From: an uncultured Synergistaceae bacterium
Lineage (GTDB): Bacteria; Synergistota; Synergistia; Synergistales; Synergistaceae
Length of the DNA: 64,000 nucleotides
Direction: 5' to 3'
NCBI GenBank assembly: GCA_964522805.1
Contig: CAZFWP010000001.1
Coordinates: 4,474 to 68,473, forward strand
Part shown: one piece after another, positions 1 through 64,000 of the stretch
Layout of the letters: the number at the start of each line of letters is the position of its first letter
Position numbering within the stretch: the stretch's first letter is position 1
Notes under the pieces: generated by a model
The model's input: the letters and a program-made list of their open reading frames with translations, nothing else
The model's database searches: none
Told to the model about the DNA's origin: nothing
Position numbers and translations under genes: made by a program

Positions 1-478
1 CAATATCCTCAAGGAATATTCGCGGCTCCATCAAACTCCAAAGTTCGCCTCCAAGGCGGCCACTTTGTTCAAAAACAGTGACTTGATATTTTCTGCCGCA
101 AAGGCGCAGCGCACAAGCCAAGCCACTGATGCCGCCGCCGATAACAGCAACCTTTTGGTCTTTGGGCGGCATGTTGTAGTTATTGGGCTTCACATTGGCA
201 GCGTATTTGACAGAAGCCTTTTCAAGAAGCTTCAGCTCCACCGCCCCGCCAAGATTCTTCCTCACGCAACTCTTAGAGCAGGGAGCGTCACAGAGAGAAG
301 AGACAATAAACGGAAAACCAACCGCATTGGCGTAGAGTCTGTAGGCAAGGTTAAAGCTTCCCCTTTGCACTCTGGAGATAAACTCCCTCATGTCAAAGTG
401 AAAGGGGCAATCGGAAACACAGCGAGGAACTTCTTTTTCAAGACAGCAGTTTTTTATTCTGCACTTCATATCATCCAT
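1..478 (-). CDS. NAD(P)/FAD-dependent oxidoreductase with a Cys-rich Fe-S N-terminus (glutamate synthase small-subunit / GltD-like). Only the 5' part is present; the gene continues past the left edge.
   Basis: Absent from the ORF track because it runs off the window. My minus-strand translation from the ATG at 478 reads MDDMKCRIKNCCLEKEVPRCVSDCPFHFDM...NYNMPPKDQKVAVIGGGISGLACALRLCGRKYQVTVFEQSGRLGGEL. That is a Cys cluster followed by a GxGxxG Rossmann fold with an acidic residue ending beta-2. The listed + ORF 65..493 is its antisense shadow. Confidence 0.7.
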   Translation of the reverse strand, partial: MDDMKCRIKNCCLEKEVPRCVSDCPFHFDMREFISRVQRGSFNLAYRLYANAVGFPFIVSSLCDAPCSKSCVRKNLGGAVELKLLEKASVKYAANVKPNNYNMPPKDQKVAVIGGGISGLACALRLCGRKYQVTVFEQSGRLGGELWSLMEPRIFLEDI

Positions 479-589
479 AAAAACCACCCCTGAATTTTAA
501 TAAAACCCGGACCAAATATTAAAGGTCCGGGTTTATAAAATACTCGATTTTTGTGAGCTTGAAAATATTTTGGTGATTTTATTCCGGAT

Positions 590-3511
590 TTAGAAGAATT
601 TCTCTGCTCCGAGACCCAGTCCGACAAAGTAGTCTGTAGAGGTATCGGACTTAACGGGGTTCGCCTTAATGTTTTCCAGCTCTTCATAAAGGTCTGAGCC
701 GAGGAAGTACTTCTTGGGAGCTTCCGGCTTTTTGCCGGCTGCGATGGCCTCAAGCCCGGCCTTTACCTTGGCAGGCAGAGCGGGAAGTTCATGGATACGC
801 ACGCCGCAGCCATTGTAGATGGCGTTGATTACCGCCATGTGACCGGAGGACTGGAACGCCTCTGACGCTCCCGATGAACCGAAGGGTCCGACTTCGTCCG
901 GTCTCTCATAGTGAATGACGTTGATTTCATCGGGGATATCCTTAATATAGGGCACACCGCTGGAGGCGATGTTCGTGTGCTTCTTAACATCATCGTAGTT
1001 TTCGCTGAGAGCAAAGCCGATGCTGTGTGAGATACCGCCGTATGCCTGTCCGTTAACGGCCGCGATATTACCGACCTTACCCACGTCGTCAACACAGGTG
1101 AAGCGCAGCACTGTTGTTTTGCCCGTAGCTGTATCCACTTCCACTTCCGCCAAATTGAGACAGTAAGTATAAGCAGGTGTGGGGTCGCCGATGCCGGTAT
1201 TAGGGTTGAGACGGCAAAGTCCCGGAACAGAGGTGTTGGAGTAGGAGCCGACATATTTTGTTTCGATACCTTCTGCCTTCATCTCATCATAAGTTCTGAA
1301 GGTGCCGTCAGGTTTTCTCATGGCGTTAATCAGCTGCTCTGCGGCAATAATTGTCGCGCGTCCGCTCATGAAGTGAGTACGGCTCGCTCCTGACATACCA
1401 CTGTCAGGGCAAAGTTTGGTATCGTTCTGTACAAGGCGGATCATCTCAGGGGTAACTCCGAGCGGCTTCAAGGCCTCCAGTGTGAGCATCAGAGAACCGA
1501 TGTCTCCTCCCTGGCCGAGTTCCTGATATGTGTCATACTTTGTGAATGTTCCGTCCGGATTAAGCTCAATCGCCGCAGAGGCTTTATCTTCTCCGCCTTC
1601 GGTGACGTTGAATCCGCCCCAAGCAAGTCCCACGCCGCGGCGCTTCTGCGGGGTATCGGAGGCCTTGGCCTCGGCTACCGCCTTGTCATATATGGGCTTC
1701 ATCAGCTTCATCATCTCTTCCATCGGGTACTGGCGGAAAGGATAGCTGTTGATATTAGTATCGCCTTCACGGGCAATGTTGCGCCAGCGGAACTCAAACG
1801 GGTCGATACCGGCCTCTTCGGCGAGCATGTCCATTAACGCTTCGCTCAAGGTGTAAGCCTGGGGGGAGCCGTAGCTGCGGTAGGCCGTACCGAAATTATG
1901 ATTGGTATTGGCTACGCGCGCCAGCCCGGCAACGTTGGGAATATTGTAGGGGAAGAAAGCGAAACGCGGCTGTTTGGTCATGCAGTCATCGCCGCCCCAT
2001 GAGTAGGCACCGTGGTCGAGTCCGAATTCAAATTCAGCTGCTATTATTTTGCCGTCTTTATCACAAGCGAGTCTGCCGTTTGAGTGGCACGGGCAGCGTT
2101 TGCCTGAGAAGTGCTGGTGCTCTTCGTAGCTCATGGAAAGGGCTACCGGTGCCTGCAGAACCATCGCCGCGGCACCTGCAAGGCAGAGGTCGCCTGCGTT
2201 TGTTGACCAGCCAAAACTAGCCCCTGTCGGATTCATTACCACACGCATTTTATTTTTCGGCATGCCTATTGAGTCGCCGATACGACCTATTGATGAGTAT
2301 ACGCCCTGTGATTTGCACTGGAACGTAAGATATCCTTCCTCATCAAAGTACGCCTGAACAGAGTCCCCTTCTATGGAGAGGTGGGGTTCGCGTGATGAAT
2401 AGAAGCTTCCTTCGGTTTTAAAATCAGCATTGTCAATTAACTCTGCCACCTTAGAGGCATCTTCAAGTCCTACACCCTTGAGTACAGGCTGCTGGCAGAA
2501 AATATTGGGTGTATCTTCGTGGATACGTTTCGCGTCGGGCATAGCGGCTTCCAAGAAGTTCAGATATTCAGGGAGTTTTTCGATTTCAACCTTTACCTTC
2601 GCAGCGGCATCACGGGCATGTTCTTTGCTGTCCGCAGCGACAAGAGCTACAACGTCTCCGTAACGATAGATAACTTCATCGTTCAAAACTTTACGGCTGG
2701 GGAAACGCACGGTGCTTCTTTCGTGAAAATTACCCTCCGCCATAATGTTGGAACCACCGGCCTTTTTAATATCTTCAGCCAGAATGATTTTTGAAACACC
2801 CGGCATCTGCTCCGCTTCGGCAGTGTCTATCTTCACTATCTTCGCATGATGAGCAAGCCTCGGCTGAACCATGGCCACGTGGTATGAGCGCCTCGGCATC
2901 TTCAGTTCCTGGTCGTCGCCATAATCGGCAAGTCCGCAAACTTTAGCGATAGCTGTCGGACGTACAAGAGGCTTACCGTAGTATTCTTTGTCCTCAGGCA
3001 TTTTGACCATAATATCTTCAATTGTGGCCTCATTGCGCATGACCTTAGCAGCGTCCATAACTGCGTCAACTATCTGCTTATAGCCAGTGCAGCGGCAGAC
3101 ATTGCGGTTTTTATGGAACCAGTCGCGAACCTCTTCGCGTGTGGGATTGTTGTTCTTTGAAAGAAGCCCATAAGCCGCGACAACAAAACCGGGAGTGCAG
3201 AATCCGCACTGAATAGCTCCGGCATTCATAAACGCCACCTGTATCGGGTGGAGATTATTGGGTGTGCCGATTCCTTCAACAGTGGTTACTGTGCTGTATT
3301 CATCTACTTTTGACATTTTTCTCGCGCAGGAACGCACGAGTTCTCCGTTCAGCATAACCGAACAGGAGCCGCAGACACCGATTCCGCAGCCAACTTTTAC
3401 ACTTGTCAGCCCAAGGCGGCGAAGTACCTCTGCTAGAGATTCCTTTTCCGGGTCACACATAAACATGCGGTTTGCACCATTAATTGTGAGCCACATCTTC
3501 TTTAACGCCAT
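590..3511 (-). CDS. Molybdopterin-dependent aldehyde oxidoreductase, single-chain Mop type (xanthine dehydrogenase family with fused 2x[2Fe-2S] N-terminus)
   Basis: 973-aa ORF. The N-terminus carries both [2Fe-2S] motifs (CGIGVCGSCSV..C and CGFCTPG...CRCTGY). A long Mo-hydroxylase body follows in the same chain, the architecture known from Desulfovibrio Mop. Confidence 0.9.
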   Translation of the reverse strand: MALKKMWLTINGANRMFMCDPEKESLAEVLRRLGLTSVKVGCGIGVCGSCSVMLNGELVRSCARKMSKVDEYSTVTTVEGIGTPNNLHPIQVAFMNAGAIQCGFCTPGFVVAAYGLLSKNNNPTREEVRDWFHKNRNVCRCTGYKQIVDAVMDAAKVMRNEATIEDIMVKMPEDKEYYGKPLVRPTAIAKVCGLADYGDDQELKMPRRSYHVAMVQPRLAHHAKIVKIDTAEAEQMPGVSKIILAEDIKKAGGSNIMAEGNFHERSTVRFPSRKVLNDEVIYRYGDVVALVAADSKEHARDAAAKVKVEIEKLPEYLNFLEAAMPDAKRIHEDTPNIFCQQPVLKGVGLEDASKVAELIDNADFKTEGSFYSSREPHLSIEGDSVQAYFDEEGYLTFQCKSQGVYSSIGRIGDSIGMPKNKMRVVMNPTGASFGWSTNAGDLCLAGAAAMVLQAPVALSMSYEEHQHFSGKRCPCHSNGRLACDKDGKIIAAEFEFGLDHGAYSWGGDDCMTKQPRFAFFPYNIPNVAGLARVANTNHNFGTAYRSYGSPQAYTLSEALMDMLAEEAGIDPFEFRWRNIAREGDTNINSYPFRQYPMEEMMKLMKPIYDKAVAEAKASDTPQKRRGVGLAWGGFNVTEGGEDKASAAIELNPDGTFTKYDTYQELGQGGDIGSLMLTLEALKPLGVTPEMIRLVQNDTKLCPDSGMSGASRTHFMSGRATIIAAEQLINAMRKPDGTFRTYDEMKAEGIETKYVGSYSNTSVPGLCRLNPNTGIGDPTPAYTYCLNLAEVEVDTATGKTTVLRFTCVDDVGKVGNIAAVNGQAYGGISHSIGFALSENYDDVKKHTNIASSGVPYIKDIPDEINVIHYERPDEVGPFGSSGASEAFQSSGHMAVINAIYNGCGVRIHELPALPAKVKAGLEAIAAGKKPEAPKKYFLGSDLYEELENIKANPVKSDTSTDYFVGLGLGAEKFF

Positions 3512-3535
3512 ATAAATTCACCCTCCATATTAGAT

Positions 3536-3916
3536 TTAGATGCTGATATATCCAAAGTCAACCAATAACTGCTTCGCGTGAAGGTATGTTTCTTTAACCA
3601 AATTCGGACAGATAACCGCCCTGTTGTATGGATTTCCTCCTGTGATATCCTCACAGTCAATGGAACCATACTTAGCGCACAGTTCATTTTGAAACCAGAA
3701 AACCATTTCTTTGACCATTTCCGTATTTTTTTCATCAAATAGTGCTAACATACATACGGCGGCGGTAAGAGCTCCGCAATTGAGCCCGCTGTGCATTCCG
3801 TGACAAAGAGACTTGGCTGCGCTGACGAACTGTTCGTTACTCTCTCCTTTCAGCTCCAAACCAAGGCGTATAATGATGCTTGAGCAGCAATGACCTTCGA
3901 GTTTGAGCTGATACAT
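3536..3916 (-). CDS. C_GCAxxG_C_C family putative redox-active protein
   Basis: 126 aa with conserved Cys pattern (HCCSS..., LNCGALTAAVCM, ...DCEDI...VICP). It lies 24 nt upstream of the Mop gene on the same strand. Confidence 0.65.
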   Translation of the reverse strand: MYQLKLEGHCCSSIIIRLGLELKGESNEQFVSAAKSLCHGMHSGLNCGALTAAVCMLALFDEKNTEMVKEMVFWFQNELCAKYGSIDCEDITGGNPYNRAVICPNLVKETYLHAKQLLVDFGYISI

Positions 3917-3973
3917 AAGTTTAAGATCCTCGTCTATCGGACAAGCACCCCCTTGAAAAATGTGAGTATCTCT

Positions 3974-4001
3974 ATACTAGTAACTGATAAATTATTGTCA
4001 A
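3974..4001 (-). promoter_or_regulatory. Candidate sigma70-type promoter of the C_GCAxxG/Mop operon
   Basis: Minus strand reads TTGACA (4001..3996), 16 nt, TAGTAT (3979..3974). It is about 60 nt upstream of the ATG at 3916. Confidence 0.4.
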
Positions 4002-4197
4002 TTTTAGGTTTATTATTCCGTTGAAAAGTTCATTTAAACTGCCTTATAATCCAATATTAATTAGTTTATTTTATGTTTTACGAACAAAACCAGGCAAAAT
4101 AATAAAAACACCGCAGTTATTGCAATTAAGTTGCATATAAAACTTCAGTCACGCCTTTTTCATTGATAAACTTTATAAAAACAAGCGGGGTGGTTTT

Positions 4198-5061
4198 ATG
4201 AATTTGTCAGAAAAGAATACAAAAAGTCTTTTACAAATACATGTGGCTGTACTTCTTTTTGGGATTGCGGGTCTATTTGGCAGATATATTTCACAGCCTG
4301 CCGTGATCATAACGCTGGGAAGAGTATTTTTTGCGGCTCTATCCATTATGGCGCTCTTTCGTCTGCGGGGAACTCAAATGTCGCTTAAAAACGGCAAAGA
4401 CGCAGCAGTGCTGATTGTGGCTGGAGTGATTCTCGCTTTTCATTGGACCTCTTTTTTCGCCTCAATTCAAGCCTCGACCGTGGCAATAGGGGTTCTGACT
4501 TTTTCCACCTATCCGCTTTTTGTCACTTTTATCGAGCCTCTTATATTCGGTTATAAGCTCAAAATATCAGACACAGCCTGCGCCCTGGCAATGTTTGCCG
4601 GAGTATGCATAATTGTTCCTGAATTTAGAATGGCAAACAGCTCCACGGAGGGAATTATCTGGGGTATGTGCTCGAGCTTTTCCTACGCTGTGATGTCCTT
4701 AATTAACAGAAAGTATGCGTTAAAATACAGCGGCAGCTTAATCGCGCTCTACGAACAGGGAACATCCGCAGTTGTGCTGCTGCCTGCGCTGTTTATTTTA
4801 AAACCTGCAGTGACCGCCACAGACATTTGGCCAATGCTGCTGTTAGGCGTGGTTTTCACTGCTGGAGCTCACTCGCTCTTTATCAGCGGCATGAAGCACG
4901 TCAGAGCGCAGACAGCGGGAATGATTTCAAGCTTGGAATCGCCCTACGGTATAGCTGCTGCTGCGTTGGTCTTTAGCGAAATTCCTCAGCTCAACGAAGT
5001 AATTGGCGGTGCTGTTATTTTAGCAGCAGCTCTGTGGTCCACTCTGAAGTCGAGAAATTAG
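4198..5061 (+). CDS. EamA/DMT-family permease
   Basis: 287 aa, hydrophobic throughout, about 10 predicted helices in two repeated halves typical of EamA domains. Confidence 0.8.
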   Translation: MNLSEKNTKSLLQIHVAVLLFGIAGLFGRYISQPAVIITLGRVFFAALSIMALFRLRGTQMSLKNGKDAAVLIVAGVILAFHWTSFFASIQASTVAIGVLTFSTYPLFVTFIEPLIFGYKLKISDTACALAMFAGVCIIVPEFRMANSSTEGIIWGMCSSFSYAVMSLINRKYALKYSGSLIALYEQGTSAVVLLPALFILKPAVTATDIWPMLLLGVVFTAGAHSLFISGMKHVRAQTAGMISSLESPYGIAAAALVFSEIPQLNEVIGGAVILAAALWSTLKSRN

Positions 5062-5227
5062 CCGCAGGTTTCATTTTACCCTTTTGGCGCGCCTTCAGTG
5101 AAAACTTACGTTAGCTAGCTGTGCCGGATGCTTTAAACAAAATAAAAACCCCGTATAAAACAGCAAGACCTGTCGGTGCGCTGGTAATACGGAGCGTTAG
5201 TTTGTTCTATAGCGCACTCTGCTACGG

Positions 5228-6214
5228 CTATTTTACCATTTTGGCATAAAGTGCTTCTGTCCTTTGGGTAATCCGCTCGATGGAGACGCCCTTTTGCATG
5301 GCATACCAGACGGCTCCGCCCATACCGACACCTTCTTTAATGAACCCTTTTTCGTAATCAGCAAGCCCCGGGTATTTTGAAGCGGAAAAATCAAGCGGCG
5401 CGGCATACCAGTCGACGCCGATGTGTTCCGCAAACTCCACAAAGCAGCCGGACTTGTCGTTTTTCACATATTTTGTTGTCGCCACCAACAAATCTCTGTC
5501 GTTTCCCATATCTTTTATCAGTGCCGCCACAGCCAGCATTTGCGTACCTCCGGCAAGTATTACCTCAACATCGCGTGGCAAAGCGGAGACAAAAGCGGCG
5601 ACGGCGATCTGCATCGCATCCCCTACTTCAGCGGCCGCCGTAAGCCCGCGTCCTTTAAGACCACCAAGCCCAATACCCAAGCGTTCGCATGTTTCACACC
5701 ATATTTTTTCTTTCAGCGAAAGAGGATTTATCGGCCCGGCGGAGGATACCATTCCTTCATAGCCGAGAGCACGCAGCAAAAGCAGCGCCGTCGTTGTCCC
5801 GCCTGGCACGGATTCGGCGATAACTATTTTTTTTGCCGGCAAGTCCGTTTCGGCTGCCAAGGCAGCAGAGCAGGAAGCAATATTCTCCCAGTCAGGAACA
5901 GCCATCACATAGCGAGGATCTCCAGAAGGCGTAGTTTTAATCTCTTTGAAGGGCGAGCAGGGAGGCACAGATGTTCCCACACGGACAGACATGACAGGAA
6001 AACCGCCCTCTATCAGAGCCGCTCTGGTGACAATGGCGGGACTGGGGTGTCCGAACGGGTCCAAGGGCATGTTATCCATAACTTTAGGTCTATCGTAAAA
6101 GAGCATGTCGGAATCGGCAGGAGCCGTGTAGGCAAGCGCCTCCGTGTTAGCTCCGGCAGCCGACAGCCCCGGCACTTTGCTAAGTTCTGTTTCACTTATA
6201 AATAGTGCGAACAT
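5228..6214 (-). CDS. TIGR00303/UPF0284 family protein (archaeal-type CobT-like nicotinate-nucleotide:dimethylbenzimidazole phosphoribosyltransferase homologue)
   Basis: 328 aa. N-terminal FALFISETELSKVPGLSAAGA and the ESVPGGTTTALLLLRALGY segment match my memory of this family. Confidence 0.7.
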   Translation of the reverse strand: MFALFISETELSKVPGLSAAGANTEALAYTAPADSDMLFYDRPKVMDNMPLDPFGHPSPAIVTRAALIEGGFPVMSVRVGTSVPPCSPFKEIKTTPSGDPRYVMAVPDWENIASCSAALAAETDLPAKKIVIAESVPGGTTTALLLLRALGYEGMVSSAGPINPLSLKEKIWCETCERLGIGLGGLKGRGLTAAAEVGDAMQIAVAAFVSALPRDVEVILAGGTQMLAVAALIKDMGNDRDLLVATTKYVKNDKSGCFVEFAEHIGVDWYAAPLDFSASKYPGLADYEKGFIKEGVGMGGAVWYAMQKGVSIERITQRTEALYAKMVK

Positions 6215-6393
6215 TTACGCTAATTTACCCCCTATACTTCACAACATTTTAGAGTTAGAATGACGCCATACCGGTTCTGCATTTGCAGAACAGTTCCTTT
6301 TTTGCGTACAAATCGTATAAAGATATTTTATCACATAATATATTTAGCAATTTCGATTTTTGCTTTGTATTTTAGATGGCAGGAGGTATTTAT

Positions 6394-7008
6394 GTGGCGA
6401 CAAAACTTGCACCCACGCGGGGCAACCTGGTTAAGCTCACTCGCTCAATGGAGATGGCGCAGTCAGGTCACGACCTCCTTGATCAGAAACGGCAAGTTCT
6501 GATGATGGAACTTGTACGTTTTATAGACTCAGCAAAGACAATTCAAGAGGACGTTGAGATGATCTTCCACAACGCCTATGAGGCTTTGCAGAAAGCCAAC
6601 ATCTCTCTTGGCATAGACACCGTCGAAGATATTTCCGAGTCAGTGCCTATAACTTCAGATATTGTGGTTCGTCTCCACTCGGTTATGGGAGTGGAAATTC
6701 CCGATGTTGACCCGCTGAGTGATGAAACAATACCAAGCTATTCCTTCCATGGCTCTTCAGGGGCAATGGACGCCGCGTATTCACAGTTTCGCAAAGTAAT
6801 GGTTCTTTTGGCACAGCTTGCCGAAGTTGAGACCAGTGTCTACCGTCTGGCTGTACAGATCAGAAAGACACACCGGCGCGTTAATGCGCTTGAAAAAGTT
6901 GTTATTCCGTCCAATGCGGCGGAGATAAGGTTCATCTCAGATGTCCTGGAAGAGGGCGACAGGGAAGACTTTACAAGAATGAAACTGGCTCAGAAAAAGA
7001 CAAAGTAG
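6394..7008 (+). CDS. atpD: V-type ATP synthase subunit D
   Basis: ATKLAPTRGNLVKLTRSMEMAQSGHDLLDQKRQVLMMEL is the typical subunit D N-terminus. The track starts at ATG 6376, but AGGAGG (6381-6386) sits 7 nt before an in-frame GTG at 6394, so that is the likelier start. Confidence 0.85.
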   Translation: MATKLAPTRGNLVKLTRSMEMAQSGHDLLDQKRQVLMMELVRFIDSAKTIQEDVEMIFHNAYEALQKANISLGIDTVEDISESVPITSDIVVRLHSVMGVEIPDVDPLSDETIPSYSFHGSSGAMDAAYSQFRKVMVLLAQLAEVETSVYRLAVQIRKTHRRVNALEKVVIPSNAAEIRFISDVLEEGDREDFTRMKLAQKKTK

Positions 7009-7031
7009 TCTTAATACCGGAGGTTATGCTC

Positions 7032-7373
7032 ATGAGTACATTGCAGGAAGTTCTGGCTGTTCTCCTTGGAGCCGAGTCAGAAGCAAAAAGGATTGTCAAC
7101 GATTCAAAAAATGAATCAGACAACTTTCTGCGCAGCGCGCAGGAAAAATTCGCAGGAGAAAGAACAAACCAGATGGCCTCTGCCAGAGAACAGGCAAAGG
7201 GTATTATGGAGACCGCCCTTAATTCAGCTCAGACCGAGGCTCATCAGATAGCTGAACTCGGTAAAGAGGAACGGGGCAGAATGCAGAGACGTTTTGAGGA
7301 GAATATTGATTCTGTAATTAACTCCATGGTCTCGGAAATAGCCGACAACTACTCCTCCAAAAGGAGAGCTTAA
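7032..7373 (+). CDS. V-type ATPase small coiled-coil peripheral-stalk subunit (G/H-like)
   Basis: About 113 aa, highly charged and Ala/Glu/Arg/Gln-rich with helical character, placed inside the V-ATPase operon. GGAGG lies 8 nt before ATG 7032. Confidence 0.6.
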   Translation: MSTLQEVLAVLLGAESEAKRIVNDSKNESDNFLRSAQEKFAGERTNQMASAREQAKGIMETALNSAQTEAHQIAELGKEERGRMQRRFEENIDSVINSMVSEIADNYSSKRRA

Positions 7374-7375
7374 GC

Positions 7376-8476
7376 TTGCCGCTCACATCGCACGGACAGT
7401 CGACAGCAATCGGTGTCAAAGCACACGTGCTCTTCAGTCAGCTGCTCAAACCGGAGGAATACTGGGGGCTGCTGAATCTGAACTCCACGACCGAGATTGC
7501 CGGCTTTCTAAAACAGACTGAAGGGTATAAAGAACACCTTGACCTTTTGCCGTTTGAAAAGGTTCACCGTGTTGATTTGGAAAATGCGGTGCGTTCGGCT
7601 GTTCTCTCCGAAGCCACCTCTTTTCTTTCATATTTAGCGGGCGCGGAGCGAGAGCTTTTTATCGACTGGCTCGGCTGGTATGAATCAGAACATCTCAAAA
7701 GTATTTTTCGCTGGATTCGCTCAAAAAGAATAGACCGTGACACGATGAGGAGCAGACTCTTCGCTGTGCCAGGTTCTAAAATTTCCTATGACCTGCTTTT
7801 AAACAGCAGGGATTTTTCGGAAGCTCTTGAGGCACTGCGCGACTCAAAATACTATGACATTCTTCGTGAGCCTGTAAAAAGGCTTATGGACGGAGACGAT
7901 TCACTTTTTTCTCTTGAGCTGGCAATCGACAATCTGGCGGAGACAAGAATATTTAACGACCTTAACAATATTTCTCCCAAGGATAAAAAGCTGCTCTCAA
8001 CTCTTTTCGGTACCAGAGTTGACCTGTTGAATCTTTACCATTTTCACCGCTGCACATGGTATTACCATATGACGCTGGAGGAAACACTCAGCAGGATGCT
8101 GCCGGTGAAGTATAAGATCAAGACTCACCATTTGAGGGACATGTCCCGCGGTGGCACATGGGAGGATCGCCTTGACCGCTTTGAAAGTTCCTTCCCTGTT
8201 TACGCTAAGATATTCAGAGAAGCGCTTGAGCAGTCCGACAGAGAGCTGGCCCTTGAGATGTCCATCAAGCGCCATACATATCTCAAGGCACTGTCACTAT
8301 TCCAGAGCGGCGCACCCAGTTTCCACACGGCGATGAGCTATTTTATACTCAAATCCTATGAGTCAGACGACATCATCAGAATCATAGAAGATGTCCGATA
8401 TGACTATGACCGCGGATCTGCGGCCACGTACCTGATTAGACCTATTCTCAGCGGGGGTGAACCCATATGGCAGTAA
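7376..8476 (+). CDS. atpC: V-type ATP synthase subunit C (V0 d-type)
   Basis: 366 aa with operon position and size typical of subunit C. TTG start is preceded by GGAGAG. Confidence 0.8.
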   Translation: MPLTSHGQSTAIGVKAHVLFSQLLKPEEYWGLLNLNSTTEIAGFLKQTEGYKEHLDLLPFEKVHRVDLENAVRSAVLSEATSFLSYLAGAERELFIDWLGWYESEHLKSIFRWIRSKRIDRDTMRSRLFAVPGSKISYDLLLNSRDFSEALEALRDSKYYDILREPVKRLMDGDDSLFSLELAIDNLAETRIFNDLNNISPKDKKLLSTLFGTRVDLLNLYHFHRCTWYYHMTLEETLSRMLPVKYKIKTHHLRDMSRGGTWEDRLDRFESSFPVYAKIFREALEQSDRELALEMSIKRHTYLKALSLFQSGAPSFHTAMSYFILKSYESDDIIRIIEDVRYDYDRGSAATYLIRPILSGGEPIWQ

Positions 8477-10428
8477 TGAAAATGGTCGCTTTGACCATGA
8501 TAGGTCCCGACTCGGAGATGGAACCGGTTGCACGCCAGATGGTACTGACCGGCGGTTTTCAGCCGCTGCCTCTTGATATTCTGGTAAACGACAGAAATCT
8601 TCGTTCACGGGTGACAACAGAGACAGAAAATCCTTACGACGAACTGCTCTCTAAAGTTACGACAGTGTGGAAAGTGGCTCAGGAGCTTATTCCCGATCCC
8701 TCACCTGTTACTATCACCAAGTCTTTTACTCTTACAAACGCACGTTATACGGTTGACAAAGCGTCTCGCCGCCTCGAAGTGTGGGAAAAACGCCGAAATG
8801 TACTGATGGAAGAGGAAGAGCTCCTCTCTGCCGCGAAGCTGTTTATCGAGGCTCTGAAGAACGCTGATTTCAGCCCCAAAGAATTAGCGGACGGCAAGTT
8901 CGTTCACACCTTTTTCGGACGTCTATCAAACGAAAATTATCAGAGGCTGATTGAGAGCGGTGAGGAATCACCGATAGCTATTAACGGCCTCACAGTTATC
9001 AACGGCAATACTTGGATAATGGCTATCACCGTCCCCGGTTATGAAGAGTCCACCAAGAAATTGCTGGATGCCGTCTATTTTAAAGAGTTCTCTCTCAAAG
9101 AGATTTCCGAACAGCTTGAGGGAGATGATCCTCTTCTTCTCATCAACAAGAGAATATCAAACCGCCAGAGGGCGATAAAGGGACTGGCAAGAGCCGCTAA
9201 AGAAATGCTGAAGGAGCACCGTTCCGAGTATGAACTGCTCTATTCACAGCTATATACAATGCAGCGTGTCTACGACGTCTGCAAGGGACGCGGTGAAGTG
9301 AGCGGCATGTTCCTCCTCTCAGGCTGGATTCCGGCAGACACTCTGGCTGGGATTTATAAAACTATCGAAGAAGAAGCTCCGATGACCACCGTAATGGTTG
9401 AAGATACCAAAGATATTACATATTCAGGTATCAGAGTTCCGACAATGCTCAAAAACAATCCTATGTTCAGAGCCTTCCAGGACATCGTGGCGATGTATAG
9501 CCTTCCCTCTTATGGAGAGATAGACCCATCACCGATTGTCGCTATTTCCTTCGTCCTCTTCTTCGGATTCATGTTCGGAGATATCGGGCACGGATTGATG
9601 ATCTTCTTGGGCGCCATGTTCTTGGTCAAAAACGGTATGATGAAGAAATCTTTCGGACAGGTTATAAAGTCAGCTGCAGTAAGCTCAATGGTCTTCGGCG
9701 CGCTTTACGGGAGTATCTTCGGCGTGGAGGATATTATTCCAGCGCTGTGGCTCTCACCGATGCACGATACCAACAGACTTTTGATTATCGCGATATGTCT
9801 TGGCGTGTTTATGATTAGTCTTGGACTGATATTAAACATGATCCAGCAGTACCGAAACAGGGACTTCGGACGATTGCTTTTTGACGGTCAGGGAATGGCG
9901 GGATTGTTCCTTTACTGGACAATGGCTGCTTTAGCCGCTATTTACATGACCGGCACAGAGATCTCCGACTTTGCGGCAAACATGATGTGGGCCGGCATTG
10001 GTCTGATGATGTTCCTTATGGTCTTCCGCGACATTCTGGCAAGATATCTGCTTCGTCAGAAGGGTGAGAGCGAATCTGTCGTTCTCAATGTATTTGAAAT
10101 TATGCACAACTTGATGTCTTTTGTCTCCAACACTGCCTCCTTTGTCAGGCTCGCGGCCTTCGCTCTTAACCATGTCGGACTTTCAATGGCTGTAATTATG
10201 CTCTCCGAAATGGTGCACTCTCTCCCTGGAGGCATAGTGATGAAGGGATTGATTTTAGTCTTAGGAAATATCGTAATAGTCTGCCTAGAAGGGTTAATAG
10301 TCTTCATACAGACCCTCAGGCTGGAGTACTACGAATTCTTCGGAAAGTTCTACAAGGGAGGTGGAAGCGCGTTCAAGCCTGTCGGCTGGAACAAGGAACT
10401 GGCACAAAAATCGGCAAGGGCCAGATAG
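8467..10428 (+). CDS. atpI: V-type ATP synthase subunit I (a-type stator/proton channel)
   Basis: 653 aa. Soluble N-terminal half plus a polytopic C-terminal half containing the conserved RLxAxxLxH-like helix (SFVRLAAFALNHVGL). Confidence 0.9.
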   Translation: MAVMKMVALTMIGPDSEMEPVARQMVLTGGFQPLPLDILVNDRNLRSRVTTETENPYDELLSKVTTVWKVAQELIPDPSPVTITKSFTLTNARYTVDKASRRLEVWEKRRNVLMEEEELLSAAKLFIEALKNADFSPKELADGKFVHTFFGRLSNENYQRLIESGEESPIAINGLTVINGNTWIMAITVPGYEESTKKLLDAVYFKEFSLKEISEQLEGDDPLLLINKRISNRQRAIKGLARAAKEMLKEHRSEYELLYSQLYTMQRVYDVCKGRGEVSGMFLLSGWIPADTLAGIYKTIEEEAPMTTVMVEDTKDITYSGIRVPTMLKNNPMFRAFQDIVAMYSLPSYGEIDPSPIVAISFVLFFGFMFGDIGHGLMIFLGAMFLVKNGMMKKSFGQVIKSAAVSSMVFGALYGSIFGVEDIIPALWLSPMHDTNRLLIIAICLGVFMISLGLILNMIQQYRNRDFGRLLFDGQGMAGLFLYWTMAALAAIYMTGTEISDFAANMMWAGIGLMMFLMVFRDILARYLLRQKGESESVVLNVFEIMHNLMSFVSNTASFVRLAAFALNHVGLSMAVIMLSEMVHSLPGGIVMKGLILVLGNIVIVCLEGLIVFIQTLRLEYYEFFGKFYKGGGSAFKPVGWNKELAQKSARAR

Positions 10429-10524
10429 GCACGGAGTGCTGCATCTTCACACAGGTTGAGTATTGGAAACACGGAAAACAAAAAAATATAATATTAAGAA
10501 GCTAATAAAAAGGAGTTGTTCAAT

Positions 10525-10941
10525 ATGTTCGGTTTGGCAATTTGCTGCGCAACAGTAGCAGCCATGATGGGTATCGGGTATTTAATGCAGCGCAAGGGGT
10601 ACAAGGGCAGCCGCGCAGTATATTCGGCCAGCCTTGGAATTTCCTCTTTCATGGTTTTCTCAGGGGCAGTGATAGCATTGACATCGCACCCCGCATTTGC
10701 TGAAGCGGCGGCAGCTCCCCTTGGAACAGGAGCAGGCATGGGCTTCATTGCGGCAGCTATTTCAACAGGACTCGCCTGCCTCGGAGCTGGGCTCGCAGTC
10801 GCCAGCGTCGGCTCAGCAGCTCTGGGACTTGTCGGAGAAAAACCCGAAATGCTCGGAACCACGCTTATCTACCTTGGGCTTTCAGAAGGTATCGCCATTT
10901 ACGGCGTTATCGTTTCCCTGCTTATCCTTGGCCGCCTTTAG
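10525..10941 (+). CDS. atpK: V-type ATP synthase proteolipid subunit K (c-ring)
   Basis: Gly/Ala-rich hairpin GLACLGAGLAVASVGSAALGLVGEKPE...LGLSEGIAIYG with the essential Glu. ATG 10525 lies 9 nt after AGGAG; the track's TTG 10516 abuts the SD. Confidence 0.85.
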   Translation: MFGLAICCATVAAMMGIGYLMQRKGYKGSRAVYSASLGISSFMVFSGAVIALTSHPAFAEAAAAPLGTGAGMGFIAAAISTGLACLGAGLAVASVGSAALGLVGEKPEMLGTTLIYLGLSEGIAIYGVIVSLLILGRL

Positions 10942-10959
10942 TGGAGACCAGAATCTGAA

Positions 10960-11268
10960 ATGAAAGCATACCTTGTGAGCGACAACCATGACTCGCTGGT
11001 CGGCATGAGACTGGCCGGTATTCCCGGTTGCCTTGTTCACACATCCGATGAGGCTTTCGCAGCCATAGATAACGCGATCAGAACTCCTGATCTCGCGATT
11101 CTGGCTATAACCGAAAAAGCAGCTGAGATGGCACCGGATATAATTCAGCAGCTCCGTGAACGCGGAGAACTGCCTCTTGTTGTCGAAATACCTGACAGAT
11201 TCGGTACAAAAAGGGGTTCTGATTTTCTGACCCGGTACGTACAGGAAGCCATTGGGGTGAAAATGTGA
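10960..11268 (+). CDS. atpF: V-type ATP synthase subunit F
   Basis: 102 aa. MKAYLVSDNHDSLVGMRLAGI is the typical subunit F start, and operon context agrees. Confidence 0.85.
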   Translation: MKAYLVSDNHDSLVGMRLAGIPGCLVHTSDEAFAAIDNAIRTPDLAILAITEKAAEMAPDIIQQLRERGELPLVVEIPDRFGTKRGSDFLTRYVQEAIGVKM

Positions 11269-11882
11269 TGAAGGAAGTTTCAAGCGAAAAAATAGGAACA
11301 CTGAGAGATATTATTCTCGACAAAGCCGACGGAGAAAAAAAATCTATAGTGGCATCCGCCCAGCGCGAAGCGGACGATTGGCTCGTAAAAGAAACAGAGA
11401 AATTACAGCGGGAAACAAATCTCATTCTTCAGGATTCGCGGAAACGCGCTGAAGATATCCGGCGCAGACAGATTCTCTCTGCCGAAAGAGAAAAAGCGAC
11501 AGAGACTCTTCGCCTTCAAAACCGCATTCTCTCTGACGCGCTCGGAAGATTACAGGACAGGCTTGTTCATTTAAGAGACAGGGACGACTATCTGGAGATC
11601 CTTACAGGAATGTGCCTTGAGGCTGTTTCATCGCTCAAAGGCGTCAGCTCGTTAAAATTCCGTCTCTCAGCTGTGGACCTTAGTCTCGCCGATAAAGTGA
11701 TAGCTAATATGCGCAGCGCCGCTTCGGATGTCGAGCTTACTTTCGATCCGGAACCGGCCCCCATACTCGGCGGATGCTGGGTATCAACAACAGATAATCG
11801 CAGGCAGGTCAATCTGGACTGGCAGAGTTTGACACAGGAGATGGCAGATACACTGGCTGAACGGCTCCTGCCTTTGCTTTAG
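11265..11882 (+). CDS. atpE: V-type ATP synthase subunit E
   Basis: 205 aa. Charged coiled-coil N-terminal half and globular C-terminus. Overlaps the subunit F stop. Confidence 0.8.
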   Translation: MMKEVSSEKIGTLRDIILDKADGEKKSIVASAQREADDWLVKETEKLQRETNLILQDSRKRAEDIRRRQILSAEREKATETLRLQNRILSDALGRLQDRLVHLRDRDDYLEILTGMCLEAVSSLKGVSSLKFRLSAVDLSLADKVIANMRSAASDVELTFDPEPAPILGGCWVSTTDNRRQVNLDWQSLTQEMADTLAERLLPLL

Positions 11883-11895
11883 GGAGGAATGAACT

Positions 11896-13701
11896 TTGGA
11901 GTCCCCAAATAATAACGCCCAGGTTCTCAAAGAGGGCATTGTCACCTTTGTCAACGGGCCTGTTATAAAAGCGATGAACATGCGTGATTTCGCGATGCGC
12001 GAGGTTGTGCATGTCGGGCCTAAGAAACTTATGGGCGAGATCATTAGCATGGACGGTGATAACGCCACAATTCAGGTCTATGAAGATACAGATGGTCTGA
12101 AGATTGACGAGAAAGTGCATGGCACGGGCGAGGCTTTGTCAATAGAGATTGGCCCCGGACTGATCGGCAGCTTCTTTGATGGTATCGGCCGCCCTCTTGA
12201 CGCTCTTCTCGAAGAAGAGGGAATGTATATCTCCCCCGGTACTTCGGTAAATATGATTAACAGAGAAAAGGTATGGGATGTCACCCCGGTAGCAAAAGCA
12301 GGCGACCTTATAACCCCCGGAATGGTGTTGGCCACCATTCAAGAAACACCGCTGCTGCTTCACAGGATAATGGCTCCTTTGGGCGTCGAGGGAGAAATCA
12401 CTTGGATAATTCCTGCCGGCAGACATAAGGGGTCAACTGACGTAGCAAAGGTGAAAGACGCCTTCGGACGCGAGGCATCTATCCCGATGATCCAGCGTTG
12501 GCCTGTCAGAACACCGAGGCCATACAGAGAACGTCTGCTGCCCAACGAACCTTTTGTCACAGGTCAGCGCGTCATTGATGGTTTGTTCCCCATTGCCAAG
12601 GGAGGCACCGCCTGCATACCCGGCGGATTCGGCACAGGCAAGACAGTAACCCAGCACCAGCTCGCCAAGTGGGGCGACGCACAGGTCGTTATTTACATTG
12701 GCTGCGGCGAGCGAGGCAATGAGATGACAGACGTGCTTGAGCAGTTCCCTGTATTGGAAGACCCCCGCTCCGGGCGCCCTCTGATGGAGCGGACAATATT
12801 GATAGCCAATACATCCAATATGCCTGTCGCAGCTCGTGAAGCCTCTATTTACACAGGTATCACCATTGCTGAGTACTTCCGCGATATGGGCTACGACGTC
12901 GCCATTATGGCCGACTCCACGTCACGTTGGGCAGAGGCTCTGCGCGAACTTTCCGGGCGTTTGGAAGAGATTCCGGCGGAAGAGGGCTTCCCCGCTTATC
13001 TGCCCAGCCGGCTTGCGGAATTTTATGAACGCGCTGGACGAGTGGTGACTCTCGGCGGAGAAAACGGCAGCGTCTCTGTAATCGGAGCAGTATCACCTCC
13101 AGGCGGAGACTTCACCGAGCCGGTAACCAGACATACAAAGAGATTTATTCGCTGCTTCTGGGGATTGGACAAAAACCTCGCCAACGCACGTCACTATCCG
13201 GCTATATCTTGGATCGACTCTTACAGCGAATATGCTGATGAGGTTAACGGTTGGTTCTGCACCAATGTAGACCCGCGCTGGGGAGATGTCAGAGATGAGG
13301 TCCGCCATATACTTGCTGAAGACACCAAAGTTCAGCAGGTCATTAAGCTAGTCGGCGAAGATGTTCTTCCTGACGACCAGAGACTGGTAGCCTTTACAGC
13401 ATTTCTGATTAAGAACGGATATTTGCAGCAAAACTCCTTTAACCAGGATTCGTATTCACCGCCGGCAAAGGGCTTTGAGATTTTGGATCTGATTCTTGAT
13501 TTTAACCACAAGGCAATGGAATTGATTCATAAGGGTATTCCTATTTCCCTTATTAAGGAAGATGAATCCATCGATGCGATCACACACCTTCGTGAGTTTG
13601 ACGCTGAGGACAAGAATGGATTTGATGATGTGCGCAAGCGTATTGACGCTCACTTAACAAGAGTCGCATCTGAACGCACCAGAAAGTTGGGAGGGAAATA
13701 G
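11896..13701 (+). CDS. atpA: V-type ATP synthase catalytic subunit A
   Basis: 601 aa. P-loop PGGFGTGKTV, the A-specific insertion, and GERGNEM are present. Confidence 0.95.
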   Translation: MESPNNNAQVLKEGIVTFVNGPVIKAMNMRDFAMREVVHVGPKKLMGEIISMDGDNATIQVYEDTDGLKIDEKVHGTGEALSIEIGPGLIGSFFDGIGRPLDALLEEEGMYISPGTSVNMINREKVWDVTPVAKAGDLITPGMVLATIQETPLLLHRIMAPLGVEGEITWIIPAGRHKGSTDVAKVKDAFGREASIPMIQRWPVRTPRPYRERLLPNEPFVTGQRVIDGLFPIAKGGTACIPGGFGTGKTVTQHQLAKWGDAQVVIYIGCGERGNEMTDVLEQFPVLEDPRSGRPLMERTILIANTSNMPVAAREASIYTGITIAEYFRDMGYDVAIMADSTSRWAEALRELSGRLEEIPAEEGFPAYLPSRLAEFYERAGRVVTLGGENGSVSVIGAVSPPGGDFTEPVTRHTKRFIRCFWGLDKNLANARHYPAISWIDSYSEYADEVNGWFCTNVDPRWGDVRDEVRHILAEDTKVQQVIKLVGEDVLPDDQRLVAFTAFLIKNGYLQQNSFNQDSYSPPAKGFEILDLILDFNHKAMELIHKGIPISLIKEDESIDAITHLREFDAEDKNGFDDVRKRIDAHLTRVASERTRKLGGK

Positions 13702-13704
13702 CCG

Positions 13705-15081
13705 ATGGCACAGCCTGAATATATAGGTGTTAAAGATATAGACGGCCCTTTTATTCTCTTAGAAAACGTCTCCGGTGTCGGCTATGGCGAACTTGTCAAC
13801 ATCAAAGACAGCAAGGGTAATATCCGCCACGGACAGGTAAAGTCTCTCAGCGAAAAAGCGACGCTGGTCCAGGTCTTCACCGGTACAGAAGACTTGGTTC
13901 CCAATACCACAAAGGTACGCTTTCTCGGCAAACCGCTTGAGGTGCACCTCTCAAAAAATATGCTCGGAAGAACTTTTAACGGCTTAGGGGAACCTCGGGA
14001 CGGCTGCGGTGAGATTTTCGGCGGCAAGAAGGTTAATATTAACGGACTGCCTCTTAACCCTATGGCACGCCAGTACCCGAAAGACTTTATTCACACCGGC
14101 ATTTCGGCTATTGACACACTGACGACTCTGATCCGTGGGCAGAAACTGCCGATATTCTCCGGCAACGGCCTGCCTCACAACCAGCTTGCGGTTCAAATAG
14201 CCACTCAGGCTAAAATTATGGGTTCTGAGGATTTCGCTGTCGTCTTCGCCGGCATCGGCATCAAGCATGATGACGCCGCCTACTTTACGCAGGAGCTTTC
14301 TTCGCGCGGACACAGCAACAACATCGTCACCTTCCTTAATCTAGCCGATGACCCTGTTATTGAGCGTATCGCCACACCGCGTATGGCTCTTTCAACAGCT
14401 GAGTATCTGGCATACGAACTGGGTCTTCACGTTCTGGTCGTCATTACAGACATGACAAGCTACTGCGAAGCTCTCCGCGAACTCGGAGTCGCGGCAGGCG
14501 AAGTTCCCAGCAGAAAGGGCTATCCCGCCTACCTCTACAGCGACTTAGCATCGCTCTATGAGCGAGCGGGAGTCGTTCGCGGAGTTGAGGGCAGCGTTAC
14601 TCAGATACCGATACTGACAATGCCCAATGACGACATAACGCACCCGATCCCTGACCTTACAGGTTTCATCACCGAAGGGCAGATAGTTCTTTCAAGAGAC
14701 CTTGACGCGAAAAACATTTATCCGCCGATTGACATTCTCACAAGCCTCTCCCGCCTGATGAAGGACGGCATCGGTAAGGGCTTCACACGTGAAGACCATC
14801 CCAGTGTATCCAGCCAGCTTTTCGCCTCCTACAGCCGTGTGCAGGAAGTCCGGTCCCTCGCCAGTGTTGTCGGTGAAGACGAGCTTTCTAAGAATGACAA
14901 GCTCTCTTTGGAATTCGGACACCTTTTTGAGGAGAAATTCCTTAAACAAGGCAAGGAAGACGACAGAGAAATCGGTTTCTCCTTGGATATGTCATGGGAT
15001 ATTCTCTCCTCCTTGCCGCGCAGCGAGCTGACACGTGTCTCACTAGCCGACATTCAGGAACATATTAAAAAAAGCGACTAG
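13705..15081 (+). CDS. atpB: V-type ATP synthase subunit B
   Basis: 458 aa. Typical B-subunit sequence ([10 protein letters not shown]..., [15 protein letters not shown]). Confidence 0.95.
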
Positions 15082-15102
15082 TCAAATCAGTAAACAAGAA
15101 AT

Positions 15103-15135
15103 GCCCGAAACCTAAACCGGTTTCGGGCGTTTCTG
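15103..15135 (+). terminator. Intrinsic terminator of the V-ATPase operon
   Basis: GCCCGAAACC (15103-15112), 6-nt loop, GGTTTCGGGC (15119-15128), followed by GTTTCTGTCTC. Confidence 0.7.
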
Positions 15136-15191
15136 TCTCTCATTATTTACACTCGCACTGCGGCTGACAAAACGCTGAACGCGAAATTGTT

Positions 15192-16130
15192 TTATACGAC
15201 GGTTTTTCCCTTAATCGATGAATACCAATATGCAAGGCCTTGTGAGTTCAGCCTGGTATCGACCTCTAAAAAATCATCAGTGTAGCTTATAGGGTCGACA
15301 ATCCCATATCTGCGGCACAAAGATATGTGCAGCAGGCGAATCTCCGTTTTTATTTTTTCATAGTCACCTTTACATTTTTCCGTTATTTCCAGGTATTCAG
15401 CCAAACGAAGGCGGAGCTGCCGAGCGCAGTCTTCAATGTTGAGCAGTTCTCCAAAGTGGGTCATCAATATTTTTTTGGGGTTCATAGCGCATATTTTATC
15501 AATGGAAGCTGCCATGTCCTCAGGGTCAAACTGCACAGGAGAGGTTGTCGGTATCAGCCATCTGCCCTTTTCCACCGTCATCTCAGGATATGAGATGCCG
15601 AAGGCGTCTCCAGAAAACAGCGCGCCGCAGCTTTGGTCGTAGTAGGCATTGTGATGCTTAGCGTGCCCTGGAGTCTCAACGGTGATAATTTTTTTCTTGC
15701 CGACAGTGAAGGTGTAGCCATCTTCGGCACTGATGATTCTTGCACTGTCAATAGGGAGAATTTCGCCATACATTCGCGCTGTTTCTTCTCTGCCGTAGAC
15801 CTCGCAAACGCCGGCTATCAGTTTTGATGGGTCTGCCATGTGCCTTGATCCGCGCGGGTGTACCACCAGTTTCGCCTGCGGGTAGTCTCTCATATAGCTC
15901 CCCGCTCCACCGGCGTGGTCGAGATGCACATGGGTGAGAGCGATAAACTCTACATTTTCACAGCTTATGCCCAGCTCATTCAGAGCAGCGTCCAAATATT
16001 CTTTAGAGGAATTGGTTGCAGTTTCAACGATACAAGCTTTGCCCTCACTGGAGATAATATAAATGCAAGCGTTGTTTTCTCTTTCGTAAAAGCTATCCAC
16101 ACAGTAGATTCCGTCTCCTAAAGATAACAA
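15192..16130 (-). CDS. MBL-fold metallo-hydrolase
   Basis: 312 aa with the HxHxDH motif (THVHLDHAGG) and downstream His/Asp ligands. Confidence 0.85.
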   Translation of the reverse strand: MLSLGDGIYCVDSFYERENNACIYIISSEGKACIVETATNSSKEYLDAALNELGISCENVEFIALTHVHLDHAGGAGSYMRDYPQAKLVVHPRGSRHMADPSKLIAGVCEVYGREETARMYGEILPIDSARIISAEDGYTFTVGKKKIITVETPGHAKHHNAYYDQSCGALFSGDAFGISYPEMTVEKGRWLIPTTSPVQFDPEDMAASIDKICAMNPKKILMTHFGELLNIEDCARQLRLRLAEYLEITEKCKGDYEKIKTEIRLLHISLCRRYGIVDPISYTDDFLEVDTRLNSQGLAYWYSSIKGKTVV

Positions 16131-16301
16131 AATTTCAGCCCCCTCTAATAACTTCTCTGATTATTAAGCTGGTTATGGTGCTTTTTCTCCTTATAAAAGC
16201 CGCTTTTTTCGAACTTGCGATATTCAGCTCGCCGTCAAAACAACGCAGCATATGGAATGCAATCTTACGCCGCGGCACTACTCGTTCCTCTTTGGGAGGG
16301 T

Positions 16302-16739
16302 TTAGAGCTGAGAGGTGCAGTGCGGACAGCGTGTGGCGTTGTCATCAATCTCCGAGCAACAAAATTGGCATTTGCGCTTTGGGGCGGCTGCAGGTTCTTC
16401 TTTTTTGGGCATCACTTTCGCAACCGCCTTGACAATCATAAATATGGCAAAAGCTTGAATTATAAAGTTTATTACCGCATTGATAAAGTTGCCGTAAGCG
16501 ATAACAGGCAGGCCCGCTGCCTGGGCTTCAGCAAGGGTTTTCACCTCTGTGCCGGAAAGATTGATGTAAAGGTTTGAGAAGTCAACACCGCCAAGCATCA
16601 TTCCCACAGGCGGCATAATTATGTCGGTAACCAGCGAAGCCGCAATCTTACCGAAAGCAGCACCGATAATAACGCCGACTGCCATGTCCAAAACATTTCC
16701 GCGCATGGCAAATTTTTTAAAATCTTCAAGCAATGACAT
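16302..16739 (-). CDS. mscL: Large-conductance mechanosensitive channel MscL with a C-terminal CxxC...CxxC zinc-ribbon tail
   Basis: [31 protein letters not shown]...IMPPVG is the MscL signature. The tail reads [25 protein letters not shown]. The likely start is the Met at 16739; the track begins 6 codons earlier. Confidence 0.9.
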
Positions 16740-16808
16740 CATCAATTGTTCCCCCACAGTCTGAGTAGTTAATTCTTGTACAATTTGTATATTATACTGC
16801 CTCTTAGC

Positions 16809-17606
16809 TTAATCCCAAGATAGCTTCGGCACCGCATCCAGAAGCGAGCAGGTATAGGGATTTTGCGGGTGACTGAGCACCTCAGCTGCAACGCCCTCTT
16901 CGCAAACCATCCCATCCTTCATTACCGCTATTTTGGCTGCGGCACGTCCCGCCAGCAAGAGGTCATGAGTAACAAAGATTAGAGACATGCCCAATTTGGT
17001 GCGACGTTCGAGAACTTCGATGATTTCTCCTCTGGTGGAAACATCTTGCATCGAGGTCGGCTCATCGCATAAGAGCAGTTTGGGCGAGAGCATCAACGCT
17101 CTGGCTATTTCTACCCTCTGTCTTTGACCGCCTGAGAGGCTAACGGCGCGTGATGCCAAAATTCTCTCGTCCTTAAGTCCCAATTCAGCAAGCAGCCCCG
17201 CCGCCCGCTCCGCACGCTCGGACTTTGTCAGAGGCGAAGCGGCTATTATGGCCGGTTCTATGACGGATTCCATCACCGTAAGCCCGGGCGGTATCGCACC
17301 ATAAGGGTCTTGGGGAATGTAGCCGCACATTCTGCGAAGACGGTTAAAATTCTCCGCGGGCAATTTTCCTGTATCCGTACCTAACAGAAAGATAGTACCG
17401 GACTCTCGGGGCACAAGCCCCATAACAGCGCGCATTAAGGTCGTTTTACCGCTGCCCGATTCGCCTACGACCGCAATTGAGTCGCCGCGGTGAAGTTGCA
17501 GCGATACGTCGTTGACAGCTTTATGAGGAAGTCCTTTTTTTGATGTGAAGGAGACTGTTACTTTGTCTATTTTCAGTATCAAATCATTTTCCGCCGTATT
17601 GATCAT
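16809..17606 (-). CDS. ABC transporter ATP-binding protein (peptide/nickel/opine family, short form)
   Basis: Walker A GESGSGKTT, signature LSGGQRQR, Walker B LLLCDEPTS. Confidence 0.9.
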   Translation of the reverse strand: MINTAENDLILKIDKVTVSFTSKKGLPHKAVNDVSLQLHRGDSIAVVGESGSGKTTLMRAVMGLVPRESGTIFLLGTDTGKLPAENFNRLRRMCGYIPQDPYGAIPPGLTVMESVIEPAIIAASPLTKSERAERAAGLLAELGLKDERILASRAVSLSGGQRQRVEIARALMLSPKLLLCDEPTSMQDVSTRGEIIEVLERRTKLGMSLIFVTHDLLLAGRAAAKIAVMKDGMVCEEGVAAEVLSHPQNPYTCSLLDAVPKLSWD

Positions 17607-17615
17607 CTACACCTC

Positions 17616-18386
17616 CTACAGCATTGCCTTAACAAGTGACGCCGTGTAGCTGCGGCGCGGGCTTTCTATTATTTGCCTAGGTGTTCCCGACTCAACCAAT
17701 TGTCCATCCTTCATAACCAAGAGATTATCGCACACTGAAGCCGCCATCGGCAGATCGTGAGTAACCAGTAAGATAGTCAGCCCCTTTTCTTGGCGCAAAC
17801 GGGCTAAGAGCTTAAGGATACCGGCTTGAGTAACCACATCGAGAGCTGTTGTCGGCTCGTCGGCAAACAGCATCGTAGGAGAGCAGGCAAGAGCCAAAGC
17901 TATCGCAGCCCGCTGTTTTTGTCCTCCTGAAAGTTCATGTGGGTAACGCCCGGCCAAATCTTTAGGCAGACCTACCTCCTCCAGCAAAGAAGAAATCTTT
18001 GCCGCTGCCGCCGCTTTTTTGATGCCAAGGTGTATATCGAGAACTTCGGCGATATGGCGCCCAATTGTTAGTACGGGCGTGAAGGAGTTCAGCGCCCCTT
18101 GAGGAACGAGAGCCAGTTCTTTCCAGCGATGGCGGCGAATGACGCTATCTTCCATCGCCGCTAGGTTTTCACCGCGCCAAAGGATCTCTCCGTAGATAGA
18201 GCTCCCCTGAGGCAGCAGTCCCAAAGAGGCAGAGATGATTGTGCTTTTACCGCTTCCCGACTCGCCGACAAGAGCGGAAAAAGAGCCTCTAAAGAGGGCA
18301 AAGGAGACGTCACTAACTGCCTCTGAGGGAGAATCTTTATAACGAACGCGAAGGTTTCTCACTTCAAACACTTTTGCCGCCCCCAA
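17616..18386 (-). CDS. ABC transporter ATP-binding protein (peptide/nickel/opine family, short form)
   Basis: Walker A GESGSGKST, signature LSGGQKQR, Walker B MLFADEPTT. Confidence 0.9.
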   Translation of the reverse strand: MGAAKVFEVRNLRVRYKDSPSEAVSDVSFALFRGSFSALVGESGSGKSTIISASLGLLPQGSSIYGEILWRGENLAAMEDSVIRRHRWKELALVPQGALNSFTPVLTIGRHIAEVLDIHLGIKKAAAAAKISSLLEEVGLPKDLAGRYPHELSGGQKQRAAIALALACSPTMLFADEPTTALDVVTQAGILKLLARLRQEKGLTILLVTHDLPMAASVCDNLLVMKDGQLVESGTPRQIIESPRRSYTASLVKAML

Positions 18387-19542
18387 GTCTTGGATCGATA
18401 AGCTCTTCCAAATAGCGTCCGATATCCATAAAGATTAAACAGATAAAGACAATACCGATTCCAGGAGGCAGCAGCAGCCACCAAGCTCCCTCAGTAAAGG
18501 CACCGAAAGAGTGAGCTTCGTGCAGCATTCTTCCCCATGATATCAGCCTAGGGTCTGAAAGGCCGAGAAAAGCCAAACCTGCCTCAGAGAGAATCGCCCC
18601 CGGCACGCCAAGAGCCAAATTGGCAAGAAGGATTGGCGCCGTCTCGGGCACTAAGTGGCGAAAGAGGATGTAGCTTCTTTTAGCTCCTAAAGCCTTCAAA
18701 CCTTCTACCCAGGGGCTTTCACGAACGGTAAGCACCAAAGAACGGACAGAACGCGCTGTGCCCATCCAGGAGAAGATAGATAGTATCAAAACCATCTGCC
18801 AAAGTCCCTTCCCCCATACTCCCGCAAGCACCATCAAGATGGGCAAGGTGGGAATGGAAAGCAGAATGTCCACAGTCCTCATAATCAAGGCATCGGTCCA
18901 GCCTCCCACATAGCCTGCGCCGAGTCCGAGCCCAAGCCCCAAAAGGCTGGCTATCAGTGTGGCAGCGATGCCGATAATCAACGAAGTTCTGATGCCGTAA
19001 ATCAACATGAGAAAGACGTCTCTGCCTCTTTGATCGGTGCCGAGCAAACCATGCCTTGTGCCAGGAAGGGAGAGCCTTAAATCCACAAAGTCCGCTCCGC
19101 TGACATCAAGCGCATAGCTGCCGCAGGAGGGAAAAAGTTTACTCAGGCTGCTGCCGATTAAAGGAACACCTATCTGCTGTTTAAAAAGCATGTCCCGTCC
19201 GTCAAGGTTTATATAGTAGATCGACTGTCCTTGAAGCTCAGAGAGCACAGTCTCCCCAGCAGGCGAACGCCAGGTGAGCCGCACCGTAGATTGGGGCTTC
19301 GCCTTTATCTCTCCATTTAGAGCAAATATCGCCGGAGGCAGATAGTGCCAATCAAACGACAGCTCTTTTGTCAAAAAGTGATATTCGCAGTCGGGCGCCA
19401 TTGTACGGTTCCACCACAGCGGTCTGGCAAAGGGGGCTCCCGCTGTGTCTGTGGGGTGCCCTTTCATCAGCATCGGCGCAAACATTCCCACCAGGACGAT
19501 GATGATAAAGGCGATGATGCTCTTCCGCTTTAAGATACTCAT
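18364..19542 (-). CDS. ABC transporter permease (DppC/NikC-like) with an N-terminal extracytoplasmic extension of about 170 aa
   Basis: The C-terminal part of about 220 aa is a BPD-type permease core (GTDQRGRDVF..., EAA-like loop SPWVEGLKALGA). The first TM is followed by a long non-hydrophobic segment. Confidence 0.85.
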   Translation of the reverse strand: MSILKRKSIIAFIIIVLVGMFAPMLMKGHPTDTAGAPFARPLWWNRTMAPDCEYHFLTKELSFDWHYLPPAIFALNGEIKAKPQSTVRLTWRSPAGETVLSELQGQSIYYINLDGRDMLFKQQIGVPLIGSSLSKLFPSCGSYALDVSGADFVDLRLSLPGTRHGLLGTDQRGRDVFLMLIYGIRTSLIIGIAATLIASLLGLGLGLGAGYVGGWTDALIMRTVDILLSIPTLPILMVLAGVWGKGLWQMVLILSIFSWMGTARSVRSLVLTVRESPWVEGLKALGAKRSYILFRHLVPETAPILLANLALGVPGAILSEAGLAFLGLSDPRLISWGRMLHEAHSFGAFTEGAWWLLLPPGIGIVFICLIFMDIGRYLEELIDPRLGGGKSV

Positions 19543-20519
19543 CAGTTGTTCTCTCCCTCAATCCTGACACGCGGATCTGCAAAGCCATAGACTATATCCG
19601 CAGCGAGGTTGCAAAACACCGTCATCAAAGCTAAAAGATAAAAAGCTGCGCCTGCTGAAGGGTAGTCATGTCCGGAAACAGCTTCAAGCAGAAAGGTGCC
19701 TACCCCGTACAGAGAGAAGACCGACTCGGTGATCACTGCACCAGAGACCAGTCCCGGTAGCGACATCAGTAAAATTGTCAATATAGGCGGCAATATGGTG
19801 CGGAAGGCGTGCCCATAGACCACGCGGCGCGGCGGCAGCCCGCGCGCCCTAGCCATCAGCACGAAGTCCTCTCCCAACGCTCTGACCATCAGATTTCTCA
19901 CATAAAGAGCCCAGCCGCCAAATCCCATCAAAGTCAGAGAAAGCACCGGCAAGGCCAAATGGCGGCAATAGTCGTACAGAAGCGGCCAGAAGTCCGTGGG
20001 AGGAGGAACAGAGAGACTGCCGCGCAGAGGAAAGATGGCAAAGGTGCGCGCAAGCAGCATTAGAAGCACCAGCTGCACAAAAAAACCGGGAAAAGAGGAG
20101 GTAACAGCTCCGGCGCGCAGCACCAGCCGCTCGATGAATTTGCCGCGATTGAGAGCAGCTTTGATTCCCAGCCAAATACCCAAAACTGCGGATAAAAACA
20201 TGGACATAGACATCAAAATAACCGTTGAGGGCAGGCGCGAGAGCAGTTCATCCCACACCGGCTTACGGCTTAAAAACGAGAGTCCGAAGCTGAATGTCAG
20301 CATCTGCTTAATATAGAGAAAGAACTGTTCCGCAAGCGGCCTGTCAAGCCCGTAAAGCTCCCGTAGCCTATCTTTTGCCTCCGGAGAAAAATTAGGGTCA
20401 ATAATGGTGCTGACCGCATCTCCCGGCATGATGCGAAAGAGAATAAAATTTAAAATCAGCACCGCTGCCAACACTGCTAAAGAAGACAGCAGGCGCCGTA
20501 AAAGCCATGAGCGCTTCAT
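19542..20519 (-). CDS. ABC transporter permease (DppB/NikB-like)
   Basis: 325 aa. Typical N-terminus LRRLLSSLAVLAAVLILNFILFRIMPGD and a permease core. Confidence 0.9.
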   Translation of the reverse strand: MKRSWLLRRLLSSLAVLAAVLILNFILFRIMPGDAVSTIIDPNFSPEAKDRLRELYGLDRPLAEQFFLYIKQMLTFSFGLSFLSRKPVWDELLSRLPSTVILMSMSMFLSAVLGIWLGIKAALNRGKFIERLVLRAGAVTSSFPGFFVQLVLLMLLARTFAIFPLRGSLSVPPPTDFWPLLYDYCRHLALPVLSLTLMGFGGWALYVRNLMVRALGEDFVLMARARGLPPRRVVYGHAFRTILPPILTILLMSLPGLVSGAVITESVFSLYGVGTFLLEAVSGHDYPSAGAAFYLLALMTVFCNLAADIVYGFADPRVRIEGENN

Positions 20520-22201
20520 CGCACCGCCGCCTTTTTATTTTTCAACATTCTAAAATAGGGGTTTTTTTTCATCATCACATATTCACCCGGCCTGTACTCT
20601 TCAAGCATAAAGGGACCGCAGCCCACTAGCCCTACCGGCCCTGACTTGCCGCTTTTATCCAAAGGGTTCCAGTTCTGCCAATCTGTAATGCGGTCAAGCA
20701 CCCGCTTAGGCATACAGCCAATACCGCCGATATTATCCAAATACCAATAACTGACGCCCTTCATCTTCACTGTGAGAGTGTTGCCCGATACCGTCACCGC
20801 ATCGACATTTTTTACTGAGTCGAAAAAACGGGGAATTTTATTTTTGTGCAAAAAATCTATCGTGGCCTTCACATCGGCGGCAGTTAACGGCGTGCTGTCA
20901 TTCCAGCGCAGCCCGGGCGCAATTTGAAATACCAGCTCCGTGTGTGCCTCATTACCGCGCCCAACGGTCTTAACTTTCCAACTCTCCGCCAAAGCCGGCA
21001 TCTCTTCCAAAGTAAATGGGTTCATCCCGACCATAGAGTCGTATATCAGTCCCAGCACCTGCCACGAGTAGGCACTGGAGGCAACAAAGGGATTTAAATT
21101 CCGCGGTTCGTCGGGCAAAACCATGTTAAGCGGCCTGGAACGTCCGTCCTTTGGCTCAGCCATCATCAAAGTCCAAACATTATCGACAGTGATTTTATCC
21201 GTTGTAAGGATATTTTTCCATAAACGTGAGACACCCGCCACGGAAAAGCGGCTGTAAATAGGCACGGAAGGGACAAGGTCGGCCAGCAGGCGCTGAACCT
21301 TATCGGACGCAGCCTTGGCAGCCTGCTTGTCTTTGGCGAATCGTAAATGCAGCAAAGCTTCGTCAAGGCGCTTATCATTGGTGGCGGTGACGTTGTAGCC
21401 GCCGTCTACAATCATTGAGCTATGGTAAAAAGAGTATAGGGAATCAGGATTACGTCCCATACTCCAAGCAAGAACCGCCATGGAATAGTCTTTGCGGTCA
21501 AGCTTAGCGATCATCGCGGAAAAATCCATCGGTTCAGACTCCACGGGAAACCCTATAGCCCGCAAAGAGTCGGCAATTTGCTCCGCCATCTCCGCTGTCG
21601 TCGGAGCTACATTGGCAAGCGGCGTAAGAATTTTTAGCGGCGGGAGCGTCTTACCATCGGGCGTCACCAATATTCCCTTGATATTCCACGAGTAGCCTCT
21701 TGATTTCAGCTTCTCCCTCGCTTTTTCGCGGTTGAAAATTGTTTTGCCGCTCTCAGGCAGAGACCACGGAGAAACAGGAGGCAGCCAGCTGTTTATCGGT
21801 TCGCAGTAGCCGGAATATATCGTACGGACGATGTTGTTGCGGTCAATAGCCTCCGCCGCGGCCTGTCTAACATATTTATCATTCCAAGGAGCTTTTTGGT
21901 TGTTCAGAAGCAGAAAAAAGGCATGATAACCTCTGGCAAGCGACATTTGGAATTTGGTGTTACGGCTGAGCCGTTCAATATCAGATGGTCTGACAATTTC
22001 ACTGATAATATCGAGCTCTCCCCGCTCCGCCGCCATTATCTGGGCATCGGAATTTCTAATGATAAGCATACATAATTTATCTGTGCGGGGACCGTAAACA
22101 TTGGATGGGTCAAATGGTTCACCAGCAAATAAAGATGCCGGCACGGCGAAAAAAAGCAGTGCGGAGATAAATATAATAATTTTTGTTTTGTCTAAAGGCA
22201 T
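20516..22201 (-). CDS. ABC transporter substrate-binding protein, family 5 (peptide/nickel type), secreted
   Basis: 561 aa. N-terminal signal-like hydrophobic segment, with size and sequence typical of SBP family 5. First structural gene of the operon. Confidence 0.85.
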   Translation of the reverse strand: MPLDKTKIIIFISALLFFAVPASLFAGEPFDPSNVYGPRTDKLCMLIIRNSDAQIMAAERGELDIISEIVRPSDIERLSRNTKFQMSLARGYHAFFLLLNNQKAPWNDKYVRQAAAEAIDRNNIVRTIYSGYCEPINSWLPPVSPWSLPESGKTIFNREKAREKLKSRGYSWNIKGILVTPDGKTLPPLKILTPLANVAPTTAEMAEQIADSLRAIGFPVESEPMDFSAMIAKLDRKDYSMAVLAWSMGRNPDSLYSFYHSSMIVDGGYNVTATNDKRLDEALLHLRFAKDKQAAKAASDKVQRLLADLVPSVPIYSRFSVAGVSRLWKNILTTDKITVDNVWTLMMAEPKDGRSRPLNMVLPDEPRNLNPFVASSAYSWQVLGLIYDSMVGMNPFTLEEMPALAESWKVKTVGRGNEAHTELVFQIAPGLRWNDSTPLTAADVKATIDFLHKNKIPRFFDSVKNVDAVTVSGNTLTVKMKGVSYWYLDNIGGIGCMPKRVLDRITDWQNWNPLDKSGKSGPVGLVGCGPFMLEEYRPGEYVMMKKNPYFRMLKNKKAAVR

Positions 22202-22776
22202 TCTTCACCAGCACCTTTGATTATGACCTCGCGCATGGGCACAGGGCGGCCGGTAATTATCTTAATCATCAGCCGTCCGGCAAGAACTCCGGTCTCAAAT
22301 GTGGGAATAAAAGACTCCCCATCCGAGGTTATTGAAAGGGTTTCCTCTCTTTTAAAACCGAGAGTGACAACCGGCACAGAAACTGCCTGGGGATAATTAT
22401 CCGGGTCTCCCCATATCAGTCCCTCCACGCCTCTGTCGTTAAGCTTGCCGAATTCGCGGGCGGCACGGCGAGCGTCTCCGTCAGTACACTTGATAAGAAT
22501 ATCATATTCTGAATTGGCCATGGAACGGTCAAGTCCCGCAATAAATGCCGCAGCCCAAGAAACATTCAGCTCTTTAAAAACAACGCCAACAAAACCGCTG
22601 CGGCTGGTGGAGAGGTTGCGGGCATTGCGGTCCAATCTGTAATTAAGGAGGTGAACCGCTTCCATAACTTTAATTTTGGTCTTTTCAGAAATTCTGTGGT
22701 CACCTTTGAGCACTCGGCTGACTGTAGCTTTATCAACCCCTGCCTCTTTCGCCACATCCTGCATTGTCGCTTTCAT
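22192..22776 (-). CDS. LacI-family HTH protein, C-terminally truncated (HTH plus the first part of the effector domain only)
   Basis: MKATMQDVAKEAGVDKATVSRVLKG... is the canonical LacI HTH. The protein stops after about 194 aa, near where a full-length LacI would begin its C-subdomain. The stop overlaps the SBP start by 10 nt. The 44 codons upstream in the track ORF look non-coding. Confidence 0.7.
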   Translation of the reverse strand: MKATMQDVAKEAGVDKATVSRVLKGDHRISEKTKIKVMEAVHLLNYRLDRNARNLSTSRSGFVGVVFKELNVSWAAAFIAGLDRSMANSEYDILIKCTDGDARRAAREFGKLNDRGVEGLIWGDPDNYPQAVSVPVVTLGFKREETLSITSDGESFIPTFETGVLAGRLMIKIITGRPVPMREVIIKGAGEECL

Positions 22777-22815
22777 AACATCACCCATTCTGTGCAACCG
22801 ATTGAATTTAAACAT

Positions 22816-22844
22816 ATTATAGGTTATCGCTCCAGAATGGTCGA
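22816..22844 (-). promoter_or_regulatory. Candidate promoter of the LacI-like/peptide ABC operon
   Basis: Minus strand reads TCGACC (22844..22839), 17 nt, TATAAT (22821..22816). It is about 40 nt upstream of ATG 22776. Confidence 0.3.
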
Positions 22845-22999
22845 TAGGAAAACCTGCTTTTCTAAGGAAACACTGATGAAATAGCAGAGCCTTCGGTAAT
22901 AGCAGCATACAATCCGTTGATTATAGACGGAAAGCCGAAATCTATTATTTCGTGCGTCAAGTGATTTTTGCAAAACTTTGATTTGCCCAACCAAACTTA

Positions 23000-23033
23000 T
23001 AGTTTCTTCATCAGTCGCTTAGTTTCTTCATCA
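23000..23033. repeat. Two exact 14-bp direct repeats TAGTTTCTTCATCA spaced 20 bp start to start
   Basis: Copies at 23000-23013 and 23020-23033, read directly. They sit in the 510-bp non-coding region upstream of the LacI-like gene. Confidence 0.8.
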
Positions 23034-23200
23034 TACAAGCTGTGGCAAGGGCAGCCTGTGACCCGAGAGGCGCATATAATCAGACCGGTATCTCTTGGCA
23101 AAAGCTCATCTTTGAACAGTGGCAGGACTCTGATGCTTCCAAGCATATTCCAATATGATACATCTTCCGCAGCTTAGGAGGGTATTCGCCGCATGCTGAA

Positions 23201-23254
23201 TGTGACAAAGGCGAAAGAACGAAGCCACTACTATGATCAGCTCGCTCTTTCGCC
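23201..23254 (-). terminator. Possible terminator downstream of the oxidoreductase beta gene
   Basis: GGCGAAAGA (23210-23218) pairs with TCTTTCGCC (23246-23254), with further partial pairing inside. On the minus strand it is followed by TTTGTCAC. The loop is large and the T-tract weak. Confidence 0.35.
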
Positions 23255-23286
23255 TTGATTGTTTCAGAGGGTATTTTTAAATATTT

Positions 23287-24216
23287 TTAGCCGCCGCACT
23301 TTTTGAGCAGTTTTTTCCAGTTGTCGTCCACGTCAGCCTGGGCTGCCGCCACCAAATCCATTCTCTCTTTGCCTTTTTTGAAAAGATGCGAGTAACGCCC
23401 CTGAGCACGAAGGAACTCTTCTAAAGGCACTTCTTTCTTAGGTCTGTAAGAAAGGCTGTATTCGCCGTTCACCACTTCATAGACCGGCCAGAAGCGGCTG
23501 TCGGCAGCAAGGGAACACAGCTTCATCTGTTCTTGCGGCTCAATTTTCCAAAAAAGAACGCAGGGAGCCAAAATATTCACAAACGCCGGGCCGGGTGTCT
23601 CCACAGCACGTTTTACCTTAGATATCAAGTCGGCTGGATTGTGCAGTGTCGTCTGAGCCACATAGGGAATATTGTGAGCAGCCACTATCTCGGTAAGGTC
23701 TTTGGCGCGCTGAAGTTTGCCGGGAATCACACTGCCTGCCGGCGAGGTCGTGGCATTGGCACTGAGCGGGGTGGCGCTGCTTCGTTGAGCACCGGTGTTC
23801 ATGTATCCCTGGTTGTTGTAGCATATATAGGTGAAGTCGTGCCCTCTCTCAAGAGCGCCTGAGAGGGACTGCAGACCGATGTCATAGGTGCCGCCGTCGC
23901 CGCCGAAGGAGACGAACTTGATATTCTCTTTTGTCCTGCCATTTCGTCTCAACGCTCTATAAGCAGCTTCCACTCCCGATATTCCAGCACCTGCGTTTTC
24001 GAAAGCCACATGCATAAAAGGCACCTGCCATGAACTGTAAGGATAGACGGTCGTGGATACTTCCATACAACCGGTAGCTCCAACCACTACCACTGGGTCT
24101 TCCACAGCCATAAGAGCCTGACGGATAGCAGTGGGAGCTCCGCAGCCCGGACACATGCGATGCCCTTCTGTGAGCGGATTGGATTTATGGGTGAGTTCTT
24201 TGAGGTTAACCGACAT
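23287..24216 (-). CDS. 2-oxoacid:ferredoxin oxidoreductase, beta (TPP-binding) subunit
   Basis: MSVNLKELTH...GHRMCPGCGAP and GDGGTYDIGLQSL (TPP motif). GGAGGTG precedes ATG 24216. The 48 upstream codons of the track ORF overlap the alpha gene and are unlikely to be translated. Confidence 0.9.
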   Translation of the reverse strand: MSVNLKELTHKSNPLTEGHRMCPGCGAPTAIRQALMAVEDPVVVVGATGCMEVSTTVYPYSSWQVPFMHVAFENAGAGISGVEAAYRALRRNGRTKENIKFVSFGGDGGTYDIGLQSLSGALERGHDFTYICYNNQGYMNTGAQRSSATPLSANATTSPAGSVIPGKLQRAKDLTEIVAAHNIPYVAQTTLHNPADLISKVKRAVETPGPAFVNILAPCVLFWKIEPQEQMKLCSLAADSRFWPVYEVVNGEYSLSYRPKKEVPLEEFLRAQGRYSHLFKKGKERMDLVAAAQADVDDNWKKLLKKCGG

Positions 24217-25399
24217 TATTATCACCTCCGTCAAGAAGACCAATGTAGCGCACTTCTTTACTGTAGTCATTATCCTGCAAACGTTCAAACACCTGTTCCG
24301 CATCTTTAGGATAGAAGTCTCTGCCGCCAAGACCGAAGATATATTCCTGTAAAGGCACATGCTCTTTGAGACTGTAGAGAGCAGACTTTACCTCCGCAGC
24401 AAGAGGCGCCGTGCCGCCAATGCTGGCACTTCTGTCAAGCACCGCCACTCCTTTTTTACCCTTTACCAAAACCGCCAGCTCCTCGGAGGGGAAGGGGCGG
24501 AAGAGGCGCACGCGCAGACAACCGGCTTTAATTCCTCTTTCACGCAGACTGTCCACTACATCTTTGACCACCCCGGTGGCTGAAGACATAATTATCACCA
24601 AATAGTCCGCATCGTCAGCCCTATAAGCGTCAACAGGGGCATACTTTCTGCCTGTATGAGACTCCAGCTCCTGCGACAGCTCTTGATAGACACGGGGAAC
24701 ATTATTCATTCCCTCCATCTGGTTACGCTTGATTTCAAAGTAATATTCAGACATGGTAAAAGAACCGTAGGACACAGGATTATCCACATCAAGAAGGGGA
24801 TACTGCGCCGTGCGGACGCCGACAAAATCCCTGACTGTTTCGTCATCGAGAAACTCCACTGCTTCGTAGCAGTGGCTGGTTATAAACCCATCCTGACAGA
24901 CAAATACAGGAGTCAAAACATCTTTGTTTTCCGCCAGACGCACCGCCAGCAGCACCGTGTCATATACTTCCTGGGCATCTTCGCAATAGATCTGTACCCA
25001 GCCTGAATCACGCTCCGGCATACTATCTGAGTGGTCACAGTGGATATTAACCGGGGCACCCAAGCATCTGTTGACCAGCCCGAAGACGATGGGCGCTCTA
25101 AAGGCTGCGGCGATGGGAAATATCTCGTGCATTAGAGCCACGCCGTTGGCACTCGAAGCGGTCATTACTCTCGCACCGGCAACCGAAGCCCCCACGCAGG
25201 CGGTAATTGCGGAGTGCTCACTCTCCACCGCCACATATTCTGATGTCACATTGCCGTTGGCGACAAATTCAGCAAAACGCACGGGAATTTCCGTTGAGGG
25301 GGTAATTGGATAAGCGGCAACAACATCGGGGTTAATTTGCCGCATTGCCTCCGCAAACGCCATATTTCCTGATGTCATCTCTCTTTTTTTATTTGACAT
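24206..25399 (-). CDS. 2-oxoacid:ferredoxin oxidoreductase, alpha subunit
   Basis: About 397 aa. Typical N-terminus GNMAFAEAMRQINPDVVAAYPITPSTEI. GGAGGTG sits about 10 nt before ATG 25399. Confidence 0.9.
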   Translation of the reverse strand: MSNKKREMTSGNMAFAEAMRQINPDVVAAYPITPSTEIPVRFAEFVANGNVTSEYVAVESEHSAITACVGASVAGARVMTASSANGVALMHEIFPIAAAFRAPIVFGLVNRCLGAPVNIHCDHSDSMPERDSGWVQIYCEDAQEVYDTVLLAVRLAENKDVLTPVFVCQDGFITSHCYEAVEFLDDETVRDFVGVRTAQYPLLDVDNPVSYGSFTMSEYYFEIKRNQMEGMNNVPRVYQELSQELESHTGRKYAPVDAYRADDADYLVIIMSSATGVVKDVVDSLRERGIKAGCLRVRLFRPFPSEELAVLVKGKKGVAVLDRSASIGGTAPLAAEVKSALYSLKEHVPLQEYIFGLGGRDFYPKDAEQVFERLQDNDYSKEVRYIGLLDGGDNNVG

Positions 25400-25733
25400 G
25401 AGCGCCAACACCTCCGGGGTTTTCTCCGTTTTGTACGGCATCATTGGCAAAGTCCGATTCCGGGTGCATCGAGATCGCCTTCACCGGGCATATCTCTGCG
25501 CAGATGCCGCAGCCCTTGCAGTAAAAAAGATTAACTCCGCATACCTTGGATTCATTATCTGTGAGTACGGAAAGGTCAGGGCATTGCACCCAGCATTTTA
25601 GGCAGGAGATACATTTGTCCAGGTCAAAAACAGGTCTCATACTACGCCACAACCCTGTCTTTACCTCTCGGGAGGAAGCACCGAAGGTCACCGTGCCGGG
25701 GGTCACATCCTGCCAGCATTTTTGTTTGCTCAT
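25389..25733 (-). CDS. 2-oxoacid:ferredoxin oxidoreductase, delta subunit (2x[4Fe-4S] ferredoxin)
   Basis: CISCLKCWVQCPD and CKGCGICAEICPV motifs. Confidence 0.9.
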   Translation of the reverse strand: MSKQKCWQDVTPGTVTFGASSREVKTGLWRSMRPVFDLDKCISCLKCWVQCPDLSVLTDNESKVCGVNLFYCKGCGICAEICPVKAISMHPESDFANDAVQNGENPGGVGAHVK

Positions 25734-26302
25734 GCCAGCACCGCCTCCTCGCGTCCTCTGTAAATAGCGCGGCGGTTGGCTTCCAAAACCTTGGGCGGAA
25801 GCTGCTTCATTTTATTGGTAAAGTGGTCGGCGAAGTTTTCTATCGGCACATCAGTAAATACCAAAGAGAGCGCACCTAGCAGCGGTGCATTGGGACGATT
25901 TTGCCCCAGTTCCTCCAGCGTAATTTTTGTGGCATCAACGACAAGAACCTTAGCCGCATCCGAAAGCTTAAGCTTAGCCCTCAAGGTAAGAGCGTCTTCC
26001 GGTGTGTTGACAAGGTAAACTGCGTCACTGGCGCTGCCTTCGCAAGGATTAGCGCTTTCTACCATTGTCGGGTCAACCACTACTACTATATTGGGATTCT
26101 GTACACCGCAGCGGCGGCGTATAGGGCTGTCGGAAACTCTGTTATATGCTCTCATGGGAGCACCCTGACGCTCCGCGCCGTACTCAGGAAACGCCTGCAC
26201 ATGTTTGCCTCCCTCAAAAAGGACTTCAGCCAATATTGCTGAGGCGCTTTTTGCTCCCTGTCCGCCGCGGCCGTGCCATCTTACTTCCACTGTCTTTGCC
26301 AT
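25730..26302 (-). CDS. 2-oxoacid:ferredoxin oxidoreductase, gamma subunit
   Basis: MAKTVEVRWHGRGGQGAKSAS is the canonical gamma N-terminus. GAGGAGGA lies 7 nt before ATG 26302. Substrate class (pyruvate, 2-oxoisovalerate or other) cannot be assigned from sequence alone. Confidence 0.9.
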   Translation of the reverse strand: MAKTVEVRWHGRGGQGAKSASAILAEVLFEGGKHVQAFPEYGAERQGAPMRAYNRVSDSPIRRRCGVQNPNIVVVVDPTMVESANPCEGSASDAVYLVNTPEDALTLRAKLKLSDAAKVLVVDATKITLEELGQNRPNAPLLGALSLVFTDVPIENFADHFTNKMKQLPPKVLEANRRAIYRGREEAVLA

Positions 26303-26324
26303 CATAATTCCTCCTCGAATTTGC

Positions 26325-26361
26325 AAAAAAAAATGGAGCCCTTCAAAAAGTGAAGGGCTCC
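26325..26361 (-). terminator. Intrinsic terminator (attenuator) inside the 5' leader of the oxidoreductase operon
   Basis: Minus strand reads GGAGCCCTTC-ACTTTTT-GAAGGGCTCC-A-TTTTTTTTT. This is a perfect 10-bp stem with a U9 tract, ending about 8 nt before the gamma-subunit SD. Confidence 0.8.
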
Positions 26362-26384
26362 ACAACTCGTTTAGATATACAGCG

Positions 26385-26462
26385 CTAAGCGCCGATCCAC
26401 CGAGGAGGAGCCGCGTTAATAATTATAATAATAATGTTCTGGTTGATGATATTATTCAACAT
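26385..26462 (-). CDS. Ile-rich leader peptide (25 aa): MLNNIINQNIIIIIINAAPPRWIGA
   Basis: Own translation; it is below the track cutoff. GGGAGG (26477..26472) lies 9 nt before ATG 26462 and the TAG stop is at 26387..26385. 9 of 25 codons are Ile, six of them consecutive (ATT ATT ATT ATA ATT ATT). It is flanked upstream by a promoter and downstream by the terminator. Confidence 0.7.
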   Translation of the reverse strand: MLNNIINQNIIIIIINAAPPRWIGA

Positions 26463-26496
26463 TATAAGCAACCTCCCTCTCGAGCAGAATGGCGGA

Positions 26497-26525
26497 ATCT
26501 TAACATTAAACAATGAGCCTGTCAA
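26497..26525 (-). promoter_or_regulatory. Sigma70-type promoter of the leader/oxidoreductase operon
   Basis: Minus strand reads TTGACA (26525..26520), 17 nt, TAAGAT (26502..26497). Confidence 0.6.
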
Positions 26526-26729
26526 ATATTTTTAACAAAAAACTGGATATCAGAATAAAAATCAAGTGTTAAAACAACGCATTTTCACTCTTTTACCTTT
26601 TATAACAAGATATCATTCGTATATAGGCAAAACATTATAAGGTAAACAACAAAGATTGAATCAACATCAATGTTTCTGAAAAAGAGAGGGGTGAGATAAA
26701 TGTAATCCCTCGAACACAGATGTTAGCCA

Positions 26730-27440
26730 TTAACCGCCCAGATAGGCGTCGATTACTTTCTTGTCCGTAAGCAAATCAGCACCCTTACCGTGAAGCGAGA
26801 TCGTCCCAACTTCCAGAACATAGGCGTAGTCGGATACTTTCAAGGCACCGAAGGCGTTTTGCTCAACGAGCAATACCGTCTTCCCCTCTTTATTTATCTC
26901 GCAGATGATGCTGAATACTTCCTCCACTAGAATAGGCGCCAAGCCTAAAGAGGGCTCATCCATCATAATAAGCTCAGGGTCGCTCATCAAAGCACGCGCC
27001 AAGGCCAGCATCTGCTGCTCCCCTCCGGACAGTGTTCCACCCTTTTGCCAAGAGCGTTCCTTAAGCCGGGGAAACATTGTGAAGGCCTTTTCTATGGAAG
27101 CATCAAATCCTGCACGATCCTTACGGGTGTATCCGCCCAACTTGAGATTCTCAAGCACCGTAAGCTGGGGGAAGATACGCCGGCCTTCGGGGCAGAGAGC
27201 AATGCCCATCTCAAGAATCTGCTCCGGCAAGAGGCCCATGATGTCCTTTCCCTTCCAAGTGATGCTGCCGCTTTTACTCTTTATCAGCCCGGCGATGGAG
27301 CGAAGAGTGCTGCTCTTTCCGGCGCCGTTCGCACCGATAAGAGTTACAATTTTACCCATCGGCACTTCAAGCGATATGCCGCGTATTGCGTGAATACCGC
27401 CATAGCGCACTTCCAAGTTTTCTATCTTAAGCATGAGCAA
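26730..27440 (-). CDS. livF: Branched-chain amino acid ABC transporter ATP-binding protein (LivF type), operon 1
   Basis: GANGAGKSS, LSGGEQQML, MMDEPSLGLAP. Confidence 0.85.
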   Translation of the reverse strand: MLMLKIENLEVRYGGIHAIRGISLEVPMGKIVTLIGANGAGKSSTLRSIAGLIKSKSGSITWKGKDIMGLLPEQILEMGIALCPEGRRIFPQLTVLENLKLGGYTRKDRAGFDASIEKAFTMFPRLKERSWQKGGTLSGGEQQMLALARALMSDPELIMMDEPSLGLAPILVEEVFSIICEINKEGKTVLLVEQNAFGALKVSDYAYVLEVGTISLHGKGADLLTDKKVIDAYLGG

Positions 27441-28209
27441 GAGCCTCCTTGCCTAGGTATGCCTCTATGACTTTGGGGTTGGAGCGAATCTCTGCCGGCG
27501 TTCCCTGAGCGATAAGATGTCCATAGTCAAGCACCCATATCCACTCAGAGACCCCCATAACAACTTTCATATCGTGCTCTATAAGCAATATTGTCAAATT
27601 AAATTGGTCTCTGATTTTACGGATGAAGTCCATCAGCTCCCCGCTTTCCTGCGGGTTCATTCCTGCGGCAGGCTCGTCCAATAGGAGAAAACGTGGCTTG
27701 GTAGCTAAAGCTCTGGCGATTTCCAGCCGTCTCTGGGCACCATAGGGAAGCCCCGTGGCTGTCTCCTGAGCCAAATTTTCCAGCCCCACAGATTCAAGCA
27801 GGCGCATTGACGTCTCCTTCATCTCACGCTCTTCACGCAAACAGCTAGGGAGCAGGAAGGGCGCAGCCCACCATGGAGACTTCTGCCTTACCCAGCAGGC
27901 GGTCATCACGTTCTGAAGCACCGTGCCTCCAGCAAATAGACGAATGTTTTGAAATGTTCTGGCGATACCTGCTCGGCAAACTTCATGAGGTTTCATGCCG
28001 GTGATATCCTTATTGCAAAACAGGACCTTGCCTCCGGTAGGGTTATAGAAACCGCTGATGATATTAAAGCAGGTAGTTTTTCCCGCACCGTTGGGGCCTA
28101 TAAGGCTGGAAATGGAGCCCTCTTTAACCTCGATGTTAAAATCTCCCACTGCTGTGAGTCCGCCAAATTTTATCGTAATATTTTCTGTCTTAAGAATAGA
28201 CTCCGGCAT
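27427..28209 (-). CDS. livG: Branched-chain amino acid ABC transporter ATP-binding protein (LivG type), operon 1
   Basis: [35 protein letters not shown]. Confidence 0.85.
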   Translation of the reverse strand: MPESILKTENITIKFGGLTAVGDFNIEVKEGSISSLIGPNGAGKTTCFNIISGFYNPTGGKVLFCNKDITGMKPHEVCRAGIARTFQNIRLFAGGTVLQNVMTACWVRQKSPWWAAPFLLPSCLREEREMKETSMRLLESVGLENLAQETATGLPYGAQRRLEIARALATKPRFLLLDEPAAGMNPQESGELMDFIRKIRDQFNLTILLIEHDMKVVMGVSEWIWVLDYGHLIAQGTPAEIRSNPKVIEAYLGKEALAHA

Positions 28210-29250
28210 CTATGCGTCCCCCTTCCGGCAGAAGCGCCCGGTTATGCTCTCCCAGCGGAACTCATAACCTCCGATGATTCCCTCTCGGCGATAGAGAATG
28301 ATGAATAGCAGCACTACAGAGAATATGACCATTCTCATTCCGGGGATACCAGCGATTTCAAAGGAACCGAAGCTGATGGAATCTTCCACAAACCGCAGCC
28401 ATTCAAGCAATACGGTAATGACAACTGCTCCCACCATTGAACCGGTAATGGATCCCAGCCCTCCGGCAACAACGATCATCAAAATATTAAAAGTGAGCTG
28501 GAAGTTGAACATCTTCGGGTCGATCGTGGTGATCAGGCTTCCAGTCAAAGCGCCGCCTACTCCGGCGAAGAACGCTCCGACAGCAAAGGAGATAGCTTTG
28601 CACTTAAAAGTATTAATACCCATCGCTTTCGCCGCGACTTCATCATCTCTGATAGCTCTCAGACAGTTTCCGAAGTTGCTGGAAAGCAGTTTGATGATCA
28701 CATAAAAGGTAAGCACGCACCAAAAATAGTTCCAGCCCAGATTAGCATAGGCGGGGATTCCCTTAAGTCCCAAAGCTCCGTTGGTTATCGGCGTGATATT
28801 GGTGAAAACTACTCTGATGATCTCTGCAAAACCCAAGGTGGCAATGCCAAGATAGTCTCCGCCCAGGCGCAGCACAGGAAGAGCGATAAGCAGTCCGAAT
28901 GCCGCAGCGACAAACCCGCCGGCAAGAACAGAAACAAAAAATGGCGCCTGCATCACGGAAAACGGCCAGATTATCGGCTCAAGAATATACATCATCTCTT
29001 TTTGCGCAGCAGGCAGAATAAGCAAAGCACTCACATAGGCTCCTATCGCCATAAAACCGGCATGTCCCAAAGAGAACAGCCCGGTAAAACCGTAGATAAG
29101 ATTCAGGCTGACAGCCAAAATAGCGTTAACGGCAATCAAATTTAATACCTGGATTTTGTAGCCGTCCAAATTACCTTGCGCCCACCAAAGAAAAACGGCG
29201 AGCACCGCCAGAGATATCAAGTTGAGGATTATTTTTGTCCGCTGTGTCAT
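28210..29250 (-). CDS. livM: Branched-chain amino acid ABC transporter permease (LivM type), operon 1
   Basis: 346 aa polytopic protein. GHAGFMAIGAY and AIRDDEVAAKAMGIN motifs. Confidence 0.85.
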   Translation of the reverse strand: MTQRTKIILNLISLAVLAVFLWWAQGNLDGYKIQVLNLIAVNAILAVSLNLIYGFTGLFSLGHAGFMAIGAYVSALLILPAAQKEMMYILEPIIWPFSVMQAPFFVSVLAGGFVAAAFGLLIALPVLRLGGDYLGIATLGFAEIIRVVFTNITPITNGALGLKGIPAYANLGWNYFWCVLTFYVIIKLLSSNFGNCLRAIRDDEVAAKAMGINTFKCKAISFAVGAFFAGVGGALTGSLITTIDPKMFNFQLTFNILMIVVAGGLGSITGSMVGAVVITVLLEWLRFVEDSISFGSFEIAGIPGMRMVIFSVVLLFIILYRREGIIGGYEFRWESITGRFCRKGDA

Positions 29251-30143
29251 TAGATTTTATCCTCCAGCTTCTCTCCCATAAGACCTGTCGGTTTTACAAA
29301 GAGTATCATTATTAAAAGAACAAAGGCGAAAGCATCGCGATATCCGGAAAGAGCCGGGAAGAAGGCGATAATCATTATTTCCAGAAAACCGAGAATCAAA
29401 CCGCCAACCATAGCCCCCTGGACAGATCCAATACCGCCGAAAACAGCGGCGATAAAGGCTTTAAAGCCGGGAAATACTCCCATAAAGGGATGTATCTGCG
29501 GATAACGGAGTGCCCACATAATGCCGGCGGCTGCGGCAAGAGCCGAGCCTATGGCAAAGGTCAGAGCGATAATGCGGTCTACCCTCACTCCCATGAGCCT
29601 TGTGGTTTCGATGTCTTTCGAGATCGCCCTCATTGCCAGTCCCGGCGGCGTTCTGTACAGCACCCACAATAGAGCTGCCACCAATAAGAATGTCATAATC
29701 GGCACGAAAATAGCCAGCGGCAGTATACGAATATTACCAAACTGCATCACCGTGACGAGAGCTTCCAGCCTCGGCATGGGCTTTGGCACCCCGGTAAAGA
29801 GCACCAAGCAGATATTTTCAATGAAAAAAGAGACTCCGATGGCACTGATAAGAGCAGATATTCTCGGAGCTTCACGAAGCGGTCTGTAAGCTATTCTGTC
29901 TATCATAACGCCAAGAGCCGCAGTAGAGAGAATTGCAACGAGCACAGCCAAAACCCAAGGAAGGTTTAAAACGGTAATCCCCAAAAAGACAAAATAAGCG
30001 CTCATCATAAAGATGTCGCCATGGGCAAAGTTAATCAGCCTCAGAATGCCATATACCATGGTGTAGCCTATAGCTATCAGTCCATAAAGGCTTCCCAGCG
30101 TCAAAGCATTAAAAGCATGCTGGATAAACATGTCCAGTGTCAT
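29250..30143 (-). CDS. livH: Branched-chain amino acid ABC transporter permease (LivH type), operon 1
   Basis: 297 aa. INFAHGDIFM and the typical LivH layout. Confidence 0.85.
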   Translation of the reverse strand: MTLDMFIQHAFNALTLGSLYGLIAIGYTMVYGILRLINFAHGDIFMMSAYFVFLGITVLNLPWVLAVLVAILSTAALGVMIDRIAYRPLREAPRISALISAIGVSFFIENICLVLFTGVPKPMPRLEALVTVMQFGNIRILPLAIFVPIMTFLLVAALLWVLYRTPPGLAMRAISKDIETTRLMGVRVDRIIALTFAIGSALAAAAGIMWALRYPQIHPFMGVFPGFKAFIAAVFGGIGSVQGAMVGGLILGFLEIMIIAFFPALSGYRDAFAFVLLIMILFVKPTGLMGEKLEDKI

Positions 30144-30161
30144 AATAATTCGCCTCGTTCC

Positions 30162-30191
30162 TTAAAAGGGGGAAGGCAAAAGCCTTCCCCC
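30162..30191 (-). terminator. Intra-operon hairpin/partial terminator between the binding-protein gene and the permease genes (operon 1)
   Basis: Minus strand reads GGGGGAAGGC-TTTT-GCCTTCCCCC followed by TTTTAAGG. Perfect 10-bp stem at 30168-30191. Confidence 0.65.
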
Positions 30192-30218
30192 GATATTGTT
30201 TGCCTGGCAGGGATAATC

Positions 30219-31352
30219 TTACTTAGGATCGACAACCGTAAGGAAGATTCTCTTGCCGTTCTTGATCTGCATGATACCGACAGATTTTTCCGCATCATGT
30301 GAGGCATTGATAGTCGTCATTCCCGTAACACCGGCGAAGTTCTTCGTTGCCGCGAGAGCGTCGGTGATTTTCTGTGAGTTGTCGCTCTTTGCCGATTTGA
30401 TTGCTTCCATGATTATCATGTAGCTGTCATATCCGCAGGCTGCGAGAGCATTAGGATCTTTGCCTTTGAAGGTTTTCTTCCAGTTAGCGGTGAACTTTTT
30501 CTGTGTCGGGTTCATCTTCGGCATTTCCGGAGCGTAGGCAAAGGTTGTGAAGCTGAAACCTTCAACAGATTTACCGCCTATTTTTACAATTTCCGGGTTG
30601 TCCATGGCGTCGCCGCCGAGAATCTTAAACTTGGCTCCGAGTTCTCTTGCCTGGCGCATAATGATCGCACCTTCCGCAAAGTTTGCGGGGATATAGAGAA
30701 CGTCAGGGTTTTTACTGATAATTTCCGTTAGCTGAGCGGTAAAGTCCTGGTCCCCCTTCTGATAATTGAGCTTTGAGACGATTTTACCGCCGTTTTTGGT
30801 GAAGTTGCGCTCAAAGAAAGAGGAAAGACCAACGCTGTAATCTTCAGTTACTTCGATAAGACAGGCAGCCTTCTTAGCCTTAAGAATATCCTTAGCGAAA
30901 GCAGCGGCACCGGCTCCCTGGAAGGGGTCTATAAAGCAAACTCTGAACGAGTATTTTTTACCCTGAGTGACAAGCGGGTTGGTGCAGGAAGTCCCTACCA
31001 TGGGAACTTTAGCCTTCTCCGCTACTTCTCCTCCAGCCATAGCGAGCGAGGATCCGTAAGTGCCAATGATAGCGTTTACTTTGTCTTTTTCAACAAGTCT
31101 CTTTACCGCGTTAGCTGCCTCAACCTTGTCGCTTTTGTTGTCTACAACAACAAGCTCAACTTTTTTGCCAAGGACAGTAGGCATATCCTTATGCGCAAGT
31201 TTAACTCCGTCCAGTTCAAGCTGTCCGCCAATAGCGTTACCGCCGGTTATAGGCAGATAGACGCCTATTTTGATGGTCTCCGCCGCCATAGACATTCCTG
31301 CTGCCGCAAGAATCACACAAAAAGCCAGTAAAATTTTCTTCCCCAACTTCAC
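30219..31352 (-). CDS. Branched-chain amino acid ABC transporter substrate-binding protein (LivJ/K type), operon 1
   Basis: 377 aa. Signal peptide, then the typical IKIGVYLPITGGNAIGG start of type-1 periplasmic binding proteins. GTG start. Confidence 0.85.
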   Translation of the reverse strand: MKLGKKILLAFCVILAAAGMSMAAETIKIGVYLPITGGNAIGGQLELDGVKLAHKDMPTVLGKKVELVVVDNKSDKVEAANAVKRLVEKDKVNAIIGTYGSSLAMAGGEVAEKAKVPMVGTSCTNPLVTQGKKYSFRVCFIDPFQGAGAAAFAKDILKAKKAACLIEVTEDYSVGLSSFFERNFTKNGGKIVSKLNYQKGDQDFTAQLTEIISKNPDVLYIPANFAEGAIIMRQARELGAKFKILGGDAMDNPEIVKIGGKSVEGFSFTTFAYAPEMPKMNPTQKKFTANWKKTFKGKDPNALAACGYDSYMIIMEAIKSAKSDNSQKITDALAATKNFAGVTGMTTINASHDAEKSVGIMQIKNGKRIFLTVVDPK

Positions 31353-31638
31353 TATGCAACACCCTTTCTCTTCTCTACGCTACATTTGAACAAGTTGTTG
31401 ATACGCATTGTGATTATAGCCTAAAGTGCTTTAAAATTCACTAGTAAATATATCATGGAGGGTATTTTTTATATTTATTACAAACCTAAATAACGGTTTT
31501 TGGAAATATAACGATATAAAGATTTGTAATATAAACTTTAACCTTTAAAAAATTAATCATCGGCATACTTTATCCTATCATTTATAGGAATGCAAAATTG
31601 TAAAATTGAGAGAGCCTTTCCCTGCTTTACTTAAAAAC

Positions 31639-32331
31639 CTAACCTCTTATTGTGATTCCCGGCAAAAAATCTTGCAATTTCTCTGGCGATACCGCATCCA
31701 TCTGCATAAATGTTGGATTTAGACAGTTTACCGGCTTAAAGCACTGAACAAACCAATGCCTATCGTCACACAGCTCTTTTCTGATGGCCCTAAGATCTTC
31801 TTCTGTAAGCAAAGCCGGCACATATGTGGTTCTGAATTCATAGTCTGGAGCAAATTTTTTGATCAGGGAAATGCTTTCACGAAGTCTTTCAGCTAAGATA
31901 TCGGCACCGGTAACCCTTTTTAAAATCCTCTCATCAAAGGGTGCTTTGACGTCCATTGCCACATAAGAGACCAATTTTTGCTCCAGCACAGATGCCAGCA
32001 GCTCTGGAAAAGATCCGTTGGTATCCAGCTTCACCGCCAGCCCACAGCTCTTTATTTCCATAAGCAAATCAGTCAGACCATTCCACAAAAACGGTTCTCC
32101 CCCGCTTATCACCACCCCGTCAAGAAAGTTGCGTCGGCGCAGGATATCTTTAAAGACCTCCTCAGCACAAAGAGGCTCTGTCTGAGAGAGTACTAGCGTG
32201 CTGTTATGGCACCACGGACAGCGAAAATTACAGCCACTGGTAAAAATAACCGCGGCGACATGCCCGTTCCAATCAAGAAAAGAGGACGGAAGATACCCCC
32301 CGACAGTAAGTCCATCAAGCATCAAAAGCAC
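31639..32331 (-). CDS. nrdG: Anaerobic ribonucleoside-triphosphate reductase activating protein (radical SAM)
   Basis: CNFRCPWCHN cluster motif, about 230 aa, directly downstream of nrdD. Confidence 0.85.
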   Translation of the reverse strand: MLLMLDGLTVGGYLPSSFLDWNGHVAAVIFTSGCNFRCPWCHNSTLVLSQTEPLCAEEVFKDILRRRNFLDGVVISGGEPFLWNGLTDLLMEIKSCGLAVKLDTNGSFPELLASVLEQKLVSYVAMDVKAPFDERILKRVTGADILAERLRESISLIKKFAPDYEFRTTYVPALLTEEDLRAIRKELCDDRHWFVQCFKPVNCLNPTFMQMDAVSPEKLQDFLPGITIRG

Positions 32332-32349
32332 CCCTTCTATTTAAGAAAC

Positions 32350-32380
32350 GGCTGAAAGCGGAGATGTTCCGCCATCAGCC
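32350..32380 (-). other. Hairpin between nrdD and nrdG
   Basis: Minus strand reads GGCTGATGGCGGA-acatc-TCCGCTTTCAGCC (6+5 bp with a 2x2 internal loop), followed by GTTTCTT. Confidence 0.4.
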
Positions 32381-32413
32381 GTGCCGTTGTTTTTGTAAAA
32401 TTAGCTCCGCTGT

Positions 32414-34549
32414 TTAAGCAGGTAAGGTCACGGGACGGCGGCAGCGATCTTTAAGTTCGCCGCGCTTTCCGGCGTTCCAAGAAGACGTGCGAGTAAAGTA
32501 ACCTGTTACGCGAGTTATTCCATCCACATCAGAAGAGCCGCAGAGAGAACAGCTGTCAGAAAGCCCTCTTTCTATGTGGTTGCACTCATTACAGATGGTG
32601 AATTCGGGGCTGAACGCCACCTGTGCGTTTTCTGAGTAGCGGAAGGTCTTAATTACAAACGATGCCAGTGCTCTGGGATCGGGTTTATGTTCGCCCATCC
32701 ATACATGAGTAATGGCTCCGGCTTTGATCATCGGGTGCATCTCGCCTTCGCGTGTCACCTTGTCGATAGGGTCCTGAACCAACTGATAGTTGAGATGGGT
32801 GCTGTTTGTATAATAAATTTCTCCTGTTTCAAAATTTCCCTTAATGTACTTTTTGGCGGTTTCCGGGTACGCGCGCAAGTCCAACTTGGCAAAACGCAAA
32901 GCCGTGCTCTCAGCCGGAGTCTGTTCTAGCACTATTTTTAGCCCAAGGCGCTCTGAGAGCTGCTGACATTTAAGATCCATGTACTGAATTACCGCCTTGC
33001 CAAGCTGCTCAGCCTCATCACTCTCATGAAGCTGAGAACCGGTAACAGCCTGCACCATCTCGTTAAGACCAAGTATGCCGATCAAATGGCTGGCTTTTCT
33101 CATTCTCAAGTAACTTTCATCATCATGAGACACGCACAGCGCCGCAAGCGGTCCGTCAAGCCCCAAGTCCAGGATGCTTTTGATGAAACGCCTTTTTTCG
33201 AGGTGCCCTTTCGCCGCCAGCTCCATCTCTTCATCAATGATATCAAAGAGCAGCTCCTGATCGCCGTTGCACTTGTAGGCAGCGCGCGGCAGGTTCAAAG
33301 TAATGTTCTGCAGCGCACAGTAGCGCATCTTCCAAGGGTGTTTAGCCTCGTTGAGGTCTTCCGGCGTCAGCTCAAATGAGAGACGGCAGCACTCAGACAG
33401 TTTGGCGACACCGCCGCGGTCAAAGACAAAATAGGTATTGCCCTTTTCCGATGCGAGAGTGCAGGCCAAGTCAAGAAATTCTTCCCAGCCCTCTTCTTTG
33501 AAGAAATAGTCGGTAATGTGCAGCAGCGGTTTGGGGAAGAAAAATGGCTGTCCTCTGCTGTCTCCCTGCATATAGACATCAAAGAGCGCTTTGACGAACA
33601 TCTTCGCTTCTTTATCGTAGTCTCCATATACTTTTCCTGTAAACTTGCCGCCAGGGCCAATAGCGGGAACATCGCGGAAGTGATTGGGAATTTCGTAGTA
33701 CAGATTGATGTCGGTAAAGGCCACCTGCCCGCCGCGCCCTCCCGCGAGCTGGTTAAACTCAAAAATAAGCTGCTGAGCTAACTGTTTATGCTGCTCATAG
33801 CTCCAGCCCACAAGGTAGGGAGCAAAGTACATATTGATGGCATCCCAGCCTATTGCTCCGGCAAAGTGGTTTTGCAGCACGGAGGTCATCTTCAAGATGT
33901 GAGCCAACAGAACATCTGCGTGCTTAGCCGGGTTTGATACGCTGGTAATTGAGGGGATATTAAGTCCGTAGCGGGCGACATAGGCCACGCTCTGACCTGA
34001 GCAATATGGTCTGTTGACCATGCCAAGGTCGTGAAGGTGGATATCTCCTTTCAGGTGCGCGTCGGCCACATCTTTGCTGAATACCTTGGTCAGCGCGTAT
34101 TCTTTAAGCACCATCTCCGCGATGGAGAGGTTGATGGATTCAGGGTTGTGGCTGGTGTTGCTGTTTTCTTTATTTTTACGCAGCATCATTTTTTCCAGGT
34201 CATGGACAGGCAGACCGATACGGCTGTGGTCAGCCAGCTTCGCGCCAAGTCCGCGCTGGAAGAGCTTAACGTTTACCATTTCACGGATGATGGTAGTTGT
34301 CACATGGCCGCGTCCGTATTTAAGCAGTTCTCCTTCAACTTCTAAGGCAATGCCGCCGGCAGTAGCCGGGTCTAAGCCTGCTTCAATAATCAGCGCGTCT
34401 CTGATTCTGCTGGCATCCCAGGGAGAACTTTCTTCCTGAGCCAGAGCATCAACCATTAAGGCAAGGTCTGTGGATTCGCCGGTATTTTCAAAAAGATGTC
34501 CCTGTTTGCCAAAATATGATTCTGTATCCATAACAGGCTCAATTCCCAT
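32414..34549 (-). CDS. nrdD: Anaerobic ribonucleoside-triphosphate reductase, class III
   Basis: About 711 aa. C-terminal Zn-ribbon CNECNH...CSLCGS and glycyl-radical motif RVTGYF. AGGAGG lies 9 nt before ATG 34549; the track starts at an upstream TTG. Confidence 0.9.
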   Translation of the reverse strand: MGIEPVMDTESYFGKQGHLFENTGESTDLALMVDALAQEESSPWDASRIRDALIIEAGLDPATAGGIALEVEGELLKYGRGHVTTTIIREMVNVKLFQRGLGAKLADHSRIGLPVHDLEKMMLRKNKENSNTSHNPESINLSIAEMVLKEYALTKVFSKDVADAHLKGDIHLHDLGMVNRPYCSGQSVAYVARYGLNIPSITSVSNPAKHADVLLAHILKMTSVLQNHFAGAIGWDAINMYFAPYLVGWSYEQHKQLAQQLIFEFNQLAGGRGGQVAFTDINLYYEIPNHFRDVPAIGPGGKFTGKVYGDYDKEAKMFVKALFDVYMQGDSRGQPFFFPKPLLHITDYFFKEEGWEEFLDLACTLASEKGNTYFVFDRGGVAKLSECCRLSFELTPEDLNEAKHPWKMRYCALQNITLNLPRAAYKCNGDQELLFDIIDEEMELAAKGHLEKRRFIKSILDLGLDGPLAALCVSHDDESYLRMRKASHLIGILGLNEMVQAVTGSQLHESDEAEQLGKAVIQYMDLKCQQLSERLGLKIVLEQTPAESTALRFAKLDLRAYPETAKKYIKGNFETGEIYYTNSTHLNYQLVQDPIDKVTREGEMHPMIKAGAITHVWMGEHKPDPRALASFVIKTFRYSENAQVAFSPEFTICNECNHIERGLSDSCSLCGSSDVDGITRVTGYFTRTSSWNAGKRGELKDRCRRPVTLPA

Positions 34550-35018
34550 TACGATGTGCCTCCTTGTCTTCAAGCAGCTTCGCTATTTCATGAGTAAAAC
34601 TCGATATATCTGTAAATTCTCTATAAACGGACGCAAACCTGACATAAGCGACCTTATTTATCTTGCGGAGCTCGTCAGAGGCCAGCTCTCCGATAGTAGT
34701 AGCAGAGACCTCTCCCTGCCCGGAAGTGCGCAGCTTATCCTCAATGTGAGCCACGGCCTCTTCGATCTTCTCTAGCTGAACAGGCAATTTCTCACAGGCT
34801 CTTTGGAGCCCCCTGGTAAGCTTTTGCCTGTCAAATGCCTCTCTGCTGCCGTCCTTCTTAACTACCCAGAGATAATTTTTTTCTTCCAAACGCTCATAGG
34901 TAGTAAAACGTCCCTGACATTCCGGACATTCACGTCTGCGCCTATTGACCTTTCCGTCATCAACGCTCCTGGTCTCTATCACTCTTGTCTCCAATGCTCC
35001 GCAAACAGGACAGCGCAT
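34539..35018 (-). CDS. nrdR: Transcriptional repressor NrdR
   Basis: MRCPVCGALETRVIETR...RRRECPECQGRFTTYE zinc ribbon plus an ATP-cone. Confidence 0.95.
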   Translation of the reverse strand: MRCPVCGALETRVIETRSVDDGKVNRRRRECPECQGRFTTYERLEEKNYLWVVKKDGSREAFDRQKLTRGLQRACEKLPVQLEKIEEAVAHIEDKLRTSGQGEVSATTIGELASDELRKINKVAYVRFASVYREFTDISSFTHEIAKLLEDKEAHRNGN

Positions 35019-35030
35019 CTTATCCCCTCC

Positions 35031-35072
35031 ACACTATATACACCACGCTTCTAAATTATAACACTATATACA
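35031..35072. promoter_or_regulatory. Tandem candidate NrdR boxes bracketing a TATAAT
   Basis: Exact 12-mer ACACTATATACA at 35031-35042 and 35061-35072, spaced 30 bp. On the minus strand TATAAT (35060..35055) lies between them. They match the ACACwATAT half of the NrdR-box consensus I remember, but the palindromic second half is poor. Confidence 0.5.
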
Positions 35073-35153
35073 GCGATTAGAGAAGTCCTTCTACCTGAAG
35101 GCAATGATATTTTACTTCTAGTAATAATATTTTGTGAAAGAGGTGAAATACAT

Positions 35154-35256
35154 AAAAAAGCGGAGCGAGAACGCGTTCTTTAAATTTTTCACTGCAATAA
35201 AGCAGGCAAGGTGCCTCTTAACGCAGAGAAACTTATGGCGAACGCATCTCGCTCCG
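35154..35256 (-). terminator. Long composite stem-loop plus U-tract downstream of the aminotransferase gene
   Basis: Minus strand: CGGAGCGAGA-t-GCGTTC pairs with GAACGC-gt-TCTCGCTCCG (35240-35256 with 35161-35178). About 60 nt lie in between with small internal hairpins, followed by CTTTTTTATG. Confidence 0.5.
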
Positions 35257-35295
35257 GACAAATTCCAGCAAATAACCGGTTAAATACTTAAATGA

Positions 35296-36381
35296 TTATT
35301 TTTTCTTCAGGACAGATTCCAAGACGTCCATGCCTTTTTTTACCAGAGCCATGTCGGCCTGACTGCCCATGTGCCCGATGCGGAAAACTTTGCCTGCCAG
35401 AGCACCATAGCTTCCGCCTACGCCAAGCCCCTCTTCTCTTAGTGCCTTGTCCAGCTCTTCCCACGTCCATCCGTGAGGGACTTTGATCGCCGTCACTGTT
35501 GGTGATGCCAGCTCCGCCTTGCGGGCGTAAAGTTCAAGCCCCATGGCTGCCGCACGGGCGCGGCAGTAAGATGCGGCCTCCTCGTGTCTGCGGTATGAGT
35601 TTTCCAGACCTTCGGATAATATCGATTTTAGGGCGATATTGAGAGCCGCATTGGCATGCCAGTTGTGGGTGCAGGGCATGAAGCCCTTCTTTGTCACCTC
35701 ACGCCATGGCAGCATCGCATCATAGCCAAAGTAGCCTACCCGCTCCGCCGCTTTCCACGCCCTCTCACTGACAGTGAGTATAGAAAGGTCAGGCAACAGA
35801 GAGAGGCACTTCTGGCTTCCCAGCAGTCCCAAGTCAATTCCCCACTCGTCCACCTTTACATCTGCCCCCACCGCACTGGCGACAAAATCCACACAGAATA
35901 GTGCGCCGCTCTCTTTCACTATGAGAGCGACATCGGCAATGGGATTCAAAAGTCCGCTTGGTGTTTCACAGTGAACCGCCGTTACCATGTAGGGTTTAAA
36001 AGAGGATATTTGTGCGCGCAGCTCTTCTAAGCTAACAAACTCGCCGTCTGCCGCTTCGAGAATTTTGACTTCTGCGCCCAGCGTTTCCGCCATCTCGCCA
36101 AACCCTCTGCCAAAGATTCCGTTTGAAAGTACCAGCACACGGTCGTTGGCCTTGACGGTACTTTTCAGTGCCCCCCAGAGAATCAGCATCGCCTCTCCTG
36201 ATTGAATGGTAACTTCGTTTTTGGTTTTTAAAATTTGCTGTAGAAGCTCCTGGTTTTCCCCAAGCAGAGCATAGAAATCCTTTTCGAGATCGGAGCTTCC
36301 GTAATCAGTGAGGTAGGCTTCACGATATTTGCGCGGAACAGATACTGGCCCCGGAACAAGAGGAATTTTGTATGTTTGCAT
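35296..36381 (-). CDS. Class V pyridoxal-phosphate aminotransferase (serine/alanine-glyoxylate aminotransferase family)
   Basis: 361 aa. Fold-type I class V layout with the PLP lysine in GSQKCL. Confidence 0.8.
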   Translation of the reverse strand: MQTYKIPLVPGPVSVPRKYREAYLTDYGSSDLEKDFYALLGENQELLQQILKTKNEVTIQSGEAMLILWGALKSTVKANDRVLVLSNGIFGRGFGEMAETLGAEVKILEAADGEFVSLEELRAQISSFKPYMVTAVHCETPSGLLNPIADVALIVKESGALFCVDFVASAVGADVKVDEWGIDLGLLGSQKCLSLLPDLSILTVSERAWKAAERVGYFGYDAMLPWREVTKKGFMPCTHNWHANAALNIALKSILSEGLENSYRRHEEAASYCRARAAAMGLELYARKAELASPTVTAIKVPHGWTWEELDKALREEGLGVGGSYGALAGKVFRIGHMGSQADMALVKKGMDVLESVLKKK

Positions 36382-36419
36382 AGTTACTGACTCCCTTCCT
36401 GTAATTAATAAAAGTTAAT

Positions 36420-36447
36420 AAAAAAGCGCCGGACATGTTTGTCCGAC
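36420..36447 (-). terminator. Intrinsic terminator after rpsU-yqeY
   Basis: Minus strand reads GTCGGACA-aaca-TGTCCGGC followed by GCTTTTTTATT. Confidence 0.6.
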
Positions 36448-36478
36448 ACTTTTTATCACAATTAACAGGATGTGCGAA

Positions 36479-36940
36479 TTAAGATAAGGAGGAAAGGTAC
36501 TTCTGGACTTCCGCCTTAACTCTGTTACCGTCCGCCTGACCCTTAGCAGCAGCAATTACCTTGCCCATCATCTTACCCATATCTTTGGGTCCTGAAGCGC
36601 CGATTTGAGAAGCAATTTCAGCCACAATCTTCGCCAGGTCTTCATCAGAAAGCTGGGCGGGCTGGTAAACTTCTAGAATTTTAGCTTCAGCAAGCTCTGA
36701 ATCTGCTCTGTCAGCAACGCCGCCGGCCTTGTACATTTCAGCGGCCTCAATGCGCTGCTTAATGAGTCTGCGCACAAGAACAAGCACATCATCGTCAGTC
36801 AGAGGGGTATCTTTGCCCTTTTCAATCTGAGCGAGCTGGATAGCAGACTTCAACATGCGTAGCACAGAAAGCTTAAGCTCATCTCTGCTTTTCATCGCTG
36901 CAATCATATCGTTTTGAATCTGTGTCACAAGGTTAGACAT
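36479..36940 (-). CDS. yqeY: GatB/YqeY domain protein
   Basis: 153 aa. LVTQIQNDMIAAMKSRDELKLSVLRMLKSAI is the typical YqeY start. Immediately downstream of rpsU, as in Firmicutes. Confidence 0.85.
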   Translation of the reverse strand: MSNLVTQIQNDMIAAMKSRDELKLSVLRMLKSAIQLAQIEKGKDTPLTDDDVLVLVRRLIKQRIEAAEMYKAGGVADRADSELAEAKILEVYQPAQLSDEDLAKIVAEIASQIGASGPKDMGKMMGKVIAAAKGQADGNRVKAEVQKYLSSLS

Positions 36941-36942
36941 GA

Positions 36943-37131
36943 CTAATAATCAGCCCTCCTGCCCTTGTTTCGGGCCATTTCGGCCTTCTTACGTTTCTTG
37001 ATTTCGCTGGGTTTCTCGTAATGTTCATGCTTCTTAGCTTCACGAAGCACGCCCACCTTACGAAGCTCACGCTTAAAACGTTTCAGCGCGTCTTCGATCG
37101 ACTCGTTATCGCGTCTGGTTACGGTGGTCAT
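36943..37131 (-). CDS. rpsU: 30S ribosomal protein S21
   Basis: 62 aa, basic. ...ESIEDALKRFKRE...REAKKHEHYEKPSEIKKRKK. Confidence 0.95.
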   Translation of the reverse strand: MTTVTRRDNESIEDALKRFKRELRKVGVLREAKKHEHYEKPSEIKKRKKAEMARNKGRRADY

Positions 37132-37171
37132 CTACATTCCCCCCTTTCTCAGCCACTTACAAAACAATAAT

Positions 37172-37232
37172 AAAAAAATGTGCAAGCGGGGATAAACACC
37201 AAGACATTGTATCCTACAATCCCCTTCGGCAC
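37172..37232 (-). other. Terminator-like stem-loop plus U7. Either the terminator of the upstream helicase gene or an attenuator in the rpsU leader.
   Basis: Minus strand: GTGCCGAAGGGGAT (37232..37219), 25-nt loop, ATCCCCGCTTGCAC (37193..37180), then A-TTTTTTT. It ends 40 nt before the rpsU ATG. Confidence 0.5.
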
Positions 37233-37369
37233 AAGCACCAAATAACAATTTTTATGAAAACAAATTATAGAAATATTAGCAAAAGCAATTTTTGCTAAAC
37301 CGCATTACCTTTTGCCGTACTGATTTGCCGATTTATGCGAAAAATAGTAAGCTCTTTGGCAAAAGTCCT

Positions 37370-40300
37370 TTAGCCGGCGGCGAGTTTGTTGGTTCTTTTA
37401 AGATATTTCGCCGGGATGGGATAGTCCAGCTTCCAAGTGACATTCATCGGCTTGCTGCCCTCATGTTTTAGGTATTCCACAGGGCCAAGATAGGTGTATG
37501 GAGCCGTGCCGGAGATATCTTTTCTGTATTCTCTGACAAAGAGCAGCACCTTGCCGCCGGTGATTCGCTGGTTTATATACCTCTCCCCCGTCGCCGAATT
37601 CTCTGAGGTTAGGCTCTGGCTCTGCCAATGGAACAGCTCCGCATTGATGGAGTAGTCGTCATACATCGTGGTCGGAGAATAATCTTTTTCCGACTTATTC
37701 AGAGTTACCCAAAGCAGATCAGTTTTTTTCTGCGGCAGATATTTGACTCCTTCACGTACACTTGCAGGGTTAAGATGATCCATGGCTATCAGTATCTGGT
37801 TCTTTGTGTAGGAACAGTGTAGTTCCAGCGGACATTCGTAGCCTAGGTTAGCGTCCTCGCCGACAACATCAATATTATCATCGTTATAACGCAGCAGAGC
37901 CAATGTCTCTTGAAGCATCACGGGAGAGTTCATCAATTCATCCAGTATATCACCGATTTTTTCATAACTGCGCGGCACCGCTTCTGCGGGGAGAAGCGTG
38001 TGGTAGAACATTTGCAGCATCTTTTTTTCGTTTTCGGGGAGCGTACTAAAATCAACGGGCGCTCCTTCCAAAAGATGCGTGATAAATGTCAGCCATTTGT
38101 GAGAGTTGATTGCGCATAAGCGCGGGAAAGCTTTAGTCATCATCATCTCCGCCGGCTCGCAGTAATCGGCAGTCAAACCTGCTCTGACACACAGGCGCGA
38201 AAAGCTGTTTTCCCGCAGATAGATGGTTCGCACGTCCAAATGGTAGTAATTGGTAAAATTGGTGATTGTCAGCGGCAGTCCGCTCTCATCAGCAAAAGAA
38301 CGCAGTCTCTCTATCAGCCCAGCGGTGGAATTGAAGGACTGCTTGATATTTTCCAAGATATACTCTGCGGCCTTCCGTTCCAATTGTATGTAACAACCCT
38401 TGGGAAGCGAGACAAATCCCTCTTTTATCTCTTTGCGGACACTGAGATCTGTACGCGCAAGCAGTGCGGAGAATTTATCCTCAAAATTATATTTATGGTT
38501 GGCATGCCCAATAAAGTCAAGTACAGTGAGGCATTCTTTGTTTTCACAACGACGCAGCCCACGCCCAAGCTGCTGCAAAAAGACGGTTAAACTCTCAGTC
38601 GGACGCAGAAAGAGGACTGTGTTTATCTCGGGGATATCAATTCCCTCATTGTAGAGGTCAACGACAAAGATAAAACGGTATCTGCCGCAGACAAGGTCTC
38701 TCTTGGCTTCTTCTCTCACTGAATCAGAAGTGTCTCCATGCAAGGCTGCAGAGGTAATGCCCTGTTTATTGAAGAAATCCGCCATAAATTGCGCATGTTT
38801 GACGGAGACACAAAAACCCAGTCCCTTAACCTCGTTAATATCGGTAACGTATTTATTGACCGCGGCAATAATATCAGCGGCGCGTCTGTCGGCGATTACG
38901 CCTTGCAGTGAGTAAAGGTTTGAGAGCTCCGTTTTATCATAACCGCCCCTCACCCAGCGCAGCGCGCTTAGGTCAGCCTCGTCAGAAACGCCGAAATATT
39001 GAAAGGGCGAGAGCAGTTTACGTTCAATCGCTTCGGGCAGGCGAATCTCCGCAGCTATTCTATTATCAAAATACTCAAGCACACTTCGCCCATCCATTCT
39101 TTCCGGAGTGGCAGTAAGTCCCAAAAGTATTTGCGGACGGTAATATTGCAGCAGTTTTTGGTATGTCGGCGCAGCCGCATGGTGAAATTCGTCTACGATG
39201 ATAAAATCATAATAATCCTCAGAGGTTAGGGAGGTCATATCCACAGAGTTAAAGCTTTGTATGGACATAAAGAGATGTTCAATACTGTCAGGTTTGTGGT
39301 TTCCCACATATAGCTGTCCAAAGTTAGCGTCTTTCAGAACCCCGCGGAAGCAGCACACGCTTTGCGTCAATATTTCTTCCCTGTGGGCGATAAAGAGCAG
39401 CCTGCATGGGCTGAGAGGGTTTTCTTTGACATAACGTTTGTAGTCAAAAGCGGAGATAACTGTTTTTCCCGTCCCCGTGGCGGCGACGATTAAATTACGC
39501 ATGCGTTTGTGTATTCTGCGCTCCGCGGCGATTTCTTCAAGGATTTCCTGCTGGTAGGAATATGGCTCGATATCAAAACCATATGAAGAAAAACTTAAGA
39601 GGCCAACGTTTTTTTCAGCGTTCAAAGCCTTCTCAAGTTTTGCTCTGTCCGCACTGCGGTATAGCGTGAAGTCAGGGGAATTCCAGTAGCTGTCGAAGGT
39701 CGCAGCGATTTTTCTAATCGTTTGCGGCATATCTTTTTGGGTGACTTTTAAGTTCCACTCCAAACCGCTGGACATCGCCGCATTTGAAAGATTCGACGAG
39801 CCAATGTAGGCGGTCGTAAAACCGCTCTCGCGCGCAAACATGTAGGCTTTGGCGTGAAGGCGTGTGACGGTTGTGTCATAGGAAAGCATTATTTCTGTAT
39901 TGGGGAGAGCCGCCAGCTCTTCCACGGCTTTTACATCTGTCGCCCCCATATAGGAGGTTGTAATCACCCGCAAACGTCCGCCGCGTGCGGTAAATTCACG
40001 CAGCTCGCTGATTATCAGTCTCAAACCGCTCCATTTAATGAAGGAGACCAGCATATCAATATTATCACAGGAAACGATCTCTTTCTTTAGCTCCGTAAAC
40101 ATCTGCGGTTCATTGACAGAACCGGTGAAAAGCGAACTCTCCGCCAAGGAGGTCTGCGGACGCGGTATCGGCGCGTCGGGACGAAGAGCATAGATGCTGT
40201 TCCTCATATTGATGAAGGCTAAGAGTTCTTCCGCACTTTCATCTACTGCCATCTCGGAAAAATCTTCTCCTACAGCTTCCGCCGTAACCGCCTCAACAAT

Positions 40301-40531
40301 TTTGTTGACAAAGGCGACACGCTCATGGAGAGTTTTCGTCTCGTCTTCACACTCAACATAAGTGAGAGCCTTATACACTACCTCTGAGAGGTATTTTGCT
40401 AATATCACCGCTGATTCGGCCGCATCTATTTTTACGGTGCGCACAATCTTGTCCGCCGCAGCGTCCAGCTCTTTGCGAAGCACCTTATTAATTATCTGCT
40501 CGTATAGACCGCTTTTGAGAGTCACTCCCAC
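37370..40531 (-). CDS. PLD-family nuclease domain + SF2 (ResIII/DEAH) helicase + C-terminal DUF3427 fusion protein
   Basis: 1053 aa. PLD motif RLHAKAYMF...YIGSSNLSN. Helicase motif I VAATGTGKT, motif II VDEFHH, and a helicase C-domain (TVFLQQLGRGLR). The C-terminal 250 aa carry NKSEKDYSPTTMYDDY...FHWQSQS...LLFVRE, which I recognise as DUF3427. Confidence 0.85.
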   Translation of the reverse strand: MGVTLKSGLYEQIINKVLRKELDAAADKIVRTVKIDAAESAVILAKYLSEVVYKALTYVECEDETKTLHERVAFVNKIVEAVTAEAVGEDFSEMAVDESAEELLAFINMRNSIYALRPDAPIPRPQTSLAESSLFTGSVNEPQMFTELKKEIVSCDNIDMLVSFIKWSGLRLIISELREFTARGGRLRVITTSYMGATDVKAVEELAALPNTEIMLSYDTTVTRLHAKAYMFARESGFTTAYIGSSNLSNAAMSSGLEWNLKVTQKDMPQTIRKIAATFDSYWNSPDFTLYRSADRAKLEKALNAEKNVGLLSFSSYGFDIEPYSYQQEILEEIAAERRIHKRMRNLIVAATGTGKTVISAFDYKRYVKENPLSPCRLLFIAHREEILTQSVCCFRGVLKDANFGQLYVGNHKPDSIEHLFMSIQSFNSVDMTSLTSEDYYDFIIVDEFHHAAAPTYQKLLQYYRPQILLGLTATPERMDGRSVLEYFDNRIAAEIRLPEAIERKLLSPFQYFGVSDEADLSALRWVRGGYDKTELSNLYSLQGVIADRRAADIIAAVNKYVTDINEVKGLGFCVSVKHAQFMADFFNKQGITSAALHGDTSDSVREEAKRDLVCGRYRFIFVVDLYNEGIDIPEINTVLFLRPTESLTVFLQQLGRGLRRCENKECLTVLDFIGHANHKYNFEDKFSALLARTDLSVRKEIKEGFVSLPKGCYIQLERKAAEYILENIKQSFNSTAGLIERLRSFADESGLPLTITNFTNYYHLDVRTIYLRENSFSRLCVRAGLTADYCEPAEMMMTKAFPRLCAINSHKWLTFITHLLEGAPVDFSTLPENEKKMLQMFYHTLLPAEAVPRSYEKIGDILDELMNSPVMLQETLALLRYNDDNIDVVGEDANLGYECPLELHCSYTKNQILIAMDHLNPASVREGVKYLPQKKTDLLWVTLNKSEKDYSPTTMYDDYSINAELFHWQSQSLTSENSATGERYINQRITGGKVLLFVREYRKDISGTAPYTYLGPVEYLKHEGSKPMNVTWKLDYPIPAKYLKRTNKLAAG

Positions 40532-40791
40532 GCCGCCGCCTCCAGACTGTTATCCGATACGCCAGTATCAGTGAATGTATGAACATATTTAATCAGCAGA
40601 GCCCGCCCTCCGCAAAAGCACTGTACAGCATTAAACACAGCACAGCAGAATTATAAAAAAAGCAGTTTAATCTTTTTGCTTGAGTGGTAACGCGCGGTAT
40701 CTTTGATGAAAGCTCCAACACTGTAATAAATATTGCGCCGATAAAATATCTTCCCTTTATCCGAATAAGTAACGACAGCAAACTCTTTTTG

Positions 40792-42126
40792 CTATATTAC
40801 ATTGCCAAAATCATTATCATCATCTAAGTCAGCAACACCATCGCAAGTTAGAATACCATTATAGTATCTCTGCGGGTATACAGTCGTCAAAGAGGCTGGC
40901 ATCGTGCCGTCATCTTTAGCTGACACCCTGACATAGTGGGGAGTTAGCCCTCTGATGACTCCGCCGTTACGCTCTTCCACCAGTATTTCCGATTCCGTAT
41001 TAATCCAGCGCAGGCAATACCGACGATGAAGCTCTTCCGCGGCTGCTAAAGCCTCTGCCACCCTCTCGTGCACCGTATTTTCCGGCGGCAGCGTCATCTT
41101 CGCGGCATCAGTTCCCTCCCTCGGAGAGTAGGGGAAGACATGTACCTTGCCAAAGGCGGTCTCTTTGATAAAGTCCATACTGTTTTTAAAAGCAGCGTCA
41201 TCTTCTCCGGGAAATCCAACCATTAGGTCTGTGCTGATGTGCAAATCATCTCCGAGATGCTTTCTGGCGCGATCTGCCATTTTTTTAAATCCGGCGCTGT
41301 CGTAGCCACGTCTCATTAAATTCAAAACTCCATCATCGCCGCTTTGAAGCGGCATGTGAAGGTGTCTGCAAAATGCCGGAATCTCCGCCAAAGCTTCAAG
41401 CAAAGCATCGTTTACGGCAAAGGGCTCTATCGAGCCAAAGCGCAGCCTACGCAAACCTTTTATTGAGCCAATAAGGCGCACTAATCGTGGCAGGTTGTCG
41501 TACAGACCTATGTGTACACCGGTAAGGACAATTTCCGGACAACCGGATGCGACAATTCTTTCCGCTTCTTTTACCGTTTCGCCAAGGTCTCGGGAGACTG
41601 GGTTGCCCCTCACATAGGGAACTATGCAGTAGCTGCAGTAATGGTTACAGCCGTCCTGAACTTTGAGAAAAGCTCTTGTGTGCAGACGCGGACGGTCTAG
41701 GGTTAAACTGTCCCATGATGGCTCTGCGAGGATGTCCTCAGGCAGCAGCACCGAAAAGGCGTCGGCTTTGCTGTTTTGCAAATATTCGTGAGCAAGCTGC
41801 GGGATAAGGTGCTTGAGCCTATTGCCGACGACAATATCCAATCCCAGAGCGCATCTCTCTTCTTCGTTAATTTTTTGAGCATAGCAGCCGCAGGCTATTA
41901 TTAAAGATTCAGGGCGCTCTCGTCTGATTCTGCGAATGAGTTTACGGCACTTGCGGTCAGCTTGAGCTGTAATTGTACAGGAGACAATGACGGTTATGTC
42001 CGCGGATTTCTCGTCATAAACGGCTCCCGCCGCTTCCAATGCAGCAGCAATCGCCTCTCCCTCATACTGGTTGGTACGGCAGCCCTGTATAATTATTGAA
42101 AATGTTTTATCTGCTAATATTCCCAT
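40792..42126 (-). CDS. mtaB: tRNA (N6-threonylcarbamoyladenosine) methylthiotransferase MtaB
   Basis: N-terminal MTTase domain (GCRTNQYEGE), radical SAM CNHYCSYCIVP, C-terminal TRAM-like region. Start chosen at the Met of MGILADK. Confidence 0.85.
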   Translation of the reverse strand: MGILADKTFSIIIQGCRTNQYEGEAIAAALEAAGAVYDEKSADITVIVSCTITAQADRKCRKLIRRIRRERPESLIIACGCYAQKINEEERCALGLDIVVGNRLKHLIPQLAHEYLQNSKADAFSVLLPEDILAEPSWDSLTLDRPRLHTRAFLKVQDGCNHYCSYCIVPYVRGNPVSRDLGETVKEAERIVASGCPEIVLTGVHIGLYDNLPRLVRLIGSIKGLRRLRFGSIEPFAVNDALLEALAEIPAFCRHLHMPLQSGDDGVLNLMRRGYDSAGFKKMADRARKHLGDDLHISTDLMVGFPGEDDAAFKNSMDFIKETAFGKVHVFPYSPREGTDAAKMTLPPENTVHERVAEALAAAEELHRRYCLRWINTESEILVEERNGGVIRGLTPHYVRVSAKDDGTMPASLTTVYPQRYYNGILTCDGVADLDDDNDFGNVI

Positions 42127-42127
42127 T

Positions 42128-42853
42128 TTAAATTCCGTTCTCCGATACATTGAGTGCGAACCATGAACATGCGGCTGCTACAGCGGTACTGGCACGGAGG
42201 ATTCTTTTGCCTAGACTCACAGGGATAAAATCTTTATCCAAAAGAAGTCTACTCTCTTCCGATGTCCAGTCCCCTTCAGGTCCTATGGCGACAGACAGTT
42301 TATCCGTTTCCCGCAAAGATTTGAGGGGCAGTGCGGACGGTGCGAGCAGCGCCGCATATTTAACCCGCGGCAGAGAATTAAAGTTAAATTTGCTAAGGGT
42401 GCAGGGTGCAGTCAAATACGGCGGGCGAGCTGAGCCGGCCTGCTTAGTGGCCTCATCCAAAATTTTGCGCCAGCGAACCATTTTTTCATCAAGTTTTTTG
42501 CCCTCGTAACGAGGAACAGAACGCTCACAAGCAAGCAAGTGAATGGTATGCACACCGATTTCCGCCGAAAAACGCAGCGCATCGTCAAACTGTTCATTTT
42601 TCAGCAGGGCCAGCAAGAGGTGTATTTCAGGCACCATCAGCGGCTCCCGCTCACGAGAGACCTCCTCGGCAAGAAATGCGTCCCCTTCACAAAGCAGCTT
42701 CAGCTCCAACCGCTCTCCATTAAGCAGCCCTTCTACTAAAGAGCCGCTGCAGCAGCGGCGCACCCGTACAAGATGGTGCGCCTGCTCAGCATCTATCAGC
42801 CACTTATTATCTGATTTAACGCAGCTCTCAAGCCGAAGTCTTGGCAGCGACAC
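42128..42853 (-). CDS. rsmE: 16S rRNA (uracil1498-N3)-methyltransferase RsmE
   Basis: 241 aa. HHLVRVRR PUA-like N-terminus and C-terminal IGPEGDWT...ESRL...LGKRILRASTA SPOUT motif. Confidence 0.85.
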   Translation of the reverse strand: MSLPRLRLESCVKSDNKWLIDAEQAHHLVRVRRCCSGSLVEGLLNGERLELKLLCEGDAFLAEEVSREREPLMVPEIHLLLALLKNEQFDDALRFSAEIGVHTIHLLACERSVPRYEGKKLDEKMVRWRKILDEATKQAGSARPPYLTAPCTLSKFNFNSLPRVKYAALLAPSALPLKSLRETDKLSVAIGPEGDWTSEESRLLLDKDFIPVSLGKRILRASTAVAAACSWFALNVSENGI

Positions 42854-43700
42854 CCCACCATTCTCCCTTCACAAGCTCTTTTACGACAACCATTTTGGCG
42901 GCGGAGAGAGCTTCAAGGAAGATTGAACGTTCCTTTTCCAGCATTCCGGAAAATATTCCCAGCCCCTTGGAACCAATCACCGCGGGAACATCCGCGACCA
43001 TCGAAGAGAGCGGGTCTATAAGGATATTAGCCGTCAGAATATCCGCAGTATGGCCAAAATCCTTAAGCAAATCTCCCGTGCGCAAGTCAATCTTTCCCAA
43101 GTCCAGATCGTTCAGCTCAAAATTTTTGCGGACTTCTTCAATTACAGTTGGGTCGATATCGCGGGCATAAGCCTTCTCCGCCCCCATCTTGAGAGAGCAT
43201 ATTGTCAATATACCTGACCCTGTGCCAATATCGGCAGTTGTCATTCCAGGGCGGATAAACTCTTCAAGAAGTTCAAGCACTATCTGAGTACTCTCGTGAT
43301 AACCTGTACCAAAAGCACTGCCAGGGTTAATATAGAGGGGCATTCTATCCTTTGGCTCTGTGCCTCTGTGCCAAGGAGCCAGCACTACCAAGCCTTTGCC
43401 CACAGGAAGCGGAGGAAAGGCCTCTTCAGCAGCCACATTCCAGGGCTGGTTCTCAATTTTCCCGAAATCTTCTATACAGACTGAAGACCATTCTTTCATC
43501 GCTTCAAGCAGAGACTTTTTCCAAAAGGACAGGTCTTCATTGCTTCTGTAGTACATCCTCAGACGCGCACCGCCTGTGGGAAGCTCTTGGAGTTCTGTGC
43601 CGATGCTCCCAGTTATGTCAGCCAGCGAGAATAGAGTGTCGTCCTCTCCTGTGTTAGCTGAAATGGTAATGTACCACCAATAGCTATCATTTGTGTTCAT
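42828..43700 (-). CDS. prmA: Ribosomal protein L11 methyltransferase PrmA
   Basis: 290 aa. FGTGYHESTQ and DIGTGSGIL SAM-binding motifs. Confidence 0.9.
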   Translation of the reverse strand: MNTNDSYWWYITISANTGEDDTLFSLADITGSIGTELQELPTGGARLRMYYRSNEDLSFWKKSLLEAMKEWSSVCIEDFGKIENQPWNVAAEEAFPPLPVGKGLVVLAPWHRGTEPKDRMPLYINPGSAFGTGYHESTQIVLELLEEFIRPGMTTADIGTGSGILTICSLKMGAEKAYARDIDPTVIEEVRKNFELNDLDLGKIDLRTGDLLKDFGHTADILTANILIDPLSSMVADVPAVIGSKGLGIFSGMLEKERSIFLEALSAAKMVVVKELVKGEWWGVAAKTSA

Positions 43701-43809
43701 AAGCTCAGCTCCTTTGCTGATGTCGCAATTAGTTTATTGTAACCCATAAATTAAAGGAGCGCACCGTAATCTTCTGTGTCATTCGTATTAAAATAAGTTT
43801 TTATTACAA

Positions 43810-43843
43810 CAAAGTCCCCTCCGCATCAGCAGAGGGGACTTTG
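43810..43843. terminator. Strong hairpin after Liv operon 2
   Basis: CAAAGTCCCCTC (43810-43821), 10-nt loop, GAGGGGACTTTG (43832-43843). Perfect 12-bp stem with T-rich sequence on both sides. Confidence 0.7.
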
Positions 43844-43863
43844 TTTAATACATGTATATGATT

Positions 43864-44595
43864 TTATTTCTTTTTACCGCCAAGATATGCAGCTTCAATC
43901 TCCGGATTCTTAAGCAAATCGGGGGAGTTGCCTTCCATGGTAATCTTACCGGTTTGGAGAACATAGGCGCGGTGAGAGAGCAGCAGCGCCTTGCGGGCGT
44001 TCTGCTCGACAATAAGAATCGTCATTCCGAGGAGCTTATTAACCTCTGTCAGTTCTTTAAAAATTTCGTTAATAATGATCGGTGCCAGACCCAAAGAAGG
44101 TTCGTCAAGCAAAAGAACCCTCGGCTGAGCCATCAGCGCGCGTCCTATTGCCAACATCTGCTGTTCACCGCCGGAGAGAGTCCCTGCATATTGATTGTGA
44201 CGTTCTTTGAGGCGGGGGAAAAGGTGGTAAACCTTTTCAAGCTGCTCAGCGATAGCACTTCTGTCTTCCAGAGGAAAAGCACCCATTTCAAGGTTTTCGT
44301 ATACAGTTAGAGGAGCAAAGACCTTTCTTCCTTCAGGAGAAAGACTGACCCCTGCTTTAACTATCTGATAACTCTTGGTGGGCAGAGGTATACCGTCAAG
44401 GAGAACCTCTCCACCTGCGCGGGGAACAGCACCAACGATAGCACTCATCATCGTGGACTTACCGGCGCCGTTAGCACCGATAACCGCAACTATCTCTCCG
44501 GTATAGACGTCAAGGTCAGCACCCTTCAAAGCCTGGATGGCTCCGTAGTTTACTGTCAGGTTCTTAATAGAGAGGATAGGTTTTCTCTCTTCCAT
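43864..44595 (-). CDS. livF: Branched-chain amino acid ABC transporter ATP-binding protein (LivF type), operon 2
   Basis: GANGAGKST, LSGGEQQML, LLLDEPSLGLAP. Confidence 0.85.
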   Translation of the reverse strand: MEERKPILSIKNLTVNYGAIQALKGADLDVYTGEIVAVIGANGAGKSTMMSAIVGAVPRAGGEVLLDGIPLPTKSYQIVKAGVSLSPEGRKVFAPLTVYENLEMGAFPLEDRSAIAEQLEKVYHLFPRLKERHNQYAGTLSGGEQQMLAIGRALMAQPRVLLLDEPSLGLAPIIINEIFKELTEVNKLLGMTILIVEQNARKALLLSHRAYVLQTGKITMEGNSPDLLKNPEIEAAYLGGKKK

Positions 44596-44598
44596 AGC

Positions 44599-45366
44599 CT
44601 ATTCCTCCTCTCCGAGATATGCTTTGAGAACTTCTGGATGGTTCTGAATATACTCCGGGTCGCCCTCAGCTATTTTGGCACCAAAGTTCATACAGACAAT
44701 GTGAGGGCAGATAGCCATAACCATATCCATATGGTGCTCAATCAAAAGAATCGTCAGGTTAAAATCTTTGTGTATACCTGTTATCAAAGTATTGAGCTGC
44801 TCGACTTCTTCCGCGTTCATGCCGGCGGCGGGCTCGTCAAGAAGCAGAAGTTCCGGGCCGAGGGAGATTGCGCGGGCAATCTCCAAACGCCGCTGAAGTC
44901 CATATGGAAGAGTACCTGCGGCCTGATTCGCTCTGTCAGCAAGTCCGACTCTCTCAAGAAGCTCCATGCTCTCTTTGCGAGCAGCAGCCTCTTTGCTCCT
45001 CCAGCGTCCCAGATGGCTTACAGCCTCAAAAAACCCGTATTCATAATGCTGCTGTGCTGCTGTCATAACATTCTCCAGCACTGTGGAGGCTGCGAAAAGC
45101 CTGAGGTTTTGGAATGTACGGGCGATGCCCAATGAAATGACCTGGAATGTTTTTAGTTTGTTGATATTCTTCCCTTTAAATTCAATTTCACCGTTCGTCA
45201 CATCATAAACACCGGTAATAAGGTTGAAGATAGTAGTCTTGCCGGCGCCGTTCGGACCGATAAGTCCTGCAAGCTCACCCTTTTCGATAGAAAAGGTCAT
45301 ATCTTTAACAGCCTGGACGCCTCCAAAGGCTTTGTTGACGCTTTTTAGTTCGAGAACAGCAGCCAT
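44599..45366 (-). CDS. livG: Branched-chain amino acid ABC transporter ATP-binding protein (LivG type), operon 2
   Basis: [34 protein letters not shown]. Confidence 0.85.
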
Positions 45367-46250
45367 TAGTTAACGCCCTCCTCTGTTGAGACCGTCTTCT
45401 TTTTACGAGAGAAGACACCTTTAATATAATCTTTTGTAAGTTCGCTGGTGCCCATAATTCCTTCAGGACGAAGAACCATGACAAGAACCAAAACCAGTCC
45501 ATAAACAAGCATACGATACTGTGAAATCGGGCGGAAAACTTCTGTGACCAGTGTCAGAATTGTTGTGCCAATAAGGCAGCCGCTCATTGAGCCGAGTCCG
45601 CCGAAAACGACGACAGAGACAAGCTCCGTGGATTTCGCCATGTCAAACATGACCGGCTGAATGAAGGACATGAACCCTCCAAGAAGGGCCCCTGAGACAC
45701 CGCAGTAAAAACCCGATATCGCTAAGCTGAATACTCGGAATCTGGCTGTGTTAAAACCTAGCAGTGAAGCGGCTACATAGTCGTCACGACAGGCCTTAAA
45801 GGCACGCCCGTAACTGCTATTTACCAGGAAGAACATCGCCACCCCCATGATTAGCAGAAAAGCAAGAGCAACAGGCATAGTTGTATATGCGTCTATTCCC
45901 GGATAACCGCGGGCTCCGCGTGTGACACCTTCCCAGTTTTCAATTATCAGTCTGATTGCTTCTCCAAGTCCCAGAGAAGCAATGGTGTAGTAGTCGCCTA
46001 CAAGCTTCAATGTCGGAATACCGATAAGGTATGCGAAGACCATCGCCAATAGTCCTCCGGCGATAATAGCCGGAATGAAATGAACTCCGTATTCGACAGT
46101 GAGAATTGCCGTAGTGTAAGCCCCAATTGCCATATAACCTGCATGACCTAGCGTGAATATTCCGGTAAATCCTGTAAAAAGAGATACACCGAGAGCAGCA
46201 ATGCAGTTAATAGCAAGGAGCGTGATTATACCTGTTGCGTAACCGTCCAT
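45366..46250 (-). CDS. livM: Branched-chain amino acid ABC transporter permease (LivM type), operon 2
   Basis: 294 aa. [11 protein letters not shown] and [15 protein letters not shown]. Confidence 0.85.
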
Positions 46251-46259
46251 CTGAAAAAC

Positions 46260-47150
46260 CTACACTTTCTCGCCGACGGATTTTCCGAACAATCCCGTCG
46301 GACGGATAATCAGTGTCACGATGAGCAGCCCAAAGACCACGAGGTCACGGAACTGGCTGGAGATGAAGCCGGCGGTAAGCATCTCCGCCAAACCAAGGAT
46401 AAGGCTGCCGACAACAGCACCGGGAAGCGAACCCAGTCCGCCGATGACAGCGGCAACAAAAGCCTTTGTCGTAATCATACCCAGCTGAGGATATAGTGTA
46501 TAGCGAACAGAGAGGAATATGCCGCCAACGCCGGCAAGAAGCCCGGCCACAAAAAAGACGATGCCGATAAGCCTGTTAACGTTTACGCCCATCAGCCCCG
46601 CCGTTTTCAGGTTATATGATGCGGCGCGAATGGCAAGACCCCATTTTGTCTTTGTAAGGAACAGCTGCAGCCCCACTAAGAAGACAACGGCCGTAACTAG
46701 CGAAAGAATGTCAAACGCACTGGTTGTCGCCAGTCCGAAGAAATTTACCGGTTGAGTCGGGATTACCGGAGGAAGGGCTCTGAAACGTCCGCCGACGGTA
46801 ACAACGAAGATATTCTCGATAACGATACTCATACCCATCGAGGCAATCAGCATATAAAGTGTGATAGGCGTACGTTCACGAATTGGTTTATACGCGAGTC
46901 TTTCAACAATTACTGCCGAAAGACCGGCACCGATAAGGGCGGCAAAGGAAGCCAGCCATATATTCATTCCAAATGTTCTGAGCGCGAAATAGCAGATATA
47001 ACCGCCGATGACTAGGAATCCGCCATGTGCGAAGTTGGAGAAAAGAAGTATTGAATATACAAGAGAGTAGCCAACTGCGATAAGAGCATAAACGGAACCC
47101 AACGACAGACCGTTGATAATCTGCTGGATAATTGAATCCAAATGAAACAC
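46260..47150 (-). CDS. livH: Branched-chain amino acid ABC transporter permease (LivH type), operon 2
   Basis: 296 aa. SNFAHGGFLV, LivH layout. Confidence 0.85.
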   Translation of the reverse strand: MFHLDSIIQQIINGLSLGSVYALIAVGYSLVYSILLFSNFAHGGFLVIGGYICYFALRTFGMNIWLASFAALIGAGLSAVIVERLAYKPIRERTPITLYMLIASMGMSIVIENIFVVTVGGRFRALPPVIPTQPVNFFGLATTSAFDILSLVTAVVFLVGLQLFLTKTKWGLAIRAASYNLKTAGLMGVNVNRLIGIVFFVAGLLAGVGGIFLSVRYTLYPQLGMITTKAFVAAVIGGLGSLPGAVVGSLILGLAEMLTAGFISSQFRDLVVFGLLIVTLIIRPTGLFGKSVGEKV

Positions 47151-47198
47151 CTCAACCTTCCCAGAGTATTACCATTTTAGCGACCCCACTTAAGGTCG

Positions 47199-47233
47199 AA
47201 AAAGTGGGGCCTGGGGATAAATCGCCAAGCCCC
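47199..47233 (-). terminator. Intra-operon hairpin/partial terminator between the binding-protein gene and the permease genes (operon 2)
   Basis: Minus strand reads GGGGCTTGG-cgatttatc-CCCAGGCCCC (9 bp including one G-U), followed by ACTTTTTCG. Confidence 0.55.
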
Positions 47234-47253
47234 TCAACAAAAAACAAACTAGC

Positions 47254-48402
47254 TTATTTCGGTTCGACTTTCTTGTAGAAACTTGTCTTAAGATCGTCTC
47301 CGACCTTGAGGATTATACCTGCTTTGTTAAGCGGGTTATGTGTGGCAGGATCCATTGTCAGTGTAGCGTGGTTAAGCTTCAGGTTCTTTGTTGTTTCGAG
47401 AGCCTTCGCGATTGCCGGACCTTCAGCCTTACCGGCACGTTTGATGGCGTCTACGAGCCAATATGTTGCGTCATATGCCATTGTTCCGTTTACGAATTCT
47501 TTACAGTCATCTTTGTAAACTTTCTTATAGCGGGCAAAGATAGGTGCCATGCCTGGGTCTCCGAGGTATGTGTGGTTAATCCAGTATGTGCCCTTCATTG
47601 CTGAGCCGGCGATTTCATTCATGAATTCAGCATAGCCATCGCCGCCGATGATGGTGACTTTAAGTCCGAGTTCCTGAGCCTGTTTGATGGCGAGAGCCAT
47701 GTCTTTGCCCATGCCCGGGAGGAAGAGAACGTCAGCGCCGGAATCTTTAACTTTTGTAAGCTGGGCGCGGAAGTCAACGTCTGTTTCACGGAAGCCTTCG
47801 TCAGCTACGATCTTGCCGCCGAGTTTCGTATAGCTCTTTGTGAAGAACTCACGAAGTCCCTGTGCATAGTCAGAACCAACGTTGTAAAGGATAGCAGCTT
47901 TATGTTTTTTGAGATCTTTGTACGCTAGGTCAGCTGCGAGTGAACCCTGATAGGGGTCTGTGAAGCAAATGCGGAATGAGTATGGACGTACTTTTCCTTT
48001 GTTATCTACTGTTACGAGCGGGTTAGTTCCTACTGTAGAGATCTGAGGTGTGGTGCCCTTAGCGACGATAGGGGCTGTGGCAATATTGATACCGCTTGAG
48101 TTTGCTCCGATAATAGCGCAGACTTTGTCGCTTTCAATCATACGGCGCACGGCGTTGACTGCGTCTTCGTTACGGGTCTTTGTATCATAGGGGATAAGTT
48201 CGATTTTGCGGCCGAGGACTCCGCCCTTTGCGTTAAGGTCAGCAACTACCATTTTAGCCATATTTACTTCGGTAATTCCATACTGTGCATAGTCTCCTGT
48301 AAGAGCTGCCAAGTATCCTATTTTGATGGGTTCTGCCGCAAATGCGGCTGATGCTGCGCAAATTACAAAAATAACTGCCAAGACTGCTAGTATCTTCTTC
48401 AA
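47254..48402 (-). CDS. Branched-chain amino acid ABC transporter substrate-binding protein (LivJ/K type), operon 2
   Basis: 382 aa. Signal peptide then PIKIGYLAALTGDYAQYG. TTG start preceded by GGAGGTG. Confidence 0.85.
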   Translation of the reverse strand: MKKILAVLAVIFVICAASAAFAAEPIKIGYLAALTGDYAQYGITEVNMAKMVVADLNAKGGVLGRKIELIPYDTKTRNEDAVNAVRRMIESDKVCAIIGANSSGINIATAPIVAKGTTPQISTVGTNPLVTVDNKGKVRPYSFRICFTDPYQGSLAADLAYKDLKKHKAAILYNVGSDYAQGLREFFTKSYTKLGGKIVADEGFRETDVDFRAQLTKVKDSGADVLFLPGMGKDMALAIKQAQELGLKVTIIGGDGYAEFMNEIAGSAMKGTYWINHTYLGDPGMAPIFARYKKVYKDDCKEFVNGTMAYDATYWLVDAIKRAGKAEGPAIAKALETTKNLKLNHATLTMDPATHNPLNKAGIILKVGDDLKTSFYKKVEPK

Positions 48403-48654
48403 TAGATTGCACCTCCAATAATGTTGTGGAAAATTTCGGTTCTGAACTTTTGCCGAGCGATTCCAAAACTTACTGCTTGTGCCTCACCTCCTCCGCTGCG
48501 TATACAAAATTGCGACTTCCCTAAATTTATGGGCAATTCTGTTTACATTCTTTATTCTATTATCCATTTCATCATCTGTAAAGAAAAAAATTGATTTTCC
48601 ATAATTATTCACGTAAATTTCTGAATTGTAGCTTTTAATCAGTTCAATTTTAGC

Positions 48655-48695
48655 AAAAAAAAGAAGCGTGCAAACACATTCGTGTCGCACACTTC
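48655..48695 (-). terminator. Intrinsic terminator of the dnaK operon
   Basis: Minus strand reads AGAAGTGTGCGACAC-gaat-GTGTTTGCACGCTTCT (bulged stem), followed by TTTTTTTT. Confidence 0.75.
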
Positions 48696-48728
48696 TAAAA
48701 ATATTTATATTCTTATTTAAGGTTCATT

Positions 48729-49862
48729 TTACTTTGTGAATTTTTCAAAAAAACCTTCTCGTGTCTTCACCTGAACCTTCATTTCTTTTGCCAGTGCCTC
48801 AAGAAGCTCACGTTCTTTTGAAGACGGGCTTTTTATGACGCCCACACGCACCAAAATATTCATATCACCGTGTCCGCCGCCCCTTAAGCGCGGCATTCCG
48901 CGTCCTTTGATGCGAAGCTTGGAACCGGGCTGTGTCCCGGCCGGAATATCTAAAGTTTCTGAACCGTCGAAGGTTTCTATTTTAACTTCGCACCCCAGAG
49001 CGGCCTGAGGATAGGCAATGTCAACAGAGGTGTTCAGGTCGTCGCCCTTACGCTGAAAACGCCTGTCCTGCCTGACTTCGATAAGGATGAAGAGATCCCC
49101 CGTAGGGCCCCCGTTGAGTCCGGCCTCACCCTGGCTGGAAACTCTGAGCCTAATTCCCGTATCAACCCCAGCAGGTATTTTGACTTCCACAGAGTGCTGT
49201 TTACGGATGCGTCCCTGCCCTTTACACTCGCGGCACGGAGTGGAGATTATCTTCCCCTTGCCTTTACAGTTGGGACAAGACGCCATCTGAGACATCTGTC
49301 CAAATGGTGTATTTATAACCTGCTGAACCTGCCCGCGTCCGCCGCAGGTAGGGCAGGTCTCAACCTTTGAACCTGGCTCAGCGCCGTTACCTCCGCAGTG
49401 AGGACATGTTTCTAAACGTGGAATTTCTATTTTCTTGCTTACGCCGCGAAAGGCATCCTCGAGTGAGATTTGCATGGTGTACTCAAGGTCGCTGCCTCTT
49501 TTGGGGCCGTTGGGATTTGACGAACGCCGGCTTCCGCCGAAGCCTCCCCCGAAAAGGTCACCGAAGAGGTCTCCAATATCTGCACCGCCAAAACCGCCGA
49601 AGCCACCAAAGTCACCACCGCCCGGAGGCATATCTCCAACATATCCGAACTGGTCGTATTGCGCACGTTTTTGCGGATCACTAAGTACCTCGTTGGCCTC
49701 ATTGATCTCTTTGTATTTTGCTTCAGCCTCCGCATCACCCGGATTCGCATCCGGGTGATACTTCCTTGTAAGCTTGCGGTAGGCTTTTTTGATTTCATCA
49801 GCCGAGGCCCCCCGCCCAACACCCAATATGTCGTAATAATCTTTTTTTCCGGGAGCAGCCAT
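48729..49862 (-). CDS. dnaJ: Molecular chaperone DnaJ (type I)
   Basis: J domain with KYHPDANP, a Gly/Phe-rich region, and four CxxCxGxG repeats. Confidence 0.95.
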   Translation of the reverse strand: MAAPGKKDYYDILGVGRGASADEIKKAYRKLTRKYHPDANPGDAEAEAKYKEINEANEVLSDPQKRAQYDQFGYVGDMPPGGGDFGGFGGFGGADIGDLFGDLFGGGFGGSRRSSNPNGPKRGSDLEYTMQISLEDAFRGVSKKIEIPRLETCPHCGGNGAEPGSKVETCPTCGGRGQVQQVINTPFGQMSQMASCPNCKGKGKIISTPCRECKGQGRIRKQHSVEVKIPAGVDTGIRLRVSSQGEAGLNGGPTGDLFILIEVRQDRRFQRKGDDLNTSVDIAYPQAALGCEVKIETFDGSETLDIPAGTQPGSKLRIKGRGMPRLRGGGHGDMNILVRVGVIKSPSSKERELLEALAKEMKVQVKTREGFFEKFTK

Positions 49863-49878
49863 CAGCGCTTCACCTCAA

Positions 49879-51705
49879 TTACTTGTTGTCTTCTTCGTGG
49901 AATTCCGCATCCACCGTGTTTGAATCTCCCGCGTCCTGCTGCGGAGCTTCTCCGCCCTGCGCCTGCTGCGCAGCTTGAGCTTTGGCATAAGCCTTTTGCG
50001 CAATTGGGTGCATGGAGGTCATCAGGGCTTCAATTGCGTCCTTAATGGCCTTGGGGTCTTCTCCTGTGAGCAGATCACGGAGCGCCTTGATCTTCTCTTC
50101 CACCGCGGCCTTTTCTTCCGCAGTGGCTTCGTCACCGAGATCTTTCAGTGATTTTTCCGCATTGTATGCCGCACTGTCACCTTCGTTGCGGGCATCAATC
50201 AATTCCTTTTTCTTCTTGTCTTCGCCTTCGTTTATTTCTGCGTCACGGCGCATTTTTTCAATTTCTTCATCGGAAAGGCGTGAAGACTGTATGGTTATGT
50301 TCTGTACTTTGCCTGTAGCCTTATCCTTCGCAGTAACGTTGACAATGCCGTTGGCGTCGATGTCAAATGTTACCTCTATCTGAGGAATACCTCTCGGTGC
50401 CGGCGCGATACCGTCGAGGAAGAAGCGTCCAAGAGAAACGTTGTCTCCCGCCATCGCGCGTTCACCCTGAAGCACGTGAATCTCCACCTGGGGCTGGTTA
50501 TCGGCAGCGGTTGTGAATACCTGGCTCTTTGAGACAGGTATTGCGCTGTTCTTCTCGATAATCTTCGTAAATACCCCTCCGAGTGTCTCAAGCCCCAAAG
50601 AAAGCGGGGTTACATCGACAAGAACTATTCCTTTGTGTTCGCCTGAAAGGATAGCGCCCTGTATTGCCGCTCCAACGGCGACGCATTCATCGGGGTTGAT
50701 GCCTTTTGTAGGCTCTTTGCCGAGAAGTTCTTTTACTTTGCGCTGAACCATCGGCATACGGGTTGAACCGCCGACAAGGAGGATCTTGTCTATTTCTGCT
50801 GTCTGGAGCCCCGCATCTTTAAGCGCAGTGCGTACGGGCTGAACAGTTCTGTCGAGAAGGTCTCTTGTAAGCTCTTCAAACTTCGCTCTGGTCAGTGTCA
50901 TTTCAAGGTGCTTAGGACCGTTCTGGTCTGCGGTGATAAAGGGGAGCGAGATTGAGGTCTCCGCCATTGAGGAGAGTTCGACTTTCGCCTTCTCCGCAGC
51001 TTCGCGCAGTCTCTGTGCGGCCATTTTATCCTTACGCAGGTCAACGCCGTCGCTCTTTTTAAACTCTTCCGCCATCCAGTTCATAACCGCAGCATCCCAG
51101 TCGTCACCGCCAAGCCTGTTGTCGCCTGAGGTGGAAAGGACTTCGAATACACCGTCTCCCACGTCAAGAATGGAAACGTCAAACGTACCGCCGCCAAGGT
51201 CGAAAACCATGATCTTGTGGTCGCCATCTTTGTTAGCTCCGTAGGCGAGACATGCCGCCGTAGGCTCGTTGATTACACGGAGAACTTCAAGACCTGCGAT
51301 TGTGCCGGCATCTTTTGTCGCCTGACGCTGGGCGTCGGTGAAGTATGCAGGGCAGGTGATAACAGCTTTAGTTACTGTACTTCCGAGATACTCTTCCGCG
51401 TCTCTCTTGAGCTTCTGGAGGATCATTGAAGAAATCTGCTGCGGCGAGTACTGCTGGTCATCTATTTTGACCTTATAGTCGCTGCCCATCTCACGTTTTA
51501 TCGAGATTATTGTGCGTTCGGGGTTGACAATCGCCTGGCGTTTTGCAAGCTGCCCCACAAGTCTCTCATTGTCTTTGGTAAACGCGACTACTGAAGGTGT
51601 GGTTCTGGCTCCTTCCGGGTTGGGGATAACAGTGACGTTGTCCCCTTCTTTCACTGCCACGCAGCTATTGGTGGTACCAAGGTCGATTCCGATAATTTTT
51701 TCCAT
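49879..51705 (-). CDS. dnaK: Molecular chaperone DnaK (Hsp70)
   Basis: [25 protein letters not shown], and an acidic C-terminus. Confidence 0.97.
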
Positions 51706-51793
51706 TTATATCCCATCCTTTTATGTATAAGTATTGTTTCCCTGTTTCACTGAATTTATGCACAAAGCGCGGCAAAACGCTTTTGTGTCACTA

Positions 51794-52378
51794 TTATTTG
51801 ATATATTTACCCACTCTTACCTGAGGAGCGCGTATCACTCTGCCTGCAAGTTTGTAGCCCTTACGCAAAGCACCGATTATGTGACCGTCTTTTGACTCGT
51901 CTTCAATCGGCTCCATAGATACCGCCTCATGGAGAGCCGGATCAAAGGCACCGTCGGTCGGTATTGGTTCAAGCCCTAAGCTGCACATCGCTTCAAGAAA
52001 CTGCTTAACAATCATCATTATTCCTTTATAGACGCTGCTCTCTCTGTCTTCCACCGCACCACAGACTCTTTCAAGGTTTTCGTAGACAGGCAGAAGGACT
52101 TCGATTGATTTCTCTGCAGCGAGCTTTCTGTCACGCTCCCTGTCGCGTTCCACCCTGGTTCTGAGGTTATAGTAGTCAGCGCGGGCTCTCGCAGCTTCTT
52201 CAGTCAGAGACTTAATTTCTGTCTTGGCTTTTTCAATTTCGGACATAAGCGCATCTCTTTCAGCACAGACAGCTTCGTATTGCTCTTTTCCCGCCGACGC
52301 GGCTATGGTTGCTTCGCAATCCTGCTCAGGCTGAGTTTGTAAATTTTCTTCCATGTTTTTTTTCCCTTTATTAAACAT
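51794..52378 (-). CDS. grpE: Nucleotide exchange factor GrpE
   Basis: 194 aa. Coiled-coil N-terminus and conserved ...YYNLRTRVERD.../...GYKLAGRVIRAPQVRV C-terminus. Confidence 0.9.
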   Translation of the reverse strand: MFNKGKKNMEENLQTQPEQDCEATIAASAGKEQYEAVCAERDALMSEIEKAKTEIKSLTEEAARARADYYNLRTRVERDRERDRKLAAEKSIEVLLPVYENLERVCGAVEDRESSVYKGIMMIVKQFLEAMCSLGLEPIPTDGAFDPALHEAVSMEPIEDESKDGHIIGALRKGYKLAGRVIRAPQVRVGKYIK

Positions 52379-53398
52379 TTATTCTTTGCCCTCCAGTTCA
52401 GACTCCGGTTCCAAAGTCTGAAGTACTCTGTCTATTGTCGAAATTACTTTTTCGTAATCCATGCGGTCGGGACCGATAACCCCGATCACTGCTTTTTGTC
52501 CGTTTGTAACAGTGGAAGCAGCTACAAGAGCTGATTTTTTCATCGCAGGAGAATCGTTTTCATCTCCGATGACAATATTCATCCCTTCGTTGGTGCACCT
52601 ATTTACCAAATCAATCATGCTCTCTTCCTGCTCCAGGAATGAGTAGAGCGTCTGTATTCTGCTTAAGTCCTGAAAATCAGGAAGATTCATCATATGGCTC
52701 ATCGAACCGGTAAAAACTTTTACTGCCGGCACAGCCATGACGTTCTCCAGTTCTCTTAACGCCCCTTCGCAGGCGGACTGATATTCCCGCAGCTCACTGG
52801 CAAGGTAAGAGCGCAAAGAGGTTTTTAATTCCGTCCAAGTGCAGCCCGAAAAAAGATTAACCTTACGCGAAAGTTCATCAAGATAATCCTGAGACATATC
52901 CCACGGAACGGGGATAATTTTTTGATGAACAAGCCCTCCCTGAAGGATTACCAGGAGTAAGACGTTTCTCTCGCCGATTCGGACAAAATCAACTCTCTGA
53001 AACTTAACCGTATCTAAGGGAGTCAAAGCAGCTACCCCAACATAGTTTGAAACACTGCTTAAAATATCTGACGCCGACTCTAAAGCTCCTTCAATTCCAC
53101 GCTGGTGTTCGCATAAATTTTTCAGCCAGTCGTTGGAGTGCTTTCTGTAATCAATCCTTTGAAGAACAGAGTCTACATATAGCCGATAACCCTGGGTGGT
53201 GGGGACTCTTCCAGAAGAGGTATGAGTCTGTTTGAGAAAACCCATCTCCTCAAGATCGGACATCTCGTTTCTTATCGTAGCGGAACTGTGCCCCGTGAGG
53301 TATCTGCGTGAGACCGTTCTGGAGCCGACGCTTTCTCCGCTTCTAATATATTCATAGACTACGGATAGGACAACTTCCAACTGTCTTTCTGTAAGCAT
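52379..53398 (-). CDS. hrcA: Heat-inducible transcription repressor HrcA
   Basis: MLTERQLEVVLSVVYEYIRSGESVGSRTV... winged-helix N-terminus. 339 aa. Confidence 0.95.
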   Translation of the reverse strand: MLTERQLEVVLSVVYEYIRSGESVGSRTVSRRYLTGHSSATIRNEMSDLEEMGFLKQTHTSSGRVPTTQGYRLYVDSVLQRIDYRKHSNDWLKNLCEHQRGIEGALESASDILSSVSNYVGVAALTPLDTVKFQRVDFVRIGERNVLLLVILQGGLVHQKIIPVPWDMSQDYLDELSRKVNLFSGCTWTELKTSLRSYLASELREYQSACEGALRELENVMAVPAVKVFTGSMSHMMNLPDFQDLSRIQTLYSFLEQEESMIDLVNRCTNEGMNIVIGDENDSPAMKKSALVAASTVTNGQKAVIGVIGPDRMDYEKVISTIDRVLQTLEPESELEGKE

Positions 53399-53416
53399 CT
53401 CACGCCTCCCGTCTTG

Positions 53417-53443
53417 TTAGCACTCTATCAATACGAGTGCTAA
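53417..53443. promoter_or_regulatory. CIRCE operator (HrcA binding site)
   Basis: TTAGCACTC-N9-GAGTGCTAA, a perfect match to the CIRCE consensus. It lies 19 nt upstream of the hrcA ATG. Confidence 0.95.
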
Positions 53444-53461
53444 TTCATTTTCAACGGGATA

Positions 53462-53490
53462 AGAATAACAGCCCTCTCTGCAAATGTCAA
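53462..53490 (-). promoter_or_regulatory. Promoter of the hrcA-grpE-dnaK-dnaJ operon
   Basis: Minus strand reads TTGACA (53490..53485), 17 nt, TATTCT (53467..53462), immediately upstream of CIRCE. Confidence 0.6.
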
Positions 53491-53727
53491 GACAGGTCAG
53501 AGAATCTATCTAGTCAATTTTACGTATTAAAAAACACAGAATAACTACAGGCAAAATATCACAATAAGGTATAATCATTCCGTTTAATATCACTTGGGCA
53601 GGCATGGCTTGTATCTTTTTTATCCACGCTAGTGCAGAATACCGCGCCTCATGGACGATAACGGACCAAACGGCGTTTCCCGCTGATTGCGAACTAAAAT
53701 CTTCTAATTGTATAAGGAGTCTCGAGA

Positions 53728-54375
53728 ATGGAAACTAAAAAAACAACTATTTACCTCATTCGCCACGGTGAGTGCGCAGGGAACAAAGAAAACAGAATTC
53801 GCGGTCACATGGATTTCCCGCTCAACGAAAATGGTATCGCACAAGCGGAAGCTCTCGCAAAAGCACTTAAAGACAAGGGAATAAATCACATTTATTCAAG
53901 CCCGCTTTCCCGCGCCGCAAAGACAGCGGAGATAATCAGCCAAACTGTCGGCGCCGATTATGAAACAGACGAAGGCTTTAATAACGTCTGCATCGGCGTA
54001 TGGGAAAACCGCATAAAATCAGAGCTGGCGGCTGAAGTACCCGAAATGTGGGAAACATGGCTTAACAGGCCTGAAGATTTAGTTATTGAAGGCGGAGAAA
54101 CTCTAGACAAAGTCAGAGAACGTTCTGTGGCTTCTTTAAACCGTGTTATTGCCGAACACGAGGGAGAAACAGTTGCGATAGTCGGACACAGAGGCGTTTT
54201 AAAGCCCTTGATCGCAGGAGCTCTTGATGTTGCCAAACCATGCTACTGGAAATTTCATTTTGATACAGCGTCGTACAGTGTGCTGACTCATGATTCAGTT
54301 CGCGGCTTTTGCCTGATGAGCCTTAATTACACCGAGCATCTTAATGAAATGAACATCATTCAGGAATTTGACTAA
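53728..54375 (+). CDS. Histidine phosphatase family protein (phosphoglycerate mutase/CobC-like)
   Basis: IYLIRHGECAGN catalytic RHG motif and downstream GHRGVL (second His). 215 aa. Confidence 0.85.
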   Translation: METKKTTIYLIRHGECAGNKENRIRGHMDFPLNENGIAQAEALAKALKDKGINHIYSSPLSRAAKTAEIISQTVGADYETDEGFNNVCIGVWENRIKSELAAEVPEMWETWLNRPEDLVIEGGETLDKVRERSVASLNRVIAEHEGETVAIVGHRGVLKPLIAGALDVAKPCYWKFHFDTASYSVLTHDSVRGFCLMSLNYTEHLNEMNIIQEFD

Positions 54376-54388
54376 ACGGAGGATAAAG

Positions 54389-55618
54389 ATGTCCTTGTTC
54401 AATATAAATTTTTTAAGCGGCGAAAAGCTCGCGGAAGCGTTGAAGATGGTCGGCGCCGATATGAGGTCGCTGCCTTTTTTTGATAATCGCCGTGAGGTCA
54501 AAGCTCTCTATATAAGTAACGCTGATATTCGCGCCGCCAACGTCATTAAGCAGGAGATGCTCGCGCGCGGCGGCGATGCGGCCGTCAGCCGCTTTGCCGT
54601 GGACTGCCGCGCAGAAAAGAGCGATATCATTCTTTTCGGCACAAAAAAGCAGCTGGCTTTTCTCGCCGACAAAATAGAAGCAATGTCGTGGTGGAATTTT
54701 CCCCAGATAGCCTCCGAAATTCGCCAAGCGTTAAACGGCATGGCTTCTGGAAAGTATTCCATTAAACTGCCTTGCGGAGCAGAGATCGAATTCGGCAGGA
54801 GGACCATGGTTATGGGAATAATCAACCTCACTGACGATTCTTTTTATTCCACCAGCAGAACAGGTTCCGATTCACGGGCCACGGTCGAGAGAGCAGTGAA
54901 ATTCGCAGCAGAGGGAGCGGATATCCTTGATTTGGGCGCGGAATCAACCCGCCCAGGTTCGTCACGTGTTCCCGAAGAGGAAGAAATCTCCCGAATAGCG
55001 GACGCGGTTAAAAATATCAGAAAGACACTGCCCCAAATTCCTTTGTCCATAGACACAACGAGGGCTTCAGTAGCAAGGGCAGCCTTGGACGCCGGAGCAG
55101 ATATCATCAATGATATTTCCGGACTGACGTATGAACCTGAGGTGGCGCGTGCAGCAGCTGATTACGGAGCGATGCTGGTTTTGATGCATATGAGAGGCAC
55201 ACCGGAAACAATGCAGTCCATGTGCGATTATGAGAACAGCAACATCCTTCAGAGCATTACTGATTTTTTTGACAAGGGAATAGAAACGGCGGCATCAAAT
55301 GGGCTGGAAAGAGCTAAAATAATACTCGACCCGGGGCTGGGATTTGCAAAAAATTACAACCAAAATCTTTTTTTAATGCAGAACTTACGCGCCTTTGATA
55401 CCTTCGGTCTGCCGATTTTAATCGGAGCCTCGCGCAAGGGCACAGTGGGAAAAGCCACGGGAGCAGACAAGGCGGAAGACAGGCTTGAGGGTACTCTCGC
55501 AATAACTTCCCTCTGCGCTTGGCACGATATTGATATAGTGAGAGTGCATGATGTCAAGGAGAATAAAAAAACAGTGATGATGATAGAGGCGATAAAAAAT
55601 GCCGGAATTTTCGGGTAA
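54389..55618 (+). CDS. folP: Dihydropteroate synthase with an N-terminal extra domain of about 135 aa
   Basis: Pterin-binding core MVMGIINLTDDSFY...DLGAESTRPG...SIDT...GADIINDISG...GASRKG. It is preceded by an unrelated N-terminal domain. GGAGGA precedes ATG 54389. Confidence 0.9.
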   Translation: MSLFNINFLSGEKLAEALKMVGADMRSLPFFDNRREVKALYISNADIRAANVIKQEMLARGGDAAVSRFAVDCRAEKSDIILFGTKKQLAFLADKIEAMSWWNFPQIASEIRQALNGMASGKYSIKLPCGAEIEFGRRTMVMGIINLTDDSFYSTSRTGSDSRATVERAVKFAAEGADILDLGAESTRPGSSRVPEEEEISRIADAVKNIRKTLPQIPLSIDTTRASVARAALDAGADIINDISGLTYEPEVARAAADYGAMLVLMHMRGTPETMQSMCDYENSNILQSITDFFDKGIETAASNGLERAKIILDPGLGFAKNYNQNLFLMQNLRAFDTFGLPILIGASRKGTVGKATGADKAEDRLEGTLAITSLCAWHDIDIVRVHDVKENKKTVMMIEAIKNAGIFG

Positions 55619-56099
55619 TACTGTCGCAATCGCACTTGGTTCAAATATGGGCAACAGGCTCGCTCACCTCCAGCAGGCCATTAACGCCATCAAACTTTGC
55701 GGTTTTCAAATAACCGCACTTAGCAGCGTGTGGGAGACGGCCCCATGGGGAGACACAGACCAGCCGCGCTTTCTTAATATGTGCCTGACAGCAGATACGG
55801 AGATGAGCGGTGCTGACGCCTTGGACAGGGTTAAGAAAATCGAAAAAGACTTGGGAAGGACAGTGTCGCGCCATTGGGGGCCTCGGGAGATAGATATAGA
55901 TATCATTATTTTCGGCGAGGAGATTATCCGGACTGAAAAACTGACAGTACCCCACCCTATGATGCAGGATAGAGCCTTCGTATTGCGCCCTTTGGCCGAG
56001 ATAGCCCCCGACATGAAGCATCCCGTGCTGAACAAAAGTGTCAAAGAGCTTTTCGAGGCCCTGCCGCCGGAAAACATGGTGAGGATTATTAAGCTATGA
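55599..56099 (+). CDS. folK: 2-amino-4-hydroxy-6-hydroxymethyldihydropteridine diphosphokinase
   Basis: VAIALGSNMGNR...WGPREIDIDIIIFG...LTVPHPMMQDRAFVLRPLAEI. Confidence 0.9.
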   Translation: MPEFSGNTVAIALGSNMGNRLAHLQQAINAIKLCGFQITALSSVWETAPWGDTDQPRFLNMCLTADTEMSGADALDRVKKIEKDLGRTVSRHWGPREIDIDIIIFGEEIIRTEKLTVPHPMMQDRAFVLRPLAEIAPDMKHPVLNKSVKELFEALPPENMVRIIKL

Positions 56100-56929
56100 G
56101 CAGCCATAACGCTTATTTAAAATTTAGCTTGTATATGGAAGAGCTTAAAAAAAAGCTTGTGTCTGTAGATTGGGAGAAAAAGAGATTCGCTGTCTTGCCG
56201 CTGACAATCTTGCTGATAACATTCTCAATTTGGCTGATACCAAGAGCTGATATCCCTAAAAGCGGTGTTAGAGTAAGATTACTTAACGCCCCTAACTTTC
56301 CTATTGTTCTGGCATTGGAACAAGAAAAGGGAACTGTTTCCTCCGCATGGCTGAGAACTCCCGCAGGAGCGCGGGAACTGACGGAAGTCGAAGGGTTGAC
56401 ATATCTCTCTGATGCTAAATATTTGTCCAATGTGGATCAGGATATTAAAGACGACTTGCTGTGGCGGCTCTCCTTTATCAATTTTAAGGGAGATGGAGTT
56501 CACCTTTGGCTGGGAATGACCACCTGGCTGCCAAAGCTTTTTATTTCTACAACCCCATACCAGTACACAAGGTGGGACGCAGTACCGGCAAAGTTGGTGG
56601 TACCTAAAGGCACGGCTATCTACGTATCACCAGCAACACCTTCTTATAATAAAGCAGAGGCTTTTGACGGTAGGAACAGCTACTCGTTTGTCTATACCAT
56701 GAGAATGACCGCAGACGGTCCCGCCTTTGTGCCGGTACCGGCTGTCTACAAACAGATAGCGCTTTTACTGCGTGCGGGAATACAGGGTGAATTCTCGCCG
56801 ACGAAGCGTCTGACATACGTGAGGATGTTGGCGGAATTCAACTCTTTGGCAGAGGGGCGCCCTCCGCAGGCGGAAACAATGATCAACTTCCAGATGCAAA
56901 AGATAGACACGATCGCCTGGAAGAAATAA
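56096..56929 (+). CDS. Hypothetical membrane-anchored protein
   Basis: 277 aa. One N-terminal TM (FAVLPLTILLITFSIWLI) followed by a soluble domain with no family I recognise. Its start overlaps the folK stop (ATGA). Confidence 0.6.
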   Translation: MSSHNAYLKFSLYMEELKKKLVSVDWEKKRFAVLPLTILLITFSIWLIPRADIPKSGVRVRLLNAPNFPIVLALEQEKGTVSSAWLRTPAGARELTEVEGLTYLSDAKYLSNVDQDIKDDLLWRLSFINFKGDGVHLWLGMTTWLPKLFISTTPYQYTRWDAVPAKLVVPKGTAIYVSPATPSYNKAEAFDGRNSYSFVYTMRMTADGPAFVPVPAVYKQIALLLRAGIQGEFSPTKRLTYVRMLAEFNSLAEGRPPQAETMINFQMQKIDTIAWKK

Positions 56930-57235
56930 ACTGCGAAAAGCCCTCTCCCTCTGTTTGGGCAGTTGACCATTGGAAGAAGGGGCAAACTAAGTTAGCGGCG
57001 CTGCTTATTTGCTTTTATCCCGCAATCTCGCATAACCTCATGATGTCCTAAGTGAGCGTTTTATAAAAGTTAGTATTGTTAAGGCTTTCCTAATATCGGT
57101 AAAGACTAAGGCAAGCTTGCTGCCGATAATCGCACATAGCCGTCAGAACCACTTAAGGCGCCGCATAACTTGATATCTCTATGCTGGTTTTGAAAATCAC
57201 TGTTTATCAAGACTGTCCTCACATGAGGCACGAAT

Positions 57236-57284
57236 ATAAAAATCCTACCTGTTATGCTTGGAGCAAAGCAGGTAGGATTTTTTA
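57236..57284. terminator. Bidirectional intrinsic terminator between convergent genes
   Basis: AAAAATCCTACCTG ... CAGGTAGGATTTTTT. 11-bp stem (57241-57251 with 57269-57279) flanked by an A-tract and a T-tract. Confidence 0.75.
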
Positions 57285-57331
57285 ATCTTATGCACTATCC
57301 CTGCCCGCTGCATGGCGGTAGGGATGGCGAA

Positions 57332-58216
57332 TTAGTACTTAAGCCCGAATATCGGGTGGAAGATCCTTTCATCGTGAAGGAAGGTCGCCTGTTCGTCAAA
57401 TGAGTTTCTTGCATCTTCACCAAGGGCGATAGCAAGAGCAGAGGTCAGGACATGGATAAGGAAGAGCGGTCCAATTGTGCTGCTGCCAAAAGTAGGGCTA
57501 TTGGCGGAAACGTAGAAGGAGAGCTCCGCAAATCTGCACACGGGAGCTGCGGCACTGTCTGTTATGGTGATAACCTTGGCACCGTTTCTGCTGGCGATTT
57601 CCACTGACTCCGTTACTTCCACAGAGTAGCTGGGAAGCTCGCAGACAACAAGTACATCTCCTTCACCGGCACTGCGCGCCTGTTCCCATAGAGAGAGGCT
57701 GCCTCTGCGCATCACCATTGATTTACGTCCCATAACAGCAAGACGCATCTGCAGCAGTTCTGCTACAAGAGAAGAGATACCCCATCCCATACAGTAGACA
57801 GTGTTGGCGTTTTTAACCAACTCGCAGAATCTATCAGAATCTTCGTCGGTGAGCTGCGCCATGGTATCATCAAGATTGGCGTGCTCGGCACGAAAAACGC
57901 TGTCGGGAAAGGAGTCACTGCAGCTGACAGCCCTAGCCAGCAGTGCGGCCGGATTTATTTGTTCAAGAATAGCTGTCTGTAAGCAGCCCTTGAGTTCGGC
58001 GTAGCCGGAAAAGCCAAGCATCTGCGCCACGCGTACAAGCTGTGCTTTGGAAACTTTGAGTTCGTCTGCTATATCACCGATTGATCGAAATGACGCTTCA
58101 CGCATGTTCGCCAATAAATACTCCGCGACACGGCGCGCCTTATTTGGCATTGTATGCGCTCTTTCCATCAGTAAGTTTTGAAGCTGTGTGCTGTCCATAT
58201 AAAAAACACTCCTCAT
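57332..58216 (-). CDS. MurR/RpiR family transcriptional regulator (HTH + SIS domain)
   Basis: N-terminal HTH_6-like ARRVAEYLLANMREASFRSIGDIADELKVSKAQLVRVAQMLGFSGY. C-terminal SIS fold (VYCMGWGISS...). Confidence 0.85.
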   Translation of the reverse strand: MRSVFYMDSTQLQNLLMERAHTMPNKARRVAEYLLANMREASFRSIGDIADELKVSKAQLVRVAQMLGFSGYAELKGCLQTAILEQINPAALLARAVSCSDSFPDSVFRAEHANLDDTMAQLTDEDSDRFCELVKNANTVYCMGWGISSLVAELLQMRLAVMGRKSMVMRRGSLSLWEQARSAGEGDVLVVCELPSYSVEVTESVEIASRNGAKVITITDSAAAPVCRFAELSFYVSANSPTFGSSTIGPLFLIHVLTSALAIALGEDARNSFDEQATFLHDERIFHPIFGLKY

Positions 58217-58341
58217 ACAATTATCGTTAAATTATTCAGTCCCTTTTGAAAGAATATTACTGAGTCTATTATCGCTGTTATTTTTTGTCAACCTAAGTCA
58301 AGTTTACAGAAAAATAGTTCAGCTAAAATACTTAGTTTATA

Positions 58342-59496
58342 CTAAAGCGGATCCCAGAATCCTTCATTTCTGTCTCTGATAATAGGACAATCTATCATTT
58401 TTTTAACAGCAGTATTAAAGCAGGCGTTACATGAAAGGCACGCTGATGGGCGTGAATCCTCTTCCGCCCATCTGTTGATAAGATCGGGCTCCGCATTAAA
58501 GGGGCGGCTCATGCCGAGAAGGTCACACACCCCGTCATAGACAAGATTAGCCATCACAGAAAGGCTTCTCAGACCTCCGGTGAGAATAACCACTTTATCA
58601 GGGGACGATGATTTTTTAAGTGCCGCAGCATATTGGGCAAAAGGTGCCTCCGACTCCCCCGCAGAGACGCCGATAACAGAGGGAGCGTTTTGTGCTCCTG
58701 CATAAATTGTACCGCAAGAAACCTCTATCCCGTCAGCACCGTCAGCAAGCAAAGTTTCCGCTGTTTTGATGCCATCCTCTGCTTTGTAACCAAACTCGGT
58801 ACCCTCAGCGATACTGATTTTCAGCCAAACCTGGAATCTTTCTCCAACAGCGCTGCGCACCGAGCTTAATATTTCTCTAATCAAACGCATTCTATTTTCC
58901 AAAGAGCCTCCGTACTCATCAGTGCGTCTGTTTATCATCGGAGAGAGAAACTGCGTAATCAAAAAGCCATGCCCCGCATGAATTTCAACTCCGTCCGCAC
59001 CCCCGGCCTTGGCTCTGGCAGCAGCTGCGGCAAAGTCATTTTTTATCTTGGCAATATCATCTTTGGTGACGGTTTTTGTGGGAAAAGATCTTCCGGGATG
59101 CTCTAATCCGGAAGGAGAGAGTGTCTCCGTCTTTTTGATAATCTCAGGATCGCGCTGACCGCCGGCGTGGCACACCTGGACTATTAGCTTTGTACCTGCC
59201 TTGTGCACCGCCTCGGCAAGAGCGGTAACGTCGCCAATGCGCTGATCATTGTGCAGCCCCCACTGTCCTTTAAGAGCTCTGCCTTCTTCACTGATGTAAG
59301 CTGCCCCGGTTATTACCGTTCCGGCTCCCCCGAAGGCGACCTCCGAGTGCCGCCCAACCTCGGCTCTTGTAATGGCCCCGGTCTCTTCATCCGCGGCCGC
59401 GAGCCAAGTCGCGGAACGCAGAAATCGGTTTTTCGCAGAAAAATTAGGGCTCTCAAAACTATCAAACAGAGCGATAATTTTTTCGTGTTCTCTCAT
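58342..59496 (-). CDS. NADH:flavin oxidoreductase, Old Yellow Enzyme / 2,4-dienoyl-CoA reductase-like, with a C-terminal Cys cluster
   Basis: GVEIHAGHGFLITQFLSPMINRRTDEYGGSLENRMRL is the OYE signature. The C-terminus carries CLSCNACF...C. Confidence 0.85.
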   Translation of the reverse strand: MREHEKIIALFDSFESPNFSAKNRFLRSATWLAAADEETGAITRAEVGRHSEVAFGGAGTVITGAAYISEEGRALKGQWGLHNDQRIGDVTALAEAVHKAGTKLIVQVCHAGGQRDPEIIKKTETLSPSGLEHPGRSFPTKTVTKDDIAKIKNDFAAAAARAKAGGADGVEIHAGHGFLITQFLSPMINRRTDEYGGSLENRMRLIREILSSVRSAVGERFQVWLKISIAEGTEFGYKAEDGIKTAETLLADGADGIEVSCGTIYAGAQNAPSVIGVSAGESEAPFAQYAAALKKSSSPDKVVILTGGLRSLSVMANLVYDGVCDLLGMSRPFNAEPDLINRWAEEDSRPSACLSCNACFNTAVKKMIDCPIIRDRNEGFWDPL

Positions 59497-59600
59497 GGGT
59501 AGGCCCCTTCCTCTGCCATCAATTTTAAATTTATAATAATCTAACCCATGCCCATTATTTTCGGCATAGCGATTTTACTCATTTGTAGTAAAGTTTTCTT

Positions 59601-60560
59601 TTAGTTAGGGAAAAAACTTATATGTGATCCCATCGTTTCCACGTCATATCCGCTGAGTTCCGCAAGCCTCCGCAGGCCGTAGCCGCCGTGCCCCGTGAAT
59701 TTTGATATATGACGTGCCGGTACGACCCAAGGGCCGCTGGGATTGATTCTGAAAAGTTCAAGGACCAGAGCCTCGCTGAAAATCAATTCTCCGAGCGCCG
59801 GATGGTGAGGGCCGCCGCGAACATTTCGCGCAAGAGCCGCAGACTCCTGCAGGCCCGCACGGATGGGCACAAAACCCCAAGAGAGAGCCTCGCGCATAAA
59901 AGCCCCGCCCCATGCAACCGCTTCCGCAACATCGAGCGGCTTATATTTGCCTTCATTCATCATCGTGTGTAATTCAGTATTTTCAATTACCAGACAGGGA
60001 TAAAGGCGCAGCTCCCAAGACTGAGGTCCTTTGACAGAAGCGATGCGTTTTAAATCCGCCAGGCTGCTTTCCCTGGTCTGACTTGGAAGCCCTATCATCA
60101 TCTGCACCGCAAGCGGCGCAGATTCATTTCTAAGTTCCGTCAGACCTTCGATGATTTCATCAGGGTTCGCCTCTCTTTTGCAAAAACGCAGCACCTCAGG
60201 ATCAAGCGAAGGCACACCGAGCTCTATACAGGCAATCGGGTAGGAAAGGATATGTTTTCTAAAATCCGCATTGGCAAGATCTCCGGGATATGTGGAAAAC
60301 CTTATCCTGCTTCCTGCGGGAGCGCACTCTTTAACAGCGTCAAGGTAAGATGTGACGGTATCGCAGCCAAAACGGCAAAATGAGCCTCCGAAGTAGCATA
60401 CTTCGCGCGGCTCATCCAATTTTTCTAGAACAGAGCGGATAAAATCCAAAGACGGCAAGCATTCTTTTCCTGTTATGGTCTGCTGGTTACAGTAGACACA
60501 CCTGCCACGGCAGCCGCCGAACGGCAGAAAAAAAGGCAGTTTTTTTAAAGGTTTTCTCAT
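59601..60560 (-). CDS. Radical SAM protein, ELP3-like N-terminal family, without an acetyltransferase domain
   Basis: LPFFLPFGGCRGRCVYCNQQTITG (CX3CX2C) matches the bacterial ELP3-like pattern. About 320 aa with no GNAT domain. Its ATG overlaps the ImmA stop (TAATG at 60562..60558). Confidence 0.75.
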   Translation of the reverse strand: MRKPLKKLPFFLPFGGCRGRCVYCNQQTITGKECLPSLDFIRSVLEKLDEPREVCYFGGSFCRFGCDTVTSYLDAVKECAPAGSRIRFSTYPGDLANADFRKHILSYPIACIELGVPSLDPEVLRFCKREANPDEIIEGLTELRNESAPLAVQMMIGLPSQTRESSLADLKRIASVKGPQSWELRLYPCLVIENTELHTMMNEGKYKPLDVAEAVAWGGAFMREALSWGFVPIRAGLQESAALARNVRGGPHHPALGELIFSEALVLELFRINPSGPWVVPARHISKFTGHGGYGLRRLAELSGYDVETMGSHISFFPN

Positions 60561-61012
60561 TACCAGTCTGAGTAGTCCCCTTCCGTCCATTCCGGCCAAA
60601 TGGCGGCCCAAGCAAAGATATCCGCCCTATTTTCAAAACTCTCCATCGAGACAAAGGTCTTTGACCAAAACGATGCTCCCTTGCTGTGGTTGAGCAAATG
60701 ATAAATTTCATGAAATATCGCAAAACGACGCCAAATAAGCGGCAAAATAGAGTTTATGTAGATTCTCCCTCTTTCGCCGCGGACAAGGTGTATTCCCCAG
60801 ACACCGGAAGGAAGCATCTCATATTTAAGCTCAAGAGAGAGCCCCGTCATTTCTTCCGCATTAGCGAGAATGTCAAACTCACTGAGGCGCTGCCACACCT
60901 TCCCCTCGCGCTGTGCCCACTCCGGGATACTCTCGGGAGGGTATGGCAGATCCTCATAGATATCTTCGGGCGCCAAATTATTTTCCCTCTGCCTCAGCTG
61001 TGTCCCAATCAT
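60560..61012 (-). CDS. ImmA/IrrE family (COG2856) zinc metallopeptidase
   Basis: 150 aa with HExxH in AIFHEIYHLLNH and the downstream ...NRADIFAWA typical of DUF955. Confidence 0.8.
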   Translation of the reverse strand: MIGTQLRQRENNLAPEDIYEDLPYPPESIPEWAQREGKVWQRLSEFDILANAEEMTGLSLELKYEMLPSGVWGIHLVRGERGRIYINSILPLIWRRFAIFHEIYHLLNHSKGASFWSKTFVSMESFENRADIFAWAAIWPEWTEGDYSDW

Positions 61013-61343
61013 CCAAAGCCGCCTCGATTACCCTATATACGCGGCGGAGCTCCTGCTCTGACAATTTTTTGCTGCGGTACCAAATTTCCAGTTCGCCGTT
61101 GTCAAGCATGGAATCAAGCTGGACCCTGCCAGGCTTGTCAGGGGCGGAGAAATCCATCAGCAGGTCGTTGACTTCCACATTAAGTGCCGGCGCTAAGCGC
61201 TGCAAAAGTTTCATCGAGGGGAGACGCCTGTTGCTTTCAAGCGCCTGCACATAGATACGGCTGACCTCTACTTTATCCGCAAGTTTCTGCTGTGTAAGAT
61301 GCTGTGCTTTACGAAGAGATTTTATCCTGTTGCCTAGACTCAT
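60978..61343 (-). CDS. XRE-family helix-turn-helix transcriptional regulator
   Basis: LGNRIKSLRKAQHLTQQKLADKVEVSRIYVQALESNRRLPSMKLLQRLAPALNV. 121 aa. Confidence 0.9.
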   Translation of the reverse strand: MSLGNRIKSLRKAQHLTQQKLADKVEVSRIYVQALESNRRLPSMKLLQRLAPALNVEVNDLLMDFSAPDKPGRVQLDSMLDNGELEIWYRSKKLSEQELRRVYRVIEAALDDWDTAEAEGK

Positions 61344-61372
61344 TTAACATACATCCTCTCTCTGAAAGTGTT

Positions 61373-61388
61373 TTGTATAAGGATACAA
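61373..61388. promoter_or_regulatory. Inverted repeat, candidate operator of the XRE regulator
   Basis: TTGTAT-aagg-ATACAA, 30-45 bp upstream of the XRE ATG. Confidence 0.3.
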
Positions 61389-61586
61389 CAATTTCCTAAT
61401 GTAGACAACCCTCAAAATTGTGTATGTCTAATAAAAAATAAAATACTTTTGGTAATCATTGACGTAAGCTCTCTTCTAATGGATACTTAGCGCATACAAT
61501 CGGTTGATTTTTCTCTAGAACAGATCGTTATTTTTTACTCTCTTGTCTGTAGTAATTTATTTTTAATTATGGATGGCGTGCGTTAA

Positions 61587-62621
61587 ATGTCTAAGTTAAT
61601 GTTTTTTCAACAAAAAAATAGTGATGGCTCAGGCGGCAGATTTGCGGCTCAAAAAACTCTTTTTGCTGCCGTTATTTTTTTGTTGTTAATTATCGGTGCA
61701 GCCCTGCCTGCGAGCGCAATACACTTTCGCAATCAGGCTTACCAAAGCTGGGAAAAAGGCTGGCAGGCTTGGCAGCAAGGCGATAAAAGCAGCGCTTTGG
61801 CTTTTTGGTCAAAACACGCTTTCGCGGCTGATTTGGCACCACGCCCCGCAAGGCTTTATTATTGGCGCATAAGGGCTCTTGAGGATCTCGGATACTACAG
61901 CGAGGCTGAAAAGCTACGCGCCAAACTAGCGGACAAATTCCCCACTGATTTTTATACTTTTCTGCTCTTTCCAGACGGAGGTCTTGCAACCTCACCGGAT
62001 AAAATTTTTTTAAAGAAGATAACTAAACTTTTCCACCCTTGCCCTTGGCGTGAGGAAGTTATTAAAGCCTCCGCCGTTACCGGTGTTTCCGAAGGAACAA
62101 TTTGGTCTCTTATGAGGAGAGAGAGCAAATTCCGTCCTCATGCCGTGAGTCAGTCCGGAGCGGTAGGGCTGATGCAGCTGATGCCTTCCACTGCTATGGA
62201 AGAAGCCTCTTTCTTAAAAATTAAAAAATCAGATATTTATCTGCCATGCGACAATATCCTGCTTGGAGCAAGCCACTTTTCCAGAATGAACCGAAAGTTC
62301 CGCAGTGAAACGGTAAAGAGTGTTGCCGCCTATAACGCCGGCGCATCGGCTGTTGCAGGCTGGGGAGACCTTTCCGCATGCGACTGGGCTGAATGGGTGG
62401 AGAATATTCCCTATAAGGAGACAAGAGAGTTCGTGCGCTCTGTTTTAGAAAACAGAGAAGTATACAGGATTTTGTACGGCTTTAACGAAAATAGCGCGAC
62501 GCTTTTTTCTCTGACCTCTCAGCCTTTTATCCCCGATATGACCGAAACACCCGCTTTGCGGGCGAAACTTAAAATTAAAAATAACGCAAAGGATGAGTTG
62601 AACAATGGTAGACAACCATGA
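61587..62621 (+). CDS. Lytic transglycosylase (Slt family) with an N-terminal membrane anchor and helical-repeat region
   Basis: RRESKFRPHAVSQSGAVGLMQLMPSTA...AAYNAG catalytic motifs. Confidence 0.85.
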   Translation: MSKLMFFQQKNSDGSGGRFAAQKTLFAAVIFLLLIIGAALPASAIHFRNQAYQSWEKGWQAWQQGDKSSALAFWSKHAFAADLAPRPARLYYWRIRALEDLGYYSEAEKLRAKLADKFPTDFYTFLLFPDGGLATSPDKIFLKKITKLFHPCPWREEVIKASAVTGVSEGTIWSLMRRESKFRPHAVSQSGAVGLMQLMPSTAMEEASFLKIKKSDIYLPCDNILLGASHFSRMNRKFRSETVKSVAAYNAGASAVAGWGDLSACDWAEWVENIPYKETREFVRSVLENREVYRILYGFNENSATLFSLTSQPFIPDMTETPALRAKLKIKNNAKDELNNGRQP

Positions 62622-63099
62622 GGAAGATTTTGACCCTGTAGCCAGAGTGGAGTGTTTTTTAAGAGAGAGCGATTTCTCCGGCTCAATTATGCACACTGAA
62701 GCGACTATTTTTACCGTGGCTGATGCCTCAATAGCCGTAGGAGCACCTGAGCCTGAGATACTTAAGAGTATTTTACTGCGCGTAAATAGAGGAGAGTCCT
62801 TCGCTCTCGCGCTGATGTCAGGCGTAAATATGGTTGATACCAAAAAAATAAAAAAAATGCTCGGAGTGTCACATCTCTCTTTCGCCTCCGGAGAATCCGT
62901 CTTTGAATGGTCGGGATTTCGCCCAGGCGGAGTACCTCCTGTAGGCTACCCTCAGCAGCCGCGCACACTCTTAGACGAAGACCTCTTCAAGTACGGCACG
63001 GTTTGGGCGGCGGCAGGAACTGACCATGACTTCTTCCCCATCTCACCAGAAAAATTATTAAAGCTGACCGGCGGAGAAAAAGCCGATATAAGAAAATAG
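62605..63099 (+). CDS. YbaK/EbsC-type aminoacyl-tRNA editing (deacylase) domain protein
   Basis: 164 aa. ...ILKSILLR..., GFRPGGVPPVGY, and ...VWAAAGTDHDFF, typical of the YbaK/ProX fold. Confidence 0.75.
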   Translation: MVDNHEEDFDPVARVECFLRESDFSGSIMHTEATIFTVADASIAVGAPEPEILKSILLRVNRGESFALALMSGVNMVDTKKIKKMLGVSHLSFASGESVFEWSGFRPGGVPPVGYPQQPRTLLDEDLFKYGTVWAAAGTDHDFFPISPEKLLKLTGGEKADIRK

Positions 63100-63133
63100 G
63101 TTCTGATAATCAATAATATGCTTTAATTAGATA

Positions 63134-63165
63134 AAACTCTCCGCGGCAGCGCGGAGAGTTTTTAA
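63134..63165 (+). terminator. Intrinsic terminator after the YbaK-like gene
   Basis: AACTCTCCGC-ggcagc-GCGGAGAGTT followed by TTT. Confidence 0.8.
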
Positions 63166-63537
63166 GTTTTATCACATAATTAATAGAAGCCCGCAAAGAA
63201 GTCACTCGAGGACGACAAACATCAAGCCATCAAGAACGGCTCCAAGACGATGGAAAGTTTAGTTTCGCCTCTGCTGCCTAAAAGCGAGGAATACTTTGAT
63301 TGGTCAAAGCAGCAGCACAGATCCATCACATGCAGGGCTGCGTATATAAGCAAGGAGGCTTGTGCATCTGCCATCTATATGTGAACCTGCTTTTTGCATA
63401 TAATTCATTTGGGTCTGCACCTTTATCTTCTGCACCAGAGGATGCGCCGGGCAAAGATTTTGGGGTGAGCCCGCGGGCTTAACCGGCGGCAATTTTTGCC
63501 GCACTTTGCGCACAAAGGCGAAATGTCATGCCTGCAA

Positions 63538-64000
63538 CTAATCAAAGATGCAGGAGGCCACGGGAATGATTAAAAATAGGGAAAATATTATTCTCATAAA
63601 ATAGATAGCCAGCATCTGCGCAAAACTCAAAGGAATTTCCGTGTGCCAGACATGGATAACCACTTCAGTGAGGTTTATCAGCCCCACTGCCGAGATGGCA
63701 ACGCAGATATAACGTGCCTCGGGGCTAAGAAGCACCTGCCCGAAGGTTACTGCCAAGAAGGGGTCAATAAAGGCGAAAACAGCCGCAGTCCCTAGTGCCT
63801 CAGGCTCACTCATATTGACTGCTTTAAAGAGACAGACAACCGGCGCCGACAGCAGATCGACTATCGGTGTGAAGTGAGTGAGAGCCATAAAGAAAGTACC
63901 TAGCGAGATCATCATCGGAATAGTTCCGAATATTAGCGGTAATGCTATCGACAGCGACTCGTGCAGATACTTTTTCACCGTCATGTGCTTAGCCTTAGCC
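63538..64000 (-). CDS. Polytopic membrane protein (possibly a nucleoside-recognition/YjiH-like family). The reading frame is still open at the right window edge.
   Basis: Hydrophobic 148+ aa. The frame upstream of the listed Met (63984) has no stop up to position 64000 (..AKAKHM..), so the true start may lie outside the window. Confidence 0.5.
   Translation of the reverse strand, partial: AKAKHMTVKKYLHESLSIALPLIFGTIPMMISLGTFFMALTHFTPIVDLLSAPVVCLFKAVNMSEPEALGTAAVFAFIDPFLAVTFGQVLLSPEARYICVAISAVGLINLTEVVIHVWHTEIPLSFAQMLAIYFMRIIFSLFLIIPVASCIFD

Follow-up and report, generated by a model that had tools for sequence, protein, structure and literature searches.

The classical leader attenuators are the enterobacterial leaders of ilvGMEDA and ilvBN and those of trp, his, leu, thr, and pheA. 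Isoleucine-specific T-box riboswitches are present in Firmicutes, for example upstream of ileS or ilv genes. On physiological grounds, anaerobes have long been recognized to build isoleucine (Ile) precursors by reductively carboxylating short acyl-CoAs, but these reactions have rarely been linked to genes; labelling studies revealed the corresponding route to Ile as early as the 1960s. In Firmicutes, leader attenuators of ilv-leu operons have been described in Staphylococcus aureus, where the attenuator peptide is leucine-rich (PMC5794164), and in Listeria (PMC5864092), and His leaders were found upstream of hisS and hisZ in bacilli (PMC2965389). In 2010, such leaders were held to be unknown beyond Proteobacteria, Actinobacteria, and the reported Firmicutes cases (PMC2965389).

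We analyzed a 64-kb stretch of DNA from an uncultured Synergistaceae bacterium (referred to as the window). A first-pass annotation had read its minus strand as containing a trp/his/ilv-type Ile attenuator upstream of a ferredoxin-dependent 2-oxoacid oxidoreductase operon. Our comparative data strongly back this reading, and each listed element was recovered where it had been placed, from the promoter and Shine-Dalgarno sequence through the 25-codon ORF (nine Ile codons) to the terminator and antiterminator (Table 1). Judging from the sequence, a ribosome-mediated attenuator probably senses charged tRNA-Ile and gates the four-gene por-type operon, the product of which would be a reductive carboxylase making an Ile precursor.

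Table 1. Features of the Ile leader and the downstream oxidoreductase operon in the window
Feature	Position	Strand	Description
Sigma-70 promoter	26497..26525	(-)	TTGACA 26525-26520, 17-nt spacer ending in TGT (extended -10), TAAGAT 26502-26497
Region 1	26473..26488	(-)	5′ UTR UCUGC-u-CGAG-a-GGGAG; includes the leader Shine-Dalgarno sequence; predicted anti-antiterminator pairing with region 2
Leader Shine-Dalgarno sequence	26477-26472	(-)	GGGAGG, 9 nt 5′ of the ATG at 26462
Leader ORF	26385..26462	(-)	MLNNIINQNIIIIIINAAPPRWIGA-stop; 25 codons + TAG
Control codons	26418..26435	(-)	ATT ATT ATT ATA ATT ATT; six consecutive Ile
Region 2	26396..26412	(-)	GGCUCCUCCUCGGUGGA; ORF codons 17-23; 5′ arm of the antiterminator, or alternative partner of region 1
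Small hairpin	26380..26394	(-)	CGGCGC-UUA-GCGCUG; stop codon UAG in and beside the loop; tip of the antiterminator
Region 3	26356..26369	(-)	CGAG-uugu-GGAGCC; 3′ arm of the antiterminator; GGAGCC also opens the 5′ arm of the terminator
Intrinsic terminator (regions 3 + 4)	26325..26363	(-)	13-bp stem 26363-26333, 5-nt loop, nine T 26333-25
Gamma subunit gene with Shine-Dalgarno sequence GAGGAGG	25730..26316	(-)	PorC-like, 190 aa; ATG at 26302 or 26305; Pfam POR
Delta subunit gene	25389..25733	(-)	2x[4Fe-4S] ferredoxin-like, 114 aa
Alpha subunit gene	24206..25399	(-)	397 aa; best family PorA_Arch
Beta subunit gene	23287..24216	(-)	TPP-binding, 309 aa; Pfam TPP_enzyme_C

The promoter scored 10/12, which was tied for best in a 7-kb scan, and was the only site there with TG ahead of the second hexamer. 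The leader peptide contains nine Ile residues, one Leu, and no Val; Ile codons outside the control run are located at positions 5, 6, and 23. A run of six Ile codons is unique within the 64-kb window and did not arise in any of 100 shuffles. When the window was scanned for small ORFs, no second one with both an amino acid run and a downstream U tract was detected, and a search upstream of both liv operons in the window revealed no leaders.

The terminator stem comprises 13 pairs rather than the 10 bp originally claimed. Its energy is -23.3 kcal/mol (z = -6.8), and the end of its U tract is 8 nt away from the GAGGAGG (26316-10) of the gamma gene. The antiterminator GGCUCC-uc-CUCG / CGAG-uugu-GGAGCC, proposed in the first-pass annotation, is the minimum-energy fold of 26417-26346 at -28.2 kcal/mol (z = -3.1; its energy was matched by 0/200 shuffles). 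The same fold has the minimum energy in 34/34 sequences, with values of -26.5 to -34.7 kcal/mol for the antiterminator and -17 to -32 kcal/mol for the terminator. In the alignment of 34 sequences, 99.7% of the terminator cells are paired, and both-side changes were detected at 5/11 pairs (36 cells). The antiterminator helices are paired in 97% and 95% of the cells in relatives, compared to 35-50% in slid-partner controls, with compensatory changes from CG to UA at one pair in 6-7 sequences and from GC to UA at a second pair in L034. Because coding and the terminator constrain it as well, the outer antiterminator helix hardly varies, and its covariation support is therefore thin (two pairs). 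In the small hairpin at the stop codon, which may be a pause hairpin, 98% of the cells are paired and the closing pair is CG, UG, UA, or AU among relatives. A local UCCY/RGGA hairpin found by RNAalifold was dropped as a separate element, since its positions are shared with the region 1 pairing and the inner antiterminator.

In addition to these structures, the 5′ UTR including the leader Shine-Dalgarno sequence can pair with the 3′ part of the leader, a third pairing that the first-pass annotation had missed. When the nascent transcript was folded, all sequences (34/34) had this region 1:region 2 pairing in the structure of minimum energy. The mean energy of the duplex was -19.9 kcal/mol, compared to -11.9 kcal/mol with region 1 shuffled, a control that, like the other shuffles used here, ignores phylogeny. 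Cognate pairs outscored swapped pairs in 5000/5000 permutations. The predicted pairing completes a four-region attenuator, in which it is the anti-antiterminator. All-against-all column covariation on alignment A1 was noisy from clade structure; per-sequence folding, counts over named structures, and the cognate-versus-swapped duplex test were used instead.

Among the 36 Synergistaceae loci with enough upstream DNA, 34 carry the leader ahead of the orthologous four-gene oxidoreductase operon; it is likewise present in L033, which ends at a contig edge. It was also detected in 29 metagenome contigs, 28 of which are further examples and one of which is identical to the window. Six of 36 metagenome motif matches were rejected as chance matches inside GC-rich coding sequence. 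The leader ORF with its Shine-Dalgarno sequence and Ile run is kept in the 34 genomes and the 29 metagenome contigs; Shine-Dalgarno sequence and start codon were found throughout alignment A1. All related leaders with enough upstream DNA (33/33) have the promoter TTGAC(A/T)-17-TAnnAT with TG before the -10 hexamer. The three central control codons specify Ile in 59/59 distinct leaders, ATT, ATA, and ATC being interchangeable and ATG never used. On this comparison of sequences, the conservation of the leader unit is not a matter of chance. Changes at the Ile codons are exclusively synonymous, while the ORF's 3′ half is fixed at the nucleotide level but not at the peptide level. Region 2 is near-invariant in its nucleotides, including third codon positions, and the changes it does show alter the peptide (R/G/W, I/N/T). 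Outside the Ile codons, conservation of the leader is at the level of its RNA.

An explanation without attenuation would hold that the small ORF is spurious or encodes a hydrophobic micropeptide with a function of its own, and that the hairpin ends the upstream gene or controls gamma translation. It could draw on an AAPPR-x-G motif that is conserved as amino acids, and on the complementarity of the window leader CCUCCUCG to the gamma Shine-Dalgarno sequence. However, synonymous drift is absent from the AAPPR segment, and wherever it varies the peptide is altered, indicating a constraint on the RNA. Across loci, the U tract and the gamma start are 22 to 204 nt apart, which argues for termination rather than occlusion. 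Moreover, the upstream gene differs between loci and is always separated from the leader ORF by a consensus promoter, and L032 has lost the entire switch while retaining promoter and operon. We therefore regard this explanation as highly improbable.

From the pairings and the position of the control codons, we infer the following course of events. Transcription would start approximately 7 nt past TAAGAT, and a ribosome loading at GGGAGG/ATG would translate the 25-codon leader. With ample Ile-tRNA, the ribosome would reach the UAG and cover or unwind region 2, leaving region 3 free for region 4, and the region 3:4 hairpin (13 bp) followed by U9 would halt RNA polymerase before the gamma gene. 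If the leader is not translated, region 1 would pair with region 2, and this would lead to termination too. When Ile-tRNA is scarce, the ribosome would stall early in the run of six Ile codons with its front edge upstream of GGCUCC, and its body would separate region 1 from region 2. The region 2:3 antiterminator (-28 kcal/mol) could then form and block the terminator, and the operon would be transcribed. This geometry was deduced from the coordinates and an assumed reach of ~12 nt from the A site; a ribosome stalled on the last two Ile codons would overlap part of GGCUCC, which is a point against the model. An enzyme that is wanted when Ile is short would be expected to catalyze reductive carboxylation, using acyl-CoA, CO2, and reduced ferredoxin. 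The suggestion in the first-pass annotation that such on-when-scarce logic would suit a biosynthetic and not a catabolic role is supported by the comparative data.

The domain set POR, Fer4, POR_N/PFOR_II, and TPP_enzyme_C is that of a four-subunit 2-oxoacid:ferredoxin oxidoreductase of the pyruvate/2-ketoisovalerate type. The gamma and delta subunits exceeded the cut-offs of TIGR02175 PorC_KorC (173.6 versus 81 bits) and TIGR02179 PorD_KorD (94.6 versus 60 bits), respectively. The NCBIfam Por equivalogs were the best matches, yet all four subunits scored below the cut-offs (alpha, PorA_Arch, 472 versus 550 bits; beta, PorB, 336.6 versus 405; PorC, 184 versus 270; PorD, 96 versus 120). Both Vor models scored below their cut-offs and below the Por models (alpha, 344 versus 646 bits; beta, 270 versus 405). 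Of the initial designation as a POR/VOR-type enzyme, the scores agree with the Por part and not with the Vor part. The closest solved chain to the alpha subunit is 9bt4_B, the alpha subunit of a four-subunit pyruvate:ferredoxin oxidoreductase. The operon enzyme and the solved pyruvate:ferredoxin oxidoreductase have in common the YPITP motif and a conserved substrate-site Arg and Ile. At the position aligned to an Ile of the Desulfovibrio enzyme, which we take to be a substrate-pocket residue, Ile is also retained. Leaderless orthologues with 58-71% identity are spread through other Synergistota and have essentially the same substrate-site motifs, the only difference being APVNIH in the leader-bearing and APINIH in the leaderless enzymes. 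The oxidoreductase is therefore not a special paralogue, and may be a general pyruvate/2-oxoacid enzyme under Ile control.

The Liv importer, previously viewed as support for a branched-chain theme, is a neighbor of the operon in no locus other than the window and its closest relative (L027), and thus carries no weight as evidence. In five other loci, the genes flanking the operon are unrelated and variable (peptidase, LysR-family regulator, alanine racemase, esterase, and others), so they give no clue to a pathway. No acyl-CoA-activating gene was found in the operon or its conserved neighborhood.

A covariance model of the leader detected members of the same family upstream of a 317-amino acid PLP-dependent Ser/Thr dehydratase in four lineages of other Synergistota (E 1e-18 to 1e-23), and these leaders form the same alternative folds as the oxidoreductase-type leaders. 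In a fifth lineage, a divergent Ile-rich leader is located 5′ of the dehydratase orthologue. A further dehydratase homologue, P0010, was excluded as leader-bearing; it lies directly behind another gene and has no leader. One of the dehydratase-leader contigs (L110) additionally harbors a Trp leader (WWW + terminator) 5′ of trpE. In L107-L109, the leader together with the gene start is partly duplicated, showing that attenuator cassettes do move. Threonine/serine dehydratase is the usual source of 2-oxobutyrate. Its presence under the same leader family therefore suggests 2-oxobutyrate as the shared product, made by the oxidoreductase through carboxylation of propionyl-CoA.

2-Oxobutyrate from propionyl-CoA appears to be the likelier product, a reading to which we give slightly less than even weight. 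Somewhat more tentatively, a Por-type oxidoreductase may have been recruited as the committed, Ile-regulated step, serving as a 2-oxobutyrate synthase on the cell's own propionyl-CoA and replacing the leader-family threonine dehydratase of sister lineages. If true, this recruitment would represent non-orthologous displacement by a moving attenuator cassette, and the reductive-carboxylation route to Ile would for the first time be assigned at the gene level on the basis of regulation. The 2-oxobutyrate route to Ile needs ilvBCDE. The formation of 2-oxobutyrate by reductive carboxylation of propionyl-CoA has been described (PMC7476758), and a pyruvate:ferredoxin oxidoreductase was used for this reaction (PMC12879463). 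According to citations in PMC7476758, "2-oxobutyrate synthase" activity goes back to Buchanan 1969 and later work. Cultured Cloacibacillus and Synergistes produce propionate, and their growth is not supported by Ile, Leu, or Val (PMC3709534).

Two other roles for the enzyme were weighed under the same attenuator. It could, as the first-pass annotation proposed, carboxylate 2-methylbutyryl-CoA to 2-oxo-3-methylvalerate, with Ile then made from exogenous 2-methylbutyrate by a transaminase only. An Ile-only leader suits an Ile-only product, the ilvBCD genes would not be required, and the gut, rumen, and digester habitats of these Synergistaceae are rich in branched short-chain acids; physiologically, the route is known from rumen anaerobes and methanogens (PMC10658910). 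Against it speak the higher scores of the Por than of the Vor models, the pyruvate type of the nearest solved enzyme, the unchanged Ile at the aligned substrate-pocket position, and the lack of an acyl-CoA-activating gene in the operon or its conserved neighborhood. In addition, the other cargo of the leader family makes 2-oxobutyrate and not a C6 oxoacid. The analysis gave no specific support to the 2-methylbutyrate route, which we regard as unlikely. We assign a still much lower probability to an ordinary oxidative pyruvate/2-oxoacid oxidoreductase for which Ile scarcity is a proxy of general amino acid starvation. Leaderless orthologues with nearly identical active-site motifs are widespread in other Synergistota, as would fit such a role, and no Ile T-box or known RNA element was found upstream of 16 of them, suggesting that the ancestral role was not Ile-specific. 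Nevertheless, an Ile-only leader is a very specific sensor, and the second cargo found under this leader family belongs to the Ile pathway. Furthermore, a 2-oxoacid-consuming enzyme induced at low Ile would drain Ile precursors, and the cultured relatives fail to grow on branched-chain amino acids.

Since the codons of a leader name the amino acid that is served, leader-peptide attenuators are reliable function labels. Here, the Ile label sits on an enzyme usually annotated as a catabolic pyruvate oxidoreductase. The operon marks a likely Ile-precursor maker in gut and digester Synergistaceae and provides a concrete candidate gene set for reductive carboxylation to Ile precursors. Classical attenuation would extend to Synergistota, with Ile leaders on two different enzymes and a Trp leader on the trp operon, and the covariance model of this unlisted RNA family can be used for annotating these genomes.

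Rfam 15 at gathering thresholds gave zero matches in the window, and a permissive scan of 26250-26600 gave only terminator-like matches below threshold. At the 16 leaderless orthologous loci, Rfam detected only a downstream tRNA; T-box matches were obtained neither in the window nor upstream of the leaderless orthologues. A full-text literature search retrieved no earlier Ile leader before an oxidoreductase and no leader peptides in Synergistota, and the literature searched contained no report of a por operon under amino acid-specific control. The mechanism of attenuation is classical; the leader family, its occurrence in this phylum, and its control of such an enzyme have apparently gone undescribed so far.

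With respect to its cargo, the system shares gamma, delta, alpha, and beta subunits with four-subunit pyruvate:ferredoxin oxidoreductase. An Ile T-box would respond to the same signal, charged versus uncharged tRNA-Ile, with the same antitermination output, but binds the tRNA directly and without translation. The Firmicutes leaders are, like the Synergistaceae leader, cases of leader-peptide attenuation outside Proteobacteria, with independent origins and no mutual sequence similarity; they differ in codon specificity, lineage, and cargo. The locus matches the enterobacterial leaders in its components: a promoter is followed by a short translated ORF with many regulatory codons, the antiterminator and terminator hairpins exclude each other, a protector pairing lies upstream, and an intrinsic terminator precedes the first structural gene. 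In contrast, its leader matches no Rfam family by sequence or by covariance model, its phylum is Synergistota, and its cargo is a ferredoxin oxidoreductase instead of an ilv gene. The control codons are confined to Ile and do not mix Ile, Val, and Leu. Finally, in contrast to trp-type leaders, region 1 coincides with the Shine-Dalgarno region of the leader itself, and the loop between regions 1 and 2, not region 1, contains the control codons.

The first-pass annotation had proposed an isoleucine attenuator on the minus strand between livF and the gamma gene of an oxidoreductase operon, and we confirmed all of its elements at the positions collected in the table. The terminator hairpin and its U9 tract are present as described, and the stem has 13 pairs instead of 10 bp. 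A run of six consecutive Ile codons occurs once in the 64 kb and in 0 of 100 shuffles. No second small ORF with a comparable run and a downstream U tract was found within the window. Directly behind the leader, four overlapping or abutting genes encode a 2-oxoacid:ferredoxin oxidoreductase of the pyruvate/2-ketoisovalerate class.

Features of the leader region and of the oxidoreductase operon
Feature	Position	Strand	Basis or remark
livF stop	26730	-	upstream border of leader region
Promoter TTGACA, 17-nt spacer, TAAGAT	26525-26497	-	TG precedes -10
Shine-Dalgarno GGGAGG	9 nt 5' of ATG 26462	-	sequence
Leader ORF, 25 codons, MLNNIINQNIIIIIINAAPPRWIGA	ATG 26462; TAG 26387-85	-	sequence
Terminator stem, 13 pairs, then nine U	26363-26333	-	folding
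gamma gene	26302-25730	-	pyruvate/2-ketoisovalerate class
delta gene	25733-25389	-	pyruvate/2-ketoisovalerate class
alpha gene	25399-24206	-	pyruvate/2-ketoisovalerate class
beta gene	24216-23287	-	pyruvate/2-ketoisovalerate class

Scanning the alpha protein against one genome per species yielded 70 loci, 68 from Synergistota and two archaeal. The leader unit was present at every locus with sufficient upstream DNA and a gamma protein at least 75% identical, except at L032. There (L032:225-335), promoter and 5' UTR are kept, the ORF, antiterminator and terminator stem are deleted, and a T-rich remnant is left; either this is a constitutive variant that arose naturally, or the assembly is in error. 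The leader-bearing sequences (n = 34) come from Synergistaceae, Synergistes, Cloacibacillus and 'Caccocola'; a thirty-fifth (L033), shortened by a contig end, was omitted from the alignments. Their ORFs end in ...N(Q)N-IIIII(I)-N-AAPPR-(R/G)-(I/N)-G-(A/V), and the promoter pattern TTGAC(A/T), 17-nt spacer ending TGN, TAnnAT was found in all 33 leaders with enough upstream sequence. A metagenome motif scan detected the unit before the same operon in 29 contigs. Of these, 28 were new, and L106 was 100% identical to the window; six further matches were rejected as chance. The leader is absent from orthologues at lower identity (58-67%; Aminivibrio, Thermovirga, Acetomicrobium and others), and no T-box or other curated RNA element was found upstream of the leaderless orthologues. 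In eight loci (L040, L042, L046, L049, L051, L055, L056 and L068), from Thermovirgaceae-like genomes, a tRNA gene lies directly 3' of the leaderless operon (~6180-6270, plus strand).

Alignment of the orthologues, a check proposed in the first-pass annotation, showed that the Ile run is kept as codons and that the stems carry compensatory changes. The three central codons of the run specify Ile in 59/59 distinct sequences, with ATT, ATA and ATC interchanged and ATG never used; the flanking codons do so in 53/59 and 40/59. In the downstream part of the ORF, GCG GCT ... GGC is invariant including third positions, and the variable positions alter the peptide (R/G/W; I/N/T; A/V/D/G). This synonymous drift on one side, and fixed nucleotides with peptide changes on the other, indicate that the 5' half of the ORF is selected for coding and the 3' half for pairing.

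Across relatives, 99.7% of the terminator cells are paired, and 5 of 11 pairs are changed on both sides (36 cells), far above shuffled and slid controls. The stretch that begins just after the Ile run and extends to the terminator loop was also folded for each leader. The same extended antiterminator stem, formed by region 2 (26396-26412, inside the ORF) and region 3 (26356-26369), appeared in 34/34 folds. It comprises, in order, GGCUCC:GG(A/G)GCC, CUCG(C):(G)CGAG, an inner helix and a small hairpin containing the stop codon. Its energies range from -26.5 to -34.7 kcal/mol, compared with -17 to -32 kcal/mol for the terminators of the 34 sequences. For the window, the energies are -28.2 kcal/mol for the antiterminator and -23.3 kcal/mol (z = -6.8) for the terminator. 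Antiterminator cells are paired in 97% (MAFFT alignment A2) or 95% (model-based alignment A3) of cases, and slid partners in 35-50%. Two pairs show compensatory changes, one from CG to UA in 6-7 sequences and the other from GC to UA in L034, where Leu replaces Arg. In the outer helix, the sole change is U-A to U-G, when the terminator goes from A-U to G-C, as expected of a segment under two constraints.

An extra element, missed by the first reading, is an anti-antiterminator. Region 1 of the 5' UTR (26473-26488; AUUCUGCGAG-a-GGGAG), which includes the leader Shine-Dalgarno, pairs with CUCCYCCUCGNNGGAU inside the ORF, and 34/34 nascent transcripts contain this pairing in their minimum-energy fold. 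The mean duplex energy is -19.9 kcal/mol, compared with -11.9 for shuffled region 1 and -5.0 for other windows of the same leader. Cognate pairs were more stable than swapped ones in 5000/5000 permutations, a control that leaves phylogenetic relatedness in. Covariation lends modest support to the antiterminator and the region 1:2 pairing, by statistics that ignore phylogeny. Among relatives, the U tract and the gamma start are separated by as few as 22 and as many as 204 nt, which indicates that the conserved output is termination and not occlusion of the gamma ribosome-binding site. Because of this variation, the perfect complementarity of CCUCCUCG in the leader (26401-26408, minus strand) to CGAGGAGG in the gamma Shine-Dalgarno region (26310-26317, minus strand) is probably incidental.

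We infer stalling, readthrough and the enzyme chemistry from sequence. Assuming that a ribosome reaches ~12 nt past the first base of its A site, one with any of Ile codons 10-13 (26435-26424) in its A site would have its edge at or upstream of 26414. GGCUCC (26412-07) would then be free to pair with the emerging region 3, so that polymerase would read through. A ribosome at UAG would cover ~26402-26375 and unwind the antiterminator in its middle and at its apex, allowing regions 3 and 4 to form the terminator. If the leader is not translated, region 2 would be captured by region 1, again leading to termination. The stop-codon hairpin, with the U-rich stretch that follows it, may, as a guess, act as a pause element coupling polymerase and ribosome.

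The leader family is also found before a second gene. In the metagenome match L088, a leader (...MTIIIIADAAPPRGNGG) with the same region 2 and a terminator precedes the gene for a 317-aa PLP enzyme, by score a serine/threonine dehydratase or IlvA catalytic domain. R1, a covariance model trained on the oxidoreductase leaders, matched upstream of the dehydratase in further contigs at E 1e-18 to 1e-23; the proteins there are 98%, 87% and 63% identical, and one of the matches is in an Aminiphilus sp. genome. The dehydratase leaders fold into the same antiterminator/terminator alternatives. A contig with a 72% identical dehydratase begins inside the leader and retains the terminator. In a Synergistales genome, a divergent Ile-rich leader (VDHTTETIRTIAITIAIIITSGSVSGARAG; L116:2772-2990, plus strand) with a GTG start, an AAGGAGG Shine-Dalgarno and a terminator, and without the AAPPR motif, precedes an orthologous Ser/Thr dehydratase. 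In contigs L107-L109, azlCD, which encode homologues of branched-chain amino-acid transporters, have an insertion 5' of their promoter (L107:4357-4560) that consists of a second leader copy, with the run VIII only, and ~100 nt from the start of the dehydratase gene. This partial segmental duplication indicates that the attenuator cassette was duplicated and moved. Contig L110 harbors, besides an Ile-leader/dehydratase unit, a WWW leader ORF (MRDALYVQNWWWQT; 8338-8485, plus strand) with a terminator-like hairpin and U tract ~60 nt before a trpE-G-D-C-F operon, which indicates that leader-peptide attenuation is in general use in Synergistota.

The operon would be switched on when Ile-tRNA is scarce, a logic that is sensible only for an enzyme supplying Ile. 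The Por model gave the best score for each subunit and the Vor model a lower one, all below the equivalog cut-offs; the nearest solved chain is 9bt4, the alpha subunit of a four-subunit pyruvate:ferredoxin oxidoreductase (E = 1e-82). The YPITP motif is retained, as are an Arg and an Ile aligned with the substrate-site residues of the Desulfovibrio enzyme. Two reductive carboxylations could supply Ile. The first-pass annotation had favored that of 2-methylbutyryl-CoA to 2-oxo-3-methylvalerate, which fits and is a described physiological route, 2-methylbutyrate being used for Ile (PMC10658910). We favor carboxylation of propionyl-CoA to 2-oxobutyrate, described as a physiological route in references cited in PMC7476758, as the putative role. 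Four points favor it: 2-oxobutyrate is the product of the other cargo of the leader family; the subunits resemble Por more than Vor; pyruvate-type enzymes have been used for this reaction (PMC12879463); and cultured Cloacibacillus and Synergistes are propionate producers that show no growth on Ile, Leu or Val (PMC3709534). The 2-oxobutyrate reading is weakened by leaderless orthologues with nearly the same active-site motifs.

The adjacent Liv importer had been taken as branched-chain support; this adjacency is common only to the window and its closest relative. The other neighbors of the operon are unrelated, and genomic context contributes nothing to the enzyme role. Downstream lie a 238-aa LacI-family ORF (22192-22908, minus strand), limited to the HTH and a portion of the sugar-binding domain, and then a peptide/nickel-type ABC transporter (16809-22201), an arrangement kept in about a dozen close relatives. 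The window contains another complete operon for a Liv-type ABC transporter of branched-chain amino acids (43864-48402, minus strand). By eye, no leader ORF or known RNA element was seen 5' of it, and the gap is mostly occupied by the upstream dnaJ terminator. A V/A-type ATPase operon (6376-15081, plus strand), a xanthine-dehydrogenase-like molybdenum enzyme with a fused [2Fe-2S] domain (590-3511, minus strand) and anaerobic ribonucleotide reductase nrdD/nrdG (31639-34573, minus strand) are consistent with a strictly anaerobic amino-acid or purine fermenter.

A 2010 survey still placed leader peptides only in Proteobacteria, Actinobacteria and a few Firmicutes (PMC2965389). In the full-text literature, at incomplete coverage, we found neither an Ile leader in front of an oxidoreductase nor leader peptides of Synergistota described. 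The RNA family, for which no matching Rfam family was found, its Ile-only specificity and its cargo appear to be new, and the regulated enzyme is what makes the attenuator worth an experiment. The attenuation mechanism itself is textbook. In contrast to trp, the loop enclosed by regions 1 and 2 here holds the control codons, and the leader's own ribosome-binding site serves as region 1.
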